Source: Nitrospirota bacterium (GTDB taxonomy: Bacteria > Nitrospirota > Thermodesulfovibrionia > Thermodesulfovibrionales > Dissulfurispiraceae). From it: a stretch of 64,000 nucleotides of DNA. Both the position numbers and the translations under genes were made by a program. Shown here one piece after another: positions 1 to 64,000 of this stretch. Position 1 is the first letter of the stretch. Each line of letters opens with the position of its first letter. The stretch covers positions 65,325 through 129,324 of the forward strand of contig JBFLWF010000003.1 of the NCBI GenBank assembly GCA_040758355.1. Reading direction: 5' to 3'. Below the pieces are notes generated by a model, which worked only from the letters and a program-made list of their open reading frames with translations, did not search any database and was not told where the DNA came from.

Positions 1-1434
1 TGTTTCGATGGACTGAACGGCATTCAGCAATACATTGGTCAACACCTGATTTATCTGGAGCGGGTCTATAAATACATCAGGAAGATTGTTATAAAATTCT
101 TTCTTTATTTCGATATTCTTTGAGTCAAGCTTATTTCTCAAAGAATTGACAGCGTCTTCAACGATGCTGTTTAATGCGGTTTTCTCTTTCTTGGGCAGGG
201 ACTGCCGGGAATAAGTCAGGAGATCCTTTACTATTCTGGCGCATCGGTTGGCATCCTTTATTATTGTCTCGAGGTCTGCCCTGATTAAATCGTCCGAAAT
301 GCTTCTCTGCGTCAGTTTTGCGATGCCCATGATATTGCCTATGGGATTGTTTATTTCATGAGCAATTCCAGCGGCAAACTTGCCGACAGCGGCCAGCCGT
401 TCCGACTGACGGAGGCTTTCTTCCATGCTGTGAAGTTTTTTGAGGTTTTGCGCCATCCTGTTAAAGCTCTCAGAAAGCTCTCCCACCTCGTCCTGCGACG
501 CAACATCAATCCTATGCTCAAAGGCGCCGTTTCCTATCAGCTCGGCTCCTTCCTTTAGCTTGATGATAGGCTGTGTCAGTCTTCTTAAAGTAATGGACAG
601 GATAAATATTGAAATGGCAGCGATAACCAACAGGAGAATGAAGAGCGTAATCTGAACCCTTGCAATAATTTGCGGAAGTTTGTTCTTCTGAACAATCACG
701 ACCCTGCCGATGGCACTGCTGGATACATCGCTTAAAGGAAACTCAAGAAGAAGTCGATCCTCGGAATACATCTGATTATCAGGCTCCAGTGTGGATGATA
801 TGATTCTCTTATTATTGTCCATAAGAACTATGTCAGTATTACTCAATTCCTTTATTTTTGAAAGCAGCCTACTGTCTAAAGATATTCCGGCAGTAATAGT
901 GCCTATAATCTGATTTTCATTGTAATAGACAGGAGCAGATGCCCGTATCACAAATCCTCCCTCTGAAAGCTCTATGCCTGTGGAAATTTTCCTGTGAAAT
1001 GCATTCTTTATAAGCATGTCGTTTGACCTGTTGTAGCCGTATCTTTCATGGTTCTCTGCCGCTGCAATCACACGCCCTTTATTGTCTCCAATCTCTACCG
1101 AATCAAGCGTAAACGATTTATACAGGCGCATTGCAGCCCTCAGAGGATGCTCCCTTTCTCCTGCGAGCTCAGTATGATAAAAGAGGGTATCCTTAATCTC
1201 CCTGTCATTGCTGAAAAGCTCTGCGTATCCCGCAACCTTGCTCTTATAATCGTCAAAGAGTTTTACAACAAGATTCCTCACGCTCACAAGATGCTCCTGC
1301 TGCTGCATTAAAAGCGTATCCTTTATCAGATATGAAACAACCGGAAGCACTGTAACAGTAATCATCAAGATGATAAGAACAACGATCGAAGTTATCTTAT
1401 ATCTTATCGAAAGCCTTTTCCAGATATCCTTCAT
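1..1434 (-). CDS. Sensor histidine kinase (periplasmic sensor, HAMP, HisKA); runs off the left edge
   Basis: Not in the ORF track. Manual translation from ATG 1434 (ATGA overlap with the upstream stop) gives MKDIWKRLSIRYKITSIVVLII..., HAMP DEVGELSESFNRMA, H-box AAGIAHEINNPIG and N-box QVLTNVLLNAVQ; open to position 1. Confidence 0.9.
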   Translation of the reverse strand, partial: MKDIWKRLSIRYKITSIVVLIILMITVTVLPVVSYLIKDTLLMQQQEHLVSVRNLVVKLFDDYKSKVAGYAELFSNDREIKDTLFYHTELAGEREHPLRAAMRLYKSFTLDSVEIGDNKGRVIAAAENHERYGYNRSNDMLIKNAFHRKISTGIELSEGGFVIRASAPVYYNENQIIGTITAGISLDSRLLSKIKELSNTDIVLMDNNKRIISSTLEPDNQMYSEDRLLLEFPLSDVSSSAIGRVVIVQKNKLPQIIARVQITLFILLLVIAAISIFILSITLRRLTQPIIKLKEGAELIGNGAFEHRIDVASQDEVGELSESFNRMAQNLKKLHSMEESLRQSERLAAVGKFAAGIAHEINNPIGNIMGIAKLTQRSISDDLIRADLETIIKDANRCARIVKDLLTYSRQSLPKKEKTALNSIVEDAVNSLRNKLDSKNIEIKKEFYNNLPDVFIDPLQINQVLTNVLLNAVQSIET

Positions 1435-2252
1435 TTTATCCTTGCAAATCTCTTTCCGATTATAGCCTGCCCATCAGCGCTTAAAACAAAGTCTATAAAT
1501 TGCCTTGTCAATCCTGCCGGAATGCCTTTTGTAATAATATAGAGGTCTCCTGCAATCGGATACTTTCCATTTCCAATATTCTCGGGGATGGGAGAAATTC
1601 CATCAACATCTATAATTCTGACATTTGCCTTTTCGGCAAAAACCATGCTTACAACGCCTATGGCCGATGAAAAATTTTCTACATATTTCACTATCTCCTG
1701 ATCTGTTTTAACTATAATCGCCTTTTTTGCAACTGCGCCTTTAATGCCGAGAGCTTTTCTTACAGGTTCGTCCATATCCCTGCAATGATCCCTAAAGACC
1801 AATGCTATCGGCCTGTCTTCTTTATCAAATTTGTCAAATCCAATGCCAACCTGTTTCCATTTAGTGATATTTCCTTTATGAATATCAGAGACCTGCTTCA
1901 GGGTCAGATTTTTTACGGGATTTTTGGGATTTACAATAACCGCCTTCATATCAATGGCAACCCTATGCGATATCAGCCCGTGTTTCCTTGCGTCTTTTGG
2001 ATTCAAAGGACAGCACAAGCCGCCCATTGTATACCTGTCGTTTATGATAACGGCAAGCCCGTCCGAGCATCCTCCTCCCTTCACCGTTACCTTAATCCCG
2101 TATTTCTTTTGGAATGCCTTTGCCAGATCCTCAAGTGCGCCGTGCGTAAGGATATGGGTTCCCTGATAGCCGAACTCAGCGGCAAAGCAAAAGACAGACG
2201 ATACAAAAAGAAAAAGCGCAGATAAAAAAATGATTATAAAAGGGTGTCTCAT
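1431..2252 (-). CDS. PstS-fold periplasmic binding protein with a Cys-substituted pocket
   Basis: Signal peptide; PstS-like segments VIVNPKNPVKNLTLKQV..I.KGNITKWKQVG, GKYPI and FIDFVLSADGQAII. Confidence 0.8.
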   Translation of the reverse strand: MRHPFIIIFLSALFLFVSSVFCFAAEFGYQGTHILTHGALEDLAKAFQKKYGIKVTVKGGGCSDGLAVIINDRYTMGGLCCPLNPKDARKHGLISHRVAIDMKAVIVNPKNPVKNLTLKQVSDIHKGNITKWKQVGIGFDKFDKEDRPIALVFRDHCRDMDEPVRKALGIKGAVAKKAIIVKTDQEIVKYVENFSSAIGVVSMVFAEKANVRIIDVDGISPIPENIGNGKYPIAGDLYIITKGIPAGLTRQFIDFVLSADGQAIIGKRFARIK

Positions 2253-2266
2253 TTACACATTATACC

Positions 2267-3564
2267 CTAAATTGCATTGTACTCCTTCACATCGAGCCTT
2301 ATCCTCTTTAAATCCTCGGAATTATGGCCCGAATAAAGATACGAAAATACAGAGTTGTTGGTAAGCAGCGGATCAAGGCCATCATCTATAATGCCCGTTT
2401 TTACAAGCTTATCCCACGCTGCTGTCCCTTTGATGGGCGAAAATTCGGTAAGGTTTATCCGTACTCCGAGGTTCTTTAAAAATTCAACTCCTTCCTTCAC
2501 CTCTTCCAAATCCTGATCGGGCAATCCATACATGAGATAAACACCGATTTCCTCTTTTGTAAAACCCTGCTGTTTTAAATTCCTTATAGCCCTTTCTAAA
2601 TCCTCATTGTTCACCTTGTCACCAGTTTGCTTCTGTCTGCTTAAATCCACAGTTTCAAGGCTCGGTCTTATGGTCTTGAAGTTAGCTTCCTTCATCAGCC
2701 TTGCGAGTTCTTCATCGATAAACCTTGCATGTAGGCCGTTAGGCGTGTGAAACCTGATATTCGGTTTGGAATCGATAACGCCTTTAAGAATCGGTTTAAT
2801 ATGATTCCCGGCATCTACCAGAAGCGCATCGTCATAAAAGGCAAAATCACGAATACCCATATTACAAAGCTCCCAGATTTCTCCTAAGACACTGTCAGGT
2901 GAGCGTCTCTGGTAGTTGTCGATCAAGAGTTTAGATGCACAGTATGTACAGTGGAAGGGGCATCCTGTCGCTGTTAAAAGAGGTGCAAATGGATATTCCT
3001 CGTAGAGTTTAAGTTTGTAATATTGAACAGGCCATCCTTTCTTTTTTAGTTTAAAACCGAATGTGTACAATGCAAAATTGAGGCTGTCGTTTATATGCCC
3101 CTTATAAATAAAATCCGCGCCGGAATTCTTTGAGGCGTGTTCATGATAAATGGTTGCATATATCCCTCCGAGAACAATGGGCACATCACCGGCTACATCC
3201 CTTATAATCTCTATTGCTTTTTGAACTCCCTGATACCAGTAGCTCATGATAGAGGTCATTATGACAATGTCAAAGGGCATAGACTCTTTTATTTTATCTG
3301 TAAATTCGTCAATGCTTATTCCATATCGCCTGTAAAAAAAGGCATGTCTTTCAGCAATTCAGGCTTTTCAATAACCTCGGCTTTAAATTTCCCTGAGCCA
3401 TATTTTTTTATTGTGAAGGAATCCGTGCAGTCTATCAGTTTAATCTCCGCATCAAACTGGCTCAGATGTTCCGCAACTTTAAGCAGCCCCAGCGGCCTTG
3501 ACCACAGGTTATAGGCCGCAAAATCATATATCCATGGATTTACGAGAAGTATTTTAAGCTTCAT
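2267..3564 (-). pseudogene. B12-binding radical SAM protein split by a frameshift at a T7 run
   Basis: N-part MKLKILLVNPWIYDFAAYNLWSRPLGLL (3316-3564) and C-part with CPFHCTYC (2267-3280). One extra T at the run (A7 on +, 3334-3340) joins them as MPFFYRRYGISIDEF...SMPFDIV. Confidence 0.75.
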
Positions 3565-3593
3565 AAATAATTGAAACCTAACTTAATCGATTT

Positions 3594-3759
3594 TATATGT
3601 CAGGCACGGCTCAAAGACTTTAAAAAGTGTTTGTTCAAGTGTATTATAAAATTATAAGAGCATCACAACAATAAGTATCCAATGTTGTAGAATACGGATA
3701 CAAGATAAGTGTATTTGCAAGTGCGGGGTTTAAAGTCTTTTCGCCGCACCTGACATATA
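3594..3759. mobile_element. MITE-like element with 31-bp terminal inverted repeats
   Basis: TATATGTCAGGCACGGCTCAAAGACTTTAAA (3594-3624) matches the reverse complement of 3729-3759 at 27/31; no internal ORF. Confidence 0.55.
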
Positions 3760-3824
3760 TTCTTAACTTAAAATGGTGTAAGTTTTTTCTTTAAAGGTTA
3801 TATTAAGAATAACAGGTAGCAATC

Positions 3825-4853
3825 ATGTCAGACAACATATCATCGCAGATTTATAAAAGGTTTATCTGGGCCGGAGTGTCCCTGATATCCGTTTTAGTCA
3901 TCGGAACAACAGGCTACTGGGTTATCGGAAAAGGACAGTATGCCGTCCTTGATTGTCTTTACATGACCGTAATTACCATTGCAACAATCGGATACGGCGA
4001 AATAATAGACATGTCAGGCAACCCGGGCGGAAGGGTATTTACGATGTTTGTAGCCCTTTTCGGCATAGGAACACTGACATATATTCTCTCAAACTTTACT
4101 GCATTCGTTGTGGAAGGAGAACTTAACGAAACATTTCGGAGGAGGAAGATGGAAAAGGTAATTAAAAAATTCAAGGAACATTACATAGTATGCGGCATCG
4201 AGGGCGTAGGATTTCATATCGTAAGCGAACTCTCTGAAACAGGAAGGCCCCATGTAATAGTTGATATAGACAGGAAAAAGATAGAAAAGATTCTCGAAAC
4301 CTTCCATGAGAGGGTTTACATAGAAGGTGATGCCACAGACAGCGATACTTTATTGAAGGCGGGAATCATGGAGGCCAGTGGATTATTTGCGGTATCAGGC
4401 GATGACAACCAGAACCTCGTCATAAGCCTGACCGCGAAACAATTAAACCCCAACATAAGGGTGGTTGCAAGATGCCATGACCTGAAGAATATGGAAAAGA
4501 TGAAAAAGGCAGGCGCGGATGCAGTGGTGTCTCCTACATTCATAGGCGGTCTCAGGATGGCATCCGAGATGGTAAGACCAACGGTTGTCTCATTTTTAGA
4601 TATAATGCTCCGTGATAAGGAGAAAAACCTGAGAGTGGAAGAAATTCCGGTGCCCGAACCATTTGTCGGAAAGGCCGTTGCTGATTTACAGTTAAAGAGA
4701 TATCCGAACATGCTTCTGCTGGCTGTCAGGACAAAAGACGATTGGATTTTTAATCCGCCGGATGATTATGTTATAAAACCCGAAAATGCATTGATCTTTA
4801 TGTCCACACCACAGGAAAGGCAGGAGATGGAGAGGGTTTTTTCGACCACATAA
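3825..4853 (+). CDS. Potassium channel with TrkA-N/TrkA-C (RCK) domains
   Basis: 2 TM helices around selectivity filter TIATIGYGE; Rossmann motif HYIVCGIEGVG; GDATD. Confidence 0.93.
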   Translation: MSDNISSQIYKRFIWAGVSLISVLVIGTTGYWVIGKGQYAVLDCLYMTVITIATIGYGEIIDMSGNPGGRVFTMFVALFGIGTLTYILSNFTAFVVEGELNETFRRRKMEKVIKKFKEHYIVCGIEGVGFHIVSELSETGRPHVIVDIDRKKIEKILETFHERVYIEGDATDSDTLLKAGIMEASGLFAVSGDDNQNLVISLTAKQLNPNIRVVARCHDLKNMEKMKKAGADAVVSPTFIGGLRMASEMVRPTVVSFLDIMLRDKEKNLRVEEIPVPEPFVGKAVADLQLKRYPNMLLLAVRTKDDWIFNPPDDYVIKPENALIFMSTPQERQEMERVFSTT

Positions 4854-4859
4854 GCGCGC

Positions 4860-5705
4860 ATGGGATATTACGAATTCAAAATCGGCATATCGGATGAATC
4901 AAAGGATGCATTAATCGAGTATCTATCCGGCAAGGGATGTCTCGGGATTATTGAAGGCAACAGCAATATTACCGCTTATTTTCCGGACATTCTTGGCATT
5001 GATAAAATAACGGATTTCATGCAATCAGCAAGGCATTTACTCGGAAATTCAGGCCTTAATGACGAATTGTCCTTTGACCATGTCTTCATCGGTGAGAGGG
5101 ATTGGAATGAGTCATGGAAAAAGAAATTCAAGCCTATCGATGTTGGAGAAAACCTCACCATACTCCCTCCGTGGGAAGAAAATAATAATGGCAGGATAAA
5201 TTTGATCATTGACCCTGGCATGGCCTTTGGCACCGGGCATCACGAGACAACAAAGACATGCCTGATGCTCATAGAAAAATTCTCTAAAGAAAAAACCGAA
5301 AAGAACAGGTTTCTCGATTTCGGTACAGGCACCGGAATACTTTCCATTGCGGCATTGAAGCTCGGTTTTAAACATGCGGTCTGCGTAGATATAGACCCGC
5401 TCGCAATCGATGCAGCACAAAGAAATGCGGAACTCAATGGCCTTTGGGATATCGAAATAAAAGAAGGCAGCATCGCTATGGTGGATGGAAAGTTCGATTT
5501 TATAGCCGCCAATTTGATGTCGGAAATACTGATCCAGAATGCCCATGAAATATCATCACGCCTGAATAAATCAGGAATCGCCCTTCTTTCAGGAATAATT
5601 GTGGGACAGGAAAATGATGTCATTGCAGCAATGGAAAACAAAGGACTCCATGTATTAGAGAAATTTTATGACGGCAGATGGGTAACGATTCTTCTCACAC
5701 ATTAA
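4860..5705 (+). CDS. prmA: Ribosomal protein L11 methyltransferase
   Basis: DPGMAFGTGHHETT, LDFGTGTGILSI, LSGII motifs. Confidence 0.95.
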   Translation: MGYYEFKIGISDESKDALIEYLSGKGCLGIIEGNSNITAYFPDILGIDKITDFMQSARHLLGNSGLNDELSFDHVFIGERDWNESWKKKFKPIDVGENLTILPPWEENNNGRINLIIDPGMAFGTGHHETTKTCLMLIEKFSKEKTEKNRFLDFGTGTGILSIAALKLGFKHAVCVDIDPLAIDAAQRNAELNGLWDIEIKEGSIAMVDGKFDFIAANLMSEILIQNAHEISSRLNKSGIALLSGIIVGQENDVIAAMENKGLHVLEKFYDGRWVTILLTH

Positions 5706-6792
5706 ACCTGAAATTGATTATATCGCCGTCTTTTACTCCGTAAGTCTTTCCTTCAAGCCTCAATAGCCCCTTATCCCTTGCAGCAGACATGCTTCCCGAT
5801 GAAATGAATTCATTATAGCCCACAACTTCTGCCCTGATAAACCCTCTCTCTATATCGGAGTGTATCTTTCCTGCGGCTTGCTGTGCGTTTATGCCTCTTT
5901 TAATTGTCCATGCCCTTACCTCGTCTTCTCCACAGGTGAGAAAGGAAATAAAACCGAGGAGGTCATAACTCACATGTATCAATTTGTTAAGGGCAGGCTC
6001 CTGTATTCCGAGGTCGTCGAGAAATGCCCTCGCCTCATCGGGATTTAATTGTGCAATTTCCATCTCTATCTTCCCGCAGAGTGTTACGACCTTTGTTGTT
6101 TCCGAAATACCTTTGTCTGCAAAGTATTTTTCGGCGTCCTTCTGGAGGTTTAATGCCTTATCGGTATTTAAGTCTCCTTCTCCTATATTCAGAACAACCA
6201 CTTCAGGCTTTGTGGAGACAAACTGGAGGTGCTTCATGGCCTTCTGTTCCTCATCGTCAAAACTTACATTCCTGAGAGGAACTTCTTTTTCAAGGGCATC
6301 CTTACATTTAAGGAGCAGCTTTTTCTCTGCCTCATTGGGTTTTTTCCCTTTCTTTGCGCCCTCCTCCATTCTCGCAAGTCTTTTTTCGACAAGCTCTATA
6401 TCTCCAAATATCAGCTCAAGCTCCAATGTCTCGATATCCCTCAGCGGATTAATCTCATTCATGGGATGCGAGACCGCATCGTCCTCAAATGCCCTTACTA
6501 CATGGACGATGGCATCGGCATCCTTTATGAGATCGAAAACCTTTCTGTTCTGAGCAACGTCCCCCTTCGTAAGCCCTATGTAATCTATGTATTCAACCGT
6601 CGCATAAGTAATCTTTTTGGGTTTATATATTTCAGCAAGTTTATCGATCCTGCAGTCCGGAACCTTTACGACGCCGTAGTTAGGCTCTCCGCTCACTGTG
6701 GGATAAACTGTAGTTTCGAGGTTCTGTCCTGTAAGGGCATTAAAGACAGTGGTTTTGCCTGAATTGGAAAGTCCGATGATGGCTAATTTCAC
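5695..6792 (-). CDS. ychF: Redox-regulated ATPase YchF
   Basis: GLSNSGKTTVFNALT; AAGKIHSDIERGFIRAEV; C-terminal DGDIINFRFNV. Confidence 0.96.
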   Translation of the reverse strand: MKLAIIGLSNSGKTTVFNALTGQNLETTVYPTVSGEPNYGVVKVPDCRIDKLAEIYKPKKITYATVEYIDYIGLTKGDVAQNRKVFDLIKDADAIVHVVRAFEDDAVSHPMNEINPLRDIETLELELIFGDIELVEKRLARMEEGAKKGKKPNEAEKKLLLKCKDALEKEVPLRNVSFDDEEQKAMKHLQFVSTKPEVVVLNIGEGDLNTDKALNLQKDAEKYFADKGISETTKVVTLCGKIEMEIAQLNPDEARAFLDDLGIQEPALNKLIHVSYDLLGFISFLTCGEDEVRAWTIKRGINAQQAAGKIHSDIERGFIRAEVVGYNEFISSGSMSAARDKGLLRLEGKTYGVKDGDIINFRFNV

Positions 6793-6806
6793 ATATCCTC
6801 CAAAAG

Positions 6807-6886
6807 TTAAGTCATTAAGTTATTGGGTAATTAAGTTAGTATAAGCAAAACACGGTAAATTAATAACTTAATTACTTAATAACTTA
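6807..6886. repeat. Inverted pair of degenerate 8-mer arrays (TTAAGTHA)n ... (TAATWACT)n
   Basis: ttaagtca ttaagtta ttgggtaa ttaagtta, then taataact taattact taataact. Confidence 0.75.
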
Positions 6887-7157
6887 TTTTGAATCTTTTC
6901 TCGCGGGCAAAGTTTTTTATTACCATCAAGGCTGAATAAAGCCTCTGGAGTCTTATGTTCCTTTTCCTTATTAAACAGATATCGTCATAAGGGAAAGGCT
7001 CTGACCTGATCTCGATCTGTTTGCGCTCTATGGCCCTGCAGAGGGTTTTAAGAGCATTTTCATCAAAGGGTTTCAAATAAATGGGATTTACAGCAACAAA
7101 CCCCTCTGATATATCCGAAACTATGGCCCTGAAATTCCTTTTAGTCTGCTCTGCCAT
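6876..7157 (-). CDS. Hypothetical protein
   Basis: 93-aa ORF in operon order between tatC and ychF. Confidence 0.7.
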   Translation of the reverse strand: MAEQTKRNFRAIVSDISEGFVAVNPIYLKPFDENALKTLCRAIERKQIEIRSEPFPYDDICLIRKRNIRLQRLYSALMVIKNFAREKRFKISY

Positions 7158-7172
7158 TTGCCTGTATCCGAA

Positions 7173-7964
7173 TCAATCGCCTTCTGTTTTTGCCTCTTTT
7201 TTCACAAACAACGGCGAGATCCATATGCCTATTTCATAAAGCAGTATAATTGGCAAGGCCATCAATATCTGGTTGAATGCGTCGGGTGTAGGCGTCAAGA
7301 ATGCAGCGAGCACAAATGCTATCAATACTGCATATTTCCTGTTTTTAGCAAGGGTCTTGGGAGTAACAATTCCCATCTTTGTAAGAAAGATAATAATTAT
7401 GGGAAGTTCGAATACCGCACCGAATGAGAGGATGAACTTGAGGCAGAAATCCACATACTGCCCCACAGAAAGCATGGGCATTAAAAAATCACCGACCTTG
7501 TAAGTGAGAAGGAATCCCATGGCAAGGGGAAGGACTATGAAAAAACAGAATGCAGCTCCAAAGAGAAAAAGACCTGTTGCCGAAAAGATAAATGGAATCA
7601 CATATCTTCTCTCCTTGGGAAGGAGCCCTGGAGAAATAAATTTCCACAACTGGTGAAACATTACAGGCAGGGATAACATCAGGCCCGCAACAAAGGAGAC
7701 CTTGAGGTTCATCCAGAATGCCTCGGCAGGCGCAAGGAATACGAGCTTTGTGTTCTGGAGCTTGTCCTGTGGGACAAAGTGTACATACATATTCTTCACC
7801 GAGAAGTCCAGATTGTATCTCAGGGGAAACATTATAAATTTAAAAATCTCTTCGGAATAGTTGAAAGCCACCATAAAAGTAGCAAGGAGGGCCACTAAAG
7901 AAATGGTAATTCTTTTTCTGAGTTCGCCGAGGTGTTCTGTGAGGGGCATTTTTTCATCTTCCAT
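7173..7964 (-). CDS. tatC: Twin-arginine translocase subunit TatC
   Basis: MPLTEHLGELRKRI, QLWKFISPGL, FGAVFELP, AFLTPTPD. Confidence 0.97.
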   Translation of the reverse strand: MEDEKMPLTEHLGELRKRITISLVALLATFMVAFNYSEEIFKFIMFPLRYNLDFSVKNMYVHFVPQDKLQNTKLVFLAPAEAFWMNLKVSFVAGLMLSLPVMFHQLWKFISPGLLPKERRYVIPFIFSATGLFLFGAAFCFFIVLPLAMGFLLTYKVGDFLMPMLSVGQYVDFCLKFILSFGAVFELPIIIIFLTKMGIVTPKTLAKNRKYAVLIAFVLAAFLTPTPDAFNQILMALPIILLYEIGIWISPLFVKKEAKTEGD

Positions 7965-8243
7965 TTACCCTACCCCTTCAGCCTTTTTCTCGGTTTCTGC
8001 CGCATCTGTTTTTTCATTTTCTGTTTTTTGTTCTGACTTATAAACATCTGCCTCTAACGATATAGGCTGTTTTATATCGTGAAGCTCTGCATCCATCTGT
8101 TCCTTAACGCCATGCATTGCCCTTTTGAGCTCGGCAATCCCCTTTCCGAGGGTTCTGCCAAGTTCCGGCAATTTCTTGGGGCCAAAGACAAGAAGGGCAA
8201 CAATGAAAATTACTATAAGTTCCTGTATGCCTAAATCAAACAT
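7965..8243 (-). CDS. tatB: TatA/TatB family subunit (probably TatB)
   Basis: MFDLGIQELIVIFIVALLVFGPKKLPELGRTLG; directly upstream of tatC. Confidence 0.75.
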   Translation of the reverse strand: MFDLGIQELIVIFIVALLVFGPKKLPELGRTLGKGIAELKRAMHGVKEQMDAELHDIKQPISLEADVYKSEQKTENEKTDAAETEKKAEGVG

Positions 8244-8264
8244 GGCATTTTATTATAGCATAAA

Positions 8265-9074
8265 CTACTCTTCGTATATTCTCTGGATTCTTTTCTTTTC
8301 CGGAGGCAGGATTACACTTACAGAAAACATTAGCCTGTAGTCGGGGGTTCTGTTTTTTATATCGAAACCAACTCCGATAGTAGTATATAAATATTCGGTG
8401 GTTGCAATTCTGTATCCGAGTCTCCATTCCAGCATGTCTATCTTATTTTTAAAATAGTTTTTTCTTCCAACGACCTCGGCAAGCACCTTTGAGTCGTGTG
8501 TTACAGCCAGTTCTGCGCCGAGGTTAACAGAGTACTCATCTTTCAGTCCGTATTTGTCAGGTTTTGAATAAAGGGCGTTAAAATGACCCTTAAAAGGTCC
8601 AACTTTTTTTGTCAGCAACAAGCCTCCTCCAACCCTGCCTTCGGTGGTGAACTCATCCTTGCCGGATGGAGGTGATACTGTTAATACATAAGCAATTGCA
8701 GGTTCATATTTACCTTCATCCATTACCCTGTGCTTAATACCAAAGCTCACATCTTCAAAACCATCAACTCTGTTTTCCCACTCTGTCACATATGGAAGTG
8801 TTATGTTCATTTCAAATTTGTCATGGATGCCATATGCGAGATTAAAAACAGTGCGGTAGAAATTAGGGTCATAGGATTTTTCAACGCTTAATCCAAACCC
8901 TACCTTATTTTGTTTCAGGCTCTCTGCGCTGAATGTGGAAAATACTCCATAAGGAGGGAGGGGTTGCAAACCCTTTACATCAAAGGCATGGGCAGAAGTG
9001 GAAAGTAGCATTAAACATAGGATCAATAGAGCGATGCTCCAATACTCCGTTTTCTGAGACTTCTGATTTTTCAT
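8265..9074 (-). CDS. Exported beta-barrel / MetA-pathway-like transporter family protein
   Basis: Signal peptide (SAHA-FD); alternating beta-strand pattern; DGFEDVSFGIKHR...PPSG. Confidence 0.6.
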   Translation of the reverse strand: MKNQKSQKTEYWSIALLILCLMLLSTSAHAFDVKGLQPLPPYGVFSTFSAESLKQNKVGFGLSVEKSYDPNFYRTVFNLAYGIHDKFEMNITLPYVTEWENRVDGFEDVSFGIKHRVMDEGKYEPAIAYVLTVSPPSGKDEFTTEGRVGGGLLLTKKVGPFKGHFNALYSKPDKYGLKDEYSVNLGAELAVTHDSKVLAEVVGRKNYFKNKIDMLEWRLGYRIATTEYLYTTIGVGFDIKNRTPDYRLMFSVSVILPPEKKRIQRIYEE

Positions 9075-9081
9075 TTAGATG

Positions 9082-9110
9082 AGAATAGCAAAAACGCCTC
9101 TTTCTGTCAA
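9082..9110 (-). promoter_or_regulatory. Sigma70 promoter of a probably leaderless transcript
   Basis: TTGACA-17-TATTCT with TG extension; ATG follows 7 nt after the -10 with no SD. Confidence 0.6.
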
Positions 9111-9114
9111 ATAA

Positions 9115-9142
9115 CAATACTCCAAAACTCCATCACTCCATT
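9115..9142. repeat. 8-mer array (CAATACTC-like)
   Basis: caatactc caaaactc catcactc catt; the same unit occurs at 9036-9048 and 13795-13862. Confidence 0.7.
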
Positions 9143-9145
9143 GCC

Positions 9146-10279
9146 TTATTTCCCAAATGGGCATACAGGGTATCTGCATTCCTTGCAATTAAGGCAAAGT
9201 CCGCCATGTCCAAGTTCTGCAAGCTCATGTCTGCCGATTTTTTCTCCTGCAAGCACCCTCGGAAGGACTAAATCAAATATGGTTGTCTTATGATACATGC
9301 CGCATGCAGGAATACCTAAAACAGGAATGGGTGAATGGGTGAATGGGTGAATGGGTGAAGTGGCTGTCGCACTAATGTATGCCACCAGAAACATTGCACC
9401 GGGTAGTACTGCCGAGCCGTATGTGATGTCGGCAGCACCGAGCTTTCTAATGGCAAACCTCGTGACATCGTCAGGGTCGACAGACATGCCTCCTGTTGTA
9501 ATAAGCAAATCTGCACCGGCGTCTATGAGCTCTCTGAGCCTTGCCTCTATGAATTCTTCATTATCAGGTGCATAGTATATACCAACAATCTCTCCATCAA
9601 ATGTCTCAATCTTCTTCCTGATTATAGGCGCAAATGCATCCTTTATCCTTCCATAATAAACCTCGTTGCCTGTGATGACCACTCCGGCCTTCGGTTTTCT
9701 CAATTCTTTAACTTCGATTATTCCACCCTTACGATCTTCTGCACCTCCGTTCTTCCGCGCTTCTTCTCCAATTCCAACAGCCTTCTGTGCTATTTCACGC
9801 TTCACTACCAGCGGAATTGCCCTTGTGCCTGCAACAATCTGTCCTTTTTTTACTACGGTATTATCGTGCAGTGTTGCGCACATTACATCACCGAGCATAT
9901 TGAATTGAGTAAGGGAGTGTTTATTAATTTTCAAAAGCCCATCCCTATCAGCAATTATATTTATCTTGCCCTCCTTCGGTTCTCCTTCCATCTTCACGCC
10001 TTCACCCATTAAGGCATTGGCAAGTGCATATGCGGCGTCGTCTTCGTGCATCTCGTCATCTGCAATATTTAAAACAAACAGATTTTCTTTTCCGAGTCTC
10101 TGGAGATGGCTTATGTCTTCTTCCCTGACAATATGCCCTTTTTTGAATGCCCTGCCTTTAAAGTCATCCTGCTTTATCTCGGTAATATCATGGGCCAGAA
10201 CCATACCCACAGCATCTTCTACCGGGATTGTTTTAACGCCGATCCTATTCTTCGTATCCGAGCCCTGAATGTCACACAT
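9146..10279 (-). CDS. MoeA-like molybdopterin-binding protein
   Basis: AVGMVLAHDIT, VVITGNEVY.GRIKD.F, TGGMSVDPDD, PGAM, C-terminal CLNCKECRYPVCPFGK; start taken at ATG 10279 (GGAGG SD). Confidence 0.88.
   Translation of the reverse strand: MCDIQGSDTKNRIGVKTIPVEDAVGMVLAHDITEIKQDDFKGRAFKKGHIVREEDISHLQRLGKENLFVLNIADDEMHEDDAAYALANALMGEGVKMEGEPKEGKINIIADRDGLLKINKHSLTQFNMLGDVMCATLHDNTVVKKGQIVAGTRAIPLVVKREIAQKAVGIGEEARKNGGAEDRKGGIIEVKELRKPKAGVVITGNEVYYGRIKDAFAPIIRKKIETFDGEIVGIYYAPDNEEFIEARLRELIDAGADLLITTGGMSVDPDDVTRFAIRKLGAADITYGSAVLPGAMFLVAYISATATSPIHPFTHSPIPVLGIPACGMYHKTTIFDLVLPRVLAGEKIGRHELAELGHGGLCLNCKECRYPVCPFGK
9325..9356. repeat. In-frame (GAATGGGT)4 inside the MoeA-like gene
   Basis: Four perfect copies encoding SPIHPFTHSPIP; a second degenerate 8-mer array at 9728-9763 encodes EARKNGGAEDRK. 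Confidence 0.9.
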
Positions 10280-10293
10280 ACCATCCTCCCATT

Positions 10294-10375
10294 TCAAATT
10301 CGAAATCCTAATACCTAAATCCTAAACAAACTCAAAACCCTGCTTTTAGAATTTAGAATTTAGTGCTTAGAATTT
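10294..10375. repeat. Inverted pair of 7-mer arrays (CTAAATC-like / TTAGAAT-like)
   Basis: cgaaatc ctaatac ctaaatc ctaaac ... ttagaat ttagaat ttagtgc ttagaat. Confidence 0.7.
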
Positions 10376-10704
10376 TTCCCGAATATGGTTTTAAATTTCT
10401 TATCTACAATCTCTTTTATCCCTTCTTCCATGAGTTCGTACTGCCTTAAAAACTTTCTCGCATCCTTTGTAAGATTGGCCCCGCCTCCGTTTCTGCCTCC
10501 CGCCTGCCTCTCAACCAGTTTTATTCCAAGACGATCTTCCATTGCTTTTATATAACTCCATGCCCTTCGGTACGAAATGTTTATCTCCTTTGCAGCCTGA
10601 TTAATAGAGCCGTATTTATCTATAGCCTGAAGCAGAAATCTCCTCCCTCTGCCGAAAACAGGCTCTCCGTCAACTTCTATCCAGAGCTTTGATTTAATCT
10701 CCAT
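10360..10704 (-). CDS. modE: ModE-family regulator (DNA-binding domain only)
   Basis: MEIKSKLWIE..GEPVFGRGR..LLQAIDKYGSINQAAKEINISYRRAW; GGRNGGGA.LT. Confidence 0.88.
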   Translation of the reverse strand: MEIKSKLWIEVDGEPVFGRGRRFLLQAIDKYGSINQAAKEINISYRRAWSYIKAMEDRLGIKLVERQAGGRNGGGANLTKDARKFLRQYELMEEGIKEIVDKKFKTIFGKNSKH

Positions 10705-10731
10705 ATCGCTATGACTTTTTTGCATAACGTT
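10705..10731. promoter_or_regulatory. Putative ModE operator
   Basis: Dyad ATCGCTATGAC-N5-TGCATAACGTT resembles the ModE consensus (atCGcTAT...ATAaCGat) and abuts the modE ATG. Confidence 0.65.
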
Positions 10732-10743
10732 GATAATAAAAAA

Positions 10744-11025
10744 TCATTCCCTGGTGCTCGTAGTAATTGTAATCTTCTGAAGCCAGAATATTCCTTTTAA
10801 CGGCGACAGCATGCCCTTAACCGTACTTTCTATCAACTGCCTCGCAAAATCTTTTTTTGAAATATCTATCTCTCCTTTTTCGGTATAAACGTGAAACTCT
10901 TCGGAGTCCACGCATACTGTCACACTATTCGGAGATATGCCGAATGAGTTCGCTATCGCACACAGAATGTTGGCTATATAATCTTGCATAAAATCGTTCA
11001 GAGGGACTACATAACTATTTACCAT
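10744..11025 (-). CDS. Small hypothetical protein with an internal repeat
   Basis: LNDFMQDYIANIL..IA and KKDFARQLIESTVKGMLSPLKG; probable start ATG 11025, overlapping the fmdE stop. Confidence 0.65.
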   Translation of the reverse strand: MVNSYVVPLNDFMQDYIANILCAIANSFGISPNSVTVCVDSEEFHVYTEKGEIDISKKDFARQLIESTVKGMLSPLKGIFWLQKITITTSTRE

Positions 11026-11635
11026 AAGACTCGTCTTCAATGGTGTAATATCCTCCGTCTGCACATGGTTTGCACAAAATCCTTCCATCCCTGTAAACCT
11101 CCCTTATGTCCTGAACATATTCTCCGCAACTGTCGCACCTAATTCTCCTTAACGGTCTGCCGGGCATATCCTCGGGCTTTATGTCCACTTTCACATCCAT
11201 TATGTCAAAGAGATCATTATCAGACATTATCTTGTATGCCTCTAACTGAGCTTTATATTTATCCTCAATCTCCGGGAAGTACTCTTTTGCCTTATCCCTT
11301 GCATCTTCTTTTGCAATAACCCTTACAGCACTTCCTGTCTTGAGGTTCACAAAGGTAGCAGCCATCTTGCCGTAATCCATGAACTTCATCGTCCTGTGAC
11401 CAAGGCTACACCCTGTTACAGACTGCACCGCATCTGTTGCGCACCTGTCCATCTCCACAAATACAATCAGGCTCTTTCTGTCCTTGCCTTTAGGCTCTTC
11501 TATTCCAATCTTGGATAATCCGAGAATAGACATCTTGACGCCAAGAACCTGTCCGGGACAGAGATGTCCGTGAATCTTTACAGATTCTGCAAGGAGTCTT
11601 TCGAAGTCCGAATCAATTAATTTTGAGCTGCCCAT
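11015..11635 (-). CDS. fmdE: FmdE family protein with C-terminal zinc finger
   Basis: HGHLCPGQVLG, RCATDAVQSVTGCSLG, DYGKMAATF, CDSCGE...CKPC. Confidence 0.9.
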   Translation of the reverse strand: MGSSKLIDSDFERLLAESVKIHGHLCPGQVLGVKMSILGLSKIGIEEPKGKDRKSLIVFVEMDRCATDAVQSVTGCSLGHRTMKFMDYGKMAATFVNLKTGSAVRVIAKEDARDKAKEYFPEIEDKYKAQLEAYKIMSDNDLFDIMDVKVDIKPEDMPGRPLRRIRCDSCGEYVQDIREVYRDGRILCKPCADGGYYTIEDESYGK

Positions 11636-11982
11636 TCTTCTATTTTTTTGTGGATATCCTTCAATGAAAACGGTTTTTCAAAGCAGGCATCGATTTTCAA
11701 TGCCTCCATTTCTTCTTTATTCTCCTTATAAAAAGCCGATACCATAATTATCTTGCCGGCAAAACCTGCGCTCCTGAGCCTCCTGATTATATCAACCCCG
11801 CTGAAGGGTTTCATTTTTAAATCCGTAATTACTACGTCAAACTTATCGAAATTTATCAGAGAAACAGCGGCATTAGGCGAATTTGTGCCAACCACATCAT
11901 GTCCCTTTTCGGACAGATACTCCAGTAATGACGTTATAATCAGGGGCTCGTCGTCTATTATGAGTATATTTATTTCACCCAC
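11617..11982 (-). CDS. Single-domain response regulator
   Basis: ILIIDDE, VVITDLKM, MVSA, KPF. Confidence 0.9.
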   Translation of the reverse strand: MGEINILIIDDEPLIITSLLEYLSEKGHDVVGTNSPNAAVSLINFDKFDVVITDLKMKPFSGVDIIRRLRSAGFAGKIIMVSAFYKENKEEMEALKIDACFEKPFSLKDIHKKIEEWAAQN

Positions 11983-12050
11983 CTCCTGAGTTTATTGTTA
12001 ATAATAACCAATCTAATTGTAAATTTAATATTAAATTTATTCAGCCGCCA

Positions 12051-12098
12051 ATAAAAATGTGGATGGGGCTGGGGAACAGGGGGAAGTGCCCCATCCAC
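12051..12098 (-). terminator. Hairpin / probable terminator after the arr operon
   Basis: 11-bp stem GTGGATGGGGC/GCCCCATCCAC followed by ATTTTTATT on the minus strand. Confidence 0.55.
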
Positions 12099-12107
12099 GA
12101 GGGAGAG

Positions 12108-13085
12108 CTAAGCAAATTCAAAAGGATTATGCCCTCTAAAACCCCTTTTAATTAAAATTGCATTATTCATACAAAACCCCTCGCACAATCCGCATCCGCT
12201 GCATAAAGAGGTATTGAAAGACAATTCCCTGCTATCGCCTGCGGTTTCTATTTTTAACGCGCCTGTAGGACACATGCCTATGCAAGCAAAGCAGTTGTTG
12301 CAGTCTTCGTTTATATCGACGGTATAATAATAATTTTCAAGCAAAGCGGTGTTGTCTCCCTTTTTATAAGATATAACCCTGTTCAGCAAATCCCTCTTGA
12401 TAGGAATTTTTTTTGCTGAATATGACTGTGGCGCCATAACTTCGTCGTTCTCGAAAAACTCGGAGGCATGAAGAAATGTCAGATTTTTAATCGCCTTGAA
12501 AAATCCCCTGCGGTCGAATGAGATGTCCTGATAATACAACTCTGATCCATCTTCCACAAGGCATATCTTCTCAAATACATTCAAAGAGGTATTTTTAGTA
12601 ATACTTCCGATTCTTTTCTTCAGGGTATCGACAATGAACCCGTTCCTGCAATCGGCGCATCCCGTAAGATTAATCTGGAGCCGTCCCTCCAGGAAAACCG
12701 AAAGGGCAATAATATGATCTTCCGACAGAAAACCAAAGCAAAGAGTTCTTTCATGTGCCTTTAAATCCGCCCTCGCATTGCAGCCGAGTACGGGGGCCGG
12801 AACGGAATTGCCAGCTTTTTTTAATCTCGCGATAAGGGAATAAAAATCCGTAGCTTTTGCATCAAAGCATCCCGAAGGACATACAGATACGCATAACATG
12901 CATTCGGAACATGCATCTCTCTTGATGTCAACACCTTCGTCTATTCTGACAGCATTGAACCTGCAATGCTTAATACACTCGCTGCAGGTGCTTTTGTTAA
13001 AACGCATCCTCAAACACCTCGATTGGTCTACGGCAATCGCATCTGCTGTGTTCGACATAGTGTCGATTATTTTGCCCTGCAGCAT
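12108..13085 (-). CDS. Multi-[4Fe-4S] ferredoxin-like protein (ArrE-like)
   Basis: CSECIKHC, CSECMLCVSVCP, CNNCFACIGMCP, CSGCGLCEGFC; last gene of the arr operon. Confidence 0.85.
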   Translation of the reverse strand: MLQGKIIDTMSNTADAIAVDQSRCLRMRFNKSTCSECIKHCRFNAVRIDEGVDIKRDACSECMLCVSVCPSGCFDAKATDFYSLIARLKKAGNSVPAPVLGCNARADLKAHERTLCFGFLSEDHIIALSVFLEGRLQINLTGCADCRNGFIVDTLKKRIGSITKNTSLNVFEKICLVEDGSELYYQDISFDRRGFFKAIKNLTFLHASEFFENDEVMAPQSYSAKKIPIKRDLLNRVISYKKGDNTALLENYYYTVDINEDCNNCFACIGMCPTGALKIETAGDSRELSFNTSLCSGCGLCEGFCMNNAILIKRGFRGHNPFEFA

Positions 13086-13753
13086 TAATTTAAAACCCTC
13101 TGTGCCTTTTCGCTCATAATTTCATCAGGGATAACAGAGTTCATAATAAAGGCCGAAACACACTCGGCAAGTGCCAGGTAGAATTCATTGTCAGTGCCAT
13201 TTTTTATTTTTTCGCAGAAATTATTTATCCATAGGCCGAGAAATGAATTTAGAAATTCCTGCTGCATCTTAATAAATTTATGAGCGGTATCAATATCAGA
13301 TTTTTCCAGTGCCTCTGTCTCTTTAAATACAAGATAATACATAAATTCAAGTTCAACTGCTATATGGTCAGGCAGTTCCTTAAAATCATCATTTATTGCA
13401 AGTCCTGCCTCCCGATAGAGTTCCATTGTCTTAATCGTGGAATCCCCCATAACCTTTCTTTCCTTATCAAGATAAATCGAGCCATATGGCGGTGCGATCA
13501 GCTCATTTGGTCCTACAAAAAGTTTTGCATAATCAACTAACAGTTCTTCATTTGTATATGTCGCAATTGCTTCTTCCATCTTTTCTGCAAATACAGAGGC
13601 AGAAGAACAGACTCTTTTTAATCCCTCTGCAAGGTTTCTCAGGAGATATTCCTGCACAAAAAGAGATCTATCAGGCTGATAAAAACATGCAGATAAAAGC
13701 CTGTAACAGTCTCCTCTTATTTTTTCATTTAATATCAATTCATCGATGTTCAC
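13085..13753 (-). CDS. arrD: TorD/DmsD-family molybdoenzyme chaperone
   Basis: DYAKLFVGP, PPYGSIY, ELPDHIAVELEFM. True start is probably GTG at about 13753-13759; the longer ORF start is translated repeat DNA. Confidence 0.88.
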   Translation of the reverse strand: MNIDELILNEKIRGDCYRLLSACFYQPDRSLFVQEYLLRNLAEGLKRVCSSASVFAEKMEEAIATYTNEELLVDYAKLFVGPNELIAPPYGSIYLDKERKVMGDSTIKTMELYREAGLAINDDFKELPDHIAVELEFMYYLVFKETEALEKSDIDTAHKFIKMQQEFLNSFLGLWINNFCEKIKNGTDNEFYLALAECVSAFIMNSVIPDEIMSEKAQRVLN

Positions 13754-13794
13754 TTTCACCTCATTTGCTTGGAGTAAAAAAATTGGTGTGCGGG

Positions 13795-13862
13795 AATGGA
13801 GTAATGGAGTGATGGAGTAATGATTTTTTATACCCAACACTCCAATACTCCAACACTCCAAT
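13795..13862. repeat. Inverted pair of 8-mer arrays between arrB and arrD
   Basis: aatggagt aatggagt gatggagt aatg ... caacactc caatactc caacactc caatt. Confidence 0.85.
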
Positions 13863-13881
13863 TCTTTACTCCGTAGAAGTC

Positions 13882-14679
13882 TTACGCCTTCTTGGCCTCG
13901 CCCTTAAAGCTTTTTATATAATATACATTGGGCTGCGTGCCCTTTTCTCCAGGCTTTAAAAGCTCGCCCTTGTTGTTCTTAAGCTGCACAGCCTTGTGGG
14001 CTTTCAGAGCCTTGCTCGGCTCGCTGTTGGGGTCCGAAAGGTCGCCGAATATACGGGCTTTCGCAGGGCAAGATGCCACACAGTAAGGCTGCTCGCCGTT
14101 AAGAACGCGGTGCTCGCAGAACATGCACTTTTCAACTTTGCCTTTCTCTCTGACGCTCGCATAGTCCGAATGCTTATACATTGTGCGATGCGGAGGCATG
14201 TCACCAGCCTTCTTTGAGACATCAGCGCCCGATGAAGTACAACCGGGTATAACCTCTTTTGTGTCTTTATAAAAAGGATGGACTTCATCGGTAAAGTCAT
14301 TAAAACTTATAACGCTGTACTGCACGCCTGCCTTATCAACATCTTCTGAACTATAGGGACATGCCTGCTGGCACCGACGGCATCCGATGCACCTCTCCAT
14401 ATTGTGGATTGTCATGCCGTTTTCGTGTTTATGCATCGCCTTTGGAGTTACAGGACATGCCTTAACGCAAGGAGCATCTGAGCAGTGGTTGCAGAGAACA
14501 GGCATAGGAGTGAACTTCACATCCGGATACTTGCCCTCTGTTTTCATAAAGAAATCGGCCCAGTTGAATCTCTGCCCCTTCGCCCTGTCCTGAGTGTTGT
14601 TCTCTGTCTTGCATGCGATTGCACACGCACCGCAGCCGACACACTTCTGTAAGTCTATAACCATTCCGTATTTAGGCAT
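13882..14679 (-). CDS. arrB: Arsenate respiratory reductase Fe-S subunit
   Basis: Four cluster motifs (CVGCGACAIAC, CNHCSDAPCVKACP, CIGCRRCQQACPY, CMFC..PYCVASCP); CPYS insertion typical of ArrB; directly follows arrA. Confidence 0.88.
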   Translation of the reverse strand: MPKYGMVIDLQKCVGCGACAIACKTENNTQDRAKGQRFNWADFFMKTEGKYPDVKFTPMPVLCNHCSDAPCVKACPVTPKAMHKHENGMTIHNMERCIGCRRCQQACPYSSEDVDKAGVQYSVISFNDFTDEVHPFYKDTKEVIPGCTSSGADVSKKAGDMPPHRTMYKHSDYASVREKGKVEKCMFCEHRVLNGEQPYCVASCPAKARIFGDLSDPNSEPSKALKAHKAVQLKNNKGELLKPGEKGTQPNVYYIKSFKGEAKKA

Positions 14680-14698
14680 CTATCTTTACCTCCTTTCC

Positions 14699-17272
14699 TT
14701 AAACCTTCTCTATTCTTACCGCGGTAAAGCCGCCGTTTCTGCAGTTGCTGCCGGTCATACGCTCAACATCAAAAGGCATGAGGTCATTGTTATTGCCGCC
14801 TCTCGGTGTCTTGTTAAATTCTTTGGTAGCAACCTTTCCGTATGCCCAGTGTCCCTGACCATAGCACTTTGAAACAGTGCCGGGCCTTACACCTTCCCAG
14901 AGCTTTGCCTTGACAGTAATGCTGCCTGTTACAGAAGTGAGCTTCACCATGTCTCCTGTCTTGATCCCGAGTTTTTTGCCGTCCTCGGGATTTATCCTCA
15001 CGATATCGTCCCAGCTCTCATCGCCAACATCTACCCTCTTGAACTCCTGGAACCATGTGGTGTTCTGGCTTCTTCCTTCCCTGTTGAGCCTTGACTTGAA
15101 GTCAACGAGGATAAACGGATATTTGACAGGGTCGCCCCATATCTTTGGCGACTCATAATGAGGCACAAATACCTCTTCGCCTTTTGCCGTATACTGGGCT
15201 GCCTCTACAATATCATCAATCGTTGTCTTATACTTTTCGGCATGGGCTTTAAGACCCGTCTTCAGTCCTTCACTGTAAAACTCAAATTTCTTAGTAAGTG
15301 TCGGGAAGCCCTTTTCCCAGAGTCCTTTGTATTTATAAGACTCTGAATTATAGATTCCCTTTGCCTTAAAGTCTTCCCAGCCGTTAAGCTGAGGGCTACC
15401 CTTAAGAGGCTCTTTTGGTTTCCATACAGGCATGCTGATGGTTTTTGCTACAATCTCTGCAAAATCCTCAGGCCCGGTAGGAGTCTTGCCGGTTTCAGGG
15501 TCTTTAAATGAATTGAAGTAATTAATCATATTCGGGAAACCCTTTTCGCCAAGCTTTTGAGCGAGCATGTACATTATCTCTGTCTCGTCAGCTTTCTCTT
15601 CCCAGAGCCTTCCGACAACAGGCTGCTGAATGGAGATATGTGTATGACCATTGCCTTTGTTGTCAATTATCGAGAGCTTCTGTGTAGCATGATGCGCTGC
15701 AGGCAATACTATATCGGCATACATCGCAGCCTCGGCAGGGTTGGTGCCGATATGGACATAAAAGACCTTTTCCATTGCCCTGTCCCATCTGTCAGCGCCT
15801 GTGCATGAGAAGTTGAAGTTTGCCCAATAGCTTATGCAGACTTTGATATCATAAGGGTCTGCATTCAATATGCCTGTTGCTGTATTATTTGTAATAACAG
15901 CAGTGCCTGGTTTGAAATTTCCCTTTTTGTCAGCGTCGGGATTAAGCGAAGGGAACTGCTTGTATCCCCTCTGGTCGATCTTTTTTTCCTTGCCGTATTT
16001 CTTTGCCATGTCATCGAGGAAAGGATCAATGGAGGGCAGTTTTCCTGATGGCGACTTTGGATGATGGGTCAATACGCCGCCCTCAACATCTATGCAGCCG
16101 AGAAGGCCGTTAATAGCATATATTGCCTGAGATGCTGCAGCACCTCTCGGGCTCATAACAGGACCGGGGCCCATCCATATCGCACACTGCGGAGCAGCAG
16201 CAGCCATTGTCTTTGCAACTTTTACAATCTGAGACTTGGAAATGCCGCAGATTTTTTCAGCCCATTCAGGTGTCCTGTCCTTGAGTTCAATGTTCCACCA
16301 TTTTACAAGACCATGTGTGTGCTTTTCTGCAAATGCAGCCTCGTCAACTGTCTTTCCTGTCTTGAACTGGTTCTTGCCGTCTTTAAAGTCTCCAACGAAC
16401 TCCTTGTTCCACAAGCCTTCTGTCAGGAGAACATGGGCTATTGCCAGTGCAAGTGCGCCGTCTTCACCTGGCTTTACAGGCACCCACATATGAGATTTTG
16501 CCCCTATAGCGCTCAATCTCGGGTCAACAGTAATAAGCGTACCTCTATCAATAAGGTCGCCAATTTTATTTATTGTGTTCGGAACGTTCCTGTTTGAGCT
16601 TAACGGGTCGCATCCCCATACTACAAGACATTTCATATTCTGAAGGTTATAATCCCTGTATCCCCAGTAGCCTTCTGTTGCAAAAGGACCAAATTTCTCG
16701 GCCTCTGCACAGATAGCACTGTGTGAGATCGAATTGGGTGAGCCTATTATCTTTGGTAATGTTCCGTAAGCAAGAGGATATGTCTTTGGTGAATATCTTC
16801 CCCTGATGAAGAGAAATTTATGCGGCTCGTTGTTTTTTCTGAGTTCGAGGAGCTTATCAGCAACTATACCCAATGCCTCATCCCATGAAATGGGAACGAA
16901 CTTTGGATCTTCTCCTCTGCCCTTTTTGGGGTTTGTCCTTTTCATAGGAACCTTCACCCTGTCTGGGTCGTAAAGCTCCTGAAGCATAAGGTGTCCTCTC
17001 GGACAGCAGTAACCGCCGTTTACCTTTGAAAGCTGGTTTCCGCGAACTTTTACAGCCCTTCCGTTCTGAACAAAAAACTCGCAAGGGCACCACTGTGTAC
17101 AGCCCTGACATGTGGATGGAACCCATTTGCCGGGATCCGTGCTGCCGCTCACCTTTTCGCCTGCAAGCGGCTTGGGCACCTGTGCAAAGGCATTAAGGGA
17201 TGGTCCTGTTAATGCCATTGCTGCGCCGGCTGCCACGCCTGCCTTAAGAAAGTCTCTTCTCTTAATCTCCAT
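14699..17272 (-). CDS. arrA: Arsenate respiratory reductase catalytic Mo-bisPGD subunit
   Basis: Tat signal KRRDFLK; CQGCTQWC cluster motif; ArrA signature RGRY; HSAICAEAEK with Tyr 12 residues after the Lys, matching the spacing of the arsenate-binding residues of Shewanella ANA-3 ArrA. Confidence 0.92.
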   Translation of the reverse strand: MEIKRRDFLKAGVAAGAAMALTGPSLNAFAQVPKPLAGEKVSGSTDPGKWVPSTCQGCTQWCPCEFFVQNGRAVKVRGNQLSKVNGGYCCPRGHLMLQELYDPDRVKVPMKRTNPKKGRGEDPKFVPISWDEALGIVADKLLELRKNNEPHKFLFIRGRYSPKTYPLAYGTLPKIIGSPNSISHSAICAEAEKFGPFATEGYWGYRDYNLQNMKCLVVWGCDPLSSNRNVPNTINKIGDLIDRGTLITVDPRLSAIGAKSHMWVPVKPGEDGALALAIAHVLLTEGLWNKEFVGDFKDGKNQFKTGKTVDEAAFAEKHTHGLVKWWNIELKDRTPEWAEKICGISKSQIVKVAKTMAAAAPQCAIWMGPGPVMSPRGAAASQAIYAINGLLGCIDVEGGVLTHHPKSPSGKLPSIDPFLDDMAKKYGKEKKIDQRGYKQFPSLNPDADKKGNFKPGTAVITNNTATGILNADPYDIKVCISYWANFNFSCTGADRWDRAMEKVFYVHIGTNPAEAAMYADIVLPAAHHATQKLSIIDNKGNGHTHISIQQPVVGRLWEEKADETEIMYMLAQKLGEKGFPNMINYFNSFKDPETGKTPTGPEDFAEIVAKTISMPVWKPKEPLKGSPQLNGWEDFKAKGIYNSESYKYKGLWEKGFPTLTKKFEFYSEGLKTGLKAHAEKYKTTIDDIVEAAQYTAKGEEVFVPHYESPKIWGDPVKYPFILVDFKSRLNREGRSQNTTWFQEFKRVDVGDESWDDIVRINPEDGKKLGIKTGDMVKLTSVTGSITVKAKLWEGVRPGTVSKCYGQGHWAYGKVATKEFNKTPRGGNNNDLMPFDVERMTGSNCRNGGFTAVRIEKV

Positions 17273-17420
17273 CTTTACCTCCTTTTAGGTATTTAAGATT
17301 GAAAAGAAATCAACTGCAAAATTTGCGAAATCCCCTCCTTCTCACCCCCTTCTGTCATGCCTGTTCTAAAGATTATCCCACCTCATTTTGTTTGTCAAAT
17401 GATAATTCATAAAAATGTTT

Positions 17421-17436
17421 ATCAACTTTTATGCCA
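17421..17436 (-). promoter_or_regulatory. Sigma54 -24/-12 promoter of arrA
   Basis: TGGCAT-AAAAG-TTGAT on the minus strand (-12 variant GA). Confidence 0.7.
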
Positions 17437-17477
17437 TATGTAACATGTTGAAAACAAAAGGTTTATTCTTATAGATG

Positions 17478-17585
17478 TGTTACTAAAAAGAAACAGATAT
17501 AAATTAGAAATCACGTATCTGCTTCTATTGTCAATAAAAACAAGGTCTTTTCATCCAAAAATCGGAGTGTTACGATTTAGTAGCG
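17478..17585. promoter_or_regulatory. Two dyad sites (candidate ArrR boxes)
   Basis: TGTTAC-N6-GAAACA (17478-17495) and TGTTAC-N6-GTAGCG (17568-17585). Confidence 0.65.
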
Positions 17586-17636
17586 ATGACATATTCTTTA
17601 TGCTCTCAGTTCAAGAAAGGGTTTGTGTATAAAATT

Positions 17637-19376
17637 TCATATTAGCGCCTCCGGTCTGTTTGCAGCAACAACAATGTTTCTGCCTGTCTCCTTTGCAACA
17701 TAAAGGGCGTCATCTGCTGCCCGTATAATCTTTTCCGGGGAGTCTCCATCTTCAGGATAACACGCTGCACCAATGCTTACCGTTATCTTCCCTGACGGCT
17801 GTGATTCTGCCCTTGGAAATTTGTTTTTCGCGATACCGCACCTTATCCTTTCGGCTATGGATATTGCCTCATCCTTTCCTGTTTCAGGAAGCAACATGAT
17901 GAATTCTTCTCCTCCGTACCTGCTTACTGTGTCTGTTTCCCTGATATGCTCGTTCAACATATCAGCCAGCATCTTCAGCAATATGTCTCCTTGTGGATGT
18001 CCGTTTGTATCGTTGTAATGCTTGAAGTGGTCAATATCAATCATAATCAGGCCGAAATGTTTGACGTACCTCTGTGCCCTGTGTATTTCGGATTCCAGAA
18101 GTTTCAGAAATGCCCTCCGGTTTTTCAGTCCTGTAAGCCCATCTGTCTCCGAAAGCTCAAGGGTCTTTTCGTAGAGCTTTGCATTTGATACGGCAAGGCT
18201 CGCTGCATCGAGCAGACGCATGCATGCATCGAGGTCGGGTCTTGGCTCAAGCTTAGACCGCCTCGTAACATCCATAACAAATATTCCGGCAGGTGTAAAC
18301 ATATCGCAGTTCATGCATGCCTTTAATTTTTCCAGAGTGTCTGTCAGAATCCTGCCGTGGCAGTAAGTACTTGAAGTGTACCAGCATCTCCTGTCATCAG
18401 AACCATGGGCAGGACATGACGAGTCCGGAGGACAGTGAAAATATTCATAACATTTTGTTGTAAATGCTGCCCTGATAGGCAGGACTGTTATCTCCTTTGC
18501 GTCTTTAAGAAGAATCTTTATTACAACATCTTCATATTCGGAGCTTATGACAGATGTATCGAGCCACCTTGCCTCGCAACTTAAAAATGTATCTGTAAAT
18601 ATATTTTTGCCCGAAAGCGGGATAGCAATATCAGATTTATTATGAACCAGAGACACTTTGTTTTTATCCAGACGGAAGCACTCAATATTAGAACTGCCGG
18701 AAAATGCTGATAGTTCTTCTTTTGCAATCTCTATGACATCGTCCATTACAATAGAAGAACGCAGTTTCTCCGAAAGGAGGTAAAGACGTCTTATCTCATC
18801 CTGTTTTTTATACAGCCTGTCCGAGAGGTATGCGACAAAATAGGCGGTGAGAATCAATGTGCTTGCAAAAACACCTCCATATGCCGCTATCACGGAAAGG
18901 TCCGCAAAAAGCACAGGCTCATTCTTGAGTATGGCAAAATGGGGCAGGATGCCTACGTGTTTGAGCCACATAACCGCTGCAGGAAGGACTATTGCAGCAA
19001 CAGCAAACCTGAAAGTCCATTTTATCGGCAGGATGATGCCGCTTATTACAATGTGGAAGATGTAATAATATAAAAACGGGCTGTCGCATCCTCCTGAAAA
19101 ATAAACAGCAGCAGTAAGAACAATGAAGTCAAGGCTTATCTGTGCAATTGCGTTCTTTATGAGGTCTTCGGATGGAGATTTCAGCCTCTGCTGAAAATAT
19201 GCATTGTACACAGTAGTAAAGCCCAGTATCAGATATACTGGTATCAATGGAAAAGTCAGACCTGCTATCTCCCTCACCACGTGAGTTATGACAAGCACGC
19301 CGACGCAGCCTGCCCATCTGAGCCTTACAAGCCAGAGAAGCTTATCTTTCATTTCTGACTGTTCGATGGTAATCAT
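17637..19376 (-). CDS. Membrane diguanylate cyclase with a GAF-like region carrying a Cys-rich insert
   Basis: N-terminal multi-TM region; DGLTGLKNRR; DIDHFKHYND; RYGGEEF. Confidence 0.9.
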   Translation of the reverse strand: MITIEQSEMKDKLLWLVRLRWAGCVGVLVITHVVREIAGLTFPLIPVYLILGFTTVYNAYFQQRLKSPSEDLIKNAIAQISLDFIVLTAAVYFSGGCDSPFLYYYIFHIVISGIILPIKWTFRFAVAAIVLPAAVMWLKHVGILPHFAILKNEPVLFADLSVIAAYGGVFASTLILTAYFVAYLSDRLYKKQDEIRRLYLLSEKLRSSIVMDDVIEIAKEELSAFSGSSNIECFRLDKNKVSLVHNKSDIAIPLSGKNIFTDTFLSCEARWLDTSVISSEYEDVVIKILLKDAKEITVLPIRAAFTTKCYEYFHCPPDSSCPAHGSDDRRCWYTSSTYCHGRILTDTLEKLKACMNCDMFTPAGIFVMDVTRRSKLEPRPDLDACMRLLDAASLAVSNAKLYEKTLELSETDGLTGLKNRRAFLKLLESEIHRAQRYVKHFGLIMIDIDHFKHYNDTNGHPQGDILLKMLADMLNEHIRETDTVSRYGGEEFIMLLPETGKDEAISIAERIRCGIAKNKFPRAESQPSGKITVSIGAACYPEDGDSPEKIIRAADDALYVAKETGRNIVVAANRPEALI

Positions 19377-19455
19377 TGTGTTCTCTCTTTAATAATATCA
19401 AGACAGCTTGATGCCCTCTCCGGGATTTCCCTTTTCACGGCCATAGCGCCATATT

Positions 19456-21060
19456 TTATTCTGTTTCCCTTGTCTTAAACCCTGCCGTGGAGTTTCTTAA
19501 TTCCTCTGCTATCTTTGCTAATACATCGACCTCCTGCATTACATCATCTGCCATCTTCTCCATGTCTTTTGCAATGGCAGATGTCTTTTCTATGTTTCCT
19601 GCCACCTCTTCCGATGCAGCCGACTGCTCATCCACTGCAGTTGCTATTTGTGTTATCTGGTCGCGGACTTTCTGAACAGACTCCACAATGGTATCCAGAA
19701 CATTCTTCAAGTTCTTCACATGACCCACTGCCTTAGTTATACCCTTTGTGGAGGAAGACATAGACTTAGCCGTCTGCTCGGATTCAGCCTGCACTGCTCC
19801 TATCTTTTCCGAAATCTCTGTTGTTGCCTTTATTGTCCTCTCAGCTAATTTTCTTACCTCATCAGCAACAACCGCAAATCCTCTTCCCTGCTCACCTGCC
19901 CTTGCTGCCTCGATTGCTGCATTTAAGGCAAGGAGATTTGTCTGGTCTGCTATGTCTTTGATTACGGTTACTATTCCTCCAATCTCAACCACCCTGCTGT
20001 TCAGCCTTCCTACCATCCTTGAAAGCTCTGCCGTAGAAGTATTGACTTCATTTATCGTTTCAACGGTTGTGTCTGTTATCTGTTTGCCGCTTTCTGCTAT
20101 TTCCATTGCCTCTGACGATGTATCCGATGCCACAGATGCATTTTTCGCTATATCGGTGATTGTCTGGCTCATCTCTTCTGCTGCTGTTGCTATCTGGTGG
20201 GCCTGGGAGGATTGATTTTTTGCTCCTTCCGATGTCTTTTCTGACCTCGCCCCCAATACATCCACTGTGGACACCACTTTGTTTGCCGATGCGAGTATGC
20301 CGTTTATCATGCTGTTGAAGGACTGAATCATTCTGTTCATGTCGTGCGCGAGGATGCCTATTTCATCTTTACTGTGATAATCTATTGTGGCTCTCAAATC
20401 TCCTTCTGACAACTGCCTGACCTTTTCTATCAGATGAGTCAGTGGCCTGAGGGCAATTGTAACGAGAAAGAATATGGCTCCGGTTACTGACAGTATGCCC
20501 ATTAATCCGAGTCCGAAATAGAGGTTGCGGGATGATTTAATTGTGGCAAAAGAACGTGTCAGCGGTATCTTTATGCTTATGGCCCCGAGAACAGTCCCCT
20601 CTTTTACATTGTGGCAGGATAAGCAGTTTTTACCCATGTAATTAGATTTTGCGATATAGGGGGAAATGCTGCGGAGGTATTCTCCTTCAAGGAAAACCTT
20701 CTCTGTGCCCTTATCTAAAACCTCCTTTTCCACGGCATCTTTTGGGTATTCCTCGGCTTTACCCCTTCCATAATCTTTATCGAGGTTTTCCGACCTTATT
20801 ATACGGACATCTGCGATATTGGACATCTGCTCCAGAAACTGACCCTTCGATTCCTTGATTGTTCCGTTCAGCATCATGGTGGTAAGGGCATTCAGAACTG
20901 TATCTCTGTATCCTGTGAGGGTCGTGTTCTTTGCCTCATCGATGACAATGCTCTTTGTCCTGCCTGTCGTTACAAAGATTGTGACTATAATACCTATAGC
21001 GACCATCACTGTAATCGGCACCACTACCTTGTTTTTCAGAGATACATCTTTTAGATTCAT
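19456..21060 (-). CDS. Methyl-accepting chemotaxis protein with a periplasmic c-heme sensor
   Basis: CLSCH between two TM helices; [42 protein letters not shown]; start at ATG 21060 (GGAG SD). Confidence 0.93.
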
Positions 21061-21164
21061 ATTCTCCCCTCCGTTAACTAAATTACGCAAATATTACTAT
21101 TGCGTATAACAGATTGTAAAGGCTTTGAAGTACACCTGCTGTCATGACCTTGCGTAATTTGAGT

Positions 21165-21877
21165 TTAATCACTACCTTTGCCCGCCGGGCATATGATGGC
21201 CACATCAGTGCCCTTCCCTTTCTTGCTCTCTATTGTTATTCTGCCACCGTGCCTTTCCACTATACCCCTTGCTATGGAAAGACCCAGACCTGTGCTGGTT
21301 TTGTGCTGGGCGCTGAAAAACGGGTCGAAGACCTTATGTATCTCTTCCCCCGAAATCCCCTTTCCTGTGTCTGTAAAGACGATTCGCAGCAGGGCTTTTT
21401 CATCACCGCTCTCTTATATTCACCGGTGTGCGCAGCGATGCTTTTTGTTATCTCATCATTGATCCTTGAATAACTCGATTCCAACTCTGTCAAACGTCTC
21501 CGCCCTTCGCCCAGCCTTTTTTCAAGGAATAAAGAGTTAATGGAGATCAGCTTTGAGTAATACCCCATATACTCGTGTTTTATTTTATCGGCATCTTCAG
21601 GATGTGTTTTTTTTAGATTGTTTAAGTTATCAAAAACCCTGAGGGAATGCCCATCGGATTGTATGACATATTTATGATCAAGTGTTAAAATGCCGCTCTG
21701 GATGGCCCTATTGAACTCTTTGATATCGCTGTCTATCCGGTTCAGCAACTGTATTGTTTCAATTATCTGCTTCAACTGATAATTGTGAAAATAAAAAATC
21801 CAGCCAAAAGATGAAAAAACAAAAACGGCAATTAACAATATGGGCAGGATGATCTTGTTTTTTTCCGAAAGATCCAT
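21165..21877 (-). pseudogene. Internally deleted sensor histidine kinase
   Basis: TM plus periplasmic helical domain joined out of frame near 21410 to an HATPase C-terminus (IVFTDTGKGIS..IHKVFDPFFS..TGLGLSIARGIVERHGGRITIESKKGKGT..., stop at 21165); HAMP and HisKA are missing. Confidence 0.8.
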
Positions 21878-21881
21878 GCCT

Positions 21882-22367
21882 TTACCGACCTCTCCTGACA
21901 GGAATAAAGCCCTGAGCCTTCACTATCTCCTGTCCCTCCGTAATCAAAAAGAGGTCTAAGTAATTCTTTATCTTTTTATTCTCTTTCATGTATACGAGGT
22001 TCAACTCTCTCCTGATGGGATATGTACCGTTAAGCACATTCTCTTTTGTTGCTGCAACTCCGTTTAAGGCAAGAATTTTTATAGGCATTCCTTTTTCGAT
22101 CAGGGACATAGCCGTACCTACCGATACATACCCTATGGCTCCCGGCGCACCACCTACCAGCGTTACTCCCTCGAGATTAGATCCTACTTCGTATGTTTCT
22201 TTTGCAATATAGCCGTTAATTCCCTTCCGGGTACTGCAAGAATGTTCTAACCCTGTATAGTTTTCAAATAGCTCCAGCGTTGATCTTCCGGGCTGCTTCG
22301 ACACCAGACTGATCGGCTGATCCCACGTGGTTATTAATATAACGGGAAAGAATATCTTCTGAGCCAT
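21882..22367 (-). pseudogene. PstS-like binding protein lacking its N-terminal lobe
   Basis: Partial signal (MAQKIFFPVILIT) fused to mid-protein ..DQPISLVSK; C-half GAIGYVS, NGTYPIRREL, EGQEIVKAQGF. Confidence 0.7.
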
Positions 22368-22389
22368 GTCCCCTGTTTCTTATCTTTAT

Positions 22390-23394
22390 TTAAGATCGTA
22401 TAAATCGTTGAGGGTCTTTGTATTCGTGGCATTTCACGCAATCCTTCTTTGCCTGAGCCTCTGTAACCCTCCATGAATGGGGCTTGTGGCAGTCAACACA
22501 CTTCATGCTCATGCCCCTTATATGCAGCTCGTGCTTGCCTACATAGAGCTGATCGCTATGACATCGTTTAAGACAGTCACCCCAATCGGGCCGCACCTTT
22601 TTATGAGGCTTATGACACTCATAGCAGTAGAACTGCATGGGTGCATCTTTAGGCACATTTATCTTTATTGCCTTTTTTATAAGCTCCGGTGAAGGCTGGA
22701 AATATTTGGTATCTATCGTCCCTTCCTCGATCAGCTTTTTCCTTATTGATTCTTCTCCATGGCAGAACAGACACTTCTCCCTGTCGGGCCTCAAATGGGG
22801 AGTGCGGTCGGTATGGCAGTTGATGCAGGCAAGTTTTTCCATGCCTGTACCGTGAACCTCTCTGCCGGTATGGCAATTAACACAGAATCTCTCCTCGGGA
22901 AGGAAATTATGAACCACGTAGCCGTGGCATTTTGCACACTCTATCTGTTCCATAAATACATGCTTTGCATGATACCTTGAACGGTTCACTACAGGTGCAT
23001 CTGGATATCTTTTGTCCTTTTCCCAGTGGCATTGGATGCATATCTTCCATGCTACGATAATCTGTCCGTGTCTTGGTTCAACCATTTTCTGACCCATGAA
23101 TACAAACCTGTACAACTGCACCACCTGTTCCTTCTTCGTTGAATGATGACACTCGTGGCATGTAACTTCTTTGTGCACGCTCTTTGCCCATGCCTCGTTT
23201 GCATAATCATGGACGTGGCACAGGGCGCAGGCATTCGGGTCATGCTCAAAATAGTCGTTGATCTTATACCCTGTAAAACCGACGCCGATAACAAAAAGTA
23301 AAACAAAAAGGGAAATAATTATCCTTGCCTTGCGGGATAGCTTCTCTGAATACCATACAACAAGCCTGTCAAACAATTTAAATGGATTGAGCAC
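22390..23394 (-). CDS. Membrane-anchored multiheme cytochrome c (10 CXXCH + 1 CX3CH) with a NapC/NrfH-like N-terminus
   Basis: One N-terminal TM helix; CALCH, CHECH, CIQCH, CAKCH, CVNCH, CINCH, CLFCH, CYECH, CLKRCH, CVDCH, CVKCH. Confidence 0.92.
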   Translation of the reverse strand: MLNPFKLFDRLVVWYSEKLSRKARIIISLFVLLFVIGVGFTGYKINDYFEHDPNACALCHVHDYANEAWAKSVHKEVTCHECHHSTKKEQVVQLYRFVFMGQKMVEPRHGQIIVAWKICIQCHWEKDKRYPDAPVVNRSRYHAKHVFMEQIECAKCHGYVVHNFLPEERFCVNCHTGREVHGTGMEKLACINCHTDRTPHLRPDREKCLFCHGEESIRKKLIEEGTIDTKYFQPSPELIKKAIKINVPKDAPMQFYCYECHKPHKKVRPDWGDCLKRCHSDQLYVGKHELHIRGMSMKCVDCHKPHSWRVTEAQAKKDCVKCHEYKDPQRFIRS

Positions 23395-23414
23395 TTTTCA
23401 CCTTATTTAATTTT

Positions 23415-23430
23415 AGCAATTTATATGCCA
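23415..23430 (-). promoter_or_regulatory. Sigma54 promoter of the cytochrome gene
   Basis: TGGCAT-ATAAA-TTGCT, near consensus, 20 nt upstream of the GTG start. Confidence 0.85.
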
Positions 23431-23471
23431 TTTATAAATAGATGAATTAAAAGGGTTTTAAATCAAGGGGA

Positions 23472-23581
23472 GATTACGAAAAAGAAACAATAAAGTGTGT
23501 GATTTTGTTGTCTGTCTTTGTGTTTTCCTTATAAAAATCGTCTTTCTGGCAGGAGGCGAGGTTTGTTACTTTTTTGTAACA
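23472..23581. promoter_or_regulatory. Two dyad sites (candidate ArrR boxes)
   Basis: GATTAC-N6-GAAACA (23472-23489) and perfect TGTTAC-N6-GTAACA (23564-23581). Confidence 0.7.
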
Positions 23582-23633
23582 ACTATTCAGTCATGTTCGT
23601 ATTCTGCATGCTCATGTTTTGAACATGGTTATC

Positions 23634-24971
23634 TCACTCTATTGCATAGGCATTCATCTTCTCCCAGAGCGTCTTTCTGCTGATTCCGAGCATTTCCGCA
23701 GCCCGGGTTTTGTTGCCCTTTGTGGTTTTTAATATTCTGATTATATGCTCTTTTTCTGCCTCTGCTGCCACATCGGAAAGGGAAAAATGTCTTTTGTCAT
23801 CACTTTTTTCGAATATAAAAGAAGGAAGGTCATCTTTCTGAATTATATCGGTAGTGGCAAGGGTTGCGCATCTCTCCACAATATTTTCGAGCTCCCTTAC
23901 ATTCCCTGGATAGTCATACCTGAGAAGGGCGTTCATTGCATCAACCGAGAAGCGGATATTTCTCGAAAGCTTGTTTGCGCATTTGCTTAAAAAGAAATCG
24001 ATAAGATTAGGCATATCTTCCTTGCGCTCCCTTAAGGGCGGAAGTGTTATAGGTATCACATTGAGGCGGTAATAAAGGTCTTCCCTGAAATTGCCTTTCT
24101 TTACCTCATCTTCGAGATTCCTGTTTGTTGCTGCAATTATCCTTACATCCACATTCAAGGTATCGGTGCCGCCTACCCTCTCAAATGTCCTTTCCTGAAT
24201 CACTCTTAAAAGTTTTGACTGGGTTGATAGGGGCAGATTGCCTATCTCGTCAAGGAAGATGGTGCCGCCATTGGCAAGTTCAAACCTCCCCGCTTTCCTT
24301 TTTATCGCACCGGTGAACGCACCCTTTTCATGGCCGAACATCTCGCTCTCTATCAGACCCTCGGGCAGTGCTGCACAGTTTACCTTTATCAGGGGTTTGT
24401 CCTTCCGCTTGCTCTGATAATGAATTGTGGTCGCTATAAGTTCCTTTCCTGTACCGCTTTCTCCGAGTATTAAGACTGTCGAATCAGACCCGGCAACCTT
24501 TTCGACCAATGAGAAGACCTTCTTCATCTCCTCACTTTCGCCGATTATATTAGGGAAACAGTAGCATCTGCTCAGGTCTTTCTTGAGCCTTATATTTTCA
24601 TCCTTAAGCCTCTTTACATCCAGGGCCCTTTCTATCAGCAAAAGGAATTCGTCCAGAGAAAACGGTTTTGTTATGTAGTCGAATGCACCGAGTTTCATCG
24701 CATCTACAGCATCTTTTATTGTGCCAAAGGCAGTCATCACAATTACCTGCGCCTCATTTGTCCTTGTAATTTGCCGTAGTATGTCGATACCGTCAATATC
24801 AGGGAGCCTTACATCGGTAACCAGCACATCGAATGAATTATCTCTCAGGAAATTTAGGGCCTCCATGCCTGTTTCAAAAGATATGACCTCATATCCTGCC
24901 GACTTAAGGGCGTCATCGAGAGTAACCCTCATCAATTTTTCGTCTTCTATTAATATAACCGTTTCATTCAT
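23634..24971 (-). CDS. Sigma54-dependent NtrC-family response regulator (ArrR-like)
   Basis: Receiver domain; GESGTGKE; GAFTGA; Fis HTH GNKTRAAEMLGISRKTLW. Confidence 0.95.
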   Translation of the reverse strand: MNETVILIEDEKLMRVTLDDALKSAGYEVISFETGMEALNFLRDNSFDVLVTDVRLPDIDGIDILRQITRTNEAQVIVMTAFGTIKDAVDAMKLGAFDYITKPFSLDEFLLLIERALDVKRLKDENIRLKKDLSRCYCFPNIIGESEEMKKVFSLVEKVAGSDSTVLILGESGTGKELIATTIHYQSKRKDKPLIKVNCAALPEGLIESEMFGHEKGAFTGAIKRKAGRFELANGGTIFLDEIGNLPLSTQSKLLRVIQERTFERVGGTDTLNVDVRIIAATNRNLEDEVKKGNFREDLYYRLNVIPITLPPLRERKEDMPNLIDFFLSKCANKLSRNIRFSVDAMNALLRYDYPGNVRELENIVERCATLATTDIIQKDDLPSFIFEKSDDKRHFSLSDVAAEAEKEHIIRILKTTKGNKTRAAEMLGISRKTLWEKMNAYAIE

Positions 24972-26440
24972 ATGCTTGGGTCTACTGGAAAGGTCAGTAT
25001 AAACTTACTGCCCTTCCCAACCTCGCTTTCAACGGAGATTTCTCCATTATAATTTCTGACTATGTCATAACTCAACCACAAGCCGAGCCCCGTTCCTTCT
25101 CCAGGAGGTTTCGTTGTAAAAAACGGGTCGAATATCTTGCCTAAATTTTCTTGAGAAATGCCCTCGCCTGTATCTATAACTTCCACTTTTATTTTCGAAT
25201 CCTCCTTATATCCCCTGACAGCCAAATATCCCTCATACTTCATGGCATGGATTGCATTTATAAAGAGATTTAAAATCACCTGATGAAAATCGTGGGGGTC
25301 AAAGATAATAAAAAGTCCGTCCTCCACCTCGTTGGCAAATTGGATATTGCCTTTCTTGAGTTTATATCCCACAAATGTGTAGACGCCGTTTATAGAATCT
25401 TTGATATTAATGCTGATGGGCGTGTGGTCTCCTTTCCTGGACATCCACAAAAGCTTGCTTACGGTATTTTCTATCCGGTCAAGCCCCTCTTTTATCAGAT
25501 CCAGATATTTTCCCCTTAATTCAGGATTATTGCCGTTGAGCTTCAAGATCTGCACGCAGTTAAATACTCCTCCGAGAGGATTGTTTATCTCATGGGCAAC
25601 GCCTGCGGCAAGTATGCCTACGGATGCAAGCTTTTCTGATTGTACCAGCTTTTCATGGGTTTTTCTGAGTTCTTCGTTTGCCTGCTTTATCCTCTCTATC
25701 ATGTTATTAAACCTCTCGCCGAGGACGGCAAGCTCATCATGTCCCTTCACCTCAACTTTGACATCGAGATAGTCGCCCCCTGTTTTTTCCATGGTAGCGG
25801 CAAGCTGTGTTATGGGGCTTATAAAGCGGTTGCTCAAGAGAAGTATGACGCCGAACCCTGCAATAATAAGGAACAATGTGAGAATGATAATCTTTTTAAT
25901 GGAGGCAACAATCTCCTTTTCGACCTTTTCGAGGGATATTGCGAACTTCAATGTTCCCCAACGCTTTTTCCCTATAGAAAGCGGGACCCCGAAATCGAGG
26001 GCATTATGTCCGCTGTGCGAAAAACTGTGTATTACGGCATCATTTGCTTGTAATGCCTTTACAGTTGAGGGGTCTGAATATATCTTTCCGTACTCCGCAA
26101 TATTGTTGTGAGATATTATCTTTCCCTCCTCATCCAGAATAGCTATGTAAATCAAATCCACATCGCGCCTGTTGAATATCTCCATTATGTAATTATCGAG
26201 CAAGCCGCCTTCCTCCACCAATCCAAGCCTTTCATAAATGAGGTCGTTGATTATCGGTATGGCGAGGGTCTCTCCAAGCAATCGTCCCTGCCTTTCGACC
26301 TCGGTGTATAGTATATTCTTTCCTCTCTGGACAGCCATATAACCTATTATCCCCATGAGAAGTATAATGGCTACTGTCGTAATCAAAATGAATTTAGACC
26401 TCAGACTTAATCTTGAGAAAAAAGCAGTAATCGTATTCAT
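24968..26440 (-). CDS. Sensor histidine kinase (ArrS-like)
   Basis: 2 TM, HAMP, AHEINNPL, FFTTKPPGEGTGLGL; overlaps both neighbours by 4 nt. Confidence 0.93.
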   Translation of the reverse strand: MNTITAFFSRLSLRSKFILITTVAIILLMGIIGYMAVQRGKNILYTEVERQGRLLGETLAIPIINDLIYERLGLVEEGGLLDNYIMEIFNRRDVDLIYIAILDEEGKIISHNNIAEYGKIYSDPSTVKALQANDAVIHSFSHSGHNALDFGVPLSIGKKRWGTLKFAISLEKVEKEIVASIKKIIILTLFLIIAGFGVILLLSNRFISPITQLAATMEKTGGDYLDVKVEVKGHDELAVLGERFNNMIERIKQANEELRKTHEKLVQSEKLASVGILAAGVAHEINNPLGGVFNCVQILKLNGNNPELRGKYLDLIKEGLDRIENTVSKLLWMSRKGDHTPISINIKDSINGVYTFVGYKLKKGNIQFANEVEDGLFIIFDPHDFHQVILNLFINAIHAMKYEGYLAVRGYKEDSKIKVEVIDTGEGISQENLGKIFDPFFTTKPPGEGTGLGLWLSYDIVRNYNGEISVESEVGKGSKFILTFPVDPSI

Positions 26441-28137
26441 AACCTTATCTTTGGATGGCAGCCCTTACCGCATGTCTGGGGCACTGCATTAATCTTCGCC
26501 CGTATATCAGCATAATCTTTATCCGACGCCTCCATGAAACCATTTCTGAAGTCATCATCGAGCCTTTTTAATATCTTCTGATGGTTTGAGCTGTTGGGAT
26601 CCAGATCAAGCAATGCCTTTTTTATATTCTCTATCATGGCAAAAGGCGTACCCGGGCCTACGACAAGGGGGCCTGTTGGGATGTCAGGAGATTCGGCTAT
26701 TACCTCGATGCCGAGTTTCATATATTTCCTTGCCACCGAATCGCGCACAGCACCCGCATCGTACTGCCCCTTCAAAACCGCCTTGACAACCGAGTCATGA
26801 TAATCGAAATTAGCATAACCGCCCAGCTCATTAAGGTGAATTCCTGAGTTTGCAAGGAGATAGCGGGGCATTAAATTTCCTGATGTTGATTTGGAAGCCG
26901 AAAAAGCCATGATCTTTCCTTTTAGTCCATTGGTATCGTTTACAGATGAATCCCTTCTCTTTATTATTACGCTCTTATAGGAGGCATTACCGTCGATTCC
27001 CCTCGGTTTAAGTATGCATATGGCCCCGTATTTTGCGCGTGCTTCGAGGTATGTCAGAGGGCCGAGAAGCGCAACCTCAACTTCTCCGCGGCCAAGGGCC
27101 TCCACAGTGTCTTCATAATTTTTCTTTATAACAAGCTCATATGCGTAGGGCGTCTTTTCGGAGAGGTAGTCAAGGAGCGGCTGGTATTTTTCGTATAATA
27201 TTCTCGGGTTGTCCCTCGGTATTACGCCGAAAGAAACCATTTTTTTACCATTCGTCTTTTTAGCCACCATAACATCATTTTTAATAGAGCGCTCCATTTC
27301 CCTTATTGAATCATAAGCACTGTCCGATATCTGCACAAAACCGTCTATCATCATGTCGTTAAGTATTGCGGCCCCCTTTGCTGTTTTATGCATGTTCAAG
27401 AAGGCATCCCTTATTTTTTTCTTGAGATTCTCATCGATGTCTTTAGTTACTACAACAGGAGGGATTCCATACGGCGGCGATCTTTTTATGACCTTAGTCT
27501 GTTTTGCATAGGGCGAGCCCTTCTTTACCATATATTCATAGACAATGCTTTCGACAGCAGCGCCGTCTACAACCTTTTTAGCTACCAGCTCCACTGATTT
27601 ATTATGGCTGTAGCTGTACATAACCCTCTTAAAAAATTTCTCGGGGGTAAATCCCATTGTCTTCAACAGATGTGTAGGATACAGTTTGCCTGTGTTGGAT
27701 TTGGGATCGGTAAAGGCGAAAAACTTACCTTTCAACTCGGGAAAGGACTGAACCGGACTATCCTTATGGACAATTATGTATGAATGATATGATGCCTTCC
27801 CGTTTACGCTTGGGGCAACGAGGATCTCGACGCCGAATTTCTCGCGGTTTTTAACATACGGCGCAGAACAAATAAATGCAACTTTAACTTCCCCTCTTTC
27901 GAGCATTGTGTCCATCTCGTCATATGTCCTTCTGTGAACCATCTGTACAGGCTGTTTTATCTGCTCGCCTATGTAATCGATTATTTCCTGATAATACTTG
28001 ACAGCGTCGACAGGCGTAATCATCGATGATACGCCGATTTTGATTGTATTGTCCTGCTGCGATAAAGAGTCGTGAGGGAGGCAAAAGACCGAAACAAAAA
28101 CAAACAAAAGAAGTAAAATTAAATTGAAGCGTCTCAT
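26437..28137 (-). CDS. Tandem PhnD/AioX-like oxyanion-binding protein (ArrX-like)
   Basis: Signal peptide; two PhnD-fold domains (FICSAPY..FTDPKSNTG..YSHNKSV and LLGPLTY..FSASKSTSG..YHDSVV); C-terminal CGKGCH. Confidence 0.85.
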   Translation of the reverse strand: MRRFNLILLLLFVFVSVFCLPHDSLSQQDNTIKIGVSSMITPVDAVKYYQEIIDYIGEQIKQPVQMVHRRTYDEMDTMLERGEVKVAFICSAPYVKNREKFGVEILVAPSVNGKASYHSYIIVHKDSPVQSFPELKGKFFAFTDPKSNTGKLYPTHLLKTMGFTPEKFFKRVMYSYSHNKSVELVAKKVVDGAAVESIVYEYMVKKGSPYAKQTKVIKRSPPYGIPPVVVTKDIDENLKKKIRDAFLNMHKTAKGAAILNDMMIDGFVQISDSAYDSIREMERSIKNDVMVAKKTNGKKMVSFGVIPRDNPRILYEKYQPLLDYLSEKTPYAYELVIKKNYEDTVEALGRGEVEVALLGPLTYLEARAKYGAICILKPRGIDGNASYKSVIIKRRDSSVNDTNGLKGKIMAFSASKSTSGNLMPRYLLANSGIHLNELGGYANFDYHDSVVKAVLKGQYDAGAVRDSVARKYMKLGIEVIAESPDIPTGPLVVGPGTPFAMIENIKKALLDLDPNSSNHQKILKRLDDDFRNGFMEASDKDYADIRAKINAVPQTCGKGCHPKIRL

Positions 28138-28191
28138 CTCATCTTCATTATAACATCTTTACCACATTAGAAAATGCTTTTCTAACGGGGT

Positions 28192-30774
28192 TTATATCCC
28201 TGTCGTTAAATCGGGCGAAGGGGTGCCGATGTAATAGCCCTGGCCGTAATCTATGCCCAGTGCCTTTATTGCATCGAGGATGTCTTTATTCTCAACATAT
28301 TCGGCAACGGTTTTTATATTGAACTCCTTTGCCAATACCAGCATGGTCTTGACAATAGCCATGTCCTTTTCGCTCCGCACCATGCTCCTTATGAAGTCAC
28401 CATCTATCTTCACGAAGTCTATGGGGAACCTCTTCACATAGTGGAATGACGAAAGGCCTGATCCGAAGTCATCGATGGAAAATCCGAACCCCTCGAACTT
28501 GAGGTTATCAACAAATTTTTCGAGCAGCGATATGTTTTTTACTGTATCCCTCTCTGTTATTTCAAAGACAACCTTGCTGTTGTCGATGTCGTACTGCTTT
28601 GCAAGTTTCAGTATATTTGGTATAAATTCGCTCAAAATTAAGGACTTTGTGGACAGGTTGATAAACAGGTACCCTTTATAACCTTCAACCTTCACCTTTT
28701 CAAAGACCTTTTCCATGAGTATAAGATCAAGCTTGCTTATGGCCCCAAGCCTTTCTGCAACCTCTATGAATTCCCTTGCATTGAGGATGCCCTTGTCGGT
28801 CTCCATTCTGCTGAAGACCTCGCAACACTCTATCTCGCCTGTCTTTATATTGATTATGGGTTGGAAATACGGTGTTATTTTCTTTTCTTCTATTGCGTTG
28901 GAGACTATAAAGGTCTTTTCGCTTAAGGTCTTAAACACGTCTATTATATCCTTCTGCGTGGGTATGATTATCCTGTTTTTGCCCTCGGCCTTTGCCTTGT
29001 ACATCATATTGTCTGCGAATATAAATAAGTCCTTGGCATTGTCAGCATGGTCGGGAAATACAGACAATCCCATAGAAACAGTGGCTTTGACATGCGTTCC
29101 ATCGGGGGCTGTAAGGTATAACCTTTCCAGATGCTCTTTTGTCCTGCCTGCAGCCACAAATGCCTGCTCTTCATCGGCCTCCGGAAGCACAACAACAAAC
29201 TCATCGCCTCCGTATCTTGCGAGTATATCCCCCTGTCTTAATGACTCTTTTATCTTCACGGCAAATTCCGACAAAAACTTATCGCCAAATGCATGACCGT
29301 ACGAATCGTTGATATTTTTAAAGTTGTCAAGGTCGATGACTAATATAGAAAATTTATACTCATACCTCTTTGCCCTTCCTATCTCATAGCCAAGCAATTC
29401 CCAGAAAACCCTCTGGTTATAAAGGTTTGTCAGTGGATCCCTCGTGGCATAGTATTCCAGGTCCTTCGTATATTTCGATATGGCCTTTATGGAGCCCACA
29501 ACATTCAAAAGTGTCGTAAGAATGCCGTCTATTACGAGGGAACGGATCGGGTCGTCTGTTATTTTAGACTGCACACCAATCCCGACCACGCCGCCTATCT
29601 GTGGGGTTTCAAGGATAAGTGACTTTGTCTGGAATTCTATATCCCTTTCGTTGAGCTCGGGCAAATGTGAAGATGGGTCAGCAATATTGTGATTGGTCGT
29701 CAATTCGGTTATCTCGCTGAACTTGCTGCTTTTATCTCTGATATGCTTGAGAACTATGGTTTCAAACCGTTCCTTTGTGAGATCGGTAGGCGTATTCCTC
29801 CAGAATATCTCGAGGTCGTAAAACACTTCGTCCACCTGAAATATGGAAAATAGGGTATATGCCTCCATAACCTTATTTACTTCCAGAAGCAGGTATCCTA
29901 CATATTCCTTCCAATCCCTTACTACCTCCGATGTGATTACGAACTTCTCAAGCACCTTTATCTCGAACTCGAGAATATCTCTGTCAACAGCAAGACTCCT
30001 GATTTTTCTGGAAAGCTCTCTGACCTCCGACAATGTCTCGTTAAACTCCTTAAAGCCTGTCTCGACAAGATCAAGATTGTTAAGTTTTGTCAAATCCTTG
30101 ATGCTGTTTATTTCGCTGACCTGCTTGTGGAAAAAGTTAGTAGAACTCTTTATCCTCTTATTCAAAAAAAGAGCAACAGCCCCTGCCATAATAAATGGAA
30201 TGGGGAAAAGGATAAAAAAGAATGCATTGAATCTCTTTTTTGCTTCATTAATTGCAGGGCTTATATCCTGCTGCACCTTCATTACGCCGAGGACTTCATC
30301 GACTCTTGCATGGACATGGCATTTAAGGCATTTCACGTCTGCTTTAATAGGATAAATGTTTATAACATTCGAATTATCTTTATAAGTTATGGCATCTCCC
30401 GAACTAAAGGCATCCCTGATATTTTTACCAATCTCAGACTGCTCTATTTTACCGTAATCCCTTTCAACAGATTCTCCCCTGAACATATCAATCTTGTATG
30501 GGAACTGGGTGTGGACGCCTTTTATAGAATCGAGAAATGTCTTTAGTTCATCCCTGCTCCAGCCGCGCTCCATAAGCTGGAGCATGGAGTTGAATATCTG
30601 ATGCGATATTGCGTCGGAAACTTCATCTGCATTTTTTATAAAGGCATGACGGTAAATGGATGACACAACAAGATATGTTGCGTTAAAACTAATATACGAT
30701 GCTATCAAGACGGCGATGCATACAAAGGACTTTAATCGGTACTGTTTCTGCGTTATTCTTTTAAAAATAGACAC
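28192..30774 (-). CDS. GGDEF-EAL protein with a periplasmic c-heme sensor
   Basis: CLKCH between TM helices; RYGGDEF; FEITE; IDDFGSGLSS; AEYVE. Confidence 0.92.
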   Translation of the reverse strand: MSIFKRITQKQYRLKSFVCIAVLIASYISFNATYLVVSSIYRHAFIKNADEVSDAISHQIFNSMLQLMERGWSRDELKTFLDSIKGVHTQFPYKIDMFRGESVERDYGKIEQSEIGKNIRDAFSSGDAITYKDNSNVINIYPIKADVKCLKCHVHARVDEVLGVMKVQQDISPAINEAKKRFNAFFFILFPIPFIMAGAVALFLNKRIKSSTNFFHKQVSEINSIKDLTKLNNLDLVETGFKEFNETLSEVRELSRKIRSLAVDRDILEFEIKVLEKFVITSEVVRDWKEYVGYLLLEVNKVMEAYTLFSIFQVDEVFYDLEIFWRNTPTDLTKERFETIVLKHIRDKSSKFSEITELTTNHNIADPSSHLPELNERDIEFQTKSLILETPQIGGVVGIGVQSKITDDPIRSLVIDGILTTLLNVVGSIKAISKYTKDLEYYATRDPLTNLYNQRVFWELLGYEIGRAKRYEYKFSILVIDLDNFKNINDSYGHAFGDKFLSEFAVKIKESLRQGDILARYGGDEFVVVLPEADEEQAFVAAGRTKEHLERLYLTAPDGTHVKATVSMGLSVFPDHADNAKDLFIFADNMMYKAKAEGKNRIIIPTQKDIIDVFKTLSEKTFIVSNAIEEKKITPYFQPIINIKTGEIECCEVFSRMETDKGILNAREFIEVAERLGAISKLDLILMEKVFEKVKVEGYKGYLFINLSTKSLILSEFIPNILKLAKQYDIDNSKVVFEITERDTVKNISLLEKFVDNLKFEGFGFSIDDFGSGLSSFHYVKRFPIDFVKIDGDFIRSMVRSEKDMAIVKTMLVLAKEFNIKTVAEYVENKDILDAIKALGIDYGQGYYIGTPSPDLTTGI

Positions 30775-30823
30775 GCCTCAAACTCCCCTGCAAATATATT
30801 ACCTTAAATCGAGAAATTTCTGC

Positions 30824-32038
30824 TTACAAATGTCGTACAATACCTCCATTCACCTCTGAAAACTCATGCTCGAACTTCTGCGGCTTTCTTCCGAAGCAGA
30901 TGCCAAGGCTTTCAAAAAGGGCAACTTCCTTAATATCCACTTCCCTCCTCTTTATTGCCTCTGATGTGGGCATATAGTGGATCCTGTTGCCATCCACATT
31001 AACCACCGTATTTGCAATCTTTCCCTCCAATAACAATACTACTGCTGCTGCTCCGGCCTTATAGCCGAAATTCACATCATATGCGGATGAGCCACCGCAG
31101 CGCACCAGATGCCCCGGCATTACCTCCCTTACTTCCGGAATCTCGTAAACACCAGGTGCATACATTCCTGTCTTTTTCATAAATTCTACGACCTCCGGGT
31201 CATTCTTAAGCCTTTTCTCCAACTGCTGCCTGACATATTTACCTGCTCCTGCAAGCTTCTTGTGTCCGAATGCATCAACGCCTGCCGATTCATCGTAAAG
31301 CATCTCTCCGCTTGCGTTTTTAAGCCCTTCGGCAACAACAATGATATATGTGCCTGCCTTCACATCGCTCCTCATCACCCTTCCAAAATATGTAGTCTTC
31401 ATGTGCTCATAGACAACATCAAAGTCAGAAGGTATCTCCGGTATCAATATGCAGTCAGCCTCTGCACCTACCCCGCCCCTGAACGCCGTATGCCCAACAT
31501 ATCTCCCGAAAACCTCGATAACAAGCACACGATTGTGGCTTAACCCCGTTGTTTTCAAGTCCCTCGTAAAGGTGGCTATCCTGTTCACTGCAGAGTCACC
31601 TCCAACACTGTAAGGCTGAAGGTCTAAGTCCATGGTCTTGGGCACATGTATGCAGGGGACTCCGTGGGATGCAAGGTCGACCACAACGCTTCCTGTGTCG
31701 TCGCCTCCGCTTATTATGAGTGCATCTATTCCGAACTTCTTGAGACCCTCCTTTATCCTTTCGTAAGTATTTGGGTCCTTTATCTTGCTCAGTTTTACGC
31801 GGGAATGCCCTGCCTCGGAGCCTGCAAGGGAAGCCTCTATTTTGCTTACGCGCTCTGCATTAAGGGAGACAACCTTATCAAGGTCAATAAGGTTATAAAG
31901 ACCTGCATAGCCATTGGGGACCACCACCGACTCGATTCCCAATGAATAGGCATGCCGTGCAACCCCTTTAATGACTGCATTAAGACCTCCGCAGTCGCCA
32001 CCGCTTGTAATAACACCGATTCTTTTGATGGATGACAT
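30824..32038 (-). CDS. pfkA: 6-phosphofructokinase, probably PPi-dependent
   Basis: TSGGDCGGLN; GGDDT and PKTMDLD (the Asp/Lys pair linked to PPi use). Confidence 0.85.
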   Translation of the reverse strand: MSSIKRIGVITSGGDCGGLNAVIKGVARHAYSLGIESVVVPNGYAGLYNLIDLDKVVSLNAERVSKIEASLAGSEAGHSRVKLSKIKDPNTYERIKEGLKKFGIDALIISGGDDTGSVVVDLASHGVPCIHVPKTMDLDLQPYSVGGDSAVNRIATFTRDLKTTGLSHNRVLVIEVFGRYVGHTAFRGGVGAEADCILIPEIPSDFDVVYEHMKTTYFGRVMRSDVKAGTYIIVVAEGLKNASGEMLYDESAGVDAFGHKKLAGAGKYVRQQLEKRLKNDPEVVEFMKKTGMYAPGVYEIPEVREVMPGHLVRCGGSSAYDVNFGYKAGAAAVVLLLEGKIANTVVNVDGNRIHYMPTSEAIKRREVDIKEVALFESLGICFGRKPQKFEHEFSEVNGGIVRHL

Positions 32039-32063
32039 ACAAACCTCCTCTTTTATAAAGTGA

Positions 32064-32120
32064 CTAAGTCATTGAGTAATTAAGTAATTACTTATTTACT
32101 CATTCACTCATTTACTTATT
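32064..32120. repeat. Inverted pair of 8-mer arrays between pfk and carB
   Basis: ctaagtca ttgagtaa ttaagtaa / ttacttat ttactcat tcactcat ttacttat; same unit family as 6807-6886. Confidence 0.75.
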
Positions 32121-35100
32121 CTTTATTGTGATATTCCTGTATCGATTTTATGCTTAATTCCTTTTTCAAAAGCATCTCTATTGCCCTCAGCACAGCCTTT
32201 GCACCGGATATTGTGGTTGTGTAAGGGATATTATGCTGAAGTGCGCTCCTCCTGATAGACAACGAATCCTTCTGCGCCTGTGCACCGGTAACCGTGTTTA
32301 TTATGAAGTTTACTTCCCTGTTTTTTATCATGTCAACAACATGGGGTCTTCCCTCCATGACCTTATTAATTAAGTCGACATTAATACCGCTATCCTCAAG
32401 GTACTGCTTCGTCCCTCTCGTTGCAATAAGCTGAAAGCCCATCTCGGATAAACTTTTTGCTATCTCAACGGTATGAGGCTTGTCTTTGTCTTTTACGCTG
32501 ATGAATATCTTTCCATGTGTGGGTATTTTATTGTTGCTTGCAGCCTGGGCCTTTGCGTATGCGAGTCCGAAGTCTTTGTCTATGCCCATAACCTCGCCTG
32601 TGGATTTCATTTCGGGTCCAAGGATGACATCAACTCCCGGAAATCTGTCAAACGGAAAAACCGCCTCTTTGACAGCCACATGCTCTATCTCCATTTCTTT
32701 AACAATGCCCAGTTCCTTCAATGTCCTTCCGAGCATAACCTTTGCAGCCAGCTTTGCGAGAGGAATGCCCGTAGCCTTGCTTACATAGGGAATTGTCCTC
32801 GATGCCCTCGGATTGACCTCAAGGATAAATATATCACTGTCCTTTACTGCAAACTGTACATTCATCAGGCCCACGACATTAAGCTCCTTTGCCAGAGCCT
32901 TTGCCTGTCTCTTTATCTCATCCACAATATTTGAAGGCAGGGAATATGGAGGAATGGAACATGCAGAATCCCCTGAATGTATCCCTGCTTCTTCTATGTG
33001 CTCCATAACACCGCCGATAATAACATCCACACCATCCGATATGGCATCCACATCCACCTCTATTGCATCTTCAAGGTATTTATCAATAAGAATGGGATGC
33101 TCCGGCGATGCCTTAACCGCCCTTTTCATATAATCTGTCAGTGACATCTCGTTGTAGACTATCTCCATTGCCCTTCCGCCGAGGACATAAGACGGCCTTA
33201 CCATTACAGGGTATCCTATCCTGTCTGCAACAGCCACAGCATCTTCGCAGGACATTGCCGTTCCGCTTTCAGGCTGCTTTAAATTCAATTTATGCAGCAG
33301 TTCTTTGAATCTCTTCCTGTCCTCTGCCCTGTCGATGGAGTCAGGGGATGTGCCGAGGATATTCACCCCTTCCCTTTCAAGGGGCACAGCGAGTTTCAGC
33401 GGTGTCTGGCCTCCGAACTGGACTATTACACCCTCTGGCTTTTCCTTTTCGATAATGCTTAAGACATCTTCTATTGTCAAAGGCTCGAAATAAAGCCTGT
33501 CTGCAGTGTCGTAATCTGTGCTGACTGTCTCTGGATTGCAATTTACCATTATGGTCTCATATTCAAGCTCCTTCAGAGCAAAGACCGCATGAACACAGCA
33601 GTAATCGAATTCTATTCCCTGCCCGATTCTGTTCGGGCCCGAGCCGAGGATGATCACCTTCTTTTTGTCTGTTGGATTTGCCTCGCACTCTATTTTAGGG
33701 CTGAGGGCTGAGGGTTGAAGGCTAAAGTACGGTTTTTCGTACGTCGAATAAAGATACGGGGTATACGCCTCAAACTCTGCAGCACAGGTATCAACCAGCT
33801 TATATACAGGCTTTATCCCAAGCTCAATCCTTGATCGTCTAATGTCAGCTTCTGTTTTGCCCGTCAATTCTGCAATCCTCTTGTCAGAGAAACCGTATTC
33901 CTTCGCCTTTTTGAGCATTTCTGCTGACTGCTGATTGCTGATTGCTGACTCCTTTATTCTATTTTCCATCTCCACAATCTGCTTCATATTATTCAAGAAC
34001 CACGGGTCTATCCATGTGAGCTCATAAATCTCATCCACACCCATCCCCTGTCTCAATGCCTGTGCTATATGCCATATCCTTTCGGCATTTGGCGTCTTTA
34101 ACCTGGCTTTTATTTCATCGATATCGGTCTCTATATTTTCAAAACCTGCAGAGCCTATCTCTAAGCTCCTCAATGCCTTTTGCAGGGATTCCTTGAATGT
34201 CCTGCCTATGGACATCACCTCACCCACAGACTTCATCTGGGTTGTTAGTGTCGCATCTGCTTCAGGGAATTTTTCAAAGGTAAACCTCGGAATTTTTGTT
34301 ACCACATAATCTATTGTGGGCTCAAAGGATGCAGGCGTCTCCCTTGTTATATCGTTTCTTATCTCATCGAGTGTATAGCCCACAGCAAGCTTTGCAGCAA
34401 TCTTTGCTATAGGGAAGCCGGTTGCCTTGCTTGCCAGTGCAGAACTCCTCGATACCCTCGGATTCATTTCAATAACTATCATCCTGCCTGTTTTTGGATG
34501 CAGGGCAAACTGTATATTTGAACCTCCGGTGTCAACGCCTATCTCTCTAATAACATCAATAGCAGCATCGCGCATCCTCTGGTATTCCTTATCGGTCAGG
34601 GTCTGAACTGGTGCTACGGTGATGGAATCTCCTGTATGGACTCCCATTGCATCGAAGTTCTCTATGGAGCATATGATGACCACATTGTCCTTCCTGTCCC
34701 TCATAACCTCCAGTTCGTATTCCTTCCAGCCGAGGGCAGACTCTTCAACCAGCACCTGATGGACAGGGCTCAGCTTTAATCCCTTTTCGAGGAGTTCCCT
34801 GTATTCCTCGATATTGTATGCAATCCCTCCTCCTGTACCGCCGAGGGTAAAGGCTGGCCTGAGGATTGCCGGGAAGCCTATATGCTCGATAATATCGAGA
34901 CCGTCCTTCATGCTTGTAATAGCAGCACTCTTTGGGACATCGAGGCCTATCTTCCTCATGGCCTCTTTAAACAGTTCTCTGTCCTCTGCCTTTTTTATGG
35001 CAGGCAATTTTGCGCCTATTAATTCAACTCCGTACCTGTCGAGGAATCCTGATTCCGATAATTCAACTGCAAGGTTCAATGCAGTCTGTCCGCCCATTGT

Positions 35101-35364
35101 CGGGAGGATTGCATCCGGCCTTTCTTTTTTAATAATCAGCTCCAGAATCTCAGACGACAATGGCTCGATATAGGTTGCATCGGCTATCTCCGGGTCGGTC
35201 ATGATAGTCGCCGGGTTTGAGTTCACAAGCACTATTTTGTAGCCTTCCTCCCGGAGGGCCTTGCATGCCTGCGTCCCTGAGTAATCGAATTCGCATGCCT
35301 GGCCGATTACAATAGGCCCTGAGCCGATTAATAGTATTTTCTTAATATCCGTCCTTTTAGGCAT
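32116..35364 (-). CDS. carB: Carbamoyl-phosphate synthase large subunit
   Basis: [30 protein letters not shown]; duplicated ATP-grasp. In-frame 7-mer arrays at 33697-33725 ([11 protein letters not shown]) and 33922-33949 (SAISNQQSA). Confidence 0.98.
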
Positions 35365-35366
35365 CC

Positions 35367-35966
35367 TTACCTCTCTATAAAATTTTTTATTTTTATCGCA
35401 ATTTCATTAGCCTCAGCAGGCTCTTCGGATGAAAAAATAGTAATCCTCTTTCCGTTCTTAAACTCCATCTCAACAGTATAAAACTCTGCGGTCTTTCCAA
35501 AACCGGGTATTACCGTACCATGCTGAAGGGCAACCTGCTCCACAAGCTTTATTCCGTCAGGGTTTTCTGGCGTCACCGCTAAATAGTCCTGTCTGATGTT
35601 GTCGAGTTCTGACAGTGGAGACGTTATTCTCCTTTTGCCGAAAATCCTCTCAAGTGCAATATCGATATTTCCATTTTTCTTATCAACAGCAACGCAGAGG
35701 ACAGTCTCAAGAAAAATATAAGTCCTGAAGACAATGAAAAATATAACGAACAGTAATAACGCCGCAATAAAGTGAACGGCAGTTGTTTTAAATCTTACGG
35801 CAAAAAAAAATCCCAGCAGCATCACCAGTGCGCCTGCTGCAAGGCTCGATGAAAGCTCACGGTTATAAATGCCGCTGTGAAGCACGCTCCCCTTTTCAGC
35901 CCTGAAAGAGCTTGTTCTGAATATGAGCATATTATCTTTTATGTCTATTTGGTAGCTATCGGTCAT
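35367..35966 (-). CDS. Hypothetical membrane protein in the pyr operon
   Basis: Two TM helices; overlaps the upstream gene by 4 nt and ends 2 nt before the carB start. Confidence 0.75.
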
Positions 35967-36487
35967 TTAAAATACACAATCCTGCTTCCGCCAAGGTGCA
36001 GTGGTATCTCCGCCGCCTCGGCCCATAAGCCTTTCTTCATGTATTTGTCATCAGCATAAGCTGACATTATCTTCCCGAAGAAAGCATAACATTCGCCTGC
36101 ATCAACAGCCTTCCATAATTTGCACTCTATCTGCCCGATGCATTCGTCAATTACAGGAGATTTTACAGATTTGGCCTTGCTGTATTTGAGTCCTGCCTTT
36201 TTGAATTTATCGGTATCCCTGCCGGATGTCTTTCCGCAAATCCATAATGCCTTTAAAAGCTTCTTCGTGGGGATATTTATCACGAACTCCTTTGTCTGCC
36301 TAATCAACTCTGCAGTATAACTCTCCTTTGAAACACAGACCACAACAATGGGAGGCTCCTCGCTTACAGGAGTTGCCCATGCACACGCCATGACATTGGG
36401 TTTGCCGTCCTTTGCAATGCTTGTGAGAAAAAACGCCATCTTCGGATGCATAAGATGGTAGATGTCCGATTTCATTTCCTTTAACAT
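35963..36487 (-). CDS. Flavin reductase family protein
   Basis: [41 protein letters not shown]. Confidence 0.9.
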
Positions 36488-37653
36488 TTTCCCTCCATCA
36501 TCTCCCTGAACCTCCTAAACAAATGCGTGGAATCATTGGGCCCCGGGCCTGCCTCGGGATGGTGCTGCACAGAGAATACGGGAAGTTCCACATGCTTCAT
36601 GCCCTCCTCCGAGCCGTCGAATAGATTCCTGTGCGTCAATTTCACCTGTCCTTTAAGGCTGTTAATATCCACGCAGTAATTGTGGTTCTGGGATGTAATC
36701 TCAACCCTGCCTGTCTTTAAGTCCTTCACAGGGTGATTTCCTCCATGATGACCGAATTTAAGCTTGTATGTCCTTCCACCGAGGGCGAGGCCGAGTATCT
36801 GGTGTCCGAGGCATATCCCGAAGATGGGCCTTTTGCCTATAAGTTTTTTTGTATTTTCGATGCCATATGTTACTGTCTCAGGGTCTCCCGGGCCGTTGCT
36901 TAGAAGGATTCCATCAGGATTCATCTCTAAAACCGCTTCAGCAGGCGTCTGCGCAGGAACAACACTCACATTAAACCCTGCGTCAACAAGGTTTCTCAGT
37001 ATATTAAACTTAACGCCAAAATCATAAACTACAACAGTGCGGCAGTGCAGCAGTACGGCAGTGCGCAAATCTCCTTTTTCCATAACTGTCGCTCTGTCGC
37101 TCTGTCGCTCTATAGTTCTTTCTCCCCATTTCCAGCACCCCTCATTCCATGGGTATGCCTCCCTCGTCGTCACGTCCTTTACGAGATCGAACGCCGATAT
37201 TCCGGGATGCTTTTTCACTTTTTCAAGGAGGCTTTCAGGATTTAAATCAACACTCGATATTATGCCCATCTGCGCGCCGTTATTTCTCAGATGCCTTGTC
37301 AATGCCCTTGTATCGATGTCCTCTATGCCTACTATATTATTTTCTCTGAGGTATTGTCCGAGGGGCATCTGCAAGCGCCAGTTGCTCGGAAAATCGAGAT
37401 ATTCCCTGACAACAAAGCCCTCAACCTTCGGGCCGCCCGATGATTCTATATCTTCCGCATTAACGCCGTAGTTGCCCATCTGTGTGTATGTCATGGTGAC
37501 AATCTGGCCTTTATATGATGGATCTGTAAGTATCTCCTGATAACCTGTCATCGAGGTATTAAAGACAACCTCGCCGACGGTCTCTCCATCAGAGCCAAAA
37601 CTATTTCCCTCAAAAACAGTACCGTCAGCCAATACAAGCAATGCCTTACTCAT
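36481..37653 (-). CDS. carA: Carbamoyl-phosphate synthase small subunit
   Basis: [46 protein letters not shown]. Confidence 0.98.
37035..37113. repeat. In-frame inverted 8-mer array pair in carA
   Basis: (CAGTGCGG-like)4 at 37035-37066 and (CTGTCGCT)3 at 37086-37109. Confidence 0.9.
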
Positions 37654-37683
37654 CTATCCTCCATTGAATTTATATGTGCAATA

Positions 37684-37809
37684 GATAGGACATAGTATTG
37701 AAGCGACTTCGGCAGCCCAAGCGTAACATGGATGTTTAAGCGGGCTGGCGTAGCTTCGGAGAAAGGCGGGATGCCTTTCGAGAATGAAGCGGAAATACTA
37801 TGTCCTATC
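37684..37809. repeat. Structured MITE/ERIC-like element between pyrC and carA
   Basis: Perfect 16-bp terminal IR GATAGGACATAGTATT; internal hairpins CAGCCC..AACATGGATGTT..GGGCTG and GAAAGGC-GGGAT-GCCTTTC. Confidence 0.65.
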
Positions 37810-37812
37810 AAA

Positions 37813-39150
37813 TTAACTCCTCCAATCGTAAATCTTTCCTTTGCATATTGTTATCACAGGCATCCCCTTCAGCATCCATCCATCAAACGGCGTATTCTTG
37901 CCTTTTGACAGGAAATTTTCGGACTCGACCTTAAACTCTCTATTTATGTCCACGATCGCAATATCCGCACAACTGCCGGCTTTCAAAGTCCCTGCGTTTA
38001 TGCCTAAAATCCCGGCAGGAACAAATGCCATCTTCTCAACGAGCTGCGGCATTGTTAGAACACCTTCGTGCACAAGCCTCAGGCATAAAGACAGCGCAGT
38101 CTCAAAGCCGGATATGCCCGAAGGCGCCTTATCGAATTCCTGAAGCTTTTCATCCCTGTGGTGGGGGGCATGGTCTGTGGCTATGACATCTATTGTACCG
38201 TCCCTTAATCCCTCCTTTATCGCATCCACATCCCTTTGCGTCCTTAAAGGGGGATTTACCTTGGCATTTGTATTGTAACCCTTCACAGCATCCTCTGTGA
38301 TTGTAAAGTAATGGGGGCATGTCTCTGCAGTCACCTTTACACCCCTTTCCCTTGCCTGCCTTATAAGTCTTATAGAGCCTTCTGTTGAGACATGGGCAAT
38401 GTGAAGTCTGCCTCCGGTAAGTTCCGAGAGGATAATATCCCTTGCAATCATTGCGTCTTCTGAAGCATATGGAATTCCCCTTAGCCCCATCTGTGCCGAG
38501 AGCCTTCCCTCATTCATTACGCCACCCTCGGAAAGGCTCATGTCCTCGCAATGGGAAATAATGGGCATATTCAATGCCTTTGAGTATTCCAGCGCCCTTC
38601 TCATTATCAGACTGCTCATAACAGGCCTTCCATCATCGGAAAAGGCAACACAGCCTGCCTCGTGCATCATTCCCATCTCGGCCAGCTCTTCACCCTTTTG
38701 CCCTTTTGTAACAGCCCCTATGGGATATACATAACATGAGCCTTCGGCATACGTCTTTCTGAGTATAAATTCCGTAACCGTCTTGTTGTCATTGACAGGA
38801 TTTGTATTTGGCATGCAGCAGACAGAGGTAATTCCTCCCTTTACAGCAGCCATTGTGCCTGTCTTGATTGTTTCCTTATATTCAAAGCCAGGCTCCCTTA
38901 AATGGACATGCATGTCAACAAGGCCGGGCAGGACAAATAACCCGGTGGCGTCAATAGTGCGGCAGTGCGACAGTGCGGCAGTGCGATAGTTTTTTAAAGA
39001 ATTATCTTTTTCCTTATTGACTGTCGCTCTATCGCTCTGTAGCACTATTCTGACTATTTTCCCATCTTCAATCACTATATCTCCTACCCCATCAATCCCT
39101 TGAGACGGGTCTACAACATGTCCGTTTTTTATAAGAATTGCATCAGGCAT
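37813..39150 (-). CDS. pyrC: Dihydroorotase
   Basis: PGLVDMHVHLREPG; CMPNTNP; IATDHAPH; SKGKNTPF. Confidence 0.97.
   Translation of the reverse strand: MPDAILIKNGHVVDPSQGIDGVGDIVIEDGKIVRIVLQSDRATVNKEKDNSLKNYRTAALSHCRTIDATGLFVLPGLVDMHVHLREPGFEYKETIKTGTMAAVKGGITSVCCMPNTNPVNDNKTVTEFILRKTYAEGSCYVYPIGAVTKGQKGEELAEMGMMHEAGCVAFSDDGRPVMSSLIMRRALEYSKALNMPIISHCEDMSLSEGGVMNEGRLSAQMGLRGIPYASEDAMIARDIILSELTGGRLHIAHVSTEGSIRLIRQARERGVKVTAETCPHYFTITEDAVKGYNTNAKVNPPLRTQRDVDAIKEGLRDGTIDVIATDHAPHHRDEKLQEFDKAPSGISGFETALSLCLRLVHEGVLTMPQLVEKMAFVPAGILGINAGTLKAGSCADIAIVDINREFKVESENFLSKGKNTPFDGWMLKGMPVITICKGKIYDWRS
38955..39047. repeat. In-frame inverted 8-mer array pair in pyrC
   Basis: (CAGTGCGR)4 at 38955-38986 and ctgtcgct ctatcgct ctgtagca at 39021-39044. 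Confidence 0.88.
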
Positions 39151-39151
39151 T

Positions 39152-40057
39152 TTAGCTTCTCCCGCTCAGTAAATACATGACAGCCATTCTAACAGCAAGT
39201 CCGTTTGTCACCTGCTCGAGGATTATGGACTGCTTCGAGTCCGCCACATCAGAGCTTATTTCTATGCCCCTGTTCATAGGCCCGGGGTGCATTACTATTG
39301 CATCTTTTTTGGCAAGCTTGAGCCTTCTCATGTCCAGTCCCCAGTTTTTGAAATATTCCAGCGTGGATGGAAAGAAGCCTTTTCCCTGCCTTTCCATCTG
39401 GATCCTCAGCATCATAATCACATCGGTATCCTTTAGTCCCTCATCCATTTCATAAAAGACCTCAACATCATGGCCTGTCATGTCAGGGATAAGGGTCGGG
39501 GGGCCTATGAGCCTGATGTCTGCACCGAATTTTGAAAGGAGGTATATGTTCGACTTTGCCACCCTGCTGTGAAGTATGTCTCCAACTATTGCGATCTTAA
39601 GCCCTTCAAGACTGCCCTTCTTTTCAATAATGCTGAAGGCATCGAGGAGCGCCTGTGTGGGGTGTTCGTTTATGCCGTCTCCTGCATTAATGACAGAGGC
39701 ATTTACATTCCTTGCAATGAAATGGGATGCTCCGCTCGACGAATGCCTCATCACAATAAAATCCACGCCGTATGCCTCGATTGTCTTGATGGTATCAAAA
39801 AGACTTTCTCCCTTAACAACGCTGCTCGTGGGTACAGAGAAATTCAGAACGTCCGTGCTAAGCCTCTTTTCTGCCAGTTCAAAAGATGTTCTTGTCCTCG
39901 TTGACGGTTCAAAAAAGAGGTTTACAACGGTCTTGCCCCTCAGGGCAGGAACCTTTTTAATATCCCTCCTCAAGACATCCTTGAACGACGATGCCGTATT
40001 GAGTATTAACTCGATATCATCTCTTGATAATTCCTTTATGCCGAGTAAATCTTTCAT
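39152..40057 (-). CDS. pyrB: Aspartate carbamoyltransferase catalytic subunit
   Basis: [30 protein letters not shown]. Confidence 0.98.
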
Positions 40058-40061
40058 AGAT

Positions 40062-40125
40062 TAGTGCGACAGAGCGACAGCGCGACAGATGTTATTTTTA
40101 AATTTTTCATTTTTCATTTTGCATT
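40062..40125. repeat. 8-mer (CAGNGCGA)3 and 7-mer (TTTTCAT-like) arrays at the pyrR/pyrB junction
   Basis: tagtgcga cagagcga cagcgcga cag; ttttaaa tttttca tttttca ttttgca. Confidence 0.75.
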
Positions 40126-40649
40126 AATATCACCCTGTCTTCAAGTCCCTCTTCCTCAAGCTGAACCTCTATGCTCTCCGACATCGAGGTGGGAATATTC
40201 TTGCCCGCATAATCAGCCCTTATGGGCAATTCCCTGTGACCCCTGTCTATGAGCACAGCAAGTTGTATCTGGGCAGGCCTCCCGAAATCCATCAATGCAT
40301 CCATGGCAGCCCTGATGGAGCGGCCTGTGAACAGGACGTCATCCACGAGGACTATTTTTTTATCGGTTATATCGCAGGGGATATCGGTCTTTCTAACGAT
40401 AGGCTGCTCCTTTCTGATTCCTATATCATCCCTGTAAAGGGATATATCGAGGGAGCCTACTGTAATATCCACATTCTCGATGTCCTTTATCCTGTTTGCA
40501 AGCCTTTTTGCGAGATGGACGCCTCCACGCTGTATCCCCACGATGCAGAGGTTTTCTGTGCCCTTGTTCTTTTCGATAATCTCATGGGCAATCCTCGAAA
40601 TGATCCTCTCCACGTCCTTTTTATTTAAAAGCTCTTTCATCATGCCCAT
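40107..40649 (-). CDS. pyrR: PyrR attenuation protein / uracil phosphoribosyltransferase
   Basis: [42 protein letters not shown]. Confidence 0.97.
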
Positions 40650-40682
40650 AAAAAAAGCCTTCCCCTGTCTTCAGAGGAAGGC
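40650..40682 (-). terminator. Attenuator terminator of the pyr leader
   Basis: GCCTTCCTCTG-AAGA-CAGGGGAAGGC followed by T7. Confidence 0.85.
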
Positions 40683-40719
40683 GTATTGTTTCGTATATGT
40701 GTTTCACCATGTCTCCTTA

Positions 40720-40752
40720 CCTTCTTAGCCTCACAGGGCTATCTTTAAAGGT
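40720..40752 (-). ncRNA. PyrR-binding RNA element
   Basis: CCTTTAAAGATAGCCCTGTGAGGCTAAGAAGG matches the CUUUAA...AGYCCNGNGAGGYU consensus. Confidence 0.85.
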
Positions 40753-40758
40753 CGTATT

Positions 40759-40787
40759 ATTAAAGCATAAATCTCAAATATTGTCAA
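40759..40787 (-). promoter_or_regulatory. Sigma70 promoter of the pyr operon
   Basis: TTGACA-17-TTTAAT with TG extension, immediately upstream of the PyrR element. Confidence 0.75.
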
Positions 40788-40866
40788 AAAATTTCTAAGA
40801 AGCTAAGTGTTTTTTCACAATCTCCGGCAACTGTCTTGTATCTATTGGGTTTAGCCATGTATCGTT

Positions 40867-42504
40867 TTAGGCATCATGTCTCCTAACCGGCATCATAAGT
40901 GTAAACTTGCTGCCTTTTCCGTATTCGCTTTCGCACCATATCCTCCCACCATGAAGCTCCACAAGTTTCTTTGTCAATGCGAGCCCGAGACCCGTGCCTT
41001 CATATTTCTTTTCATACGGTGACTCCAGTTGTGAGAATGGCTGGAACAGTTTTTCCATATCCTCTATCTTTATACCGATGCCTGTATCCTCGATGCTGAT
41101 TTCGATATAATCAAGCTCACCTTCCATGACCTTCCGTGCCCTCACAGCAACAGAACCCCCATCAGGCGTAAATTTAACGGCATTGCTTAAAAGATTGAAC
41201 ATTACCTGTTTCAGCTTCCTGTTATCTGCCTCTATATCTATGTCAGCATCCGGCTCTATGTCGATGTCCGTCTTGATCCTGTGTCTCATCGCCTTTTCCC
41301 CGAGCATAACCATTGATGCCATAAGCGCCTCCTTCAATGGGAATCTGCTCGGATCCAGTTCCATCTTCCCTGACTCCACTTTAGAGAGGTCCAGTATTTC
41401 ATTGATGAGATTAAGCAGGTGTTTGCCGCTGGTATGTATATAACTTACATACTCTTGCTGTTTTTCGTTTATCTCTCCGAACAGCCTGTCCTGAAGTATC
41501 TCAGAGAAGCCGAGTATGGAGTTAAGCGGGGTTCTGAGTTCATGGCTCATGTTTGCGAGGAAATCGGTCTTTGCCTTGCTTGCAGCCTCGGCCTGAAATT
41601 TTGCCTCCTCTGCCTCGACCCTTCTTAACTGAAGTTCACTGTTTAATATCTGAAGTTCATGGTTTGCGTCTTCAATCTCCTTTGTCCTTTCCTTGACCTT
41701 TTCTTCGAGGTTTTCAATCAGTTTTATGTTTTCATCAAAGACCGATCCGAGGGTCCGTGCCATGTGATTGAAGCTTCTGGAAAGTCCTCCTATCTCATCC
41801 ATGCCTTTTATCTCTATCCTTACATCAAAATGACCTTCCTCGATTTTCCTTGTGGCATCCTTTAGTCTCTGTACCGGTTTGACAATGCTGCTCCGTATAT
41901 AAAAGACAATAAAAATGCCTGCCGACAAGAAGAAAGAGAGGACATATATCCAGCGATAGTTAAAATCCTTTATTTCTTTTTTATAGTCCTCCTCGATGAA
42001 TTTCACAAACCTGTCTATCTCGTACACATAATCGTGAATTCTTGCGTCATAATTATCAATGATCGATCTCGCTTTATCCCCTTGGAGTTCCATCATTCTG
42101 ATAAGCATGGGCTTCAAACTCCTTCTCCATTCGTTGGTAATATTGTCAAGCATTATTGCTGCCTCTTTGTATTCGAGAGGGTGATCAATGCCCAATCCCC
42201 TATCGCCACCTTTCAAGGCTGCAGCTATCCTCTCAAACATGTCCATCTCGTGTTTAAGCTCAATAATAAGGGATTCCTTCAGTTGGGGATTTTTTGCCTC
42301 TATTATCCTGTGAATCAACCACCCCATCTCAAAAGAGCGGAACCTCATTTGCCCGGCAAGGTTTATCCTCGTGGCCTCGTCTTTTATGTGATGTGTTAAA
42401 ACAAAGCCGGAAGCAATGAATACGCCAAGAAATATGAGCACCACAGAGGATATAAAAACAAATTTTGCTGTAAGCGATCTAAATTTCATCATTTCCTTCG
42501 CCAC
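40867..42504 (-). CDS. Histidine kinase with a NarX/PilJ-type sensor domain
   Basis: P-box-like INLAGQMRFRS; HAMP; FLANMSHELRTPL; YEGTGLGLAL. Confidence 0.9.
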   Translation of the reverse strand: MAKEMMKFRSLTAKFVFISSVVLIFLGVFIASGFVLTHHIKDEATRINLAGQMRFRSFEMGWLIHRIIEAKNPQLKESLIIELKHEMDMFERIAAALKGGDRGLGIDHPLEYKEAAIMLDNITNEWRRSLKPMLIRMMELQGDKARSIIDNYDARIHDYVYEIDRFVKFIEEDYKKEIKDFNYRWIYVLSFFLSAGIFIVFYIRSSIVKPVQRLKDATRKIEEGHFDVRIEIKGMDEIGGLSRSFNHMARTLGSVFDENIKLIENLEEKVKERTKEIEDANHELQILNSELQLRRVEAEEAKFQAEAASKAKTDFLANMSHELRTPLNSILGFSEILQDRLFGEINEKQQEYVSYIHTSGKHLLNLINEILDLSKVESGKMELDPSRFPLKEALMASMVMLGEKAMRHRIKTDIDIEPDADIDIEADNRKLKQVMFNLLSNAVKFTPDGGSVAVRARKVMEGELDYIEISIEDTGIGIKIEDMEKLFQPFSQLESPYEKKYEGTGLGLALTKKLVELHGGRIWCESEYGKGSKFTLMMPVRRHDA

Positions 42505-42604
42505 ACTTAATAAGGTTACATCCTTTATTAAAAAGGTAATCTACAACAAGGCAATTGTCAATAAAATGTATGCTGGCAGGACTTGGGAATACACTTAGAT
42601 GGCA

Positions 42605-43183
42605 CTATTCAGAATCTGCAAGGCTTGTGGAACACTTGATGGCATCAAAGGCATAAAGGATCCTCTTTTCCTTTTCTGCCCTCTCTTGTGGATAGGATGA
42701 AAATGCGGTCTGTTGAACGATTTTCATGGCATCTTCTTTTGATGGCATTGCATCAAGCCCCTCTGCTATTAATTTCCCTTCGACAACATCAAGTATCCTG
42801 GCACTTTCGCTATCTGTCACGATTGCATACGGTATCTGGTAGGACTCAACAACACGGCTAAAGGCTATGGAGTGTCTCTCCCACGATTCAAGGGAACTCA
42901 TAACACATCTGATAACGCAAAATATCTTTCCGTCTATTTTCAGGATAATATCTGCCCGTGAATTAAAAGAGGCATCCGGAAGATCAACCCTGAAATCCCT
43001 GTTTGCTTCAATATCTGCATTAGTATAGCCCTTTTGGGAGATCAGGAAATCAATAACCCTCCTCTGAACCTGCGTAAGCTCAATATGTGAGAGATATTCC
43101 TCCATCTCAACCCTCTTGGCTAACAATTCCCTTCTTTCCTCGGGGCTTGTGGGAATTTTGCCTAATGGAATGTAAGTCGACAC
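42605..43183 (-). CDS. Stand-alone type I restriction HsdR N-terminal-like domain protein
   Basis: FLISQKGY, RADIIL, IPYAIVTD pattern; no helicase or hsdM/S genes nearby. Confidence 0.55.
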   Translation of the reverse strand: MSTYIPLGKIPTSPEERRELLAKRVEMEEYLSHIELTQVQRRVIDFLISQKGYTNADIEANRDFRVDLPDASFNSRADIILKIDGKIFCVIRCVMSSLESWERHSIAFSRVVESYQIPYAIVTDSESARILDVVEGKLIAEGLDAMPSKEDAMKIVQQTAFSSYPQERAEKEKRILYAFDAIKCSTSLADSE

Positions 43184-43707
43184 TATCCTTTAATTCCCTC
43201 TTTCAGAGTGAGACCGTACTTTTCATGCTCGAACGGATGAATGGCCGGAAACTTTGAATAGAGCCATCCTTTGAAGATAGTCTTTCCATTCTCGAACACC
43301 TCGACCCTCACTGCCGGATTGTTGGGCATATCGCTTGCCGATGTGATTGTGGCCTCATCCATTCTGAAGTCAGGGAGGAACTCGCCGACAACTATCCTCA
43401 GATTGGTATTTGGCACTTTAAACTCGGAACCGACATTCACTGTATATTCGCTGCTCTTTTTAGACGCCTTGTCTTCGATTGCGAATTTTACTTTATTCCA
43501 TTTGGCCTTGACACTATCCGGCACTAAAATCTTTTTCTCTACTTTTGGTCCAGCAGTTCCGTGAGGAGCCATCGAGGGCTGCATGGGTACTGACATTGGA
43601 GCCTGCTGCATCGGTGTTTTTGGGACAGGCTGTTCTTCCTTTTTTTTGCACCCGACAACAATTACCGATAACACAAGTCCGACAGCGATAACCTTCATAG
43701 TTTTCAT
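43183..43707 (-). CDS. Lipoprotein, DUF2155-like
   Basis: Lipobox VVGC; C-terminal NPAV...FKGWLYSKFPAIHPFEHEKY. Confidence 0.7.
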   Translation of the reverse strand: MKTMKVIAVGLVLSVIVVGCKKKEEQPVPKTPMQQAPMSVPMQPSMAPHGTAGPKVEKKILVPDSVKAKWNKVKFAIEDKASKKSSEYTVNVGSEFKVPNTNLRIVVGEFLPDFRMDEATITSASDMPNNPAVRVEVFENGKTIFKGWLYSKFPAIHPFEHEKYGLTLKEGIKG

Positions 43708-43726
43708 AATCTGACCCTCCAATTCT

Positions 43727-43769
43727 TTTATTTTTTACTTCTTACTTTTTACTTCTCACTTCTTACTTA
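43727..43769. repeat. 7-mer array (TTACTTY)n next to the tRNA 3' end
   Basis: ttatttt ttacttc ttacttt ttacttc tcacttc ttactta. Confidence 0.75.
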
Positions 43770-43775
43770 TAATTC

Positions 43776-43868
43776 TGGCGGAGAGGCAGGGATTCGAACC
43801 CTGGGTGAGGTGTTACCCCCACAACCGCTTAGCAGGCGGCTGCCTTCGACCTACTCGGCCACCTCTCC
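43776..43868 (-). tRNA. tRNA-Ser(GCT)
   Basis: GGAGAGG acceptor stem; anticodon arm GCCGC-CTGCTAA-GCGGT; long variable arm; GGTTCGAATCC; encoded CCA. Confidence 0.97.
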
Positions 43869-43962
43869 AAAAATTTTAATTATAATATCAACTCGAATGC
43901 AAAATTGTAAAGCAAAGCATGGTGTGATATGCTTAGCTTAAGAAAGCCGTTGGAGGTGACAT

Positions 43963-44847
43963 ATGAAGATATTGCTTGCAACAGACGGTTCAGCATACTC
44001 CGAAGGTGCTGCCAGGTTCTTATTACGATTTAACTTCTCGCAGGATGATGAAATTCTTGTATTGAACGTTATATCTCGAGTCCCTTTCAAAGACGACAGA
44101 GAGTCGTATTACGCAAAGATCAAACAGATAAAACAGGAAATAGCACCACGGATACTGGATTCAACGATTAATATTTTGAAGCCACTTAATGTAAAAATCA
44201 GCACCGCATTGCTGGATGGCTATCCTGACAAGGCCATTGTAGATGCAGCTTCAGAGTCCGGTGCAGACCTCGTTGTGATGGGTGCAAGGGGCCTGAAGGG
44301 AATAAAGTCCCTATTGATAGGCAGCGTAACACGGTCTGTTTCCATAAACTCACAAAAACCTGTGATGGTCGTTAAACCGCTCCAACGGGAAGCAACAGGC
44401 ACATTAAAGGTTCTCTACGCAACAGATGGCTCAAGTTCTGCCATTGATACGGAAAGGCTCCTGACTGCAATCCCTTTCCAGGAGGATGCCGAAATCACCA
44501 TAGTGAATGTCATACCTTCAGCCTATATCGACGTCCCTGAAAGATACTGGATGGAGGTGGACGAGAAGATCAAAGACGAGATTGCAAAAATAAGGGAGGC
44601 AGAATTCGGGGTGTCGGACAAGATCATCGAAGATGCACGTGAGACATTACGCGACAGATTTTCGAAAATAAAGGTATCAATAAAGTTTGGCGACCCGTCA
44701 CTGGAGATACTGAACGAGGCAGAGCAGTCGAATGCCGACCTGATCGCAGTCGGCAGCAGCGGAATGAGAGGTGTAAAGGGGATGCTCGGCAGCGTATCAA
44801 GAAGTATCCTCGGACATGCCGAGTGCTCTGTCTTGATAGGAAAATGA
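43963..44847 (+). CDS. Tandem universal stress protein
   Basis: Two USP domains (ILLATDGS..DLVVMGARG..IGSV; VLYATDGS..MLGSVS). Confidence 0.93.
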   Translation: MKILLATDGSAYSEGAARFLLRFNFSQDDEILVLNVISRVPFKDDRESYYAKIKQIKQEIAPRILDSTINILKPLNVKISTALLDGYPDKAIVDAASESGADLVVMGARGLKGIKSLLIGSVTRSVSINSQKPVMVVKPLQREATGTLKVLYATDGSSSAIDTERLLTAIPFQEDAEITIVNVIPSAYIDVPERYWMEVDEKIKDEIAKIREAEFGVSDKIIEDARETLRDRFSKIKVSIKFGDPSLEILNEAEQSNADLIAVGSSGMRGVKGMLGSVSRSILGHAECSVLIGK

Positions 44848-44860
44848 GTATAATAAATGG

Positions 44861-46246
44861 ATGGAGATCATCAAAAAAGTCAGGGAAACCATTAATAAAT
44901 ATCACATGCTGATTCAGGGAGATCACGTCCTTGTGGGGCTTTCCGGAGGCCCTGATTCAGTGTGCCTGCTCACAATCCTTCATAAGCTCAAACCGGAATT
45001 CGGCATCCATATATCCGCAGCTTATATAGACCATGGATTAAGGCCTGATGAAATTCCCGATGAGATAGAATTGTGCAGAGATATATGCAGTTCCATGGAC
45101 ATACCTTTTATAACAAAACCCATTGATGTAAAGTCCTATATAAAAGAAAAAAAGCTGAACAAGCAGGAAGCAGCAAGGGAACTGCGCTACAAGGCCCTTG
45201 ATGAAATCGCCATCGAGAAGGCTGCAAACAAAATCGCCCTCGGGCATAATGCGGATGATCAGGCAGAGACAATAATAATGCGGCTTTTAAGAGGCGCCGG
45301 TACTTCAGGACTTTCCGGCATACCGCCTGTGAGAAAATACATAATAAGACCCCTTATTGAAATCGAAAGGAGCGACATAGAAAAATTCCTTGAAACCGAA
45401 GGGATAGGCTTTGCAATCGATTCATCAAATCTCAAGCAAGAATACCTCCGTAACAAAATAAGACATCTCATTATCCCTGCAGCTAAAAAGATAAACATGG
45501 ATGTTGTAAAAACCATTTCGAGGACTGCGGATATTTTCAGGGACGAAGAGAGGTATTTTGAGATACTCGTGACAAAGACCCTTATGAAGCTCATAACGAG
45601 AAAGACCGACAATGCAATCGAGCTTTTCCTTGGCCCTCTGGAGGCAATGGATACGGTGATGTTGAGAAGGGTTTTAAGGAGGGCCATCGATGAGACTAAG
45701 GGGCTTCACGGAATCGGTTTCATTCATGTCGAAGAAATAATATCCCTGATAAAGTCGGGCAAATCAGGGGACAGGATATATCTGCCTAAAGATATACGGG
45801 TTATAAAAGGGTATTCTACCATTATCATTACATCCGAAAAGCCAACAAAGCTTGGTGCCTATGTTATAGACAGTCCAGGTGAAACTATAGTGAAGGAATC
45901 ATCCATGGTCCTTCATTCAGCAATTATGGGCGTTGACGAGGTAAAAGATTATGGAGATGCGCAAAAATTTGCCGTCATAGACGCCGACAAGGTTCATTTC
46001 CCAATGACAATAAGGGGGCGGCTGCAGGGAGATTTCTTTTATCCACTTGGATTTGGAAAAAAGAAGAAACTGCAGGACTACTTTGTTGATGAGAAAATAC
46101 CGAGGGATGAACGGGATGCGGTTCCACTGCTCATCTCCGGCAATAATATCGTGTGGGTAATAGGTTATAGACTGGACGAAAGATACAGGGTTGATAAAGA
46201 TACCAAAAGAGTTTTAAAATTTGAAGTAAAGCCACTAAAAATTTAG
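44861..46246 (+). CDS. tilS: tRNA(Ile)-lysidine synthetase
   Basis: SGGPDS; ARELRY; GHNADDQAET; IIRPL. Confidence 0.97.
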   Translation: MEIIKKVRETINKYHMLIQGDHVLVGLSGGPDSVCLLTILHKLKPEFGIHISAAYIDHGLRPDEIPDEIELCRDICSSMDIPFITKPIDVKSYIKEKKLNKQEAARELRYKALDEIAIEKAANKIALGHNADDQAETIIMRLLRGAGTSGLSGIPPVRKYIIRPLIEIERSDIEKFLETEGIGFAIDSSNLKQEYLRNKIRHLIIPAAKKINMDVVKTISRTADIFRDEERYFEILVTKTLMKLITRKTDNAIELFLGPLEAMDTVMLRRVLRRAIDETKGLHGIGFIHVEEIISLIKSGKSGDRIYLPKDIRVIKGYSTIIITSEKPTKLGAYVIDSPGETIVKESSMVLHSAIMGVDEVKDYGDAQKFAVIDADKVHFPMTIRGRLQGDFFYPLGFGKKKKLQDYFVDEKIPRDERDAVPLLISGNNIVWVIGYRLDERYRVDKDTKRVLKFEVKPLKI

Positions 46247-46268
46247 ATTGCGGAGGTAATTAAAGACA

Positions 46269-47684
46269 ATGGTAAATGATCATAGAATATCAAAGAAAAT
46301 AGCTGTCATAATCCTATTCCTGTGTTTGCTGCTGCCATCGGTAATACTGGCTGACACACCGGACAAGGAATCCACGGAGATACTTACGAAATTCGGTGAG
46401 GCTATGTCAAAGGTCGCAGAGCGTGTAAAGCCTGCTGTCGTAAACATATCGACATCACGAACTGTAAAAACACAGCGCCATCCTTTCTTTGATGACCCTC
46501 TTTTCAGAAGGTTCTTTGGAGACCCGGGACCACAAAAGAGAAAAGTAACAAATTTAGGCTCGGGCGTGATTGCAACACCCGATGGTTATATACTTACCAA
46601 TAACCATGTGATAGAAGGCGCCGAAGACATCATAGTGAAATTGTCAGACGGCAAAGAGTATAAGGGAAGACCCATAGGAATGGATTCCAGGACGGATATT
46701 GCTATTATCAAAATAAATGAAACCAACCTTCCCACTGTCCCATGGGGAGATTCCGATAAGTTAAGGGTCGGAGAGGTTGTGCTGGCAGTAGGCAATCCCT
46801 ATGGTTTAAGCCAGACAATAACCATGGGGATCATAAGTGCCCTCGGAAGGTCAGGCATCGGCATAACTGATTACGAGGATTTTATCCAGACCGATGCAGC
46901 TATAAATCCAGGCAACTCAGGCGGTGCCCTTGTAAATATCAAAGGAGAACTGATAGGCATTAATACAGCCATATTCAGCACAAGCGGAGGCTATCAGGGC
47001 ATAGGATTTGCCATACCCTCAGGCATGGTGAAAAATGTGATGGACAGCATCATCAATCAGGGAAGGGTTGTAAGGGGCTGGCTAGGTGTCCAGATACAGC
47101 CGCTCACACCTGAGCTTGTAAAACAGCTTGGCCTCAAAGACGAAAGCGGTGTGCTGCTTGTGGACGTTGTGGAGGGAGGCCCGGCAGACAAGGGAGGCCT
47201 TAAAAGATATGATGTCATAATATCATATGACGACAAAAAGACAGACAACCCATTCCACTTTAAAAATATGGTTGCTGCAACGAAACCCGGCAAGACAGTC
47301 GAGATAAAAATCATCAGGAACGGAAATCTTTTAACTGCAAAGGTTACCATAGCAGAACTTCCAATAGAACCGCAGATCGTTTCACCAGCACAATTCGAGA
47401 ATTCGTTAAGGGGCGTATCTGTTCAGGAAGTGACAGATGAAATCCTTCAGAAACTCGGCATCACAAGGAAGATAAAGGGAGTGTTAGTAAATAACATAGA
47501 AGAGGACAGCCCTGCCCTCGGCATTATTGCCAAGGGTGACATAATAATGGAGGTCAACAGAAAACCCGTAACAAACACAAAAGAGTACAATGACACTGTT
47601 TCAAAAATAGAGAAGGGCAAGGACATATTGCTCGGGATTATGAGGGGCGGCTTCCCTCAAGTGATAACAATACCTGCACGATAA
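46269..47684 (+). CDS. degP: DegP/DegQ (HtrA) serine protease with two PDZ domains
   Basis: LTNNHVI; QTDAAINPGNSGGAL; RGWLGV. Confidence 0.9.
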   Translation: MVNDHRISKKIAVIILFLCLLLPSVILADTPDKESTEILTKFGEAMSKVAERVKPAVVNISTSRTVKTQRHPFFDDPLFRRFFGDPGPQKRKVTNLGSGVIATPDGYILTNNHVIEGAEDIIVKLSDGKEYKGRPIGMDSRTDIAIIKINETNLPTVPWGDSDKLRVGEVVLAVGNPYGLSQTITMGIISALGRSGIGITDYEDFIQTDAAINPGNSGGALVNIKGELIGINTAIFSTSGGYQGIGFAIPSGMVKNVMDSIINQGRVVRGWLGVQIQPLTPELVKQLGLKDESGVLLVDVVEGGPADKGGLKRYDVIISYDDKKTDNPFHFKNMVAATKPGKTVEIKIIRNGNLLTAKVTIAELPIEPQIVSPAQFENSLRGVSVQEVTDEILQKLGITRKIKGVLVNNIEEDSPALGIIAKGDIIMEVNRKPVTNTKEYNDTVSKIEKGKDILLGIMRGGFPQVITIPAR

Positions 47685-48804
47685 CCTCGTTGCTGAGGAT
47701 TAGTCCTTTTCGGGTAAGTCTCAAATAATTGCCTTTAACTTCTACAAGGCCGTGGGATGAGAGTTCTTCCACGGCCTTTTTCATTAACACCCTCTTTTTG
47801 TCAGGCAAAAGTTTCATATCGATTCCATCTGTCTTTCTCATGCCGAGAAATATAAATTCCTTTAATGCCTCGTCATTAGTTATATAATGTTCCTCTGCAA
47901 CCGGCATCTTGTTGTTATTGATGCTTTCGATATAGTGGCTTATATCCCTTGCGTTGCCTGTTCTCTTCCCACCAAAAAAAGAGTGCGCCCCTGCTCCAAT
48001 GCCGAGATATTCGCCCCTGTTCCAGTAATTGAGGTTATGTCTGCATTCATATCCTGGTTTTGAGAGGTTGGATATTTCATAATGTATATACCCATGCTCC
48101 TTTAACATGTCAATCCCTTTATAATACATCTCTGAAATAACTCCTTCTTCAGGCATAGCAAGCCTTCCACTTCTTATATCTTCGTATAACGGTGTATCCT
48201 TCTCAGGTGTAAGCTCGTAAGTAGATATGTGTTCAGGGCTTAGCTCAAGGGCTTTTTGCAGCGAATATTCCCAGTTTTGAATTTGAAATTTGAAATTTGA
48301 AATTTGAAATTTTGGAAGAGGTATCCCGTAGATTAAATCAATGGATATATTTTTAAATCCTGCACTTCTAACATCTTTCACAGCCTTGATGGCATCCTCT
48401 GCATTATGGCTTCTGCCCAAGGTTATAAGCTCTTTATCGATCAAAGACTGTATGCCGATGCTCATCCTATTTATGCCTGAATCGAGTAGTTTTCTTGCCT
48501 TATCTTCAGAAATAGTGCGCGGGTTGGCTTCAATAGTAATCTCGGCATCAGGATCAATTACATAGTTATCTCTCATCGCTTGGAGGAGTCCTGCAATCTC
48601 TTTTTCGGAGAGGATTGTCGGCGTGCCCCCGCCGATGTAGATAGTCGTTAGATCGCCAGCAACATCCTTTCTCAATCCTATCTCCCTGCACAGCGCCTTA
48701 ATATAGTCCTCTGCAATACGCGATTTAAAAGGTATGGAATAGAAATCGCAATAGATGCATTTTTTAATGCAGAAGGGGATGTGTATGTAAAGATAATTAA
48801 CCAT
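47638..48804 (-). CDS. hemW: Radical SAM heme chaperone
   Basis: LYIHIPFCIKKCIYCDF; HNLNYW motif. In-frame (ATTTGAA)4 at 48281-48308 encodes KFQISNFKFQIQ. Confidence 0.93.
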   Translation of the reverse strand: MVNYLYIHIPFCIKKCIYCDFYSIPFKSRIAEDYIKALCREIGLRKDVAGDLTTIYIGGGTPTILSEKEIAGLLQAMRDNYVIDPDAEITIEANPRTISEDKARKLLDSGINRMSIGIQSLIDKELITLGRSHNAEDAIKAVKDVRSAGFKNISIDLIYGIPLPKFQISNFKFQIQNWEYSLQKALELSPEHISTYELTPEKDTPLYEDIRSGRLAMPEEGVISEMYYKGIDMLKEHGYIHYEISNLSKPGYECRHNLNYWNRGEYLGIGAGAHSFFGGKRTGNARDISHYIESINNNKMPVAEEHYITNDEALKEFIFLGMRKTDGIDMKLLPDKKRVLMKKAVEELSSHGLVEVKGNYLRLTRKGLILSNEVIVQVLLSLEGSRPS

Positions 48805-48865
48805 TTGTAATCAAACCTTCAATCTATTATAATTGATTTATTCGTACATAAACAGGAGGAATCTT

Positions 48866-49435
48866 ATGGAAAAAAAGGTGATGTATTTTGAGAAACCCGG
48901 GAAAGACAATACAGAGGCATGCCTTCAGGTGGTAAGAAATGCCATCAAAGACAGCAAATATAAATATATTGTAATAGCATCGACAGAAGGAGATACAGGG
49001 CTCCTATTTTCAGAGGCATTAAAGGATTCAGGCATAAATATAGTAGTAGTCACGCATTCAGCAGGTTTTAAGGGCGCCAACACCCTTGAAATGACCTCAG
49101 ACATTCGGAAAAAGATAGAATCAACAGGTGCAAGGGTTTATACCGGCACGATGATTACCCATAACATAGAAACCGCCTTTGCATCAAAATTCAATGGACT
49201 TTATCCAACGCTCGTTGTTGCACAGTCTTTGAGGAGATACGGCGAAGGACCAAAGGTCTGCTGCGAGATCGTGATGATGGCTGCTGATGCAGGGCTTATT
49301 CCTGAAGGAGAGGAAGTCCTTGCAGTGGCAGGGACTGCAAAGGGCGCTGATTCTGTGCTTGTTATCAGATCAGCTGCTTCAAAGAGGTTTCTTGAATTGA
49401 GGGTTCTTGAGATACTGGCTAAGCCGAGAGGTTAA
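48866..49435 (+). CDS. Pyruvate kinase C-terminal-like conserved protein
   Basis: YFEKPGKDNT; IVIAST.G.TG; KVCCEIVMMAADAG; AGGAGG SD before ATG 48866. Confidence 0.8.
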   Translation: MEKKVMYFEKPGKDNTEACLQVVRNAIKDSKYKYIVIASTEGDTGLLFSEALKDSGINIVVVTHSAGFKGANTLEMTSDIRKKIESTGARVYTGTMITHNIETAFASKFNGLYPTLVVAQSLRRYGEGPKVCCEIVMMAADAGLIPEGEEVLAVAGTAKGADSVLVIRSAASKRFLELRVLEILAKPRG

Positions 49436-50549
49436 GATAGCCTTCGATCATCAGATCATCGCCGACTCTCTTAATCTTCATGTCGCTTACCCGGAAGGCA
49501 TTCTCCAGTCTCCTGAATGTTTTACCGCCAATGGCAGGGATTGAATCTTTTCCTCCAATAATTCTTGGAGCGATGAAGAATACCACTTTATCCACTATTC
49601 CATCCTGGAGGGCGTATGCATTAAGGGATGAGCCTCCTTCTATCATCACAGATGTAATCCCAGTCTCTCCGAGCCTTTTCATAAGCCACTTCAAATCCAC
49701 ACGCTTCCCGTCATATTTGATTATTTTTACGCCTTTATCGATTAACTCTTGCCCTTTGCCTCTTGACCCTTGACCCATTTTTGTCACTACTATCGTCTCT
49801 GGCGGCACGTTGAATATTTTATAATCTATTGGTGTCTTAAGATCGGGATCAATCACTATTCTTATTGGATTTTTTACCTTTTGCCTTTTACCCTTTGCCC
49901 CAATTCTTACCGTAAGCTCCGGATTATCCGCTTTTACCGTACCGACAGCAGTAAGAATTGCATCAACACTGCCTCTCATCTGATGGACAACCATTCTTGC
50001 CTTTTCTCCTGTTATCCATTTCGACTGGCCTTCAGGAGTTGCGATCTTACCGTCGAGGGTCATAGCTGTTTTTAAAATAACAAATGGTGTTCTCGTAGTT
50101 ATGTATTTTATATACGCCTCGTTCAGTTTTTTTGCCTTATCCTGAAGTACCCCGCTAAAAACTTCAATGTCGTGTTTTTTCAATTCCTCAATACCCTTTC
50201 CCGCAACCTTTGGATTCGGGTCTTTCATAGCAATAAAAACCTTTTTTATGCCTGAATTTATGATTGCCCTTGTACACGGTGGGGTTTTTTTGTCCAAATG
50301 ACAGCACGGCTCAAGGGTTACATAAAGGATGGAGCCTTTTGCCTTTCCACCCGACTTGACAATTGCAAGGGCTTCGGCGTGTGGTTCACCGGCCTTCTTG
50401 TGATAGTCTTCTGCAATAATCCTTCCGTTTTTGACTATTACAGCGCCGACCATCGGATTGGGGCTTGTCATTCCCCTTGCCTTTTCTGCAAGGTTCAATG
50501 CCCTTTGCATGAATTTCTTATCTTTATCTAAAATCCGTACTCCTTCCAT
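49419..50549 (-). CDS. ribD: Riboflavin biosynthesis deaminase/reductase
   Basis: PNPMVGAV; HAE; TLEPCCH..TPPC; IEGGS. In-frame 7-mer arrays at 49746-49776 and 49872-49899. Confidence 0.96.
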   Translation of the reverse strand: MEGVRILDKDKKFMQRALNLAEKARGMTSPNPMVGAVIVKNGRIIAEDYHKKAGEPHAEALAIVKSGGKAKGSILYVTLEPCCHLDKKTPPCTRAIINSGIKKVFIAMKDPNPKVAGKGIEELKKHDIEVFSGVLQDKAKKLNEAYIKYITTRTPFVILKTAMTLDGKIATPEGQSKWITGEKARMVVHQMRGSVDAILTAVGTVKADNPELTVRIGAKGKRQKVKNPIRIVIDPDLKTPIDYKIFNVPPETIVVTKMGQGSRGKGQELIDKGVKIIKYDGKRVDLKWLMKRLGETGITSVMIEGGSSLNAYALQDGIVDKVVFFIAPRIIGGKDSIPAIGGKTFRRLENAFRVSDMKIKRVGDDLMIEGYLNLSA

Positions 50550-52027
50550 CTGCTGTCAACTATCCTTTTAATTTCCTCGGACATATATATTTCATCAGGC
50601 CAGTCCCTCGTCATGCCCTCTTCCCTCGTCTTTCTCGTGGCGTCGATGCCCATCTTTGAGCCGTATCGGGGAAAGTTTGCTGCATGGTCAAGGTCATCAA
50701 GAGGGCCTTCAGCAATAACAACATCCCTCTTCCAGTCAACATTGTTCAAAACGCGCCATGCAGTGTATGAGATATTCTGGACATCCACATCATCATCCAA
50801 AATAACAAGCAGCTTTGCAAACATCATCTGCCCCTTGCCCCATAAGCCATGTATAATCTTTTTCGCATGTCCCGGATAGCTCTTTTTTATGGAGATCATG
50901 GCGCAGTTATGGAACACGCCTTCCATGGGAAGGTTCATATCCTTTATTTCAGGGAATTCAAGACGAATAAGGGGCAAAAATATCCTCTCTGTTGCCTTTC
51001 CCATATAGCAGTCTTCCATAGGGGGCTTTCCGACAATAGTTGCAGGATATATCATGTCCTTTCTATGCGTTATGCAGGTTACATGAAAGACCGGATAATT
51101 ATCCGCCGCAGAATAAAAGCCTGTATGGTCGCCGAATGGCCCTTCTATGCGCATCTCTCCGGGCTCAAGATAGCCTTCTATAACAAGCTCGCTGTTTGCA
51201 GGGACCTCGACATCAGAGGTAATGCACTTCACCATCTCAACTGGCTCTCTCCTTAAAAATCCTGCAAAGAGCATTTCATCTATCGATTCGGGAAGCGGCG
51301 CTGATGACGAATAAATAACAGCAGGGTCGCTTCCCACTGCAATTGCTGCAGGCATTCTCTTGTTAAGCTTTTTGTATTTGTCGTAATGCCTTGCTCCGTC
51401 TTTATGGATATGCCAGTGCATTCCAGTTGTGGTTTTGTCATAGATGTGAATCCTGTACATACCGCAGTTCTGCCTGCCTGTCTCAGGGTCTTTTGTAAAG
51501 ACCATGGGCAGTGTTATGAATCTTCCTTCATTTTGACTGACTGCTGACTGCTGACTGCTGACTGCTTTTGTTGGCTGCCCATCTCCAGGCCAGCATTTGA
51601 TAATAGGGAATTTGGACAGGTCGGGATTGTCTTTTTCAATAACCTCCTGGCATGGTGCATCCTTGACATGCTTGGGAAGCCATCTTGAAAATTCAAATAG
51701 CTTTGGAAGCATTGCGAGTTTTTCCATCAATGTCTTTGGTGGAGCCTGATTGAGCAGTTCTTCGATGCGCTTCCCGACATCATCGAGGTGATTAATCTCA
51801 AGTGAAAGACACATCCTTTCGAACGAGCCGAAAATATTGGTTACGACAGGATACAGTGAGCCTTTGACCTTTTCGAAAAACAGTGCCTTGCCTCCGTCAG
51901 GGCTTTTGCACATCCTGTCTGTGATTTCAGATATTTCGAGTATAGGGTCAACCTCAACCTTTATCCTGTGAAGAAGTCCCCTTTTCTCAAGGGCTGAAAT
52001 AAAATCTCTTAAATCCTTGTATGCCAT
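50528..52027 (-). CDS. UbiD-family decarboxylase (probably futalosine-pathway menaquinone synthesis)
   Basis: EGPFGDHTGFY; GKPPMED; KMGIDAT. In-frame (CTGACTG)4 at 51537-51564 encodes AVSSQQSAVSQ. Confidence 0.9.
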   Translation of the reverse strand: MAYKDLRDFISALEKRGLLHRIKVEVDPILEISEITDRMCKSPDGGKALFFEKVKGSLYPVVTNIFGSFERMCLSLEINHLDDVGKRIEELLNQAPPKTLMEKLAMLPKLFEFSRWLPKHVKDAPCQEVIEKDNPDLSKFPIIKCWPGDGQPTKAVSSQQSAVSQNEGRFITLPMVFTKDPETGRQNCGMYRIHIYDKTTTGMHWHIHKDGARHYDKYKKLNKRMPAAIAVGSDPAVIYSSSAPLPESIDEMLFAGFLRREPVEMVKCITSDVEVPANSELVIEGYLEPGEMRIEGPFGDHTGFYSAADNYPVFHVTCITHRKDMIYPATIVGKPPMEDCYMGKATERIFLPLIRLEFPEIKDMNLPMEGVFHNCAMISIKKSYPGHAKKIIHGLWGKGQMMFAKLLVILDDDVDVQNISYTAWRVLNNVDWKRDVVIAEGPLDDLDHAANFPRYGSKMGIDATRKTREEGMTRDWPDEIYMSEEIKRIVDSRWKEYGF

Positions 52028-52440
52028 TACAGTATCTCTAATGATGAAAAGAAATATCCTATCTCGAATACTGCTGTTTCAGGTGCGTCAGAACCATGAA
52101 CAGCATTCCTTTCGATATTCTCTGCAAAGTCCTTTCTGATTGTTCCCGGCGCTGCATTTGCAGGATTTGTTGCCCCCATAATCTCCCTGTTCTTTGCAAT
52201 CGCATTCTCTCCCTCAAGAACCATTACTACAATAGGGCCTTCTGACATGAAATCCGTAAGGCTGTCATAAAAGGGCCTGTCCTTATGAACAATGTAAAAG
52301 CCCTTAGCCTCTTCCTTTGTCATCCATATCTTCTTCATTGCAGCAATCCTCAGGCCGTTCTTTTCAAATCTGCTTATAATCTCTCCAATCACATTCTTCT
52401 TTACTGCATCCGGTTTAATAATCGATAATGTCCTCTCCAT
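52027..52440 (-). CDS. ndk: Nucleoside diphosphate kinase
   Basis: [19 protein letters not shown]. Confidence 0.97.
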
Positions 52441-52452
52441 CAAAATCCTCCA

Positions 52453-53379
52453 TTATAAATTTAGTTTTTCAACCAATGATTTTACTGCTGATACAGATCT
52501 TTCGAAATCCGCCCTCTCCTGCTCATTTAAATTAAGCTCGATAATCTTCTCCACTCCGCCATTTCCAAGCATCACAGGCACGCCTGTATAAATGCCGTTC
52601 TTACCGTATTCGCCATTAAGATATGCAGAGCACGGCAGCATCCTTTTCTCATCGAACAAAACCGCCTTTACCATCTCATATGTTGCAGCAGCAGGCGCAT
52701 AGTATGCACTTCCTGTTTTTAAGAGCGCAACAATCTCTGCACCGCCGTGTCTTGTCCTTTCCACAAGTGCATCTATCCTTTCTTTACTGATGAGTTCTGT
52801 AATGGGAACACCTTTGATTGTCGTAAACCTCGGCATCGGAACCATCAGGTCGCCGTGCCCTCCGAGGACAAGGGCCTCCACATCCTCAGGAGAAATGCTC
52901 ATTTCCCATGCAATAAATGTCCTGAACCTCGCAGAATCGAGAATTCCGCCCATTCCCATGACCCTTTCCGAACCAAACCCTGACACCTTCATGCTCACTT
53001 GGGCCATAACATCCATAGGGTTTGTAACAACAATTATCACTGCATCGGGAGATATCTTTGATGTATTTTCAGTAACCTCCGATACAACCTTTGCATTCGC
53101 ATTAAGAAGGTCATCTCTGCTCATTCCGGGCTTTCTCGGAAATCCTGCGGTAATGACTATCACATCGGAATTTTCTGTATGGGAATAATCATTTGTGCCT
53201 ATGATGGACGCCGAAGATCCCCATAGCGGACATGCCTCCGAAAGATCCAGAGCCTTTCCCTGTGGTATGCCGTCTGCGATATCAAAAAGAACTACATCGG
53301 CAATTCCAGACTGGACAATCATCTGCGCAAGGGATGAGCCCACATTCCCCGCTCCTATAACAGAAACCTTTTTCTTCAT
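52453..53379 (-). CDS. mdh: Malate dehydrogenase (LDH-like)
   Basis: IGAGNVG; PRKPGMSRDDLL; LDSARF; GGHGD; start taken at ATG 53379. Confidence 0.95.
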   Translation of the reverse strand: MKKKVSVIGAGNVGSSLAQMIVQSGIADVVLFDIADGIPQGKALDLSEACPLWGSSASIIGTNDYSHTENSDVIVITAGFPRKPGMSRDDLLNANAKVVSEVTENTSKISPDAVIIVVTNPMDVMAQVSMKVSGFGSERVMGMGGILDSARFRTFIAWEMSISPEDVEALVLGGHGDLMVPMPRFTTIKGVPITELISKERIDALVERTRHGGAEIVALLKTGSAYYAPAAATYEMVKAVLFDEKRMLPCSAYLNGEYGKNGIYTGVPVMLGNGGVEKIIELNLNEQERADFERSVSAVKSLVEKLNL

Positions 53380-53410
53380 CCCAATTTGTTCTCCTTTACT
53401 ATTCATATAA

Positions 53411-53575
53411 GCTACAAGGTGAAACTAACTTGAAGCAAAATTTCTGGGTTCTCTAAGGGGCAAAGTAACGACTGCCCCCTACATTTACACTTTTGAAAAC
53501 TTCTATATTCTGTTTTAGCTCTCATAAAGCACTGCGGACTAATTAATTTTGCAAAAGTTAGTTTCGCCTTGTAGC
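53411..53575. mobile_element. MITE-like element with 21-bp terminal inverted repeats
   Basis: GCTACAAGGYGAAACTAACTT at both ends (20/21); internal hairpin GGGGCA..TGCCCC. Confidence 0.55.
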
Positions 53576-53585
53576 ATACGCTTGT

Positions 53586-53822
53586 TTATCCGCACATGCT
53601 GAATGGCGCCGATATATTTACCCTTAAATAGCCATTCTCTTTGTGAACCTTATACTTCCCATTACACATACGGATATACATCTCGAATTTCTTCAAATCA
53701 TCTGTCCTGTCGTCCAGATATACAGTGACATCTTCATGAACAGTACAGACGCCTTCAAAGTGATTCCTGAACTCCCTTATGTGTTCAGGATGCTTTAATC
53801 CCCTTACATCGATCAGCATCAT
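53586..53822 (-). CDS. Small TusA-like hypothetical protein
   Basis: IDVRGLKHPE resembles TusA lDxrGlxCPxP, but His replaces the Cys. Confidence 0.6.
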   Translation of the reverse strand: MMLIDVRGLKHPEHIREFRNHFEGVCTVHEDVTVYLDDRTDDLKKFEMYIRMCNGKYKVHKENGYLRVNISAPFSMCG

Positions 53823-54754
53823 TAGACTCCTGAAATCTCCGACACTGTTTTATTTAGAGTCTCCACATTTTCTACATTAAAAATCCTTGCAGATGCATCT
53901 ATCCTCTTAACCAATCCCGAAAGCACCTTGCCCGGGCCGACCTCTATGAATGTGCTTATGCCTGACGAAGATATTGTCTTTATGCAGTCCTCCCATAAAA
54001 CCGACTGACTTAGTTGCCTCACAAGGGATTTCCTTATCTCATCTGCATTTGAAACAAACCGTGCTTCCACATTATTTACAAATGGTACCCGCGCATCCTT
54101 TATCTCAATCTCCTTTAATGCATCTTCGAATCTTCTGCCTGCATCCTCCATCAGCTTACAATGTGAGGGAACGCTTACTGCAAGGGGAAGTGCACGCTTT
54201 GCACCTTTTTCTTTAGCTATTTTCATGGCTTCTTCAACCGCTGTCTTTTCACCTGAAATAACAATCTGTCCAGGACAATTATAATTGGCAACAGAGACAT
54301 AGCCAGACTTAATATCCTTATAAATCTCGTCCACACTCTTCCTGTCCAGTCCGAGAATAGCTGCCATAAGCCCTTTACCCTCAGGCACTGCATCCTGCAT
54401 TATCCTTCCCCTGATTTCTGTTATCCATACAGCATCCTTGAATGATATGCTTCCTGCTGCAACAAGGGCGGAATACTCGCCGAGGCTGTGACCTGCAACA
54501 ACCGATGGATTAATGCCCTTTGAGGTTAAAGCCTTATATGCTGCAATGCTCGCTACAAGCAAACAGGGCTGTGTCCTGAATGTCTTATTCAACTCTTCAG
54601 CAGGGCCGTTGAAACTCAAGTCGGCCACATCATAGTCGAGGATTTCCGATGCCTCGCTGTAGAGCCTTTTTACCTCATCAAAATTGTCATAGAGGTCTTT
54701 GCCCATTCCAATGCTCTGGGAACCTTGCCCTGGAAAGACAAAGGCTATTTTCAT
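53822..54754 (-). CDS. fabD: Malonyl-CoA:ACP transacylase
   Basis: FPGQGSQ; GHSLGEY; FIEVGPGKVLSGL. Confidence 0.97.
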   Translation of the reverse strand: MKIAFVFPGQGSQSIGMGKDLYDNFDEVKRLYSEASEILDYDVADLSFNGPAEELNKTFRTQPCLLVASIAAYKALTSKGINPSVVAGHSLGEYSALVAAGSISFKDAVWITEIRGRIMQDAVPEGKGLMAAILGLDRKSVDEIYKDIKSGYVSVANYNCPGQIVISGEKTAVEEAMKIAKEKGAKRALPLAVSVPSHCKLMEDAGRRFEDALKEIEIKDARVPFVNNVEARFVSNADEIRKSLVRQLSQSVLWEDCIKTISSSGISTFIEVGPGKVLSGLVKRIDASARIFNVENVETLNKTVSEISGV

Positions 54755-55944
54755 TATTGCTTTGCCTCTTTGAGCTTCTTGATTAAAAGCGGCACAACCT
54801 CGTAAACATCACCCACTATACCGTAGGTTGCCACATTGAATATGGGTGCTTCTGGATTTTTATTTATGGCAATAATTATATCCGATGACTGCATGCCAAC
54901 GAGATGCTGAACAGCGCCCGATATGCCGCATGCAATGTATATCTTGGGGCAGACCGTTTTTCCTGTCTGCCCAACCTGATGGCTGTAAGGAATCCACCCC
55001 TCATCAACAGCAGCCCTCGATGCACCCACTGCTCCGCCAAGCACTTCTGCAAGTTCCTCAAGCATTTTGAATCCATCTGGCTTTCCAAGTCCTCTTCCGC
55101 CTGCAACAATGACATCGGCCTCCTGAAGGTTTACCATGCATTCGGATACCTCTTTTATTGTCTCGAGGACCTTTGTCCGGCCAGCGATGTTATCTGCTGA
55201 TACAGGGATAATCTCGCCTTTTCTGTCTGCATTATATTCGCCGCGCTTCATCACTCTCGGTCTTACTGTTGCTATCTGTGGCCTGTGATTCGGGCAGAGT
55301 ATGGTGGCCATTATGTTTCCGCCAAAGGCAGGTCTTATCTGCAAGAGATTTCCTGAATCCCTGTCTATCTCGAGTGCTGTGCAATCAGCAGTGAGCCCTG
55401 TCCTTACCCTTGCAGCAACCCTCGGGATAAATGAACGTCCAATCGGGGTAGCACCAGCAAGGACTATTTCGGGCTTGTGTGTTTTTACGAGATTTGTGAG
55501 TAATTGCGAATACGGTTCGTCATTAAATTTCTCGAATATAGAATCTTTGCAGTGATAAACCTTATCAGCACCCCATTTAATAAGCTCTTTTGCCTGATCC
55601 TCATTGGAGCCGAATAAAACAGCAGATAGCTCGGTCTTTAATTCATCAACAAGCCTCCTGCCTGCGCCGAGGAGTTCGTATGCAACAGGAGCAACCATGC
55701 CATCACGCTGCTCTGCAAATACCCATACGCCTTTGTAATCAGAAATATCAGCCTTCTGAATATCGCCCTCTTCCATTATCTCTATTATTGCACCTTCAGG
55801 GCATATGCTCATGCATGCCTTGCAGAACTGGCAGTATTCGTTAATGAATGCCTTTCCTTCCTGCATCACTATTGCGGTAAATGGACATGAATCAATGCAC
55901 TGGCCGCATCCCGTGCATCTCTCTATATTGACAACTATACGCAT
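54754..55944 (-). CDS. etfA: Electron transfer flavoprotein alpha with N-terminal 2x[4Fe-4S] ferredoxin
   Basis: CTGCGQCIDSCP and CQFCKACMSICP; QVGQTGK; GISGAVQH. Confidence 0.95.
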   Translation of the reverse strand: MRIVVNIERCTGCGQCIDSCPFTAIVMQEGKAFINEYCQFCKACMSICPEGAIIEIMEEGDIQKADISDYKGVWVFAEQRDGMVAPVAYELLGAGRRLVDELKTELSAVLFGSNEDQAKELIKWGADKVYHCKDSIFEKFNDEPYSQLLTNLVKTHKPEIVLAGATPIGRSFIPRVAARVRTGLTADCTALEIDRDSGNLLQIRPAFGGNIMATILCPNHRPQIATVRPRVMKRGEYNADRKGEIIPVSADNIAGRTKVLETIKEVSECMVNLQEADVIVAGGRGLGKPDGFKMLEELAEVLGGAVGASRAAVDEGWIPYSHQVGQTGKTVCPKIYIACGISGAVQHLVGMQSSDIIIAINKNPEAPIFNVATYGIVGDVYEVVPLLIKKLKEAKQ

Positions 55945-56717
55945 TTCAACCCCCTTAATTCCCTTACGAGAGTGTCCACCTGCTCTTCGACGCTTCCATG
56001 GAACATCTTCCTGTCAGCCTTTGACTGTGGTGCGAATATGTTTTTGACCTGCGTAGGAGAGCCTTTCAGTCCGACATTCTCAGCCTCGGCGCCGATTGCA
56101 TTCAAATCCATCTTTGTGATTACTGCCTTTTTGGCTGCCATTTTTCCTTTGAGGGACGGAAGCCTTGGGGTGTTGAGCTCTTTGACAACAGTCAGCAAGA
56201 CCGGAAGCGGTGATTCAACAACATCGTATCCTTCATCCATGAGTCTCTGAACCTTTATGGATTTATCGCTGACACCCTCAATCTTTCTGATGTATGCTAT
56301 GTGAGGAATATTCAGGAATTCTGCGACCTCAGGGCCGACCTGTGCGGTGTCTCCGTCTATTGCCTGTTTTCCGCATAGGATTATGTCGTATCCTACTTTC
56401 TCAATGGCCTTATAAAGGGCATATGATGTTGCCCATGTATCGGCGCCTGCAAAAGCCCTGTCAGAAATGAGCCTCACATCATCAGCACCCATTGATATTG
56501 CCTCTCTAAGGGCATCCTCAGCCTGAGGAGGCCCCATTGTTATTACGGTAACCTTTGCTCCTGTTTTCTCTTTTATCTGGAGTGCTGCTTCAATGGCGTG
56601 CAGATCGTATGGATTTATAATGCTCGGAACGCCTTCCCTTATTAAGGTATTTGTCTCAGGATTTATCCTGACCTCTGCTGTGTCAGGGACCTGTTTTATG
56701 CAGACAATAATATTCAC
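55935..56717 (-). CDS. etfB: Electron transfer flavoprotein beta
   Basis: IVCIKQVPD; AGADTWATS; GKQAIDGDTAQVGP. Confidence 0.96.
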   Translation of the reverse strand: MNIIVCIKQVPDTAEVRINPETNTLIREGVPSIINPYDLHAIEAALQIKEKTGAKVTVITMGPPQAEDALREAISMGADDVRLISDRAFAGADTWATSYALYKAIEKVGYDIILCGKQAIDGDTAQVGPEVAEFLNIPHIAYIRKIEGVSDKSIKVQRLMDEGYDVVESPLPVLLTVVKELNTPRLPSLKGKMAAKKAVITKMDLNAIGAEAENVGLKGSPTQVKNIFAPQSKADRKMFHGSVEEQVDTLVRELRGLKCV

Positions 56718-56762
56718 GGAATATCCTCCCTTTTCGGTGATATAAGCTTGAAATTATACCTT

Positions 56763-57170
56763 TTATGAATTTTTTCTTTCAAGTACGACCGTAGCAATAG
56801 CGTAGCTTCGCTCGTGTGTCAGCGTGAGATGAATAATAAACTTATCCTGAAAATATGTTTTCAAATTTCCCAGCAGATTGATGAATGGCTTGCCTGTGGG
56901 CTGATTGAGTATTTCAATATTTTTTAAGTTTGCAAATTTTAGTCCGTGTTCTTTGCTCTGTGCTTTGTGCTCTGAATTTGATAACGCCTTAATTACCGCC
57001 TCTTTTGCAGCAAACCTAACTGCAAGATGAGGAAAAGGGTCTTTCTTTTTATAGCAGTAAGAGATTTCACTTTCTGTAAATATCTTTTTTAAAAATCGCT
57101 CCCCCCACTTTTCAACCGCATCTCTTACTCTTTTTATCTCAACTATGTCGGTTCCGATGCCATAAATCAT
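56763..57170 (-). CDS. acpS: Holo-ACP synthase
   Basis: [20 protein letters not shown]. In-frame 7-mer array at 56946-56974 ([10 protein letters not shown]). Confidence 0.95.
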
Positions 57171-58480
57171 TCATCATCTCCCTGCTGTTTTCCATAAAGC
57201 GCATCGAGCGGGCTTTGCGGAGCGTTTGACATATTGCGAAGAACATGCGTATATATCATAGTTGTTTCAACATTCTTGTGTCCAAGAAGTTCCTGCACTT
57301 CCCTTATATTGACGCCGTTTTGAAGCAAATGCGTAGCAAAGCTGTGGCGGAACGTATGAACAGAAGCATGTTTTGATATTCCAGACTTGTTCAAGGCATT
57401 CTTTACAGCTTCCTGTATTGCGGTATCGCTGATATGATGCCGCCCTATCTTTCCGCTTATCGAATCCACAGAAAGTTTGGACGAAGGAAAGACATATTGC
57501 CATGCCCACTCCTTCCCTGCATTAGGATATTTACGGCTTAGCGCATCAGGCAGAAAGACCTCTCCATATCCATCGGCAATATCCTGTTCGTGCAAAGACT
57601 TAACCTCTTTTAAATGTTCTTTTAGTCTCTCTTTGACTGCCGAGGGCAGAACAGTCGCTCTATCCTTGTCCCCTTTTCCGCTTCTGACAAAAATAGTGTT
57701 CGCATCGAAGTCTATATCCTTCACTCTAAGTCGGGCAAGCTCCATAAGACGCAGGCCGGAGCCGTAGAGAAGTTCGGCAATTAAACGGTTCTTGCCTGTC
57801 ATATGGGTAAAGAGACTTTTAACTTCATCCACCGAAAATACAACCGGAAGTTTCTGCCCCCTCTTTGCGCGCACAGCGCTGCCCAAGTCGCCGGTCTCTT
57901 TGCCCAACACATTGCGAAAAAGAAACAGGATTGCATTAAATGCCTGATTCTGCGTAGAAGAAGAGACCTTCTGTTTAATGGCAAGATGACTGAGAAAGTT
58001 TTTGAAATCCTCTGTCATAACATCCGATATCTTTTTCTTATTTCCTGTTTGCAACGCATAGGCAAGAAAACGCTCTATCCATTGAACATATGTCCGTTCT
58101 GTGCTGTATGAATAATGTTTCAGCCTTATGAGGCGTCTGGTTTCATTGATTATTCCGGGAATATCAACAGCAGAAGTTTCTGACAATACTTTGCTTGTCT
58201 TGCCGAGATAGTGGAAATAATAGAGCCTTATCGCATCGTCCGCCTGTCGATGCTGCCAGTCGAGAATGCGCTTATCGGTTTGCAGAATACTTAAAAATTC
58301 AATAACAGCAGGCTCATGATATTCCGTAGCGGATAGCTCATGATCCCTTGCATAATTTAAAAATCTGCTAACCCAATGGGCATAAAAAGGAGCCTTTTTG
58401 TCAGGAACAAGTTTTTTTTCCAGAAGGAACTTCTGGAACTCCGGAAGGACATCATTCGCAGAATTGGACAATTTTCCCAT
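57167..58480 (-). CDS. intI: Integron integrase with an extra N-terminal domain
   Basis: [37 protein letters not shown]; IntI-specific insert [24 protein letters not shown]...RHH. Confidence 0.97.
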
Positions 58481-58574
58481 ATTATACCAACTTGCCTTTT
58501 AGTCCATATTACCACAAAATACCAAGCATTGCTATTATTTCTTGCACTAATATGCTAATATTTTGGTCATAAAG

Positions 58575-58610
58575 GGGGCAAATGCCAACTTGGCATATTA
58601 TATGTTATGA
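58575..58610 (+). other. attI site (core GTTATGA at 58604-58610)
   Basis: GTTRRRY-type core upstream of the divergent intI; exactly complementary to inverse core TCATAAC of the first attC. Left boundary is approximate. Confidence 0.7.
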
Positions 58611-58948
58611 GTAAAATTAAAACATATAAGTCCCTTAGAAGAAATTGGAAATTTGAAGAAGAATTGTGGAAAGCAATATGTTCTTTGGCTTCCAATTCCG
58701 ACAATATCAAAAAGAGACTCGAAGATGCATATAGTTACCATATTATTTATCTTGAGCCTGAATCTATTCCACATGAACATAATAGAAAGAAACTGATAAA
58801 AATAAAAAATAAACTCACGAAAAACCATACAAAGCCAGTTCACGAAGCAATCTATTATTTGCCCTTGAAATCTTGCCGTGCAATGATTTCTGACCTTTGC
58901 GATATTTACGATGAGTTTATTCATTTTGAATGGAATCAGAATCTCTGA
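58607..58948 (+). CDS. Cassette 1 hypothetical protein
   Basis: 113-aa ORF in AT-rich DNA whose ATG lies inside the attI core. Confidence 0.6.
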   Translation: MSKIKTYKSLRRNWKFEEELWKAICSLASNSDNIKKRLEDAYSYHIIYLEPESIPHEHNRKKLIKIKNKLTKNHTKPVHEAIYYLPLKSCRAMISDLCDIYDEFIHFEWNQNL

Positions 58949-59129
58949 AAAACCATATTTTAACGACAGGACGACGAGCTTCTGGTGTAACCCATATACT
59001 GACATCAGGGGGAAAACCAGATTCGTATCCGTCTGCAATGAGCTTATTCATGGCTTCTTCAATCTTCATAGCCTTGCGAGAAAAATTCCTACGCTGCTTG
59101 GCCTCTTTTGTAGTTAAAATACGAGACAT
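58917..59129 (-). CDS. Cassette 1 reverse-oriented small protein (70 aa)
   Basis: AGGAGG SD 6 nt before ATG 59129 (MSRILTTKEAKQRR...). Confidence 0.6.
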   Translation of the reverse strand: MSRILTTKEAKQRRNFSRKAMKIEEAMNKLIADGYESGFPPDVSIWVTPEARRPVVKIWFFRDSDSIQNE

Positions 59130-59140
59130 AATAAACCTCC

Positions 59141-59195
59141 TCATAACAAACGGCTCGACTGGATGCTGTCGCACCAGTCAGCCTTTGCGTTAGGC
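59141..59195 (+). other. attC1
   Basis: TCATAAC..GGCT(C)GACTGG..CCAGTCAGCC..GTTAGGC. Confidence 0.9.
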
Positions 59196-59212
59196 ATCAA
59201 CAAAATGAAAAC

Positions 59213-59524
59213 ATGAAAAAATATTTCACACCATCAACGATTACACGCCTTATTGCTTCGTTGCTTCTATTGTGGGCACTGGACCGCCATGCATATGGTT
59301 ATTATCAAATACTGCGATGGGTCGTATGTGGTGTCGGTGCCTATTCCACGTTCGTCGCAATGGAATTAGAAAAGATTTCTTGGGCGTGGGCACTTGGAAT
59401 CACAGCAGTAGTTTTCAATCCAATTATCCCTATCCACCTGAATCGAGACACTTGGGCGATAATTGACATTGCCGCTGCTATCCTCTTTGTCCTATCAACT
59501 TTCTTTGCGCGGGAAAAGCGATAA
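59213..59524 (+). CDS. Cassette 2 small membrane protein (DUF6804-like)
   Basis: YGYYQILRWVV; FNPIIPIHL.R.TW..IDI. Confidence 0.75.
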   Translation: MKKYFTPSTITRLIASLLLLWALDRHAYGYYQILRWVVCGVGAYSTFVAMELEKISWAWALGITAVVFNPIIPIHLNRDTWAIIDIAAAILFVLSTFFAREKR

Positions 59525-59529
59525 CGGCA

Positions 59530-59841
59530 ATGACGACAATACTTGCAATCGCAACAATACTCGGCGGCATAGCTGCATTAATATATTTCTGGGAAAAGTT
59601 TCAAAAGAAGGACAAATGGCACGAAGAAGATAAAATTGTGGATTCTCCATGGTGGGAATCTTCCGCCATAAAGAAAATCAAAGATTCAGAGGGTTTCACA
59701 ACATACAGGTGGTCTAATCCAGAAAAAGTCGAGGGAAGAAAAGCCGACGGTTATTCGGTAATTTACGAGGAAGATAAAAAGGACAAGACCAGATATCGGC
59801 TAATCAATAAGGGACACCAGATTCTTATAGGCAAGAAATAA
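59530..59841 (+). CDS. Cassette 2 hypothetical protein with N-terminal anchor
   Basis: 103-aa ORF with an N-terminal TM helix. Confidence 0.7.
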   Translation: MTTILAIATILGGIAALIYFWEKFQKKDKWHEEDKIVDSPWWESSAIKKIKDSEGFTTYRWSNPEKVEGRKADGYSVIYEEDKKDKTRYRLINKGHQILIGKK

Positions 59842-59853
59842 GGGGGGCAAGAT

Positions 59854-60444
59854 ATGTTGAATAAGATTGTGACTATTTTTAGCGTTCCCATTATGTTTTT
59901 AAATATGGGCGGCGGCATTGTCGGTGGCATCTGGCTTGCAATTTTGGGTGAATGGAAACTTCTCGGCATTGGTATTTTTCTTCTTTTTACTTCACATTGG
60001 ATTCTATCTTTATTAATGATGCCCAGTCTGCCAATCTCGGGGCTTGCCGTGTATTTTTACGAAAAGAAAAATCCTTTGCGTCACATAATGGGCTACATCT
60101 CTCAGCTTTATACAAACATCTTGATTGTGCTCACTTGTGTTTTTGCTTTTATTCTCTGTTCACGATTTTATTCCGGCCCTATCGGGTTCGGGCTTATTCC
60201 GTACCTGCTGTGGTCATGGGGTATGGCTTTAGGCCCTTGGCAATTTTTCGCTTCAAAAGAACCAAACAATGAGTTTTCAATGATAACCTTATTTAGTGCA
60301 TCAGTTTTCTATCTCTTGTTTTTGATCAGCCTTTTTATCAGTCCAGCACTTGCCTTCATAATCGTCGTTGCTTTTGGCGTTGTGCAATTGATCGCACTTC
60401 CTATTTTTAATATGTACCTTGCACGTCAAATGCGGGAATACTAA
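59854..60444 (+). CDS. Cassette 2 polytopic membrane protein
   Basis: 196 aa, about 6 hydrophobic segments. Confidence 0.75.
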   Translation: MLNKIVTIFSVPIMFLNMGGGIVGGIWLAILGEWKLLGIGIFLLFTSHWILSLLMMPSLPISGLAVYFYEKKNPLRHIMGYISQLYTNILIVLTCVFAFILCSRFYSGPIGFGLIPYLLWSWGMALGPWQFFASKEPNNEFSMITLFSASVFYLLFLISLFISPALAFIIVVAFGVVQLIALPIFNMYLARQMREY

Positions 60445-60465
60445 TGAAAAGGAAAAGCAAAGAAT

Positions 60466-60554
60466 GCCTAACAACCACATCGAGAGGGACGGGGAATAGC
60501 TGTCGGAGTTTTTTCATTTTTTACATTCCCCGCCCTTCATGTGAAACGTTGTGC
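60466..60554 (+). other. attC2
   Basis: GCCTAAC (complements GTTAGGC)..CACAT(C)GA..GGGGAAT/ATTCCCC..TCATGTG..GTTGTGC. Confidence 0.9.
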
Positions 60555-60587
60555 AGCCTTAAATTAACGGCATAAAGGAGAATAATA

Positions 60588-60932
60588 ATGGATAAGCTAA
60601 ACGATCTAATTAAAGTCAGCGTAATCATCGGCATATTATTAATCTCCGGTTCAATCTCATATTATTTTGTCTATTTTCTCCCTCATCAGGAAAAAGCAAA
60701 GGCACAAGCCGCCGAACAAAAAGAAGCAGAACTAAAACTGAAAGAATATGAAAGGCAAGCAAACCTCGAAACTTGTTTAAATGAGGCTGATGCCAACCAT
60801 TTAAGGTTACAAAAATTAAATGGAACAGGGCCGAAATTATCCATGCCCCTTGAACTTGCCAAAGCCTTAGATAAGAAGCATAACGATGAAAGAGATAACT
60901 GTTACAAACAATATCCTGCGGTGAAGCAGTAA
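60588..60932 (+). CDS. Cassette 3 membrane-anchored coiled-coil protein
   Basis: AAGGAG SD; TM helix, coiled coil, two Cys. Confidence 0.75.
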   Translation: MDKLNDLIKVSVIIGILLISGSISYYFVYFLPHQEKAKAQAAEQKEAELKLKEYERQANLETCLNEADANHLRLQKLNGTGPKLSMPLELAKALDKKHNDERDNCYKQYPAVKQ

Positions 60933-60948
60933 AATCAGGAGGTAATAA

Positions 60949-61677
60949 ATGAATTGGGAACCAGTAGTTCAGAAAATAACCCCCTATATTTTCAAAATAG
61001 AAACCCCTGCCGGTCATGGCACTGGCTTTCTCTATCTCTATAACGACAATAAAAGTTGGTGTGGCGTTGCTACCGCCCTTCATGTCGTTGATTATGCCAA
61101 TACATGGAAACAGCCAATTCGACTGACTCATCAAAGCTCCTCAGAGCAAATATTTTTAAAAGACTCAGAATATATCATCATTACTGATTGGAAAACTGAT
61201 TCTGCCGTGATACTTTTTCAAAAGCCTACTTTTGAACTTCCAAGCGAGCTTATAGAACTCATCCCACTCGATATGCCTCTTAGCATCGGTAACGAAGTTA
61301 GTTGGATTGGCTTCCCCGCTATCGAGCCTTACACTCTCTGCTTCTTTTCTGGAAATATCAGTGCATGGCAAGACTTCAGAAAAGCATATCTCATTGACGG
61401 TGTTGCCATTAATGGGGTTAGCGGCGGCCCCGTCGCTTTTCTCCATGCCACGGATGGGGTTAGAATCGTTGGTATTGTTTCCGCATACAGGGCAAACCGT
61501 GCTACGGGAGAAACCCTCCCTGGATTGCTTTACGCTCAAGATGTCTCTCATTTTCATGGTGTCCTCCATCAGATTCGTTCTATTGATGATGCAAATAGAA
61601 AGAAATTAGAAATAGAACAGCAGCAACAAACTGATAAAAACATTGCACAACAAAGCACTCCACAGGATGCGGCATAA
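60949..61677 (+). CDS. Cassette 3 trypsin-like serine protease
   Basis: GTGF, TALHVV (His), TDSAVI (Asp), NGVSGGP (Ser); AGGAGG SD; no signal peptide. Confidence 0.85.
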   Translation: MNWEPVVQKITPYIFKIETPAGHGTGFLYLYNDNKSWCGVATALHVVDYANTWKQPIRLTHQSSSEQIFLKDSEYIIITDWKTDSAVILFQKPTFELPSELIELIPLDMPLSIGNEVSWIGFPAIEPYTLCFFSGNISAWQDFRKAYLIDGVAINGVSGGPVAFLHATDGVRIVGIVSAYRANRATGETLPGLLYAQDVSHFHGVLHQIRSIDDANRKKLEIEQQQQTDKNIAQQSTPQDAA

Positions 61678-61710
61678 CGACCGCCGCACCTGTGAGTTTC
61701 AGCGTTGCGG
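61645..61710 (+). other. attC3 (overlaps the protease 3' end)
   Basis: GCACAAC..ACTC(C)ACAGG(A)TGCGGC..GCCGCACCTGTGAGT..GTTGCGG. Confidence 0.88.
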
Positions 61711-61799
61711 CGGCGCTGCGCGCCGCCTGGCAACGAATTAGAGAAGGTTTTAGATTTAAATATAATAAATAAAGACAATAATATTGGCGCTCCACGCCG

Positions 61800-61845
61800 C
61801 CGCAACGCCGAAGCTGAGCTTTCGCTCCAACCGATTTTGTTGGGG
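61800..61845 (-). other. Short attC-like site in inverted orientation
   Basis: Minus strand reads CCCCAAC-aaaatc-GGTT(G)GAGC-gaaa-GCTCAGCT-tcggc-GTTGCGG; both arms closely resemble those of attC4. Confidence 0.7.
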
Positions 61846-61920
61846 CTTAAAATCATATATAATTAAGGCATTAACAAACAGGAGGCTGAGCCTATACAAA
61901 TGTATTCCAGCGCAGCGCCG

Positions 61921-62018
61921 CCCCAACAAAATCGCTTGAGCGCATGTCACTACGCCTGCATTGGATGCGCCTTCGACGCTCCGCAGGCTCGTGCCAACGC
62001 TCAGCTTCGGCGTTAACC
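61921..62018 (+). other. attC4 closing a gene-less cassette
   Basis: CCCCAAC-aaaat-CGCT(T)GAGCG..GCCTGC/GCAGGC..CGCTCAGCT-tcggc-GTTAACC. Confidence 0.85.
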
Positions 62019-62034
62019 CGAGGAGATATATAAA

Positions 62035-63003
62035 ATGAAAAAATGTCCATTCTGCGCCGAGGATATCCAAGATGAGGCAATAAAATGTAAGCATTGCGGT
62101 GAATGGTTGTCCACATCGCAGGATGGACATAATGCAACACAAATGGAAGTCAATAAAGAAAAAATAAATAATGACTCGACTATAACAGCCGACGTCACGA
62201 CTGAGAGCCCATCTGTTGAAAGCCATCTCATCATGGAAGACGAAGATCCTTCAAAATACCGTCAGCTTCCAAATGCAAAGCAGTTAATCAAAAAGCCGGG
62301 GAAATATGGCTGGGGCTGGTTTCTCTTCTTTGGATTATTGGCCAATTACAATATTCGCAACGATCCTTTCAGCAGTTACTCCTTATCTTTTTTGTGGGAT
62401 GCTATGACCTTTATTCTTTTGATATTTTATTTTTGGCTTCGTACAAAGTTAATAGCAAAGTGGCAATACGCCAGATGGAAACCCGGCTTAGTCGCTGGCT
62501 TCGGCACATACGTCGTCGCAATGATTATCCTTGGGGCTATGGTTTTCTTTGATGCTAAATCTGTCAACTCGGCGATTGCCTCGGTGACTGCAAAATACAA
62601 GGATCAAACAGAATATTTCAAGCAAGAGCAAGGCAAATATCAAGAAAAACTGATCACTGAACCACAGACAACAGCCGATATAAAACAAAACATCGCGGCT
62701 ATTGATGACATTTTGAAAACTACCGTCGCAAAGCAGCAGTTTTTCCACAGCATGTTTAATGACTTTAAGACAGCGCTGAAGGATAAAAGAAACACAAAGA
62801 GCAAGAAGCCGTGGAGTGAGGTAATAGATAATATTGTCTTGCAGGCAGACAATGCCAACCGCCAACAAACAAAGGCTCTCAACCTGCTGAGGGATTACTA
62901 CACCACCGGCAATGAGCAGTCCTATCAGGAATATACAACGATTTACAAGGAAGCCGAACGATTGGCAACTGACTTTCAAAAATCCATAAAAGACACATTC
63001 TAA
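62035..63003 (+). CDS. Cassette 5 zinc-ribbon membrane protein
   Basis: CPFCAEDIQDEAIKCKHCGEWL; 3 TM helices; helical C-terminal domain; AGGAG SD. Confidence 0.85.
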   Translation: MKKCPFCAEDIQDEAIKCKHCGEWLSTSQDGHNATQMEVNKEKINNDSTITADVTTESPSVESHLIMEDEDPSKYRQLPNAKQLIKKPGKYGWGWFLFFGLLANYNIRNDPFSSYSLSFLWDAMTFILLIFYFWLRTKLIAKWQYARWKPGLVAGFGTYVVAMIILGAMVFFDAKSVNSAIASVTAKYKDQTEYFKQEQGKYQEKLITEPQTTADIKQNIAAIDDILKTTVAKQQFFHSMFNDFKTALKDKRNTKSKKPWSEVIDNIVLQADNANRQQTKALNLLRDYYTTGNEQSYQEYTTIYKEAERLATDFQKSIKDTF

Positions 63004-63024
63004 CTGCATGAAAATAACGGCAGG

Positions 63025-63115
63025 GGTTAACAAAGGCATCGAGCCGACCGGGATTAGCCTCGGCGGTTTTTTTCAAAGGCTGGTTGCCCCGGTCGGCTCA
63101 TGCCCAGCGTTATGA
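63025..63115 (+). other. attC5
   Basis: GGTTAAC..GGCAT(C)GAGCCGACCGGG..CCCGGTCGGCTCATGCC..GTTATGA. Confidence 0.92.
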
Positions 63116-63139
63116 CTACAATAAATTAAACGGAGGCAA

Positions 63140-63466
63140 ATGATGACAGAGAATTATAGTAAATCTATGCTTGATCTCCTTTATCTCTCAAAAAACCATA
63201 AAGAGCTGCGGAACATATGCGAGAATCCTGCTATCCCCAGTGAAGTGCGTAGTTATGCAGCTGGGCTATTGTGTCGTCCGTGGCTGCCTTGGGGCAAGAC
63301 CCGCAAAGTAATCTTTGTCTTGATTGTAGTAATTTCTATTCTAACAGCGATTACATTCGAGACCCCTTACTTTCTGTTATTGCTTTTAATCGCTGCGTCT
63401 TTTTCACCTCGTTTTGTTGGAGAAGTTACTTATCTGTTTGGGAAGCTTTTCAGAAGGGAATCATAG
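63140..63466 (+). CDS. Cassette 6 small membrane protein
   Basis: GGAGG SD; two TM helices. Confidence 0.7.
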   Translation: MMTENYSKSMLDLLYLSKNHKELRNICENPAIPSEVRSYAAGLLCRPWLPWGKTRKVIFVLIVVISILTAITFETPYFLLLLLIAASFSPRFVGEVTYLFGKLFRRES

Positions 63467-63482
63467 GCTCAAGGCTTTCATT

Positions 63483-63816
63483 ATGAATATCGAAGATAAG
63501 ACCATATTGCACAGCGTTATCGGTGGCATGACGACCGATTATTTTGATTTCTTCTGTAAGGAATGTGGCACTCATATTCCGTATTGATTTCTACGGTCTT
63601 GATAGCGTGGGTGTGAGGCTGATGACGAAATGTGATAATTGCGGGGAAATATCAATATTCAAAATAAAAACTACAATCCAATTAGGCCCTATCGAAACGA
63701 CATTTGAAAAGGGTAAATATGGCTTCAAAGCTTACGATAAAAGGAAACTGAAAACATATAAAAGACAAATCCAAGGCAAACTTTCAAATGACAAGAAACA
63801 TGATAGGAAGTCATAA
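63483..63816 (+). pseudogene. Cassette 6 zinc-finger-like protein with a frameshift
   Basis: ATG 63483 frame gives MNIEDK...FFCKECGTHIPY* (stop 63585-63587); the +1 frame continues RIDFYG...KCDNCGE to the TAA inside the inverse core. Confidence 0.6.
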
Positions 63817-63860
63817 CAACGGCATCGGAAATAAAAATAGGGACAGCGACTATTTTATTG
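63811..63860 (+). other. Truncated attC6 followed by a REP-like hairpin
   Basis: TCATAAC-aac-GGCATCG begins like attC5, then AAAATAG-ggacagcga-CTATTTT; no matching right arm in the window. Confidence 0.5.
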
Positions 63861-64000
63861 ACATAAAATAGAGTGGCTCATCGTGGAAGAGAGTGGGTAA
63901 ACCGATGGACTTGAAGCGGTATAACATGGCTTCAAATAATGGGGAAAGAGCTTTCAAAGGGGCGAGAAAATCCGTATGATTACCGTATGGGAAAAAATAG

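Follow-up and report, generated by a model that had tools for sequence, protein, structure and literature searches.

The window, a stretch of 64,000 nucleotides from the 2.77-Mb genome of a Nitrospirota bacterium (G000), carries an arr operon and a trio of genes encoding a periplasmic sensor, a histidine kinase and an activator (XSR trio), which probably forms an arsenic-oxyanion switch: acting on paired GTTAC-N6-GTAAC boxes, the activator would turn on two sigma54 promoters, one in front of arrA (P2) and one further upstream (P1). All features are listed in Table 1.

Sequence comparisons support ArrA as the enzyme at this locus. The arrA product matched ArrA of Shewanella ANA-3 (PDB 6cz7) with 932 bits over residues 45-857 (next structure 155 bits) and the family NF041714 of NCBIfam with 1053.5 bits (next family 266 bits; curated cut-off of 1600 not reached). 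Its motif FIRGRYS contains the (R/K)GRY signature, which marks ArrA versus the XGRGWG of ArxA (PMC6549141), and by this motif an identity as ArxA was ruled out. No NrfD/ArrC membrane anchor is encoded in the arr operon and no acr3/ars operon was detected at the arr locus; acr3 is located on contig C15. The XSR trio is situated 6.3 kb from arrA, in many relatives immediately upstream of it.

Table 1. Genes and sites of the arr locus in the window. Dyad offsets are given in bp from the promoter edge; mismatches of dyads refer to TGTTAC-N6-GTAACA and those of IHF-like sites to WATCAA-N4-TTR.
Feature	Position	Strand	Characteristics
Polyferredoxin	12108..13085	-	Family/domain searches
arrD, TorD-family chaperone	13085..13861	-	Family/domain searches
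arrB, Fe-S subunit	13882..14679	-	Best family ArrB, 249 bits, below cut-off of 450
arrA, catalytic Mo subunit	14699..17272	-	TAT signal, CQGCTQWC, RGRY
P2 (arrA promoter), sigma54 -24/-12, TGGCATAAAAGTTGAT	17421-17436	-	-12 element TTGA, not canonical TTGC
IHF-like site of P2	17441..17453	-	1 mismatch
Proximal dyad of P2	17478..17495	.	1/12 mismatch, offset 42
Distal dyad of P2	17568..17585	.	2/12 mismatches, offset 132
Membrane diguanylate cyclase (GGEEF)	17637..19376	-	Absent at same place in G035
Methyl-accepting chemotaxis protein	19456..21060	-	One CxxCH in sensor domain
Broken histidine kinase gene	21168..21877	-	Two frames; residues 159-344 of G035 protein missing
PstS-like binding protein remnant	21882..22367	-	Matches residues 141-289 only of intact G035 protein
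Membrane-anchored multiheme cytochrome c	22390..23394	-	10 CxxCH + 1 CxxxCH; duplicate of contig C11 gene
P1 (upstream promoter), sigma54 -24/-12, TGGCATATAAATTGCT	23415-23430	-	Kept in G035 and G038
IHF-like site of P1	23435..23447	-	2 mismatches
Proximal dyad of P1	23472..23489	.	3/12 mismatches (GATTAC...GAAACA), offset 42
Distal dyad of P1	23564..23581	.	0 mismatches, offset 134
NtrC/AtoC-type sigma54 activator	23634..24971	-	Recognition helix GISRKTLWEKM, AioR/ArxR type
Sensor histidine kinase	24968..26440	-	sCache-HAMP-HisKA-HATPase (domain search)
Two-domain periplasmic oxyanion sensor	26437..28137	-	N-domain ArrX/AioX-like with C90; C-domain PtxB/PhnD-like without Cys

Promoter layout and the neighbouring activator

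The first-pass annotation had described two sigma54 promoters, four dyads at offsets of 42/42 and 132/134 bp and, next door, an NtrC-type activator, a kinase and a binding protein. Promoters (both on the minus strand), dyads and offsets were recovered as described, and domain and family searches confirmed all three proteins. The 23564 dyad proved to be the perfect palindrome it was said to be and is the sole perfect TGTTAC-N6-GTAACA copy in the genome. The pattern GTTNC-N6-GNAAC (GTT-N10-AAC) is exact at 17478 and 23564 and has one mismatch each at 17568 and 23472. Taken alone the 23472 dyad is weak, 637 genome sites having three mismatches as well; it was counted because of its position. The 18-mers at offset 42 of P1 and P2 share 15 of 18 bases, compared with 13 in the next-best of 378 pairs from 28 AT-rich sigma54-like sites.

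A genome-wide motif scan, as suggested by the same annotation, confined the twin-dyad layout to P1 and P2 among 1136 sigma54-like sites, and the idea of a wider regulon in G000 was dropped; a strict layout test was passed by two of 8366 genome tiles. With a matrix built from relatives, the two promoters scored 62.6 and 52.1 and the next best of the 1136 sites -11.2. Further candidates for regulon membership were discarded: C10:34916 and C6:109026 have no promoter layout, and C8:95415-95449 consists of direct repeats of 11 bp ahead of pstS, which we take to be Pho-box-like. Class-wide, the exact pattern was present in 34 of 390 genomes (reversed control 0/390), 29 of them within the 76 regulator-bearing genomes and five among the other 314. 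A pattern scan of GTDB detected a molybdoenzyme downstream at 45 of 57 loci and the TG of the -12 element at 47 of 57, though it was absent from the query pattern. In a set of 66 promoters, chosen by the motif and thus with a partly circular matrix, 59 have a site with at most two mismatches to the IHF consensus WATCAA-N4-TTR versus 7/66 at a control offset, and G000 encodes rpoN and four HU/IHF-family genes. A terminator scan, in itself a weak test, gave nothing exceeding shuffles and no minus-strand intergenic terminator from P1 to arrA.

The activator contains a Sigma54_activat domain (E 2.9e-76), and the helix GISRK[TNS]LWEK is found in 84 of 86 orthologues, the versions of AioR and ArxR being slightly changed. 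Where an orthologous regulator lies upstream, the dyad layout precedes arrA at 20 of 21 loci (17 strict, three loose); five arr loci with a different activator have a sigma54 site and no dyad, and the helix in four of them is GITRVTLRKK. Since the layout precedes arrA at these loci and tracks the recognition helix, the dyad is very likely the site of the neighbouring NtrC-type activator. Sequence evidence also supports placing both P1 and P2 in the predicted regulon of this activator.

The first 60 bp of both upstream regions are identical in register at 36 positions, as expected if P1 were a relic of promoter duplication, but identity between the dyads drops to 25/70 and the dyads persist. 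The proximal dyad of P1 has three mismatches and two genes behind it are broken; nevertheless, the canonical sigma54 box and the perfect distal dyad of P1 are kept in G000, G035 and G038, and two-promoter loci were seen again in G081 and G300. Two other activators of G000 with near-identical helices (ITRKSLWEK and ISRKVLWKK) could in principle bind the dyads instead, but the dyad follows the neighbouring activator class-wide, and near other activators of G000 no dyad layout was found in the genome scan. A match of the two promoters without co-regulation by the neighbour, on either ground, is highly improbable.

The dyad agrees with the AioR box described in the literature, GTT-N10-AAC, and footprinting has placed AioR on a related site ahead of an mcp gene (PMC3673622, PMC5335332); an aio promoter of Hydrogenophaga carries GTTACAAAAAAGTAAC with the same core as the 23564 dyad. 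As XSR trios beside arr are known too (PMC5908839), the suggestion that the locus is a candidate for an undescribed module is not supported. The activator shares 37-40% identity with AioR/ArxR and stands apart from their clade in a quick tree in which four of five reference rows were flagged for odd composition; a plasmid search with it returned generic NtrC proteins.

With AioXSR and ArxXSR of arsenite oxidisers (PMC5908839, PMC3673622, PMC5335332) the system shares the X-S-R order, a Cys-bearing PhnD-fold sensor, an AtoC/NtrC-type activator with a similar helix, an RpoN promoter, two GTT-N10-AAC boxes and a second target promoter including an mcp gene. It differs in its target, a reductase (ArrA; Ttr/Psr-like enzymes in relatives), in its sensor, which has two fused domains and a loop of the ArrX type, and in box offsets of ~42 and ~132 bp versus 51/84, 84 and 67/110 in three aio loci. 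The ArrXSR (ArrTSR) systems, known from Chrysiogenes arsenatis among others, likewise lie beside arrAB, and of the solved structures ArrX comes nearest to sensor domain 1. However, ArrR of C. arsenatis is of the CitB/FixJ type without AAA+ and has a different predicted site, while the window activator is AAA+; no RpoN promoter was detected in C. arsenatis, whose ArrX consists of a single domain. In Epsilonproteobacteria, ArrR belongs to the AtoC type (all PMC5908839).

Positions, conservation, co-occurrence, gene content and the swapping of enzymes were observed; binding, ligand, co-induction and the electron route are predicted. The ligand, most likely arsenate, would be bound by the Cys-bearing sensor domain, whereupon the kinase would phosphorylate the activator. 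Activator dimers would occupy the boxes ~42 and ~132 bp upstream, IHF would bend the DNA beside the -24 element and sigma54 polymerase would form the open complex.

Periplasmic sensor and enzymes behind the proposed switch

The sensor comprises 566 residues, compared with about 300 for a single-domain protein, and 68 of 71 orthologous sensors longer than 250 residues exceed 500. Residues 31-285 match ArrX (6x6b) with 169 bits and AioX with 136-139 bits, and residues 302-466 match PtxB with 91 bits; the short SSMI[ST]P loop of domain 1 is common with ArrX. Five of the seven AioX pocket residues (Y88, C106, Y131, S161, S163, H192 and D210) are identical, S163 being changed to T and D210 to E, and orthologues alternate between S/T and D/E. 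Arsenate is a predicted ligand, though the most likely one, because the pocket is the same ahead of Ttr-like and Psr-like enzymes and pocket residues alone do not fix oxyanion specificity (PMC5908839).

An enzyme lies downstream of 52 activator orthologues, and in 31 of these cases it is a Ttr-like or Psr/Phs-like molybdoenzyme. The earlier reading of the dyad as an 'ArrR' site is thus supported as to the adjacent activator, its predicted binding protein, and not supported as to Arr specificity. Just 25 of the 76 regulator-bearing genomes contain arrA, and arrA-linked activators do not form one clade in a quick tree; a plasmid search with a Psr-like enzyme returned PhsA matches only (29-30%). 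As gene content across the class has shown, the sensor trio and the promoter form a fixed socket into which enzymes of the DMSO-reductase family are swapped.

This enzyme spectrum would also suit a sensor of one or several sulfur or other oxyanions (tetrathionate, thiosulfate, selenate, phosphate), with the link between activator and dyad intact and arr as just one of the operons served by a general switch for oxyanion respiration. We consider this unlikely. Sensor domain 2 and the binding protein fronting the Ttr-like locus on contig C12 have 45% identity and share seven of eight pocket positions, the whole sensor weakly matches the TtrS model (residues 30-208), and thiosulfate disproportionation goes along with abundant Ttr-type proteins (PMC9751629); but ArrX is still the best match of sensors from one Ttr-type and one Psr-type locus (170 and 158 bits), and it bound neither tetrathionate nor thiosulfate in ITC (PMC5908839). 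Of 28 non-arr loci, moreover, six have core ars genes as neighbours, versus 2 of 192 20-kb tiles of G000. A precedent for non-Arr clients of an arsenic switch is ArrTSR-ttr of Melioribacter roseus (PMC5492636): an XSR trio precedes a Ttr-like enzyme, an ars operon lies next to it, and arsenate raises the transcript, though not clearly significantly. This case covers one organism, the section consulted describing no operator motif, and the client in the window is, in contrast, a true ArrA.

Cytochrome and signalling genes behind P1

The cytochrome gene, previously regarded as distant from arrA, opens an inserted block that separates the regulator from arrA, and the locus is therefore one cluster with two tandem promoters. 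P2 would be the ancestral promoter, travelling with arrA, arrB, arrD and the ferredoxin gene. P1 heads the inserted block, made up of genes for a binding protein and a kinase, both broken in G000, an MCP and a cyclase or kinase; in G000 and G035 a second copy of a common multiheme cytochrome has joined this block. Judged by locus comparison, the steady cargo of P1 is the signalling genes inserted between regulator and arrA, and the cytochrome is a passenger, duplicated from a class-wide cytochrome.

That the cytochrome is instead the obligate electron donor module of a dedicated ArrR regulon, together with arrABD-ferredoxin, is quite improbable. At this locus it was seen only in G000 and G035, where it comes first behind P1 and is intact (94%), while the next two genes decayed in G000; G038, however, keeps both promoters without it, and in G036 and most relatives the regulator is directly followed by arrA. 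In its favour, the operon lacks ArrC, and the arr operon of G276 includes a 44% homologue, other arr loci carrying a different cytochrome (450 aa, 10-11 hemes). But the family is present in 170 of 390 genomes, and 28 of the 30 top loci adjoin the tetraheme cytochrome gene of a cyt-NrfC-NrfD operon, two lying behind P1. The genome scan revealed no dyad promoter belonging to the C11 paralogue. Of the split regulon claimed originally, the two promoters remain as predicted members, and the cytochrome as a defining member is not supported.

The passenger may pass electrons from the NrfC/NrfD module on C11 to the anchorless ArrAB, a route which we regard as possible and somewhat short of probable. 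ArrAB of Shewanella depends on a separate cytochrome, for example CymA. The window shares the RGRY motif and the ArrC-less operon with ArrAB of Shewanella ANA-3; unlike there, arr is placed under a sigma54 XSR system, and the candidate cytochrome, with its 11 heme motifs, lies far under the NrfH cut-off (TIGR03153, 38 versus 134 bits, residues 27-162). A PDB sequence search with the cytochrome gave no match. Its models are of low confidence (pLDDT 38 from the single sequence, 59 from an alignment); Foldseek with the latter found no match at E 0.001, and the best VIA-align result (Z 4.6) covers N-terminal helices only, so that both fold searches are uninformative.

Significance of the proposed switch

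New here are the two-domain ArrX-like sensor, the fixed promoter geometry with its IHF-like site and the repeated swapping of enzymes. Respiratory arsenate reduction mobilises aquifer arsenic, and induction of arr has largely been inferred outside a few model organisms; the locus supplies an exact operator-promoter geometry for an arr operon, using an AioR-type box. Behind the switch, non-Arr molybdoenzymes are commoner than ArrA, and this provides a candidate list for Ttr/Psr-like arsenic or antimony respirers. Rather tentatively, we propose that two-domain sensor, kinase, activator and twin-box promoter constitute a socket for arsenic sensing that extends across the class in Nitrospirota and occurs in some Desulfobacterota and Myxococcota, and that the swapped enzymes, from at least five groups, are overlooked reductases of arsenate, thioarsenate or antimonate. 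If this is true, the operator sequence would mark arsenic respirers missed by arrA surveys of groundwater, and with the fused second sensor domain the cell would be able to balance arsenate against phosphate or a further oxyanion.

Two sigma54 promoters with paired dyads

The promoter boxes before arrA (P2) and before the upstream cytochrome gene (P1), together with a proximal and a distal inverted repeat of the type TGTTAC-N6-GTAACA at each, were all recovered in the sequence at the starts and offsets which the first-pass annotation had assigned to them.

Features of the arr region (dyad offsets in bp from the promoter edge; mismatches to TGTTAC-N6-GTAACA)
Feature	Position	Strand	Offset	Remarks
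Sigma54 promoter box P2	17421-17436	minus		TGGCATAAAAGTTGAT
P2 proximal dyad	start 17478		42	1 mismatch
P2 distal dyad	start 17568		132	2 mismatches
Sigma54 promoter box P1	23415-23430	minus		TGGCATATAAATTGCT
P1 proximal dyad	start 23472		42	3 mismatches
P1 distal dyad	start 23564		134	0 mismatches
ArrA	14699-17272			932 bits to 6cz7; RGRY motif
MCP	19456-21060
Cytochrome	22390-23394
NtrC-type regulator	23634-24971
Two-domain binding protein (sensor)	26437-28137			domain 1, residues 31-285; domain 2, residues 302-466
GGDEF-EAL protein	28192-30774

A scan of the whole genome (99%-complete draft, 2.77 Mb, 93 contigs) yielded one perfect dyad site, five with one mismatch, 40 with two and 637 with three, and because of the latter number the proximal dyad of P1 is significant by its position alone. 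The 18-mers at offset 42 of P1 and P2 are alike in 15 of 18 bases, the top value when 28 AT-rich sigma54-like sites are compared pairwise (378 pairs). With a matrix built from 66 promoters of relatives, a set chosen by motif and hence partly circular, the two promoters occupy the first two ranks of 1136 sigma54-like sites (62.6 and 52.1 vs. -11.2 for the next). The genome-wide scan proposed as a check thereby left both standing alone at the top, from which the regulon is predicted to consist of P1 and P2 only, within the limits of the draft. On another contig (C8:95415-95454; L007:7416-7455) three 11-bp direct repeats of TGTTACA, which have a half-site in common with the dyad and are Pho-box-like, lie in a pstS-pstC-pstA-pstB-phoU cluster.

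Five bp upstream of the -24 box, P2 (one mismatch) and P1 (two mismatches) carry a site resembling the IHF consensus; it occurs with at most two mismatches in 59 of the 66 related promoters vs. seven at a control offset. In 36 of these promoters the -12 element reads TGA or TGT instead of TGC, and the genome encodes rpoN and four HU/IHF-family genes.

The sensor gene is followed by genes for an sCache kinase and the NtrC/AtoC-type activator, whose helix ISRKTLWEK is found in no other of 28 activators extracted from the genome, two of which have close variants. Domain 1 of the sensor matched ArrX (169 bits) ahead of AioX (136-139 bits), and its residues where AioX has its pocket are Y72, C90, Y117, S147, N148, T149, H178 and E196. 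Domain 2 matched PtxB (91 bits) and has a Gly where domain 1 has the pocket Cys. ArrX, as presented in the accessible part of PMC5908839, has a short N-terminal loop, and the SSMITP loop of our sensor is of the same type. The MCP, and likewise the GGDEF-EAL protein encoded upstream of the sensor, has a periplasmic domain containing one CxxCH, which suggests heme-c redox sensors.

Dyads and regulator among relatives

The enhancer-promoter unit is real and strongly conserved, and judged from sequence the neighbouring activator, its predicted binding partner, very likely acts on it. A search of 390 genomes of the class gave 46 ArrA matches, spread over 45 genomes; besides the window, 40 of the 45 matches not in the genome studied were fetched. 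Layouts were called strict with dyads at 40-43 and 119-136, and loose with a near-perfect dyad at another offset. Among 21 arrA loci with the orthologous regulator upstream, including the window, 17 were strict, three loose and one neither; in many loci (e.g., G036, G316, G285, G003) the regulator directly precedes arrA. Six loci have a different activator: five of them show a sigma54 site without dyads, four of these sharing the helix GITRVTLRKK, and the sixth (G307) has dyads and encodes the regulator orthologue on a different contig. In 14 loci no activator was seen; one of these passed the loose test, G026 also shows dyads and two had no upstream sequence. Control tiles of the genome passed in 2 (strict) and 3 (loose) of 8366 cases.

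The exact pattern occurs in 34 of the 390 genomes (reversed control: none), 29 of which belong to the 76 that carry the regulator, although these genomes are kin and the counts not independent. Across GTDB it was found at 57 loci (two pairs overlapping, on one contig each): 45 with a molybdoenzyme downstream, five cut by a contig end or heading a signalling block, and seven chance-like. Named records with this layout are mostly Nitrospirota/Thermodesulfovibrionales. A second arr system of the class (L047, L048, L052, L072) has a different activator, a one-domain sensor (pocket YCYSLSHD; top match ArrX) and a 10-11-heme cytochrome of 450-464 aa directly before arrA.

Client enzymes and the P1 block

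Only 25 of the 76 regulator-bearing genomes contain arrA. We fetched 57 of 80 regulator matches, chiefly from genomes without arrA; a non-Arr enzyme lies within 7 kb in 28 of them, and for another 28, many ending at contig ends, no enzyme was seen. Where the enzyme lies no more than 3.5 kb away (28 loci, 27 of them non-Arr and one Arr), the dyad layout was strict or loose in every case. The non-Arr clients are either Ttr-like, at about 1030 and 1070 aa, or Psr/Phs-like, at 776-948 aa, and none reaches the respective NCBIfam cut-off. An enzyme lies within 9 kb of 52 distinct orthologues and is ArrA for 21 of them and a different one for 31; on a quick tree of these orthologues, which excluded 34 orthologues without visible enzyme, the client label switches 18 times and a single arrA group is rejected (p-AU 2e-31). 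The regulator can therefore not be regarded as a dedicated ArrR, as initially proposed.

The sensor pocket YCYSN[ST]H[DE] is kept regardless of client, and sensors from one Ttr and one Psr locus matched ArrX best. Core ars genes were detected in the fetched 4-31 kb of six of 28 non-arr loci (acr3 in five) and two of 20 arr loci, vs. two of 192 20-kb control tiles of the genome; in L167, arsR-acr3-arsD-arsA separate the regulator from a Psr-like enzyme. According to the accessible part of PMC5492636, an ArrTSR trio precedes a ttr locus, and arsenate induces genes of the Ttr and Psr types, significantly only for the latter. An arsenic-related interpretation is, however, weakened by the link of Ttr-type proteins to thiosulfate disproportionation in the accessible part of PMC9751629.

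A parallel layout on contig C12 of the same genome (L001, 50000-69999) comprises binding protein, kinase, activator, a sigma54 site with TTGA, a CheY-like gene and an MCP (84% identity to that of the window), followed by cytochrome-FeS-NrfD and by a TtrA-like enzyme accompanied by ferredoxin and TorD; dyads are absent from this locus.

The top NCBIfam family of the window's ArrA is ArrA, with a score below that family's cut-off. Downstream follow arrB, a TorD chaperone and a polyferredoxin, and no NrfD-type anchor was found in the operon. ArrA shares 92% identity with that of G038 and only 62% with those of G035 and G036 from the same genus; since arrB, ferredoxin and regulators show 75-93% in this comparison, the catalytic subunit was exchanged within the genus. 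CheY-like, FmdE-like, ModE and MoeA-like genes 3' of the operon (9146-11982) recur behind Arr, Ttr-like and Psr-like clients; tatA and tatC lie a little further downstream (7173-8243). By eye, an integron-integrase-like ORF (57167-58480) is followed up to 64000 by short opposite-strand ORFs resembling a cassette array.

Two tandem matching promoters exist in five genomes (G000, that of the window, and G035, G038, G081 and G300), in all of which signalling genes follow P1. In three genomes these encode a PstS-like protein, a kinase and an MCP, the first two surviving in G000 only as gene remnants; G081 has genes for a kinase and a CheY-like protein, while in G300 there are ArrX-like proteins together with an MCP-like gene. 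P2 is the ancestral promoter, because the single promoter of G036 resembles it. On contig C46 (L004:2822-4570), a paralogue with 70% identity to the diguanylate cyclase of the window likewise lies directly behind an MCP gene.

The cytochrome family is present in 170 of the 390 genomes, and a 77% paralogue on contig C11 belongs to an operon of cytochrome, tetraheme cytochrome, 4Fe-4S protein, NrfD and TorD. Among the best 30 of more than 190 matches, 28 adjoin a tetraheme cytochrome gene and, within 1.5-kb flanks, only those of G000 and G035 lie behind P1; G038 keeps both promoters without the cytochrome. The cytochrome is a passenger in the P1 block, and the suggestion that it is a defining member of the regulon is not supported. 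It may plausibly carry electrons to ArrAB, since ArrC is missing, the gene is intact amid decay and a 44% homologue occurs in the arr operon of G276. Structure work on the cytochrome gave nothing informative.

Relation to known XSR and AioR-box systems

The module had been put forward as undescribed, but its motif is already published. The accessible parts of the respective papers give two proposed AioR sites upstream of aioBA, of the form GTTNC-N6-GNAAC in Burkholderiales (PMC3673622), GTT-N10-AAC with a footprint in front of an mcp gene (PMC5335332), and an ArxR site starting gtaaca as well as arrXSR, where the ArrR of C. arsenatis is CitB-type and no RpoN promoter was detected (PMC5908839); additional sites may be given in the supplements to PMC3673622 and PMC5908839. 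In the main texts of the largely open-access literature covered, neither the operator layout for arr nor the two-domain Nitrospirota sensor was found.

Activators of five fetched plasmid loci end in ISRTTLWEKM, ITRKNLWEKM, ISRKTLWEKM, ISRKSLWEKM and ITRKTLWEKM. In the three aio loci among them, boxes lie upstream of a sigma54 site, and that of Hydrogenophaga carries GTTACAAAAAAGTAAC, which is also the core of the dyad at 23564; for the remaining two loci the scan found no sigma54 site. Proteobacterial trios of sensor, kinase and regulator with the full AioX pocket (L257 from an Azoarcus sp. KH32C plasmid, L109, L124, L105) face NrfC/NrfD/Psr-like enzymes, which are further candidates for non-Arr, non-Aio arsenic enzymes; one adjoins an ars operon.

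If the unit is indeed read by the adjacent activator, it most likely responds to an arsenic oxyanion, the predicted ligand. It belongs to the known XSR/AioR-box systems as a new variant, and its interest beyond the first reading lies in the two-domain sensor and the repeated exchange of client enzymes.
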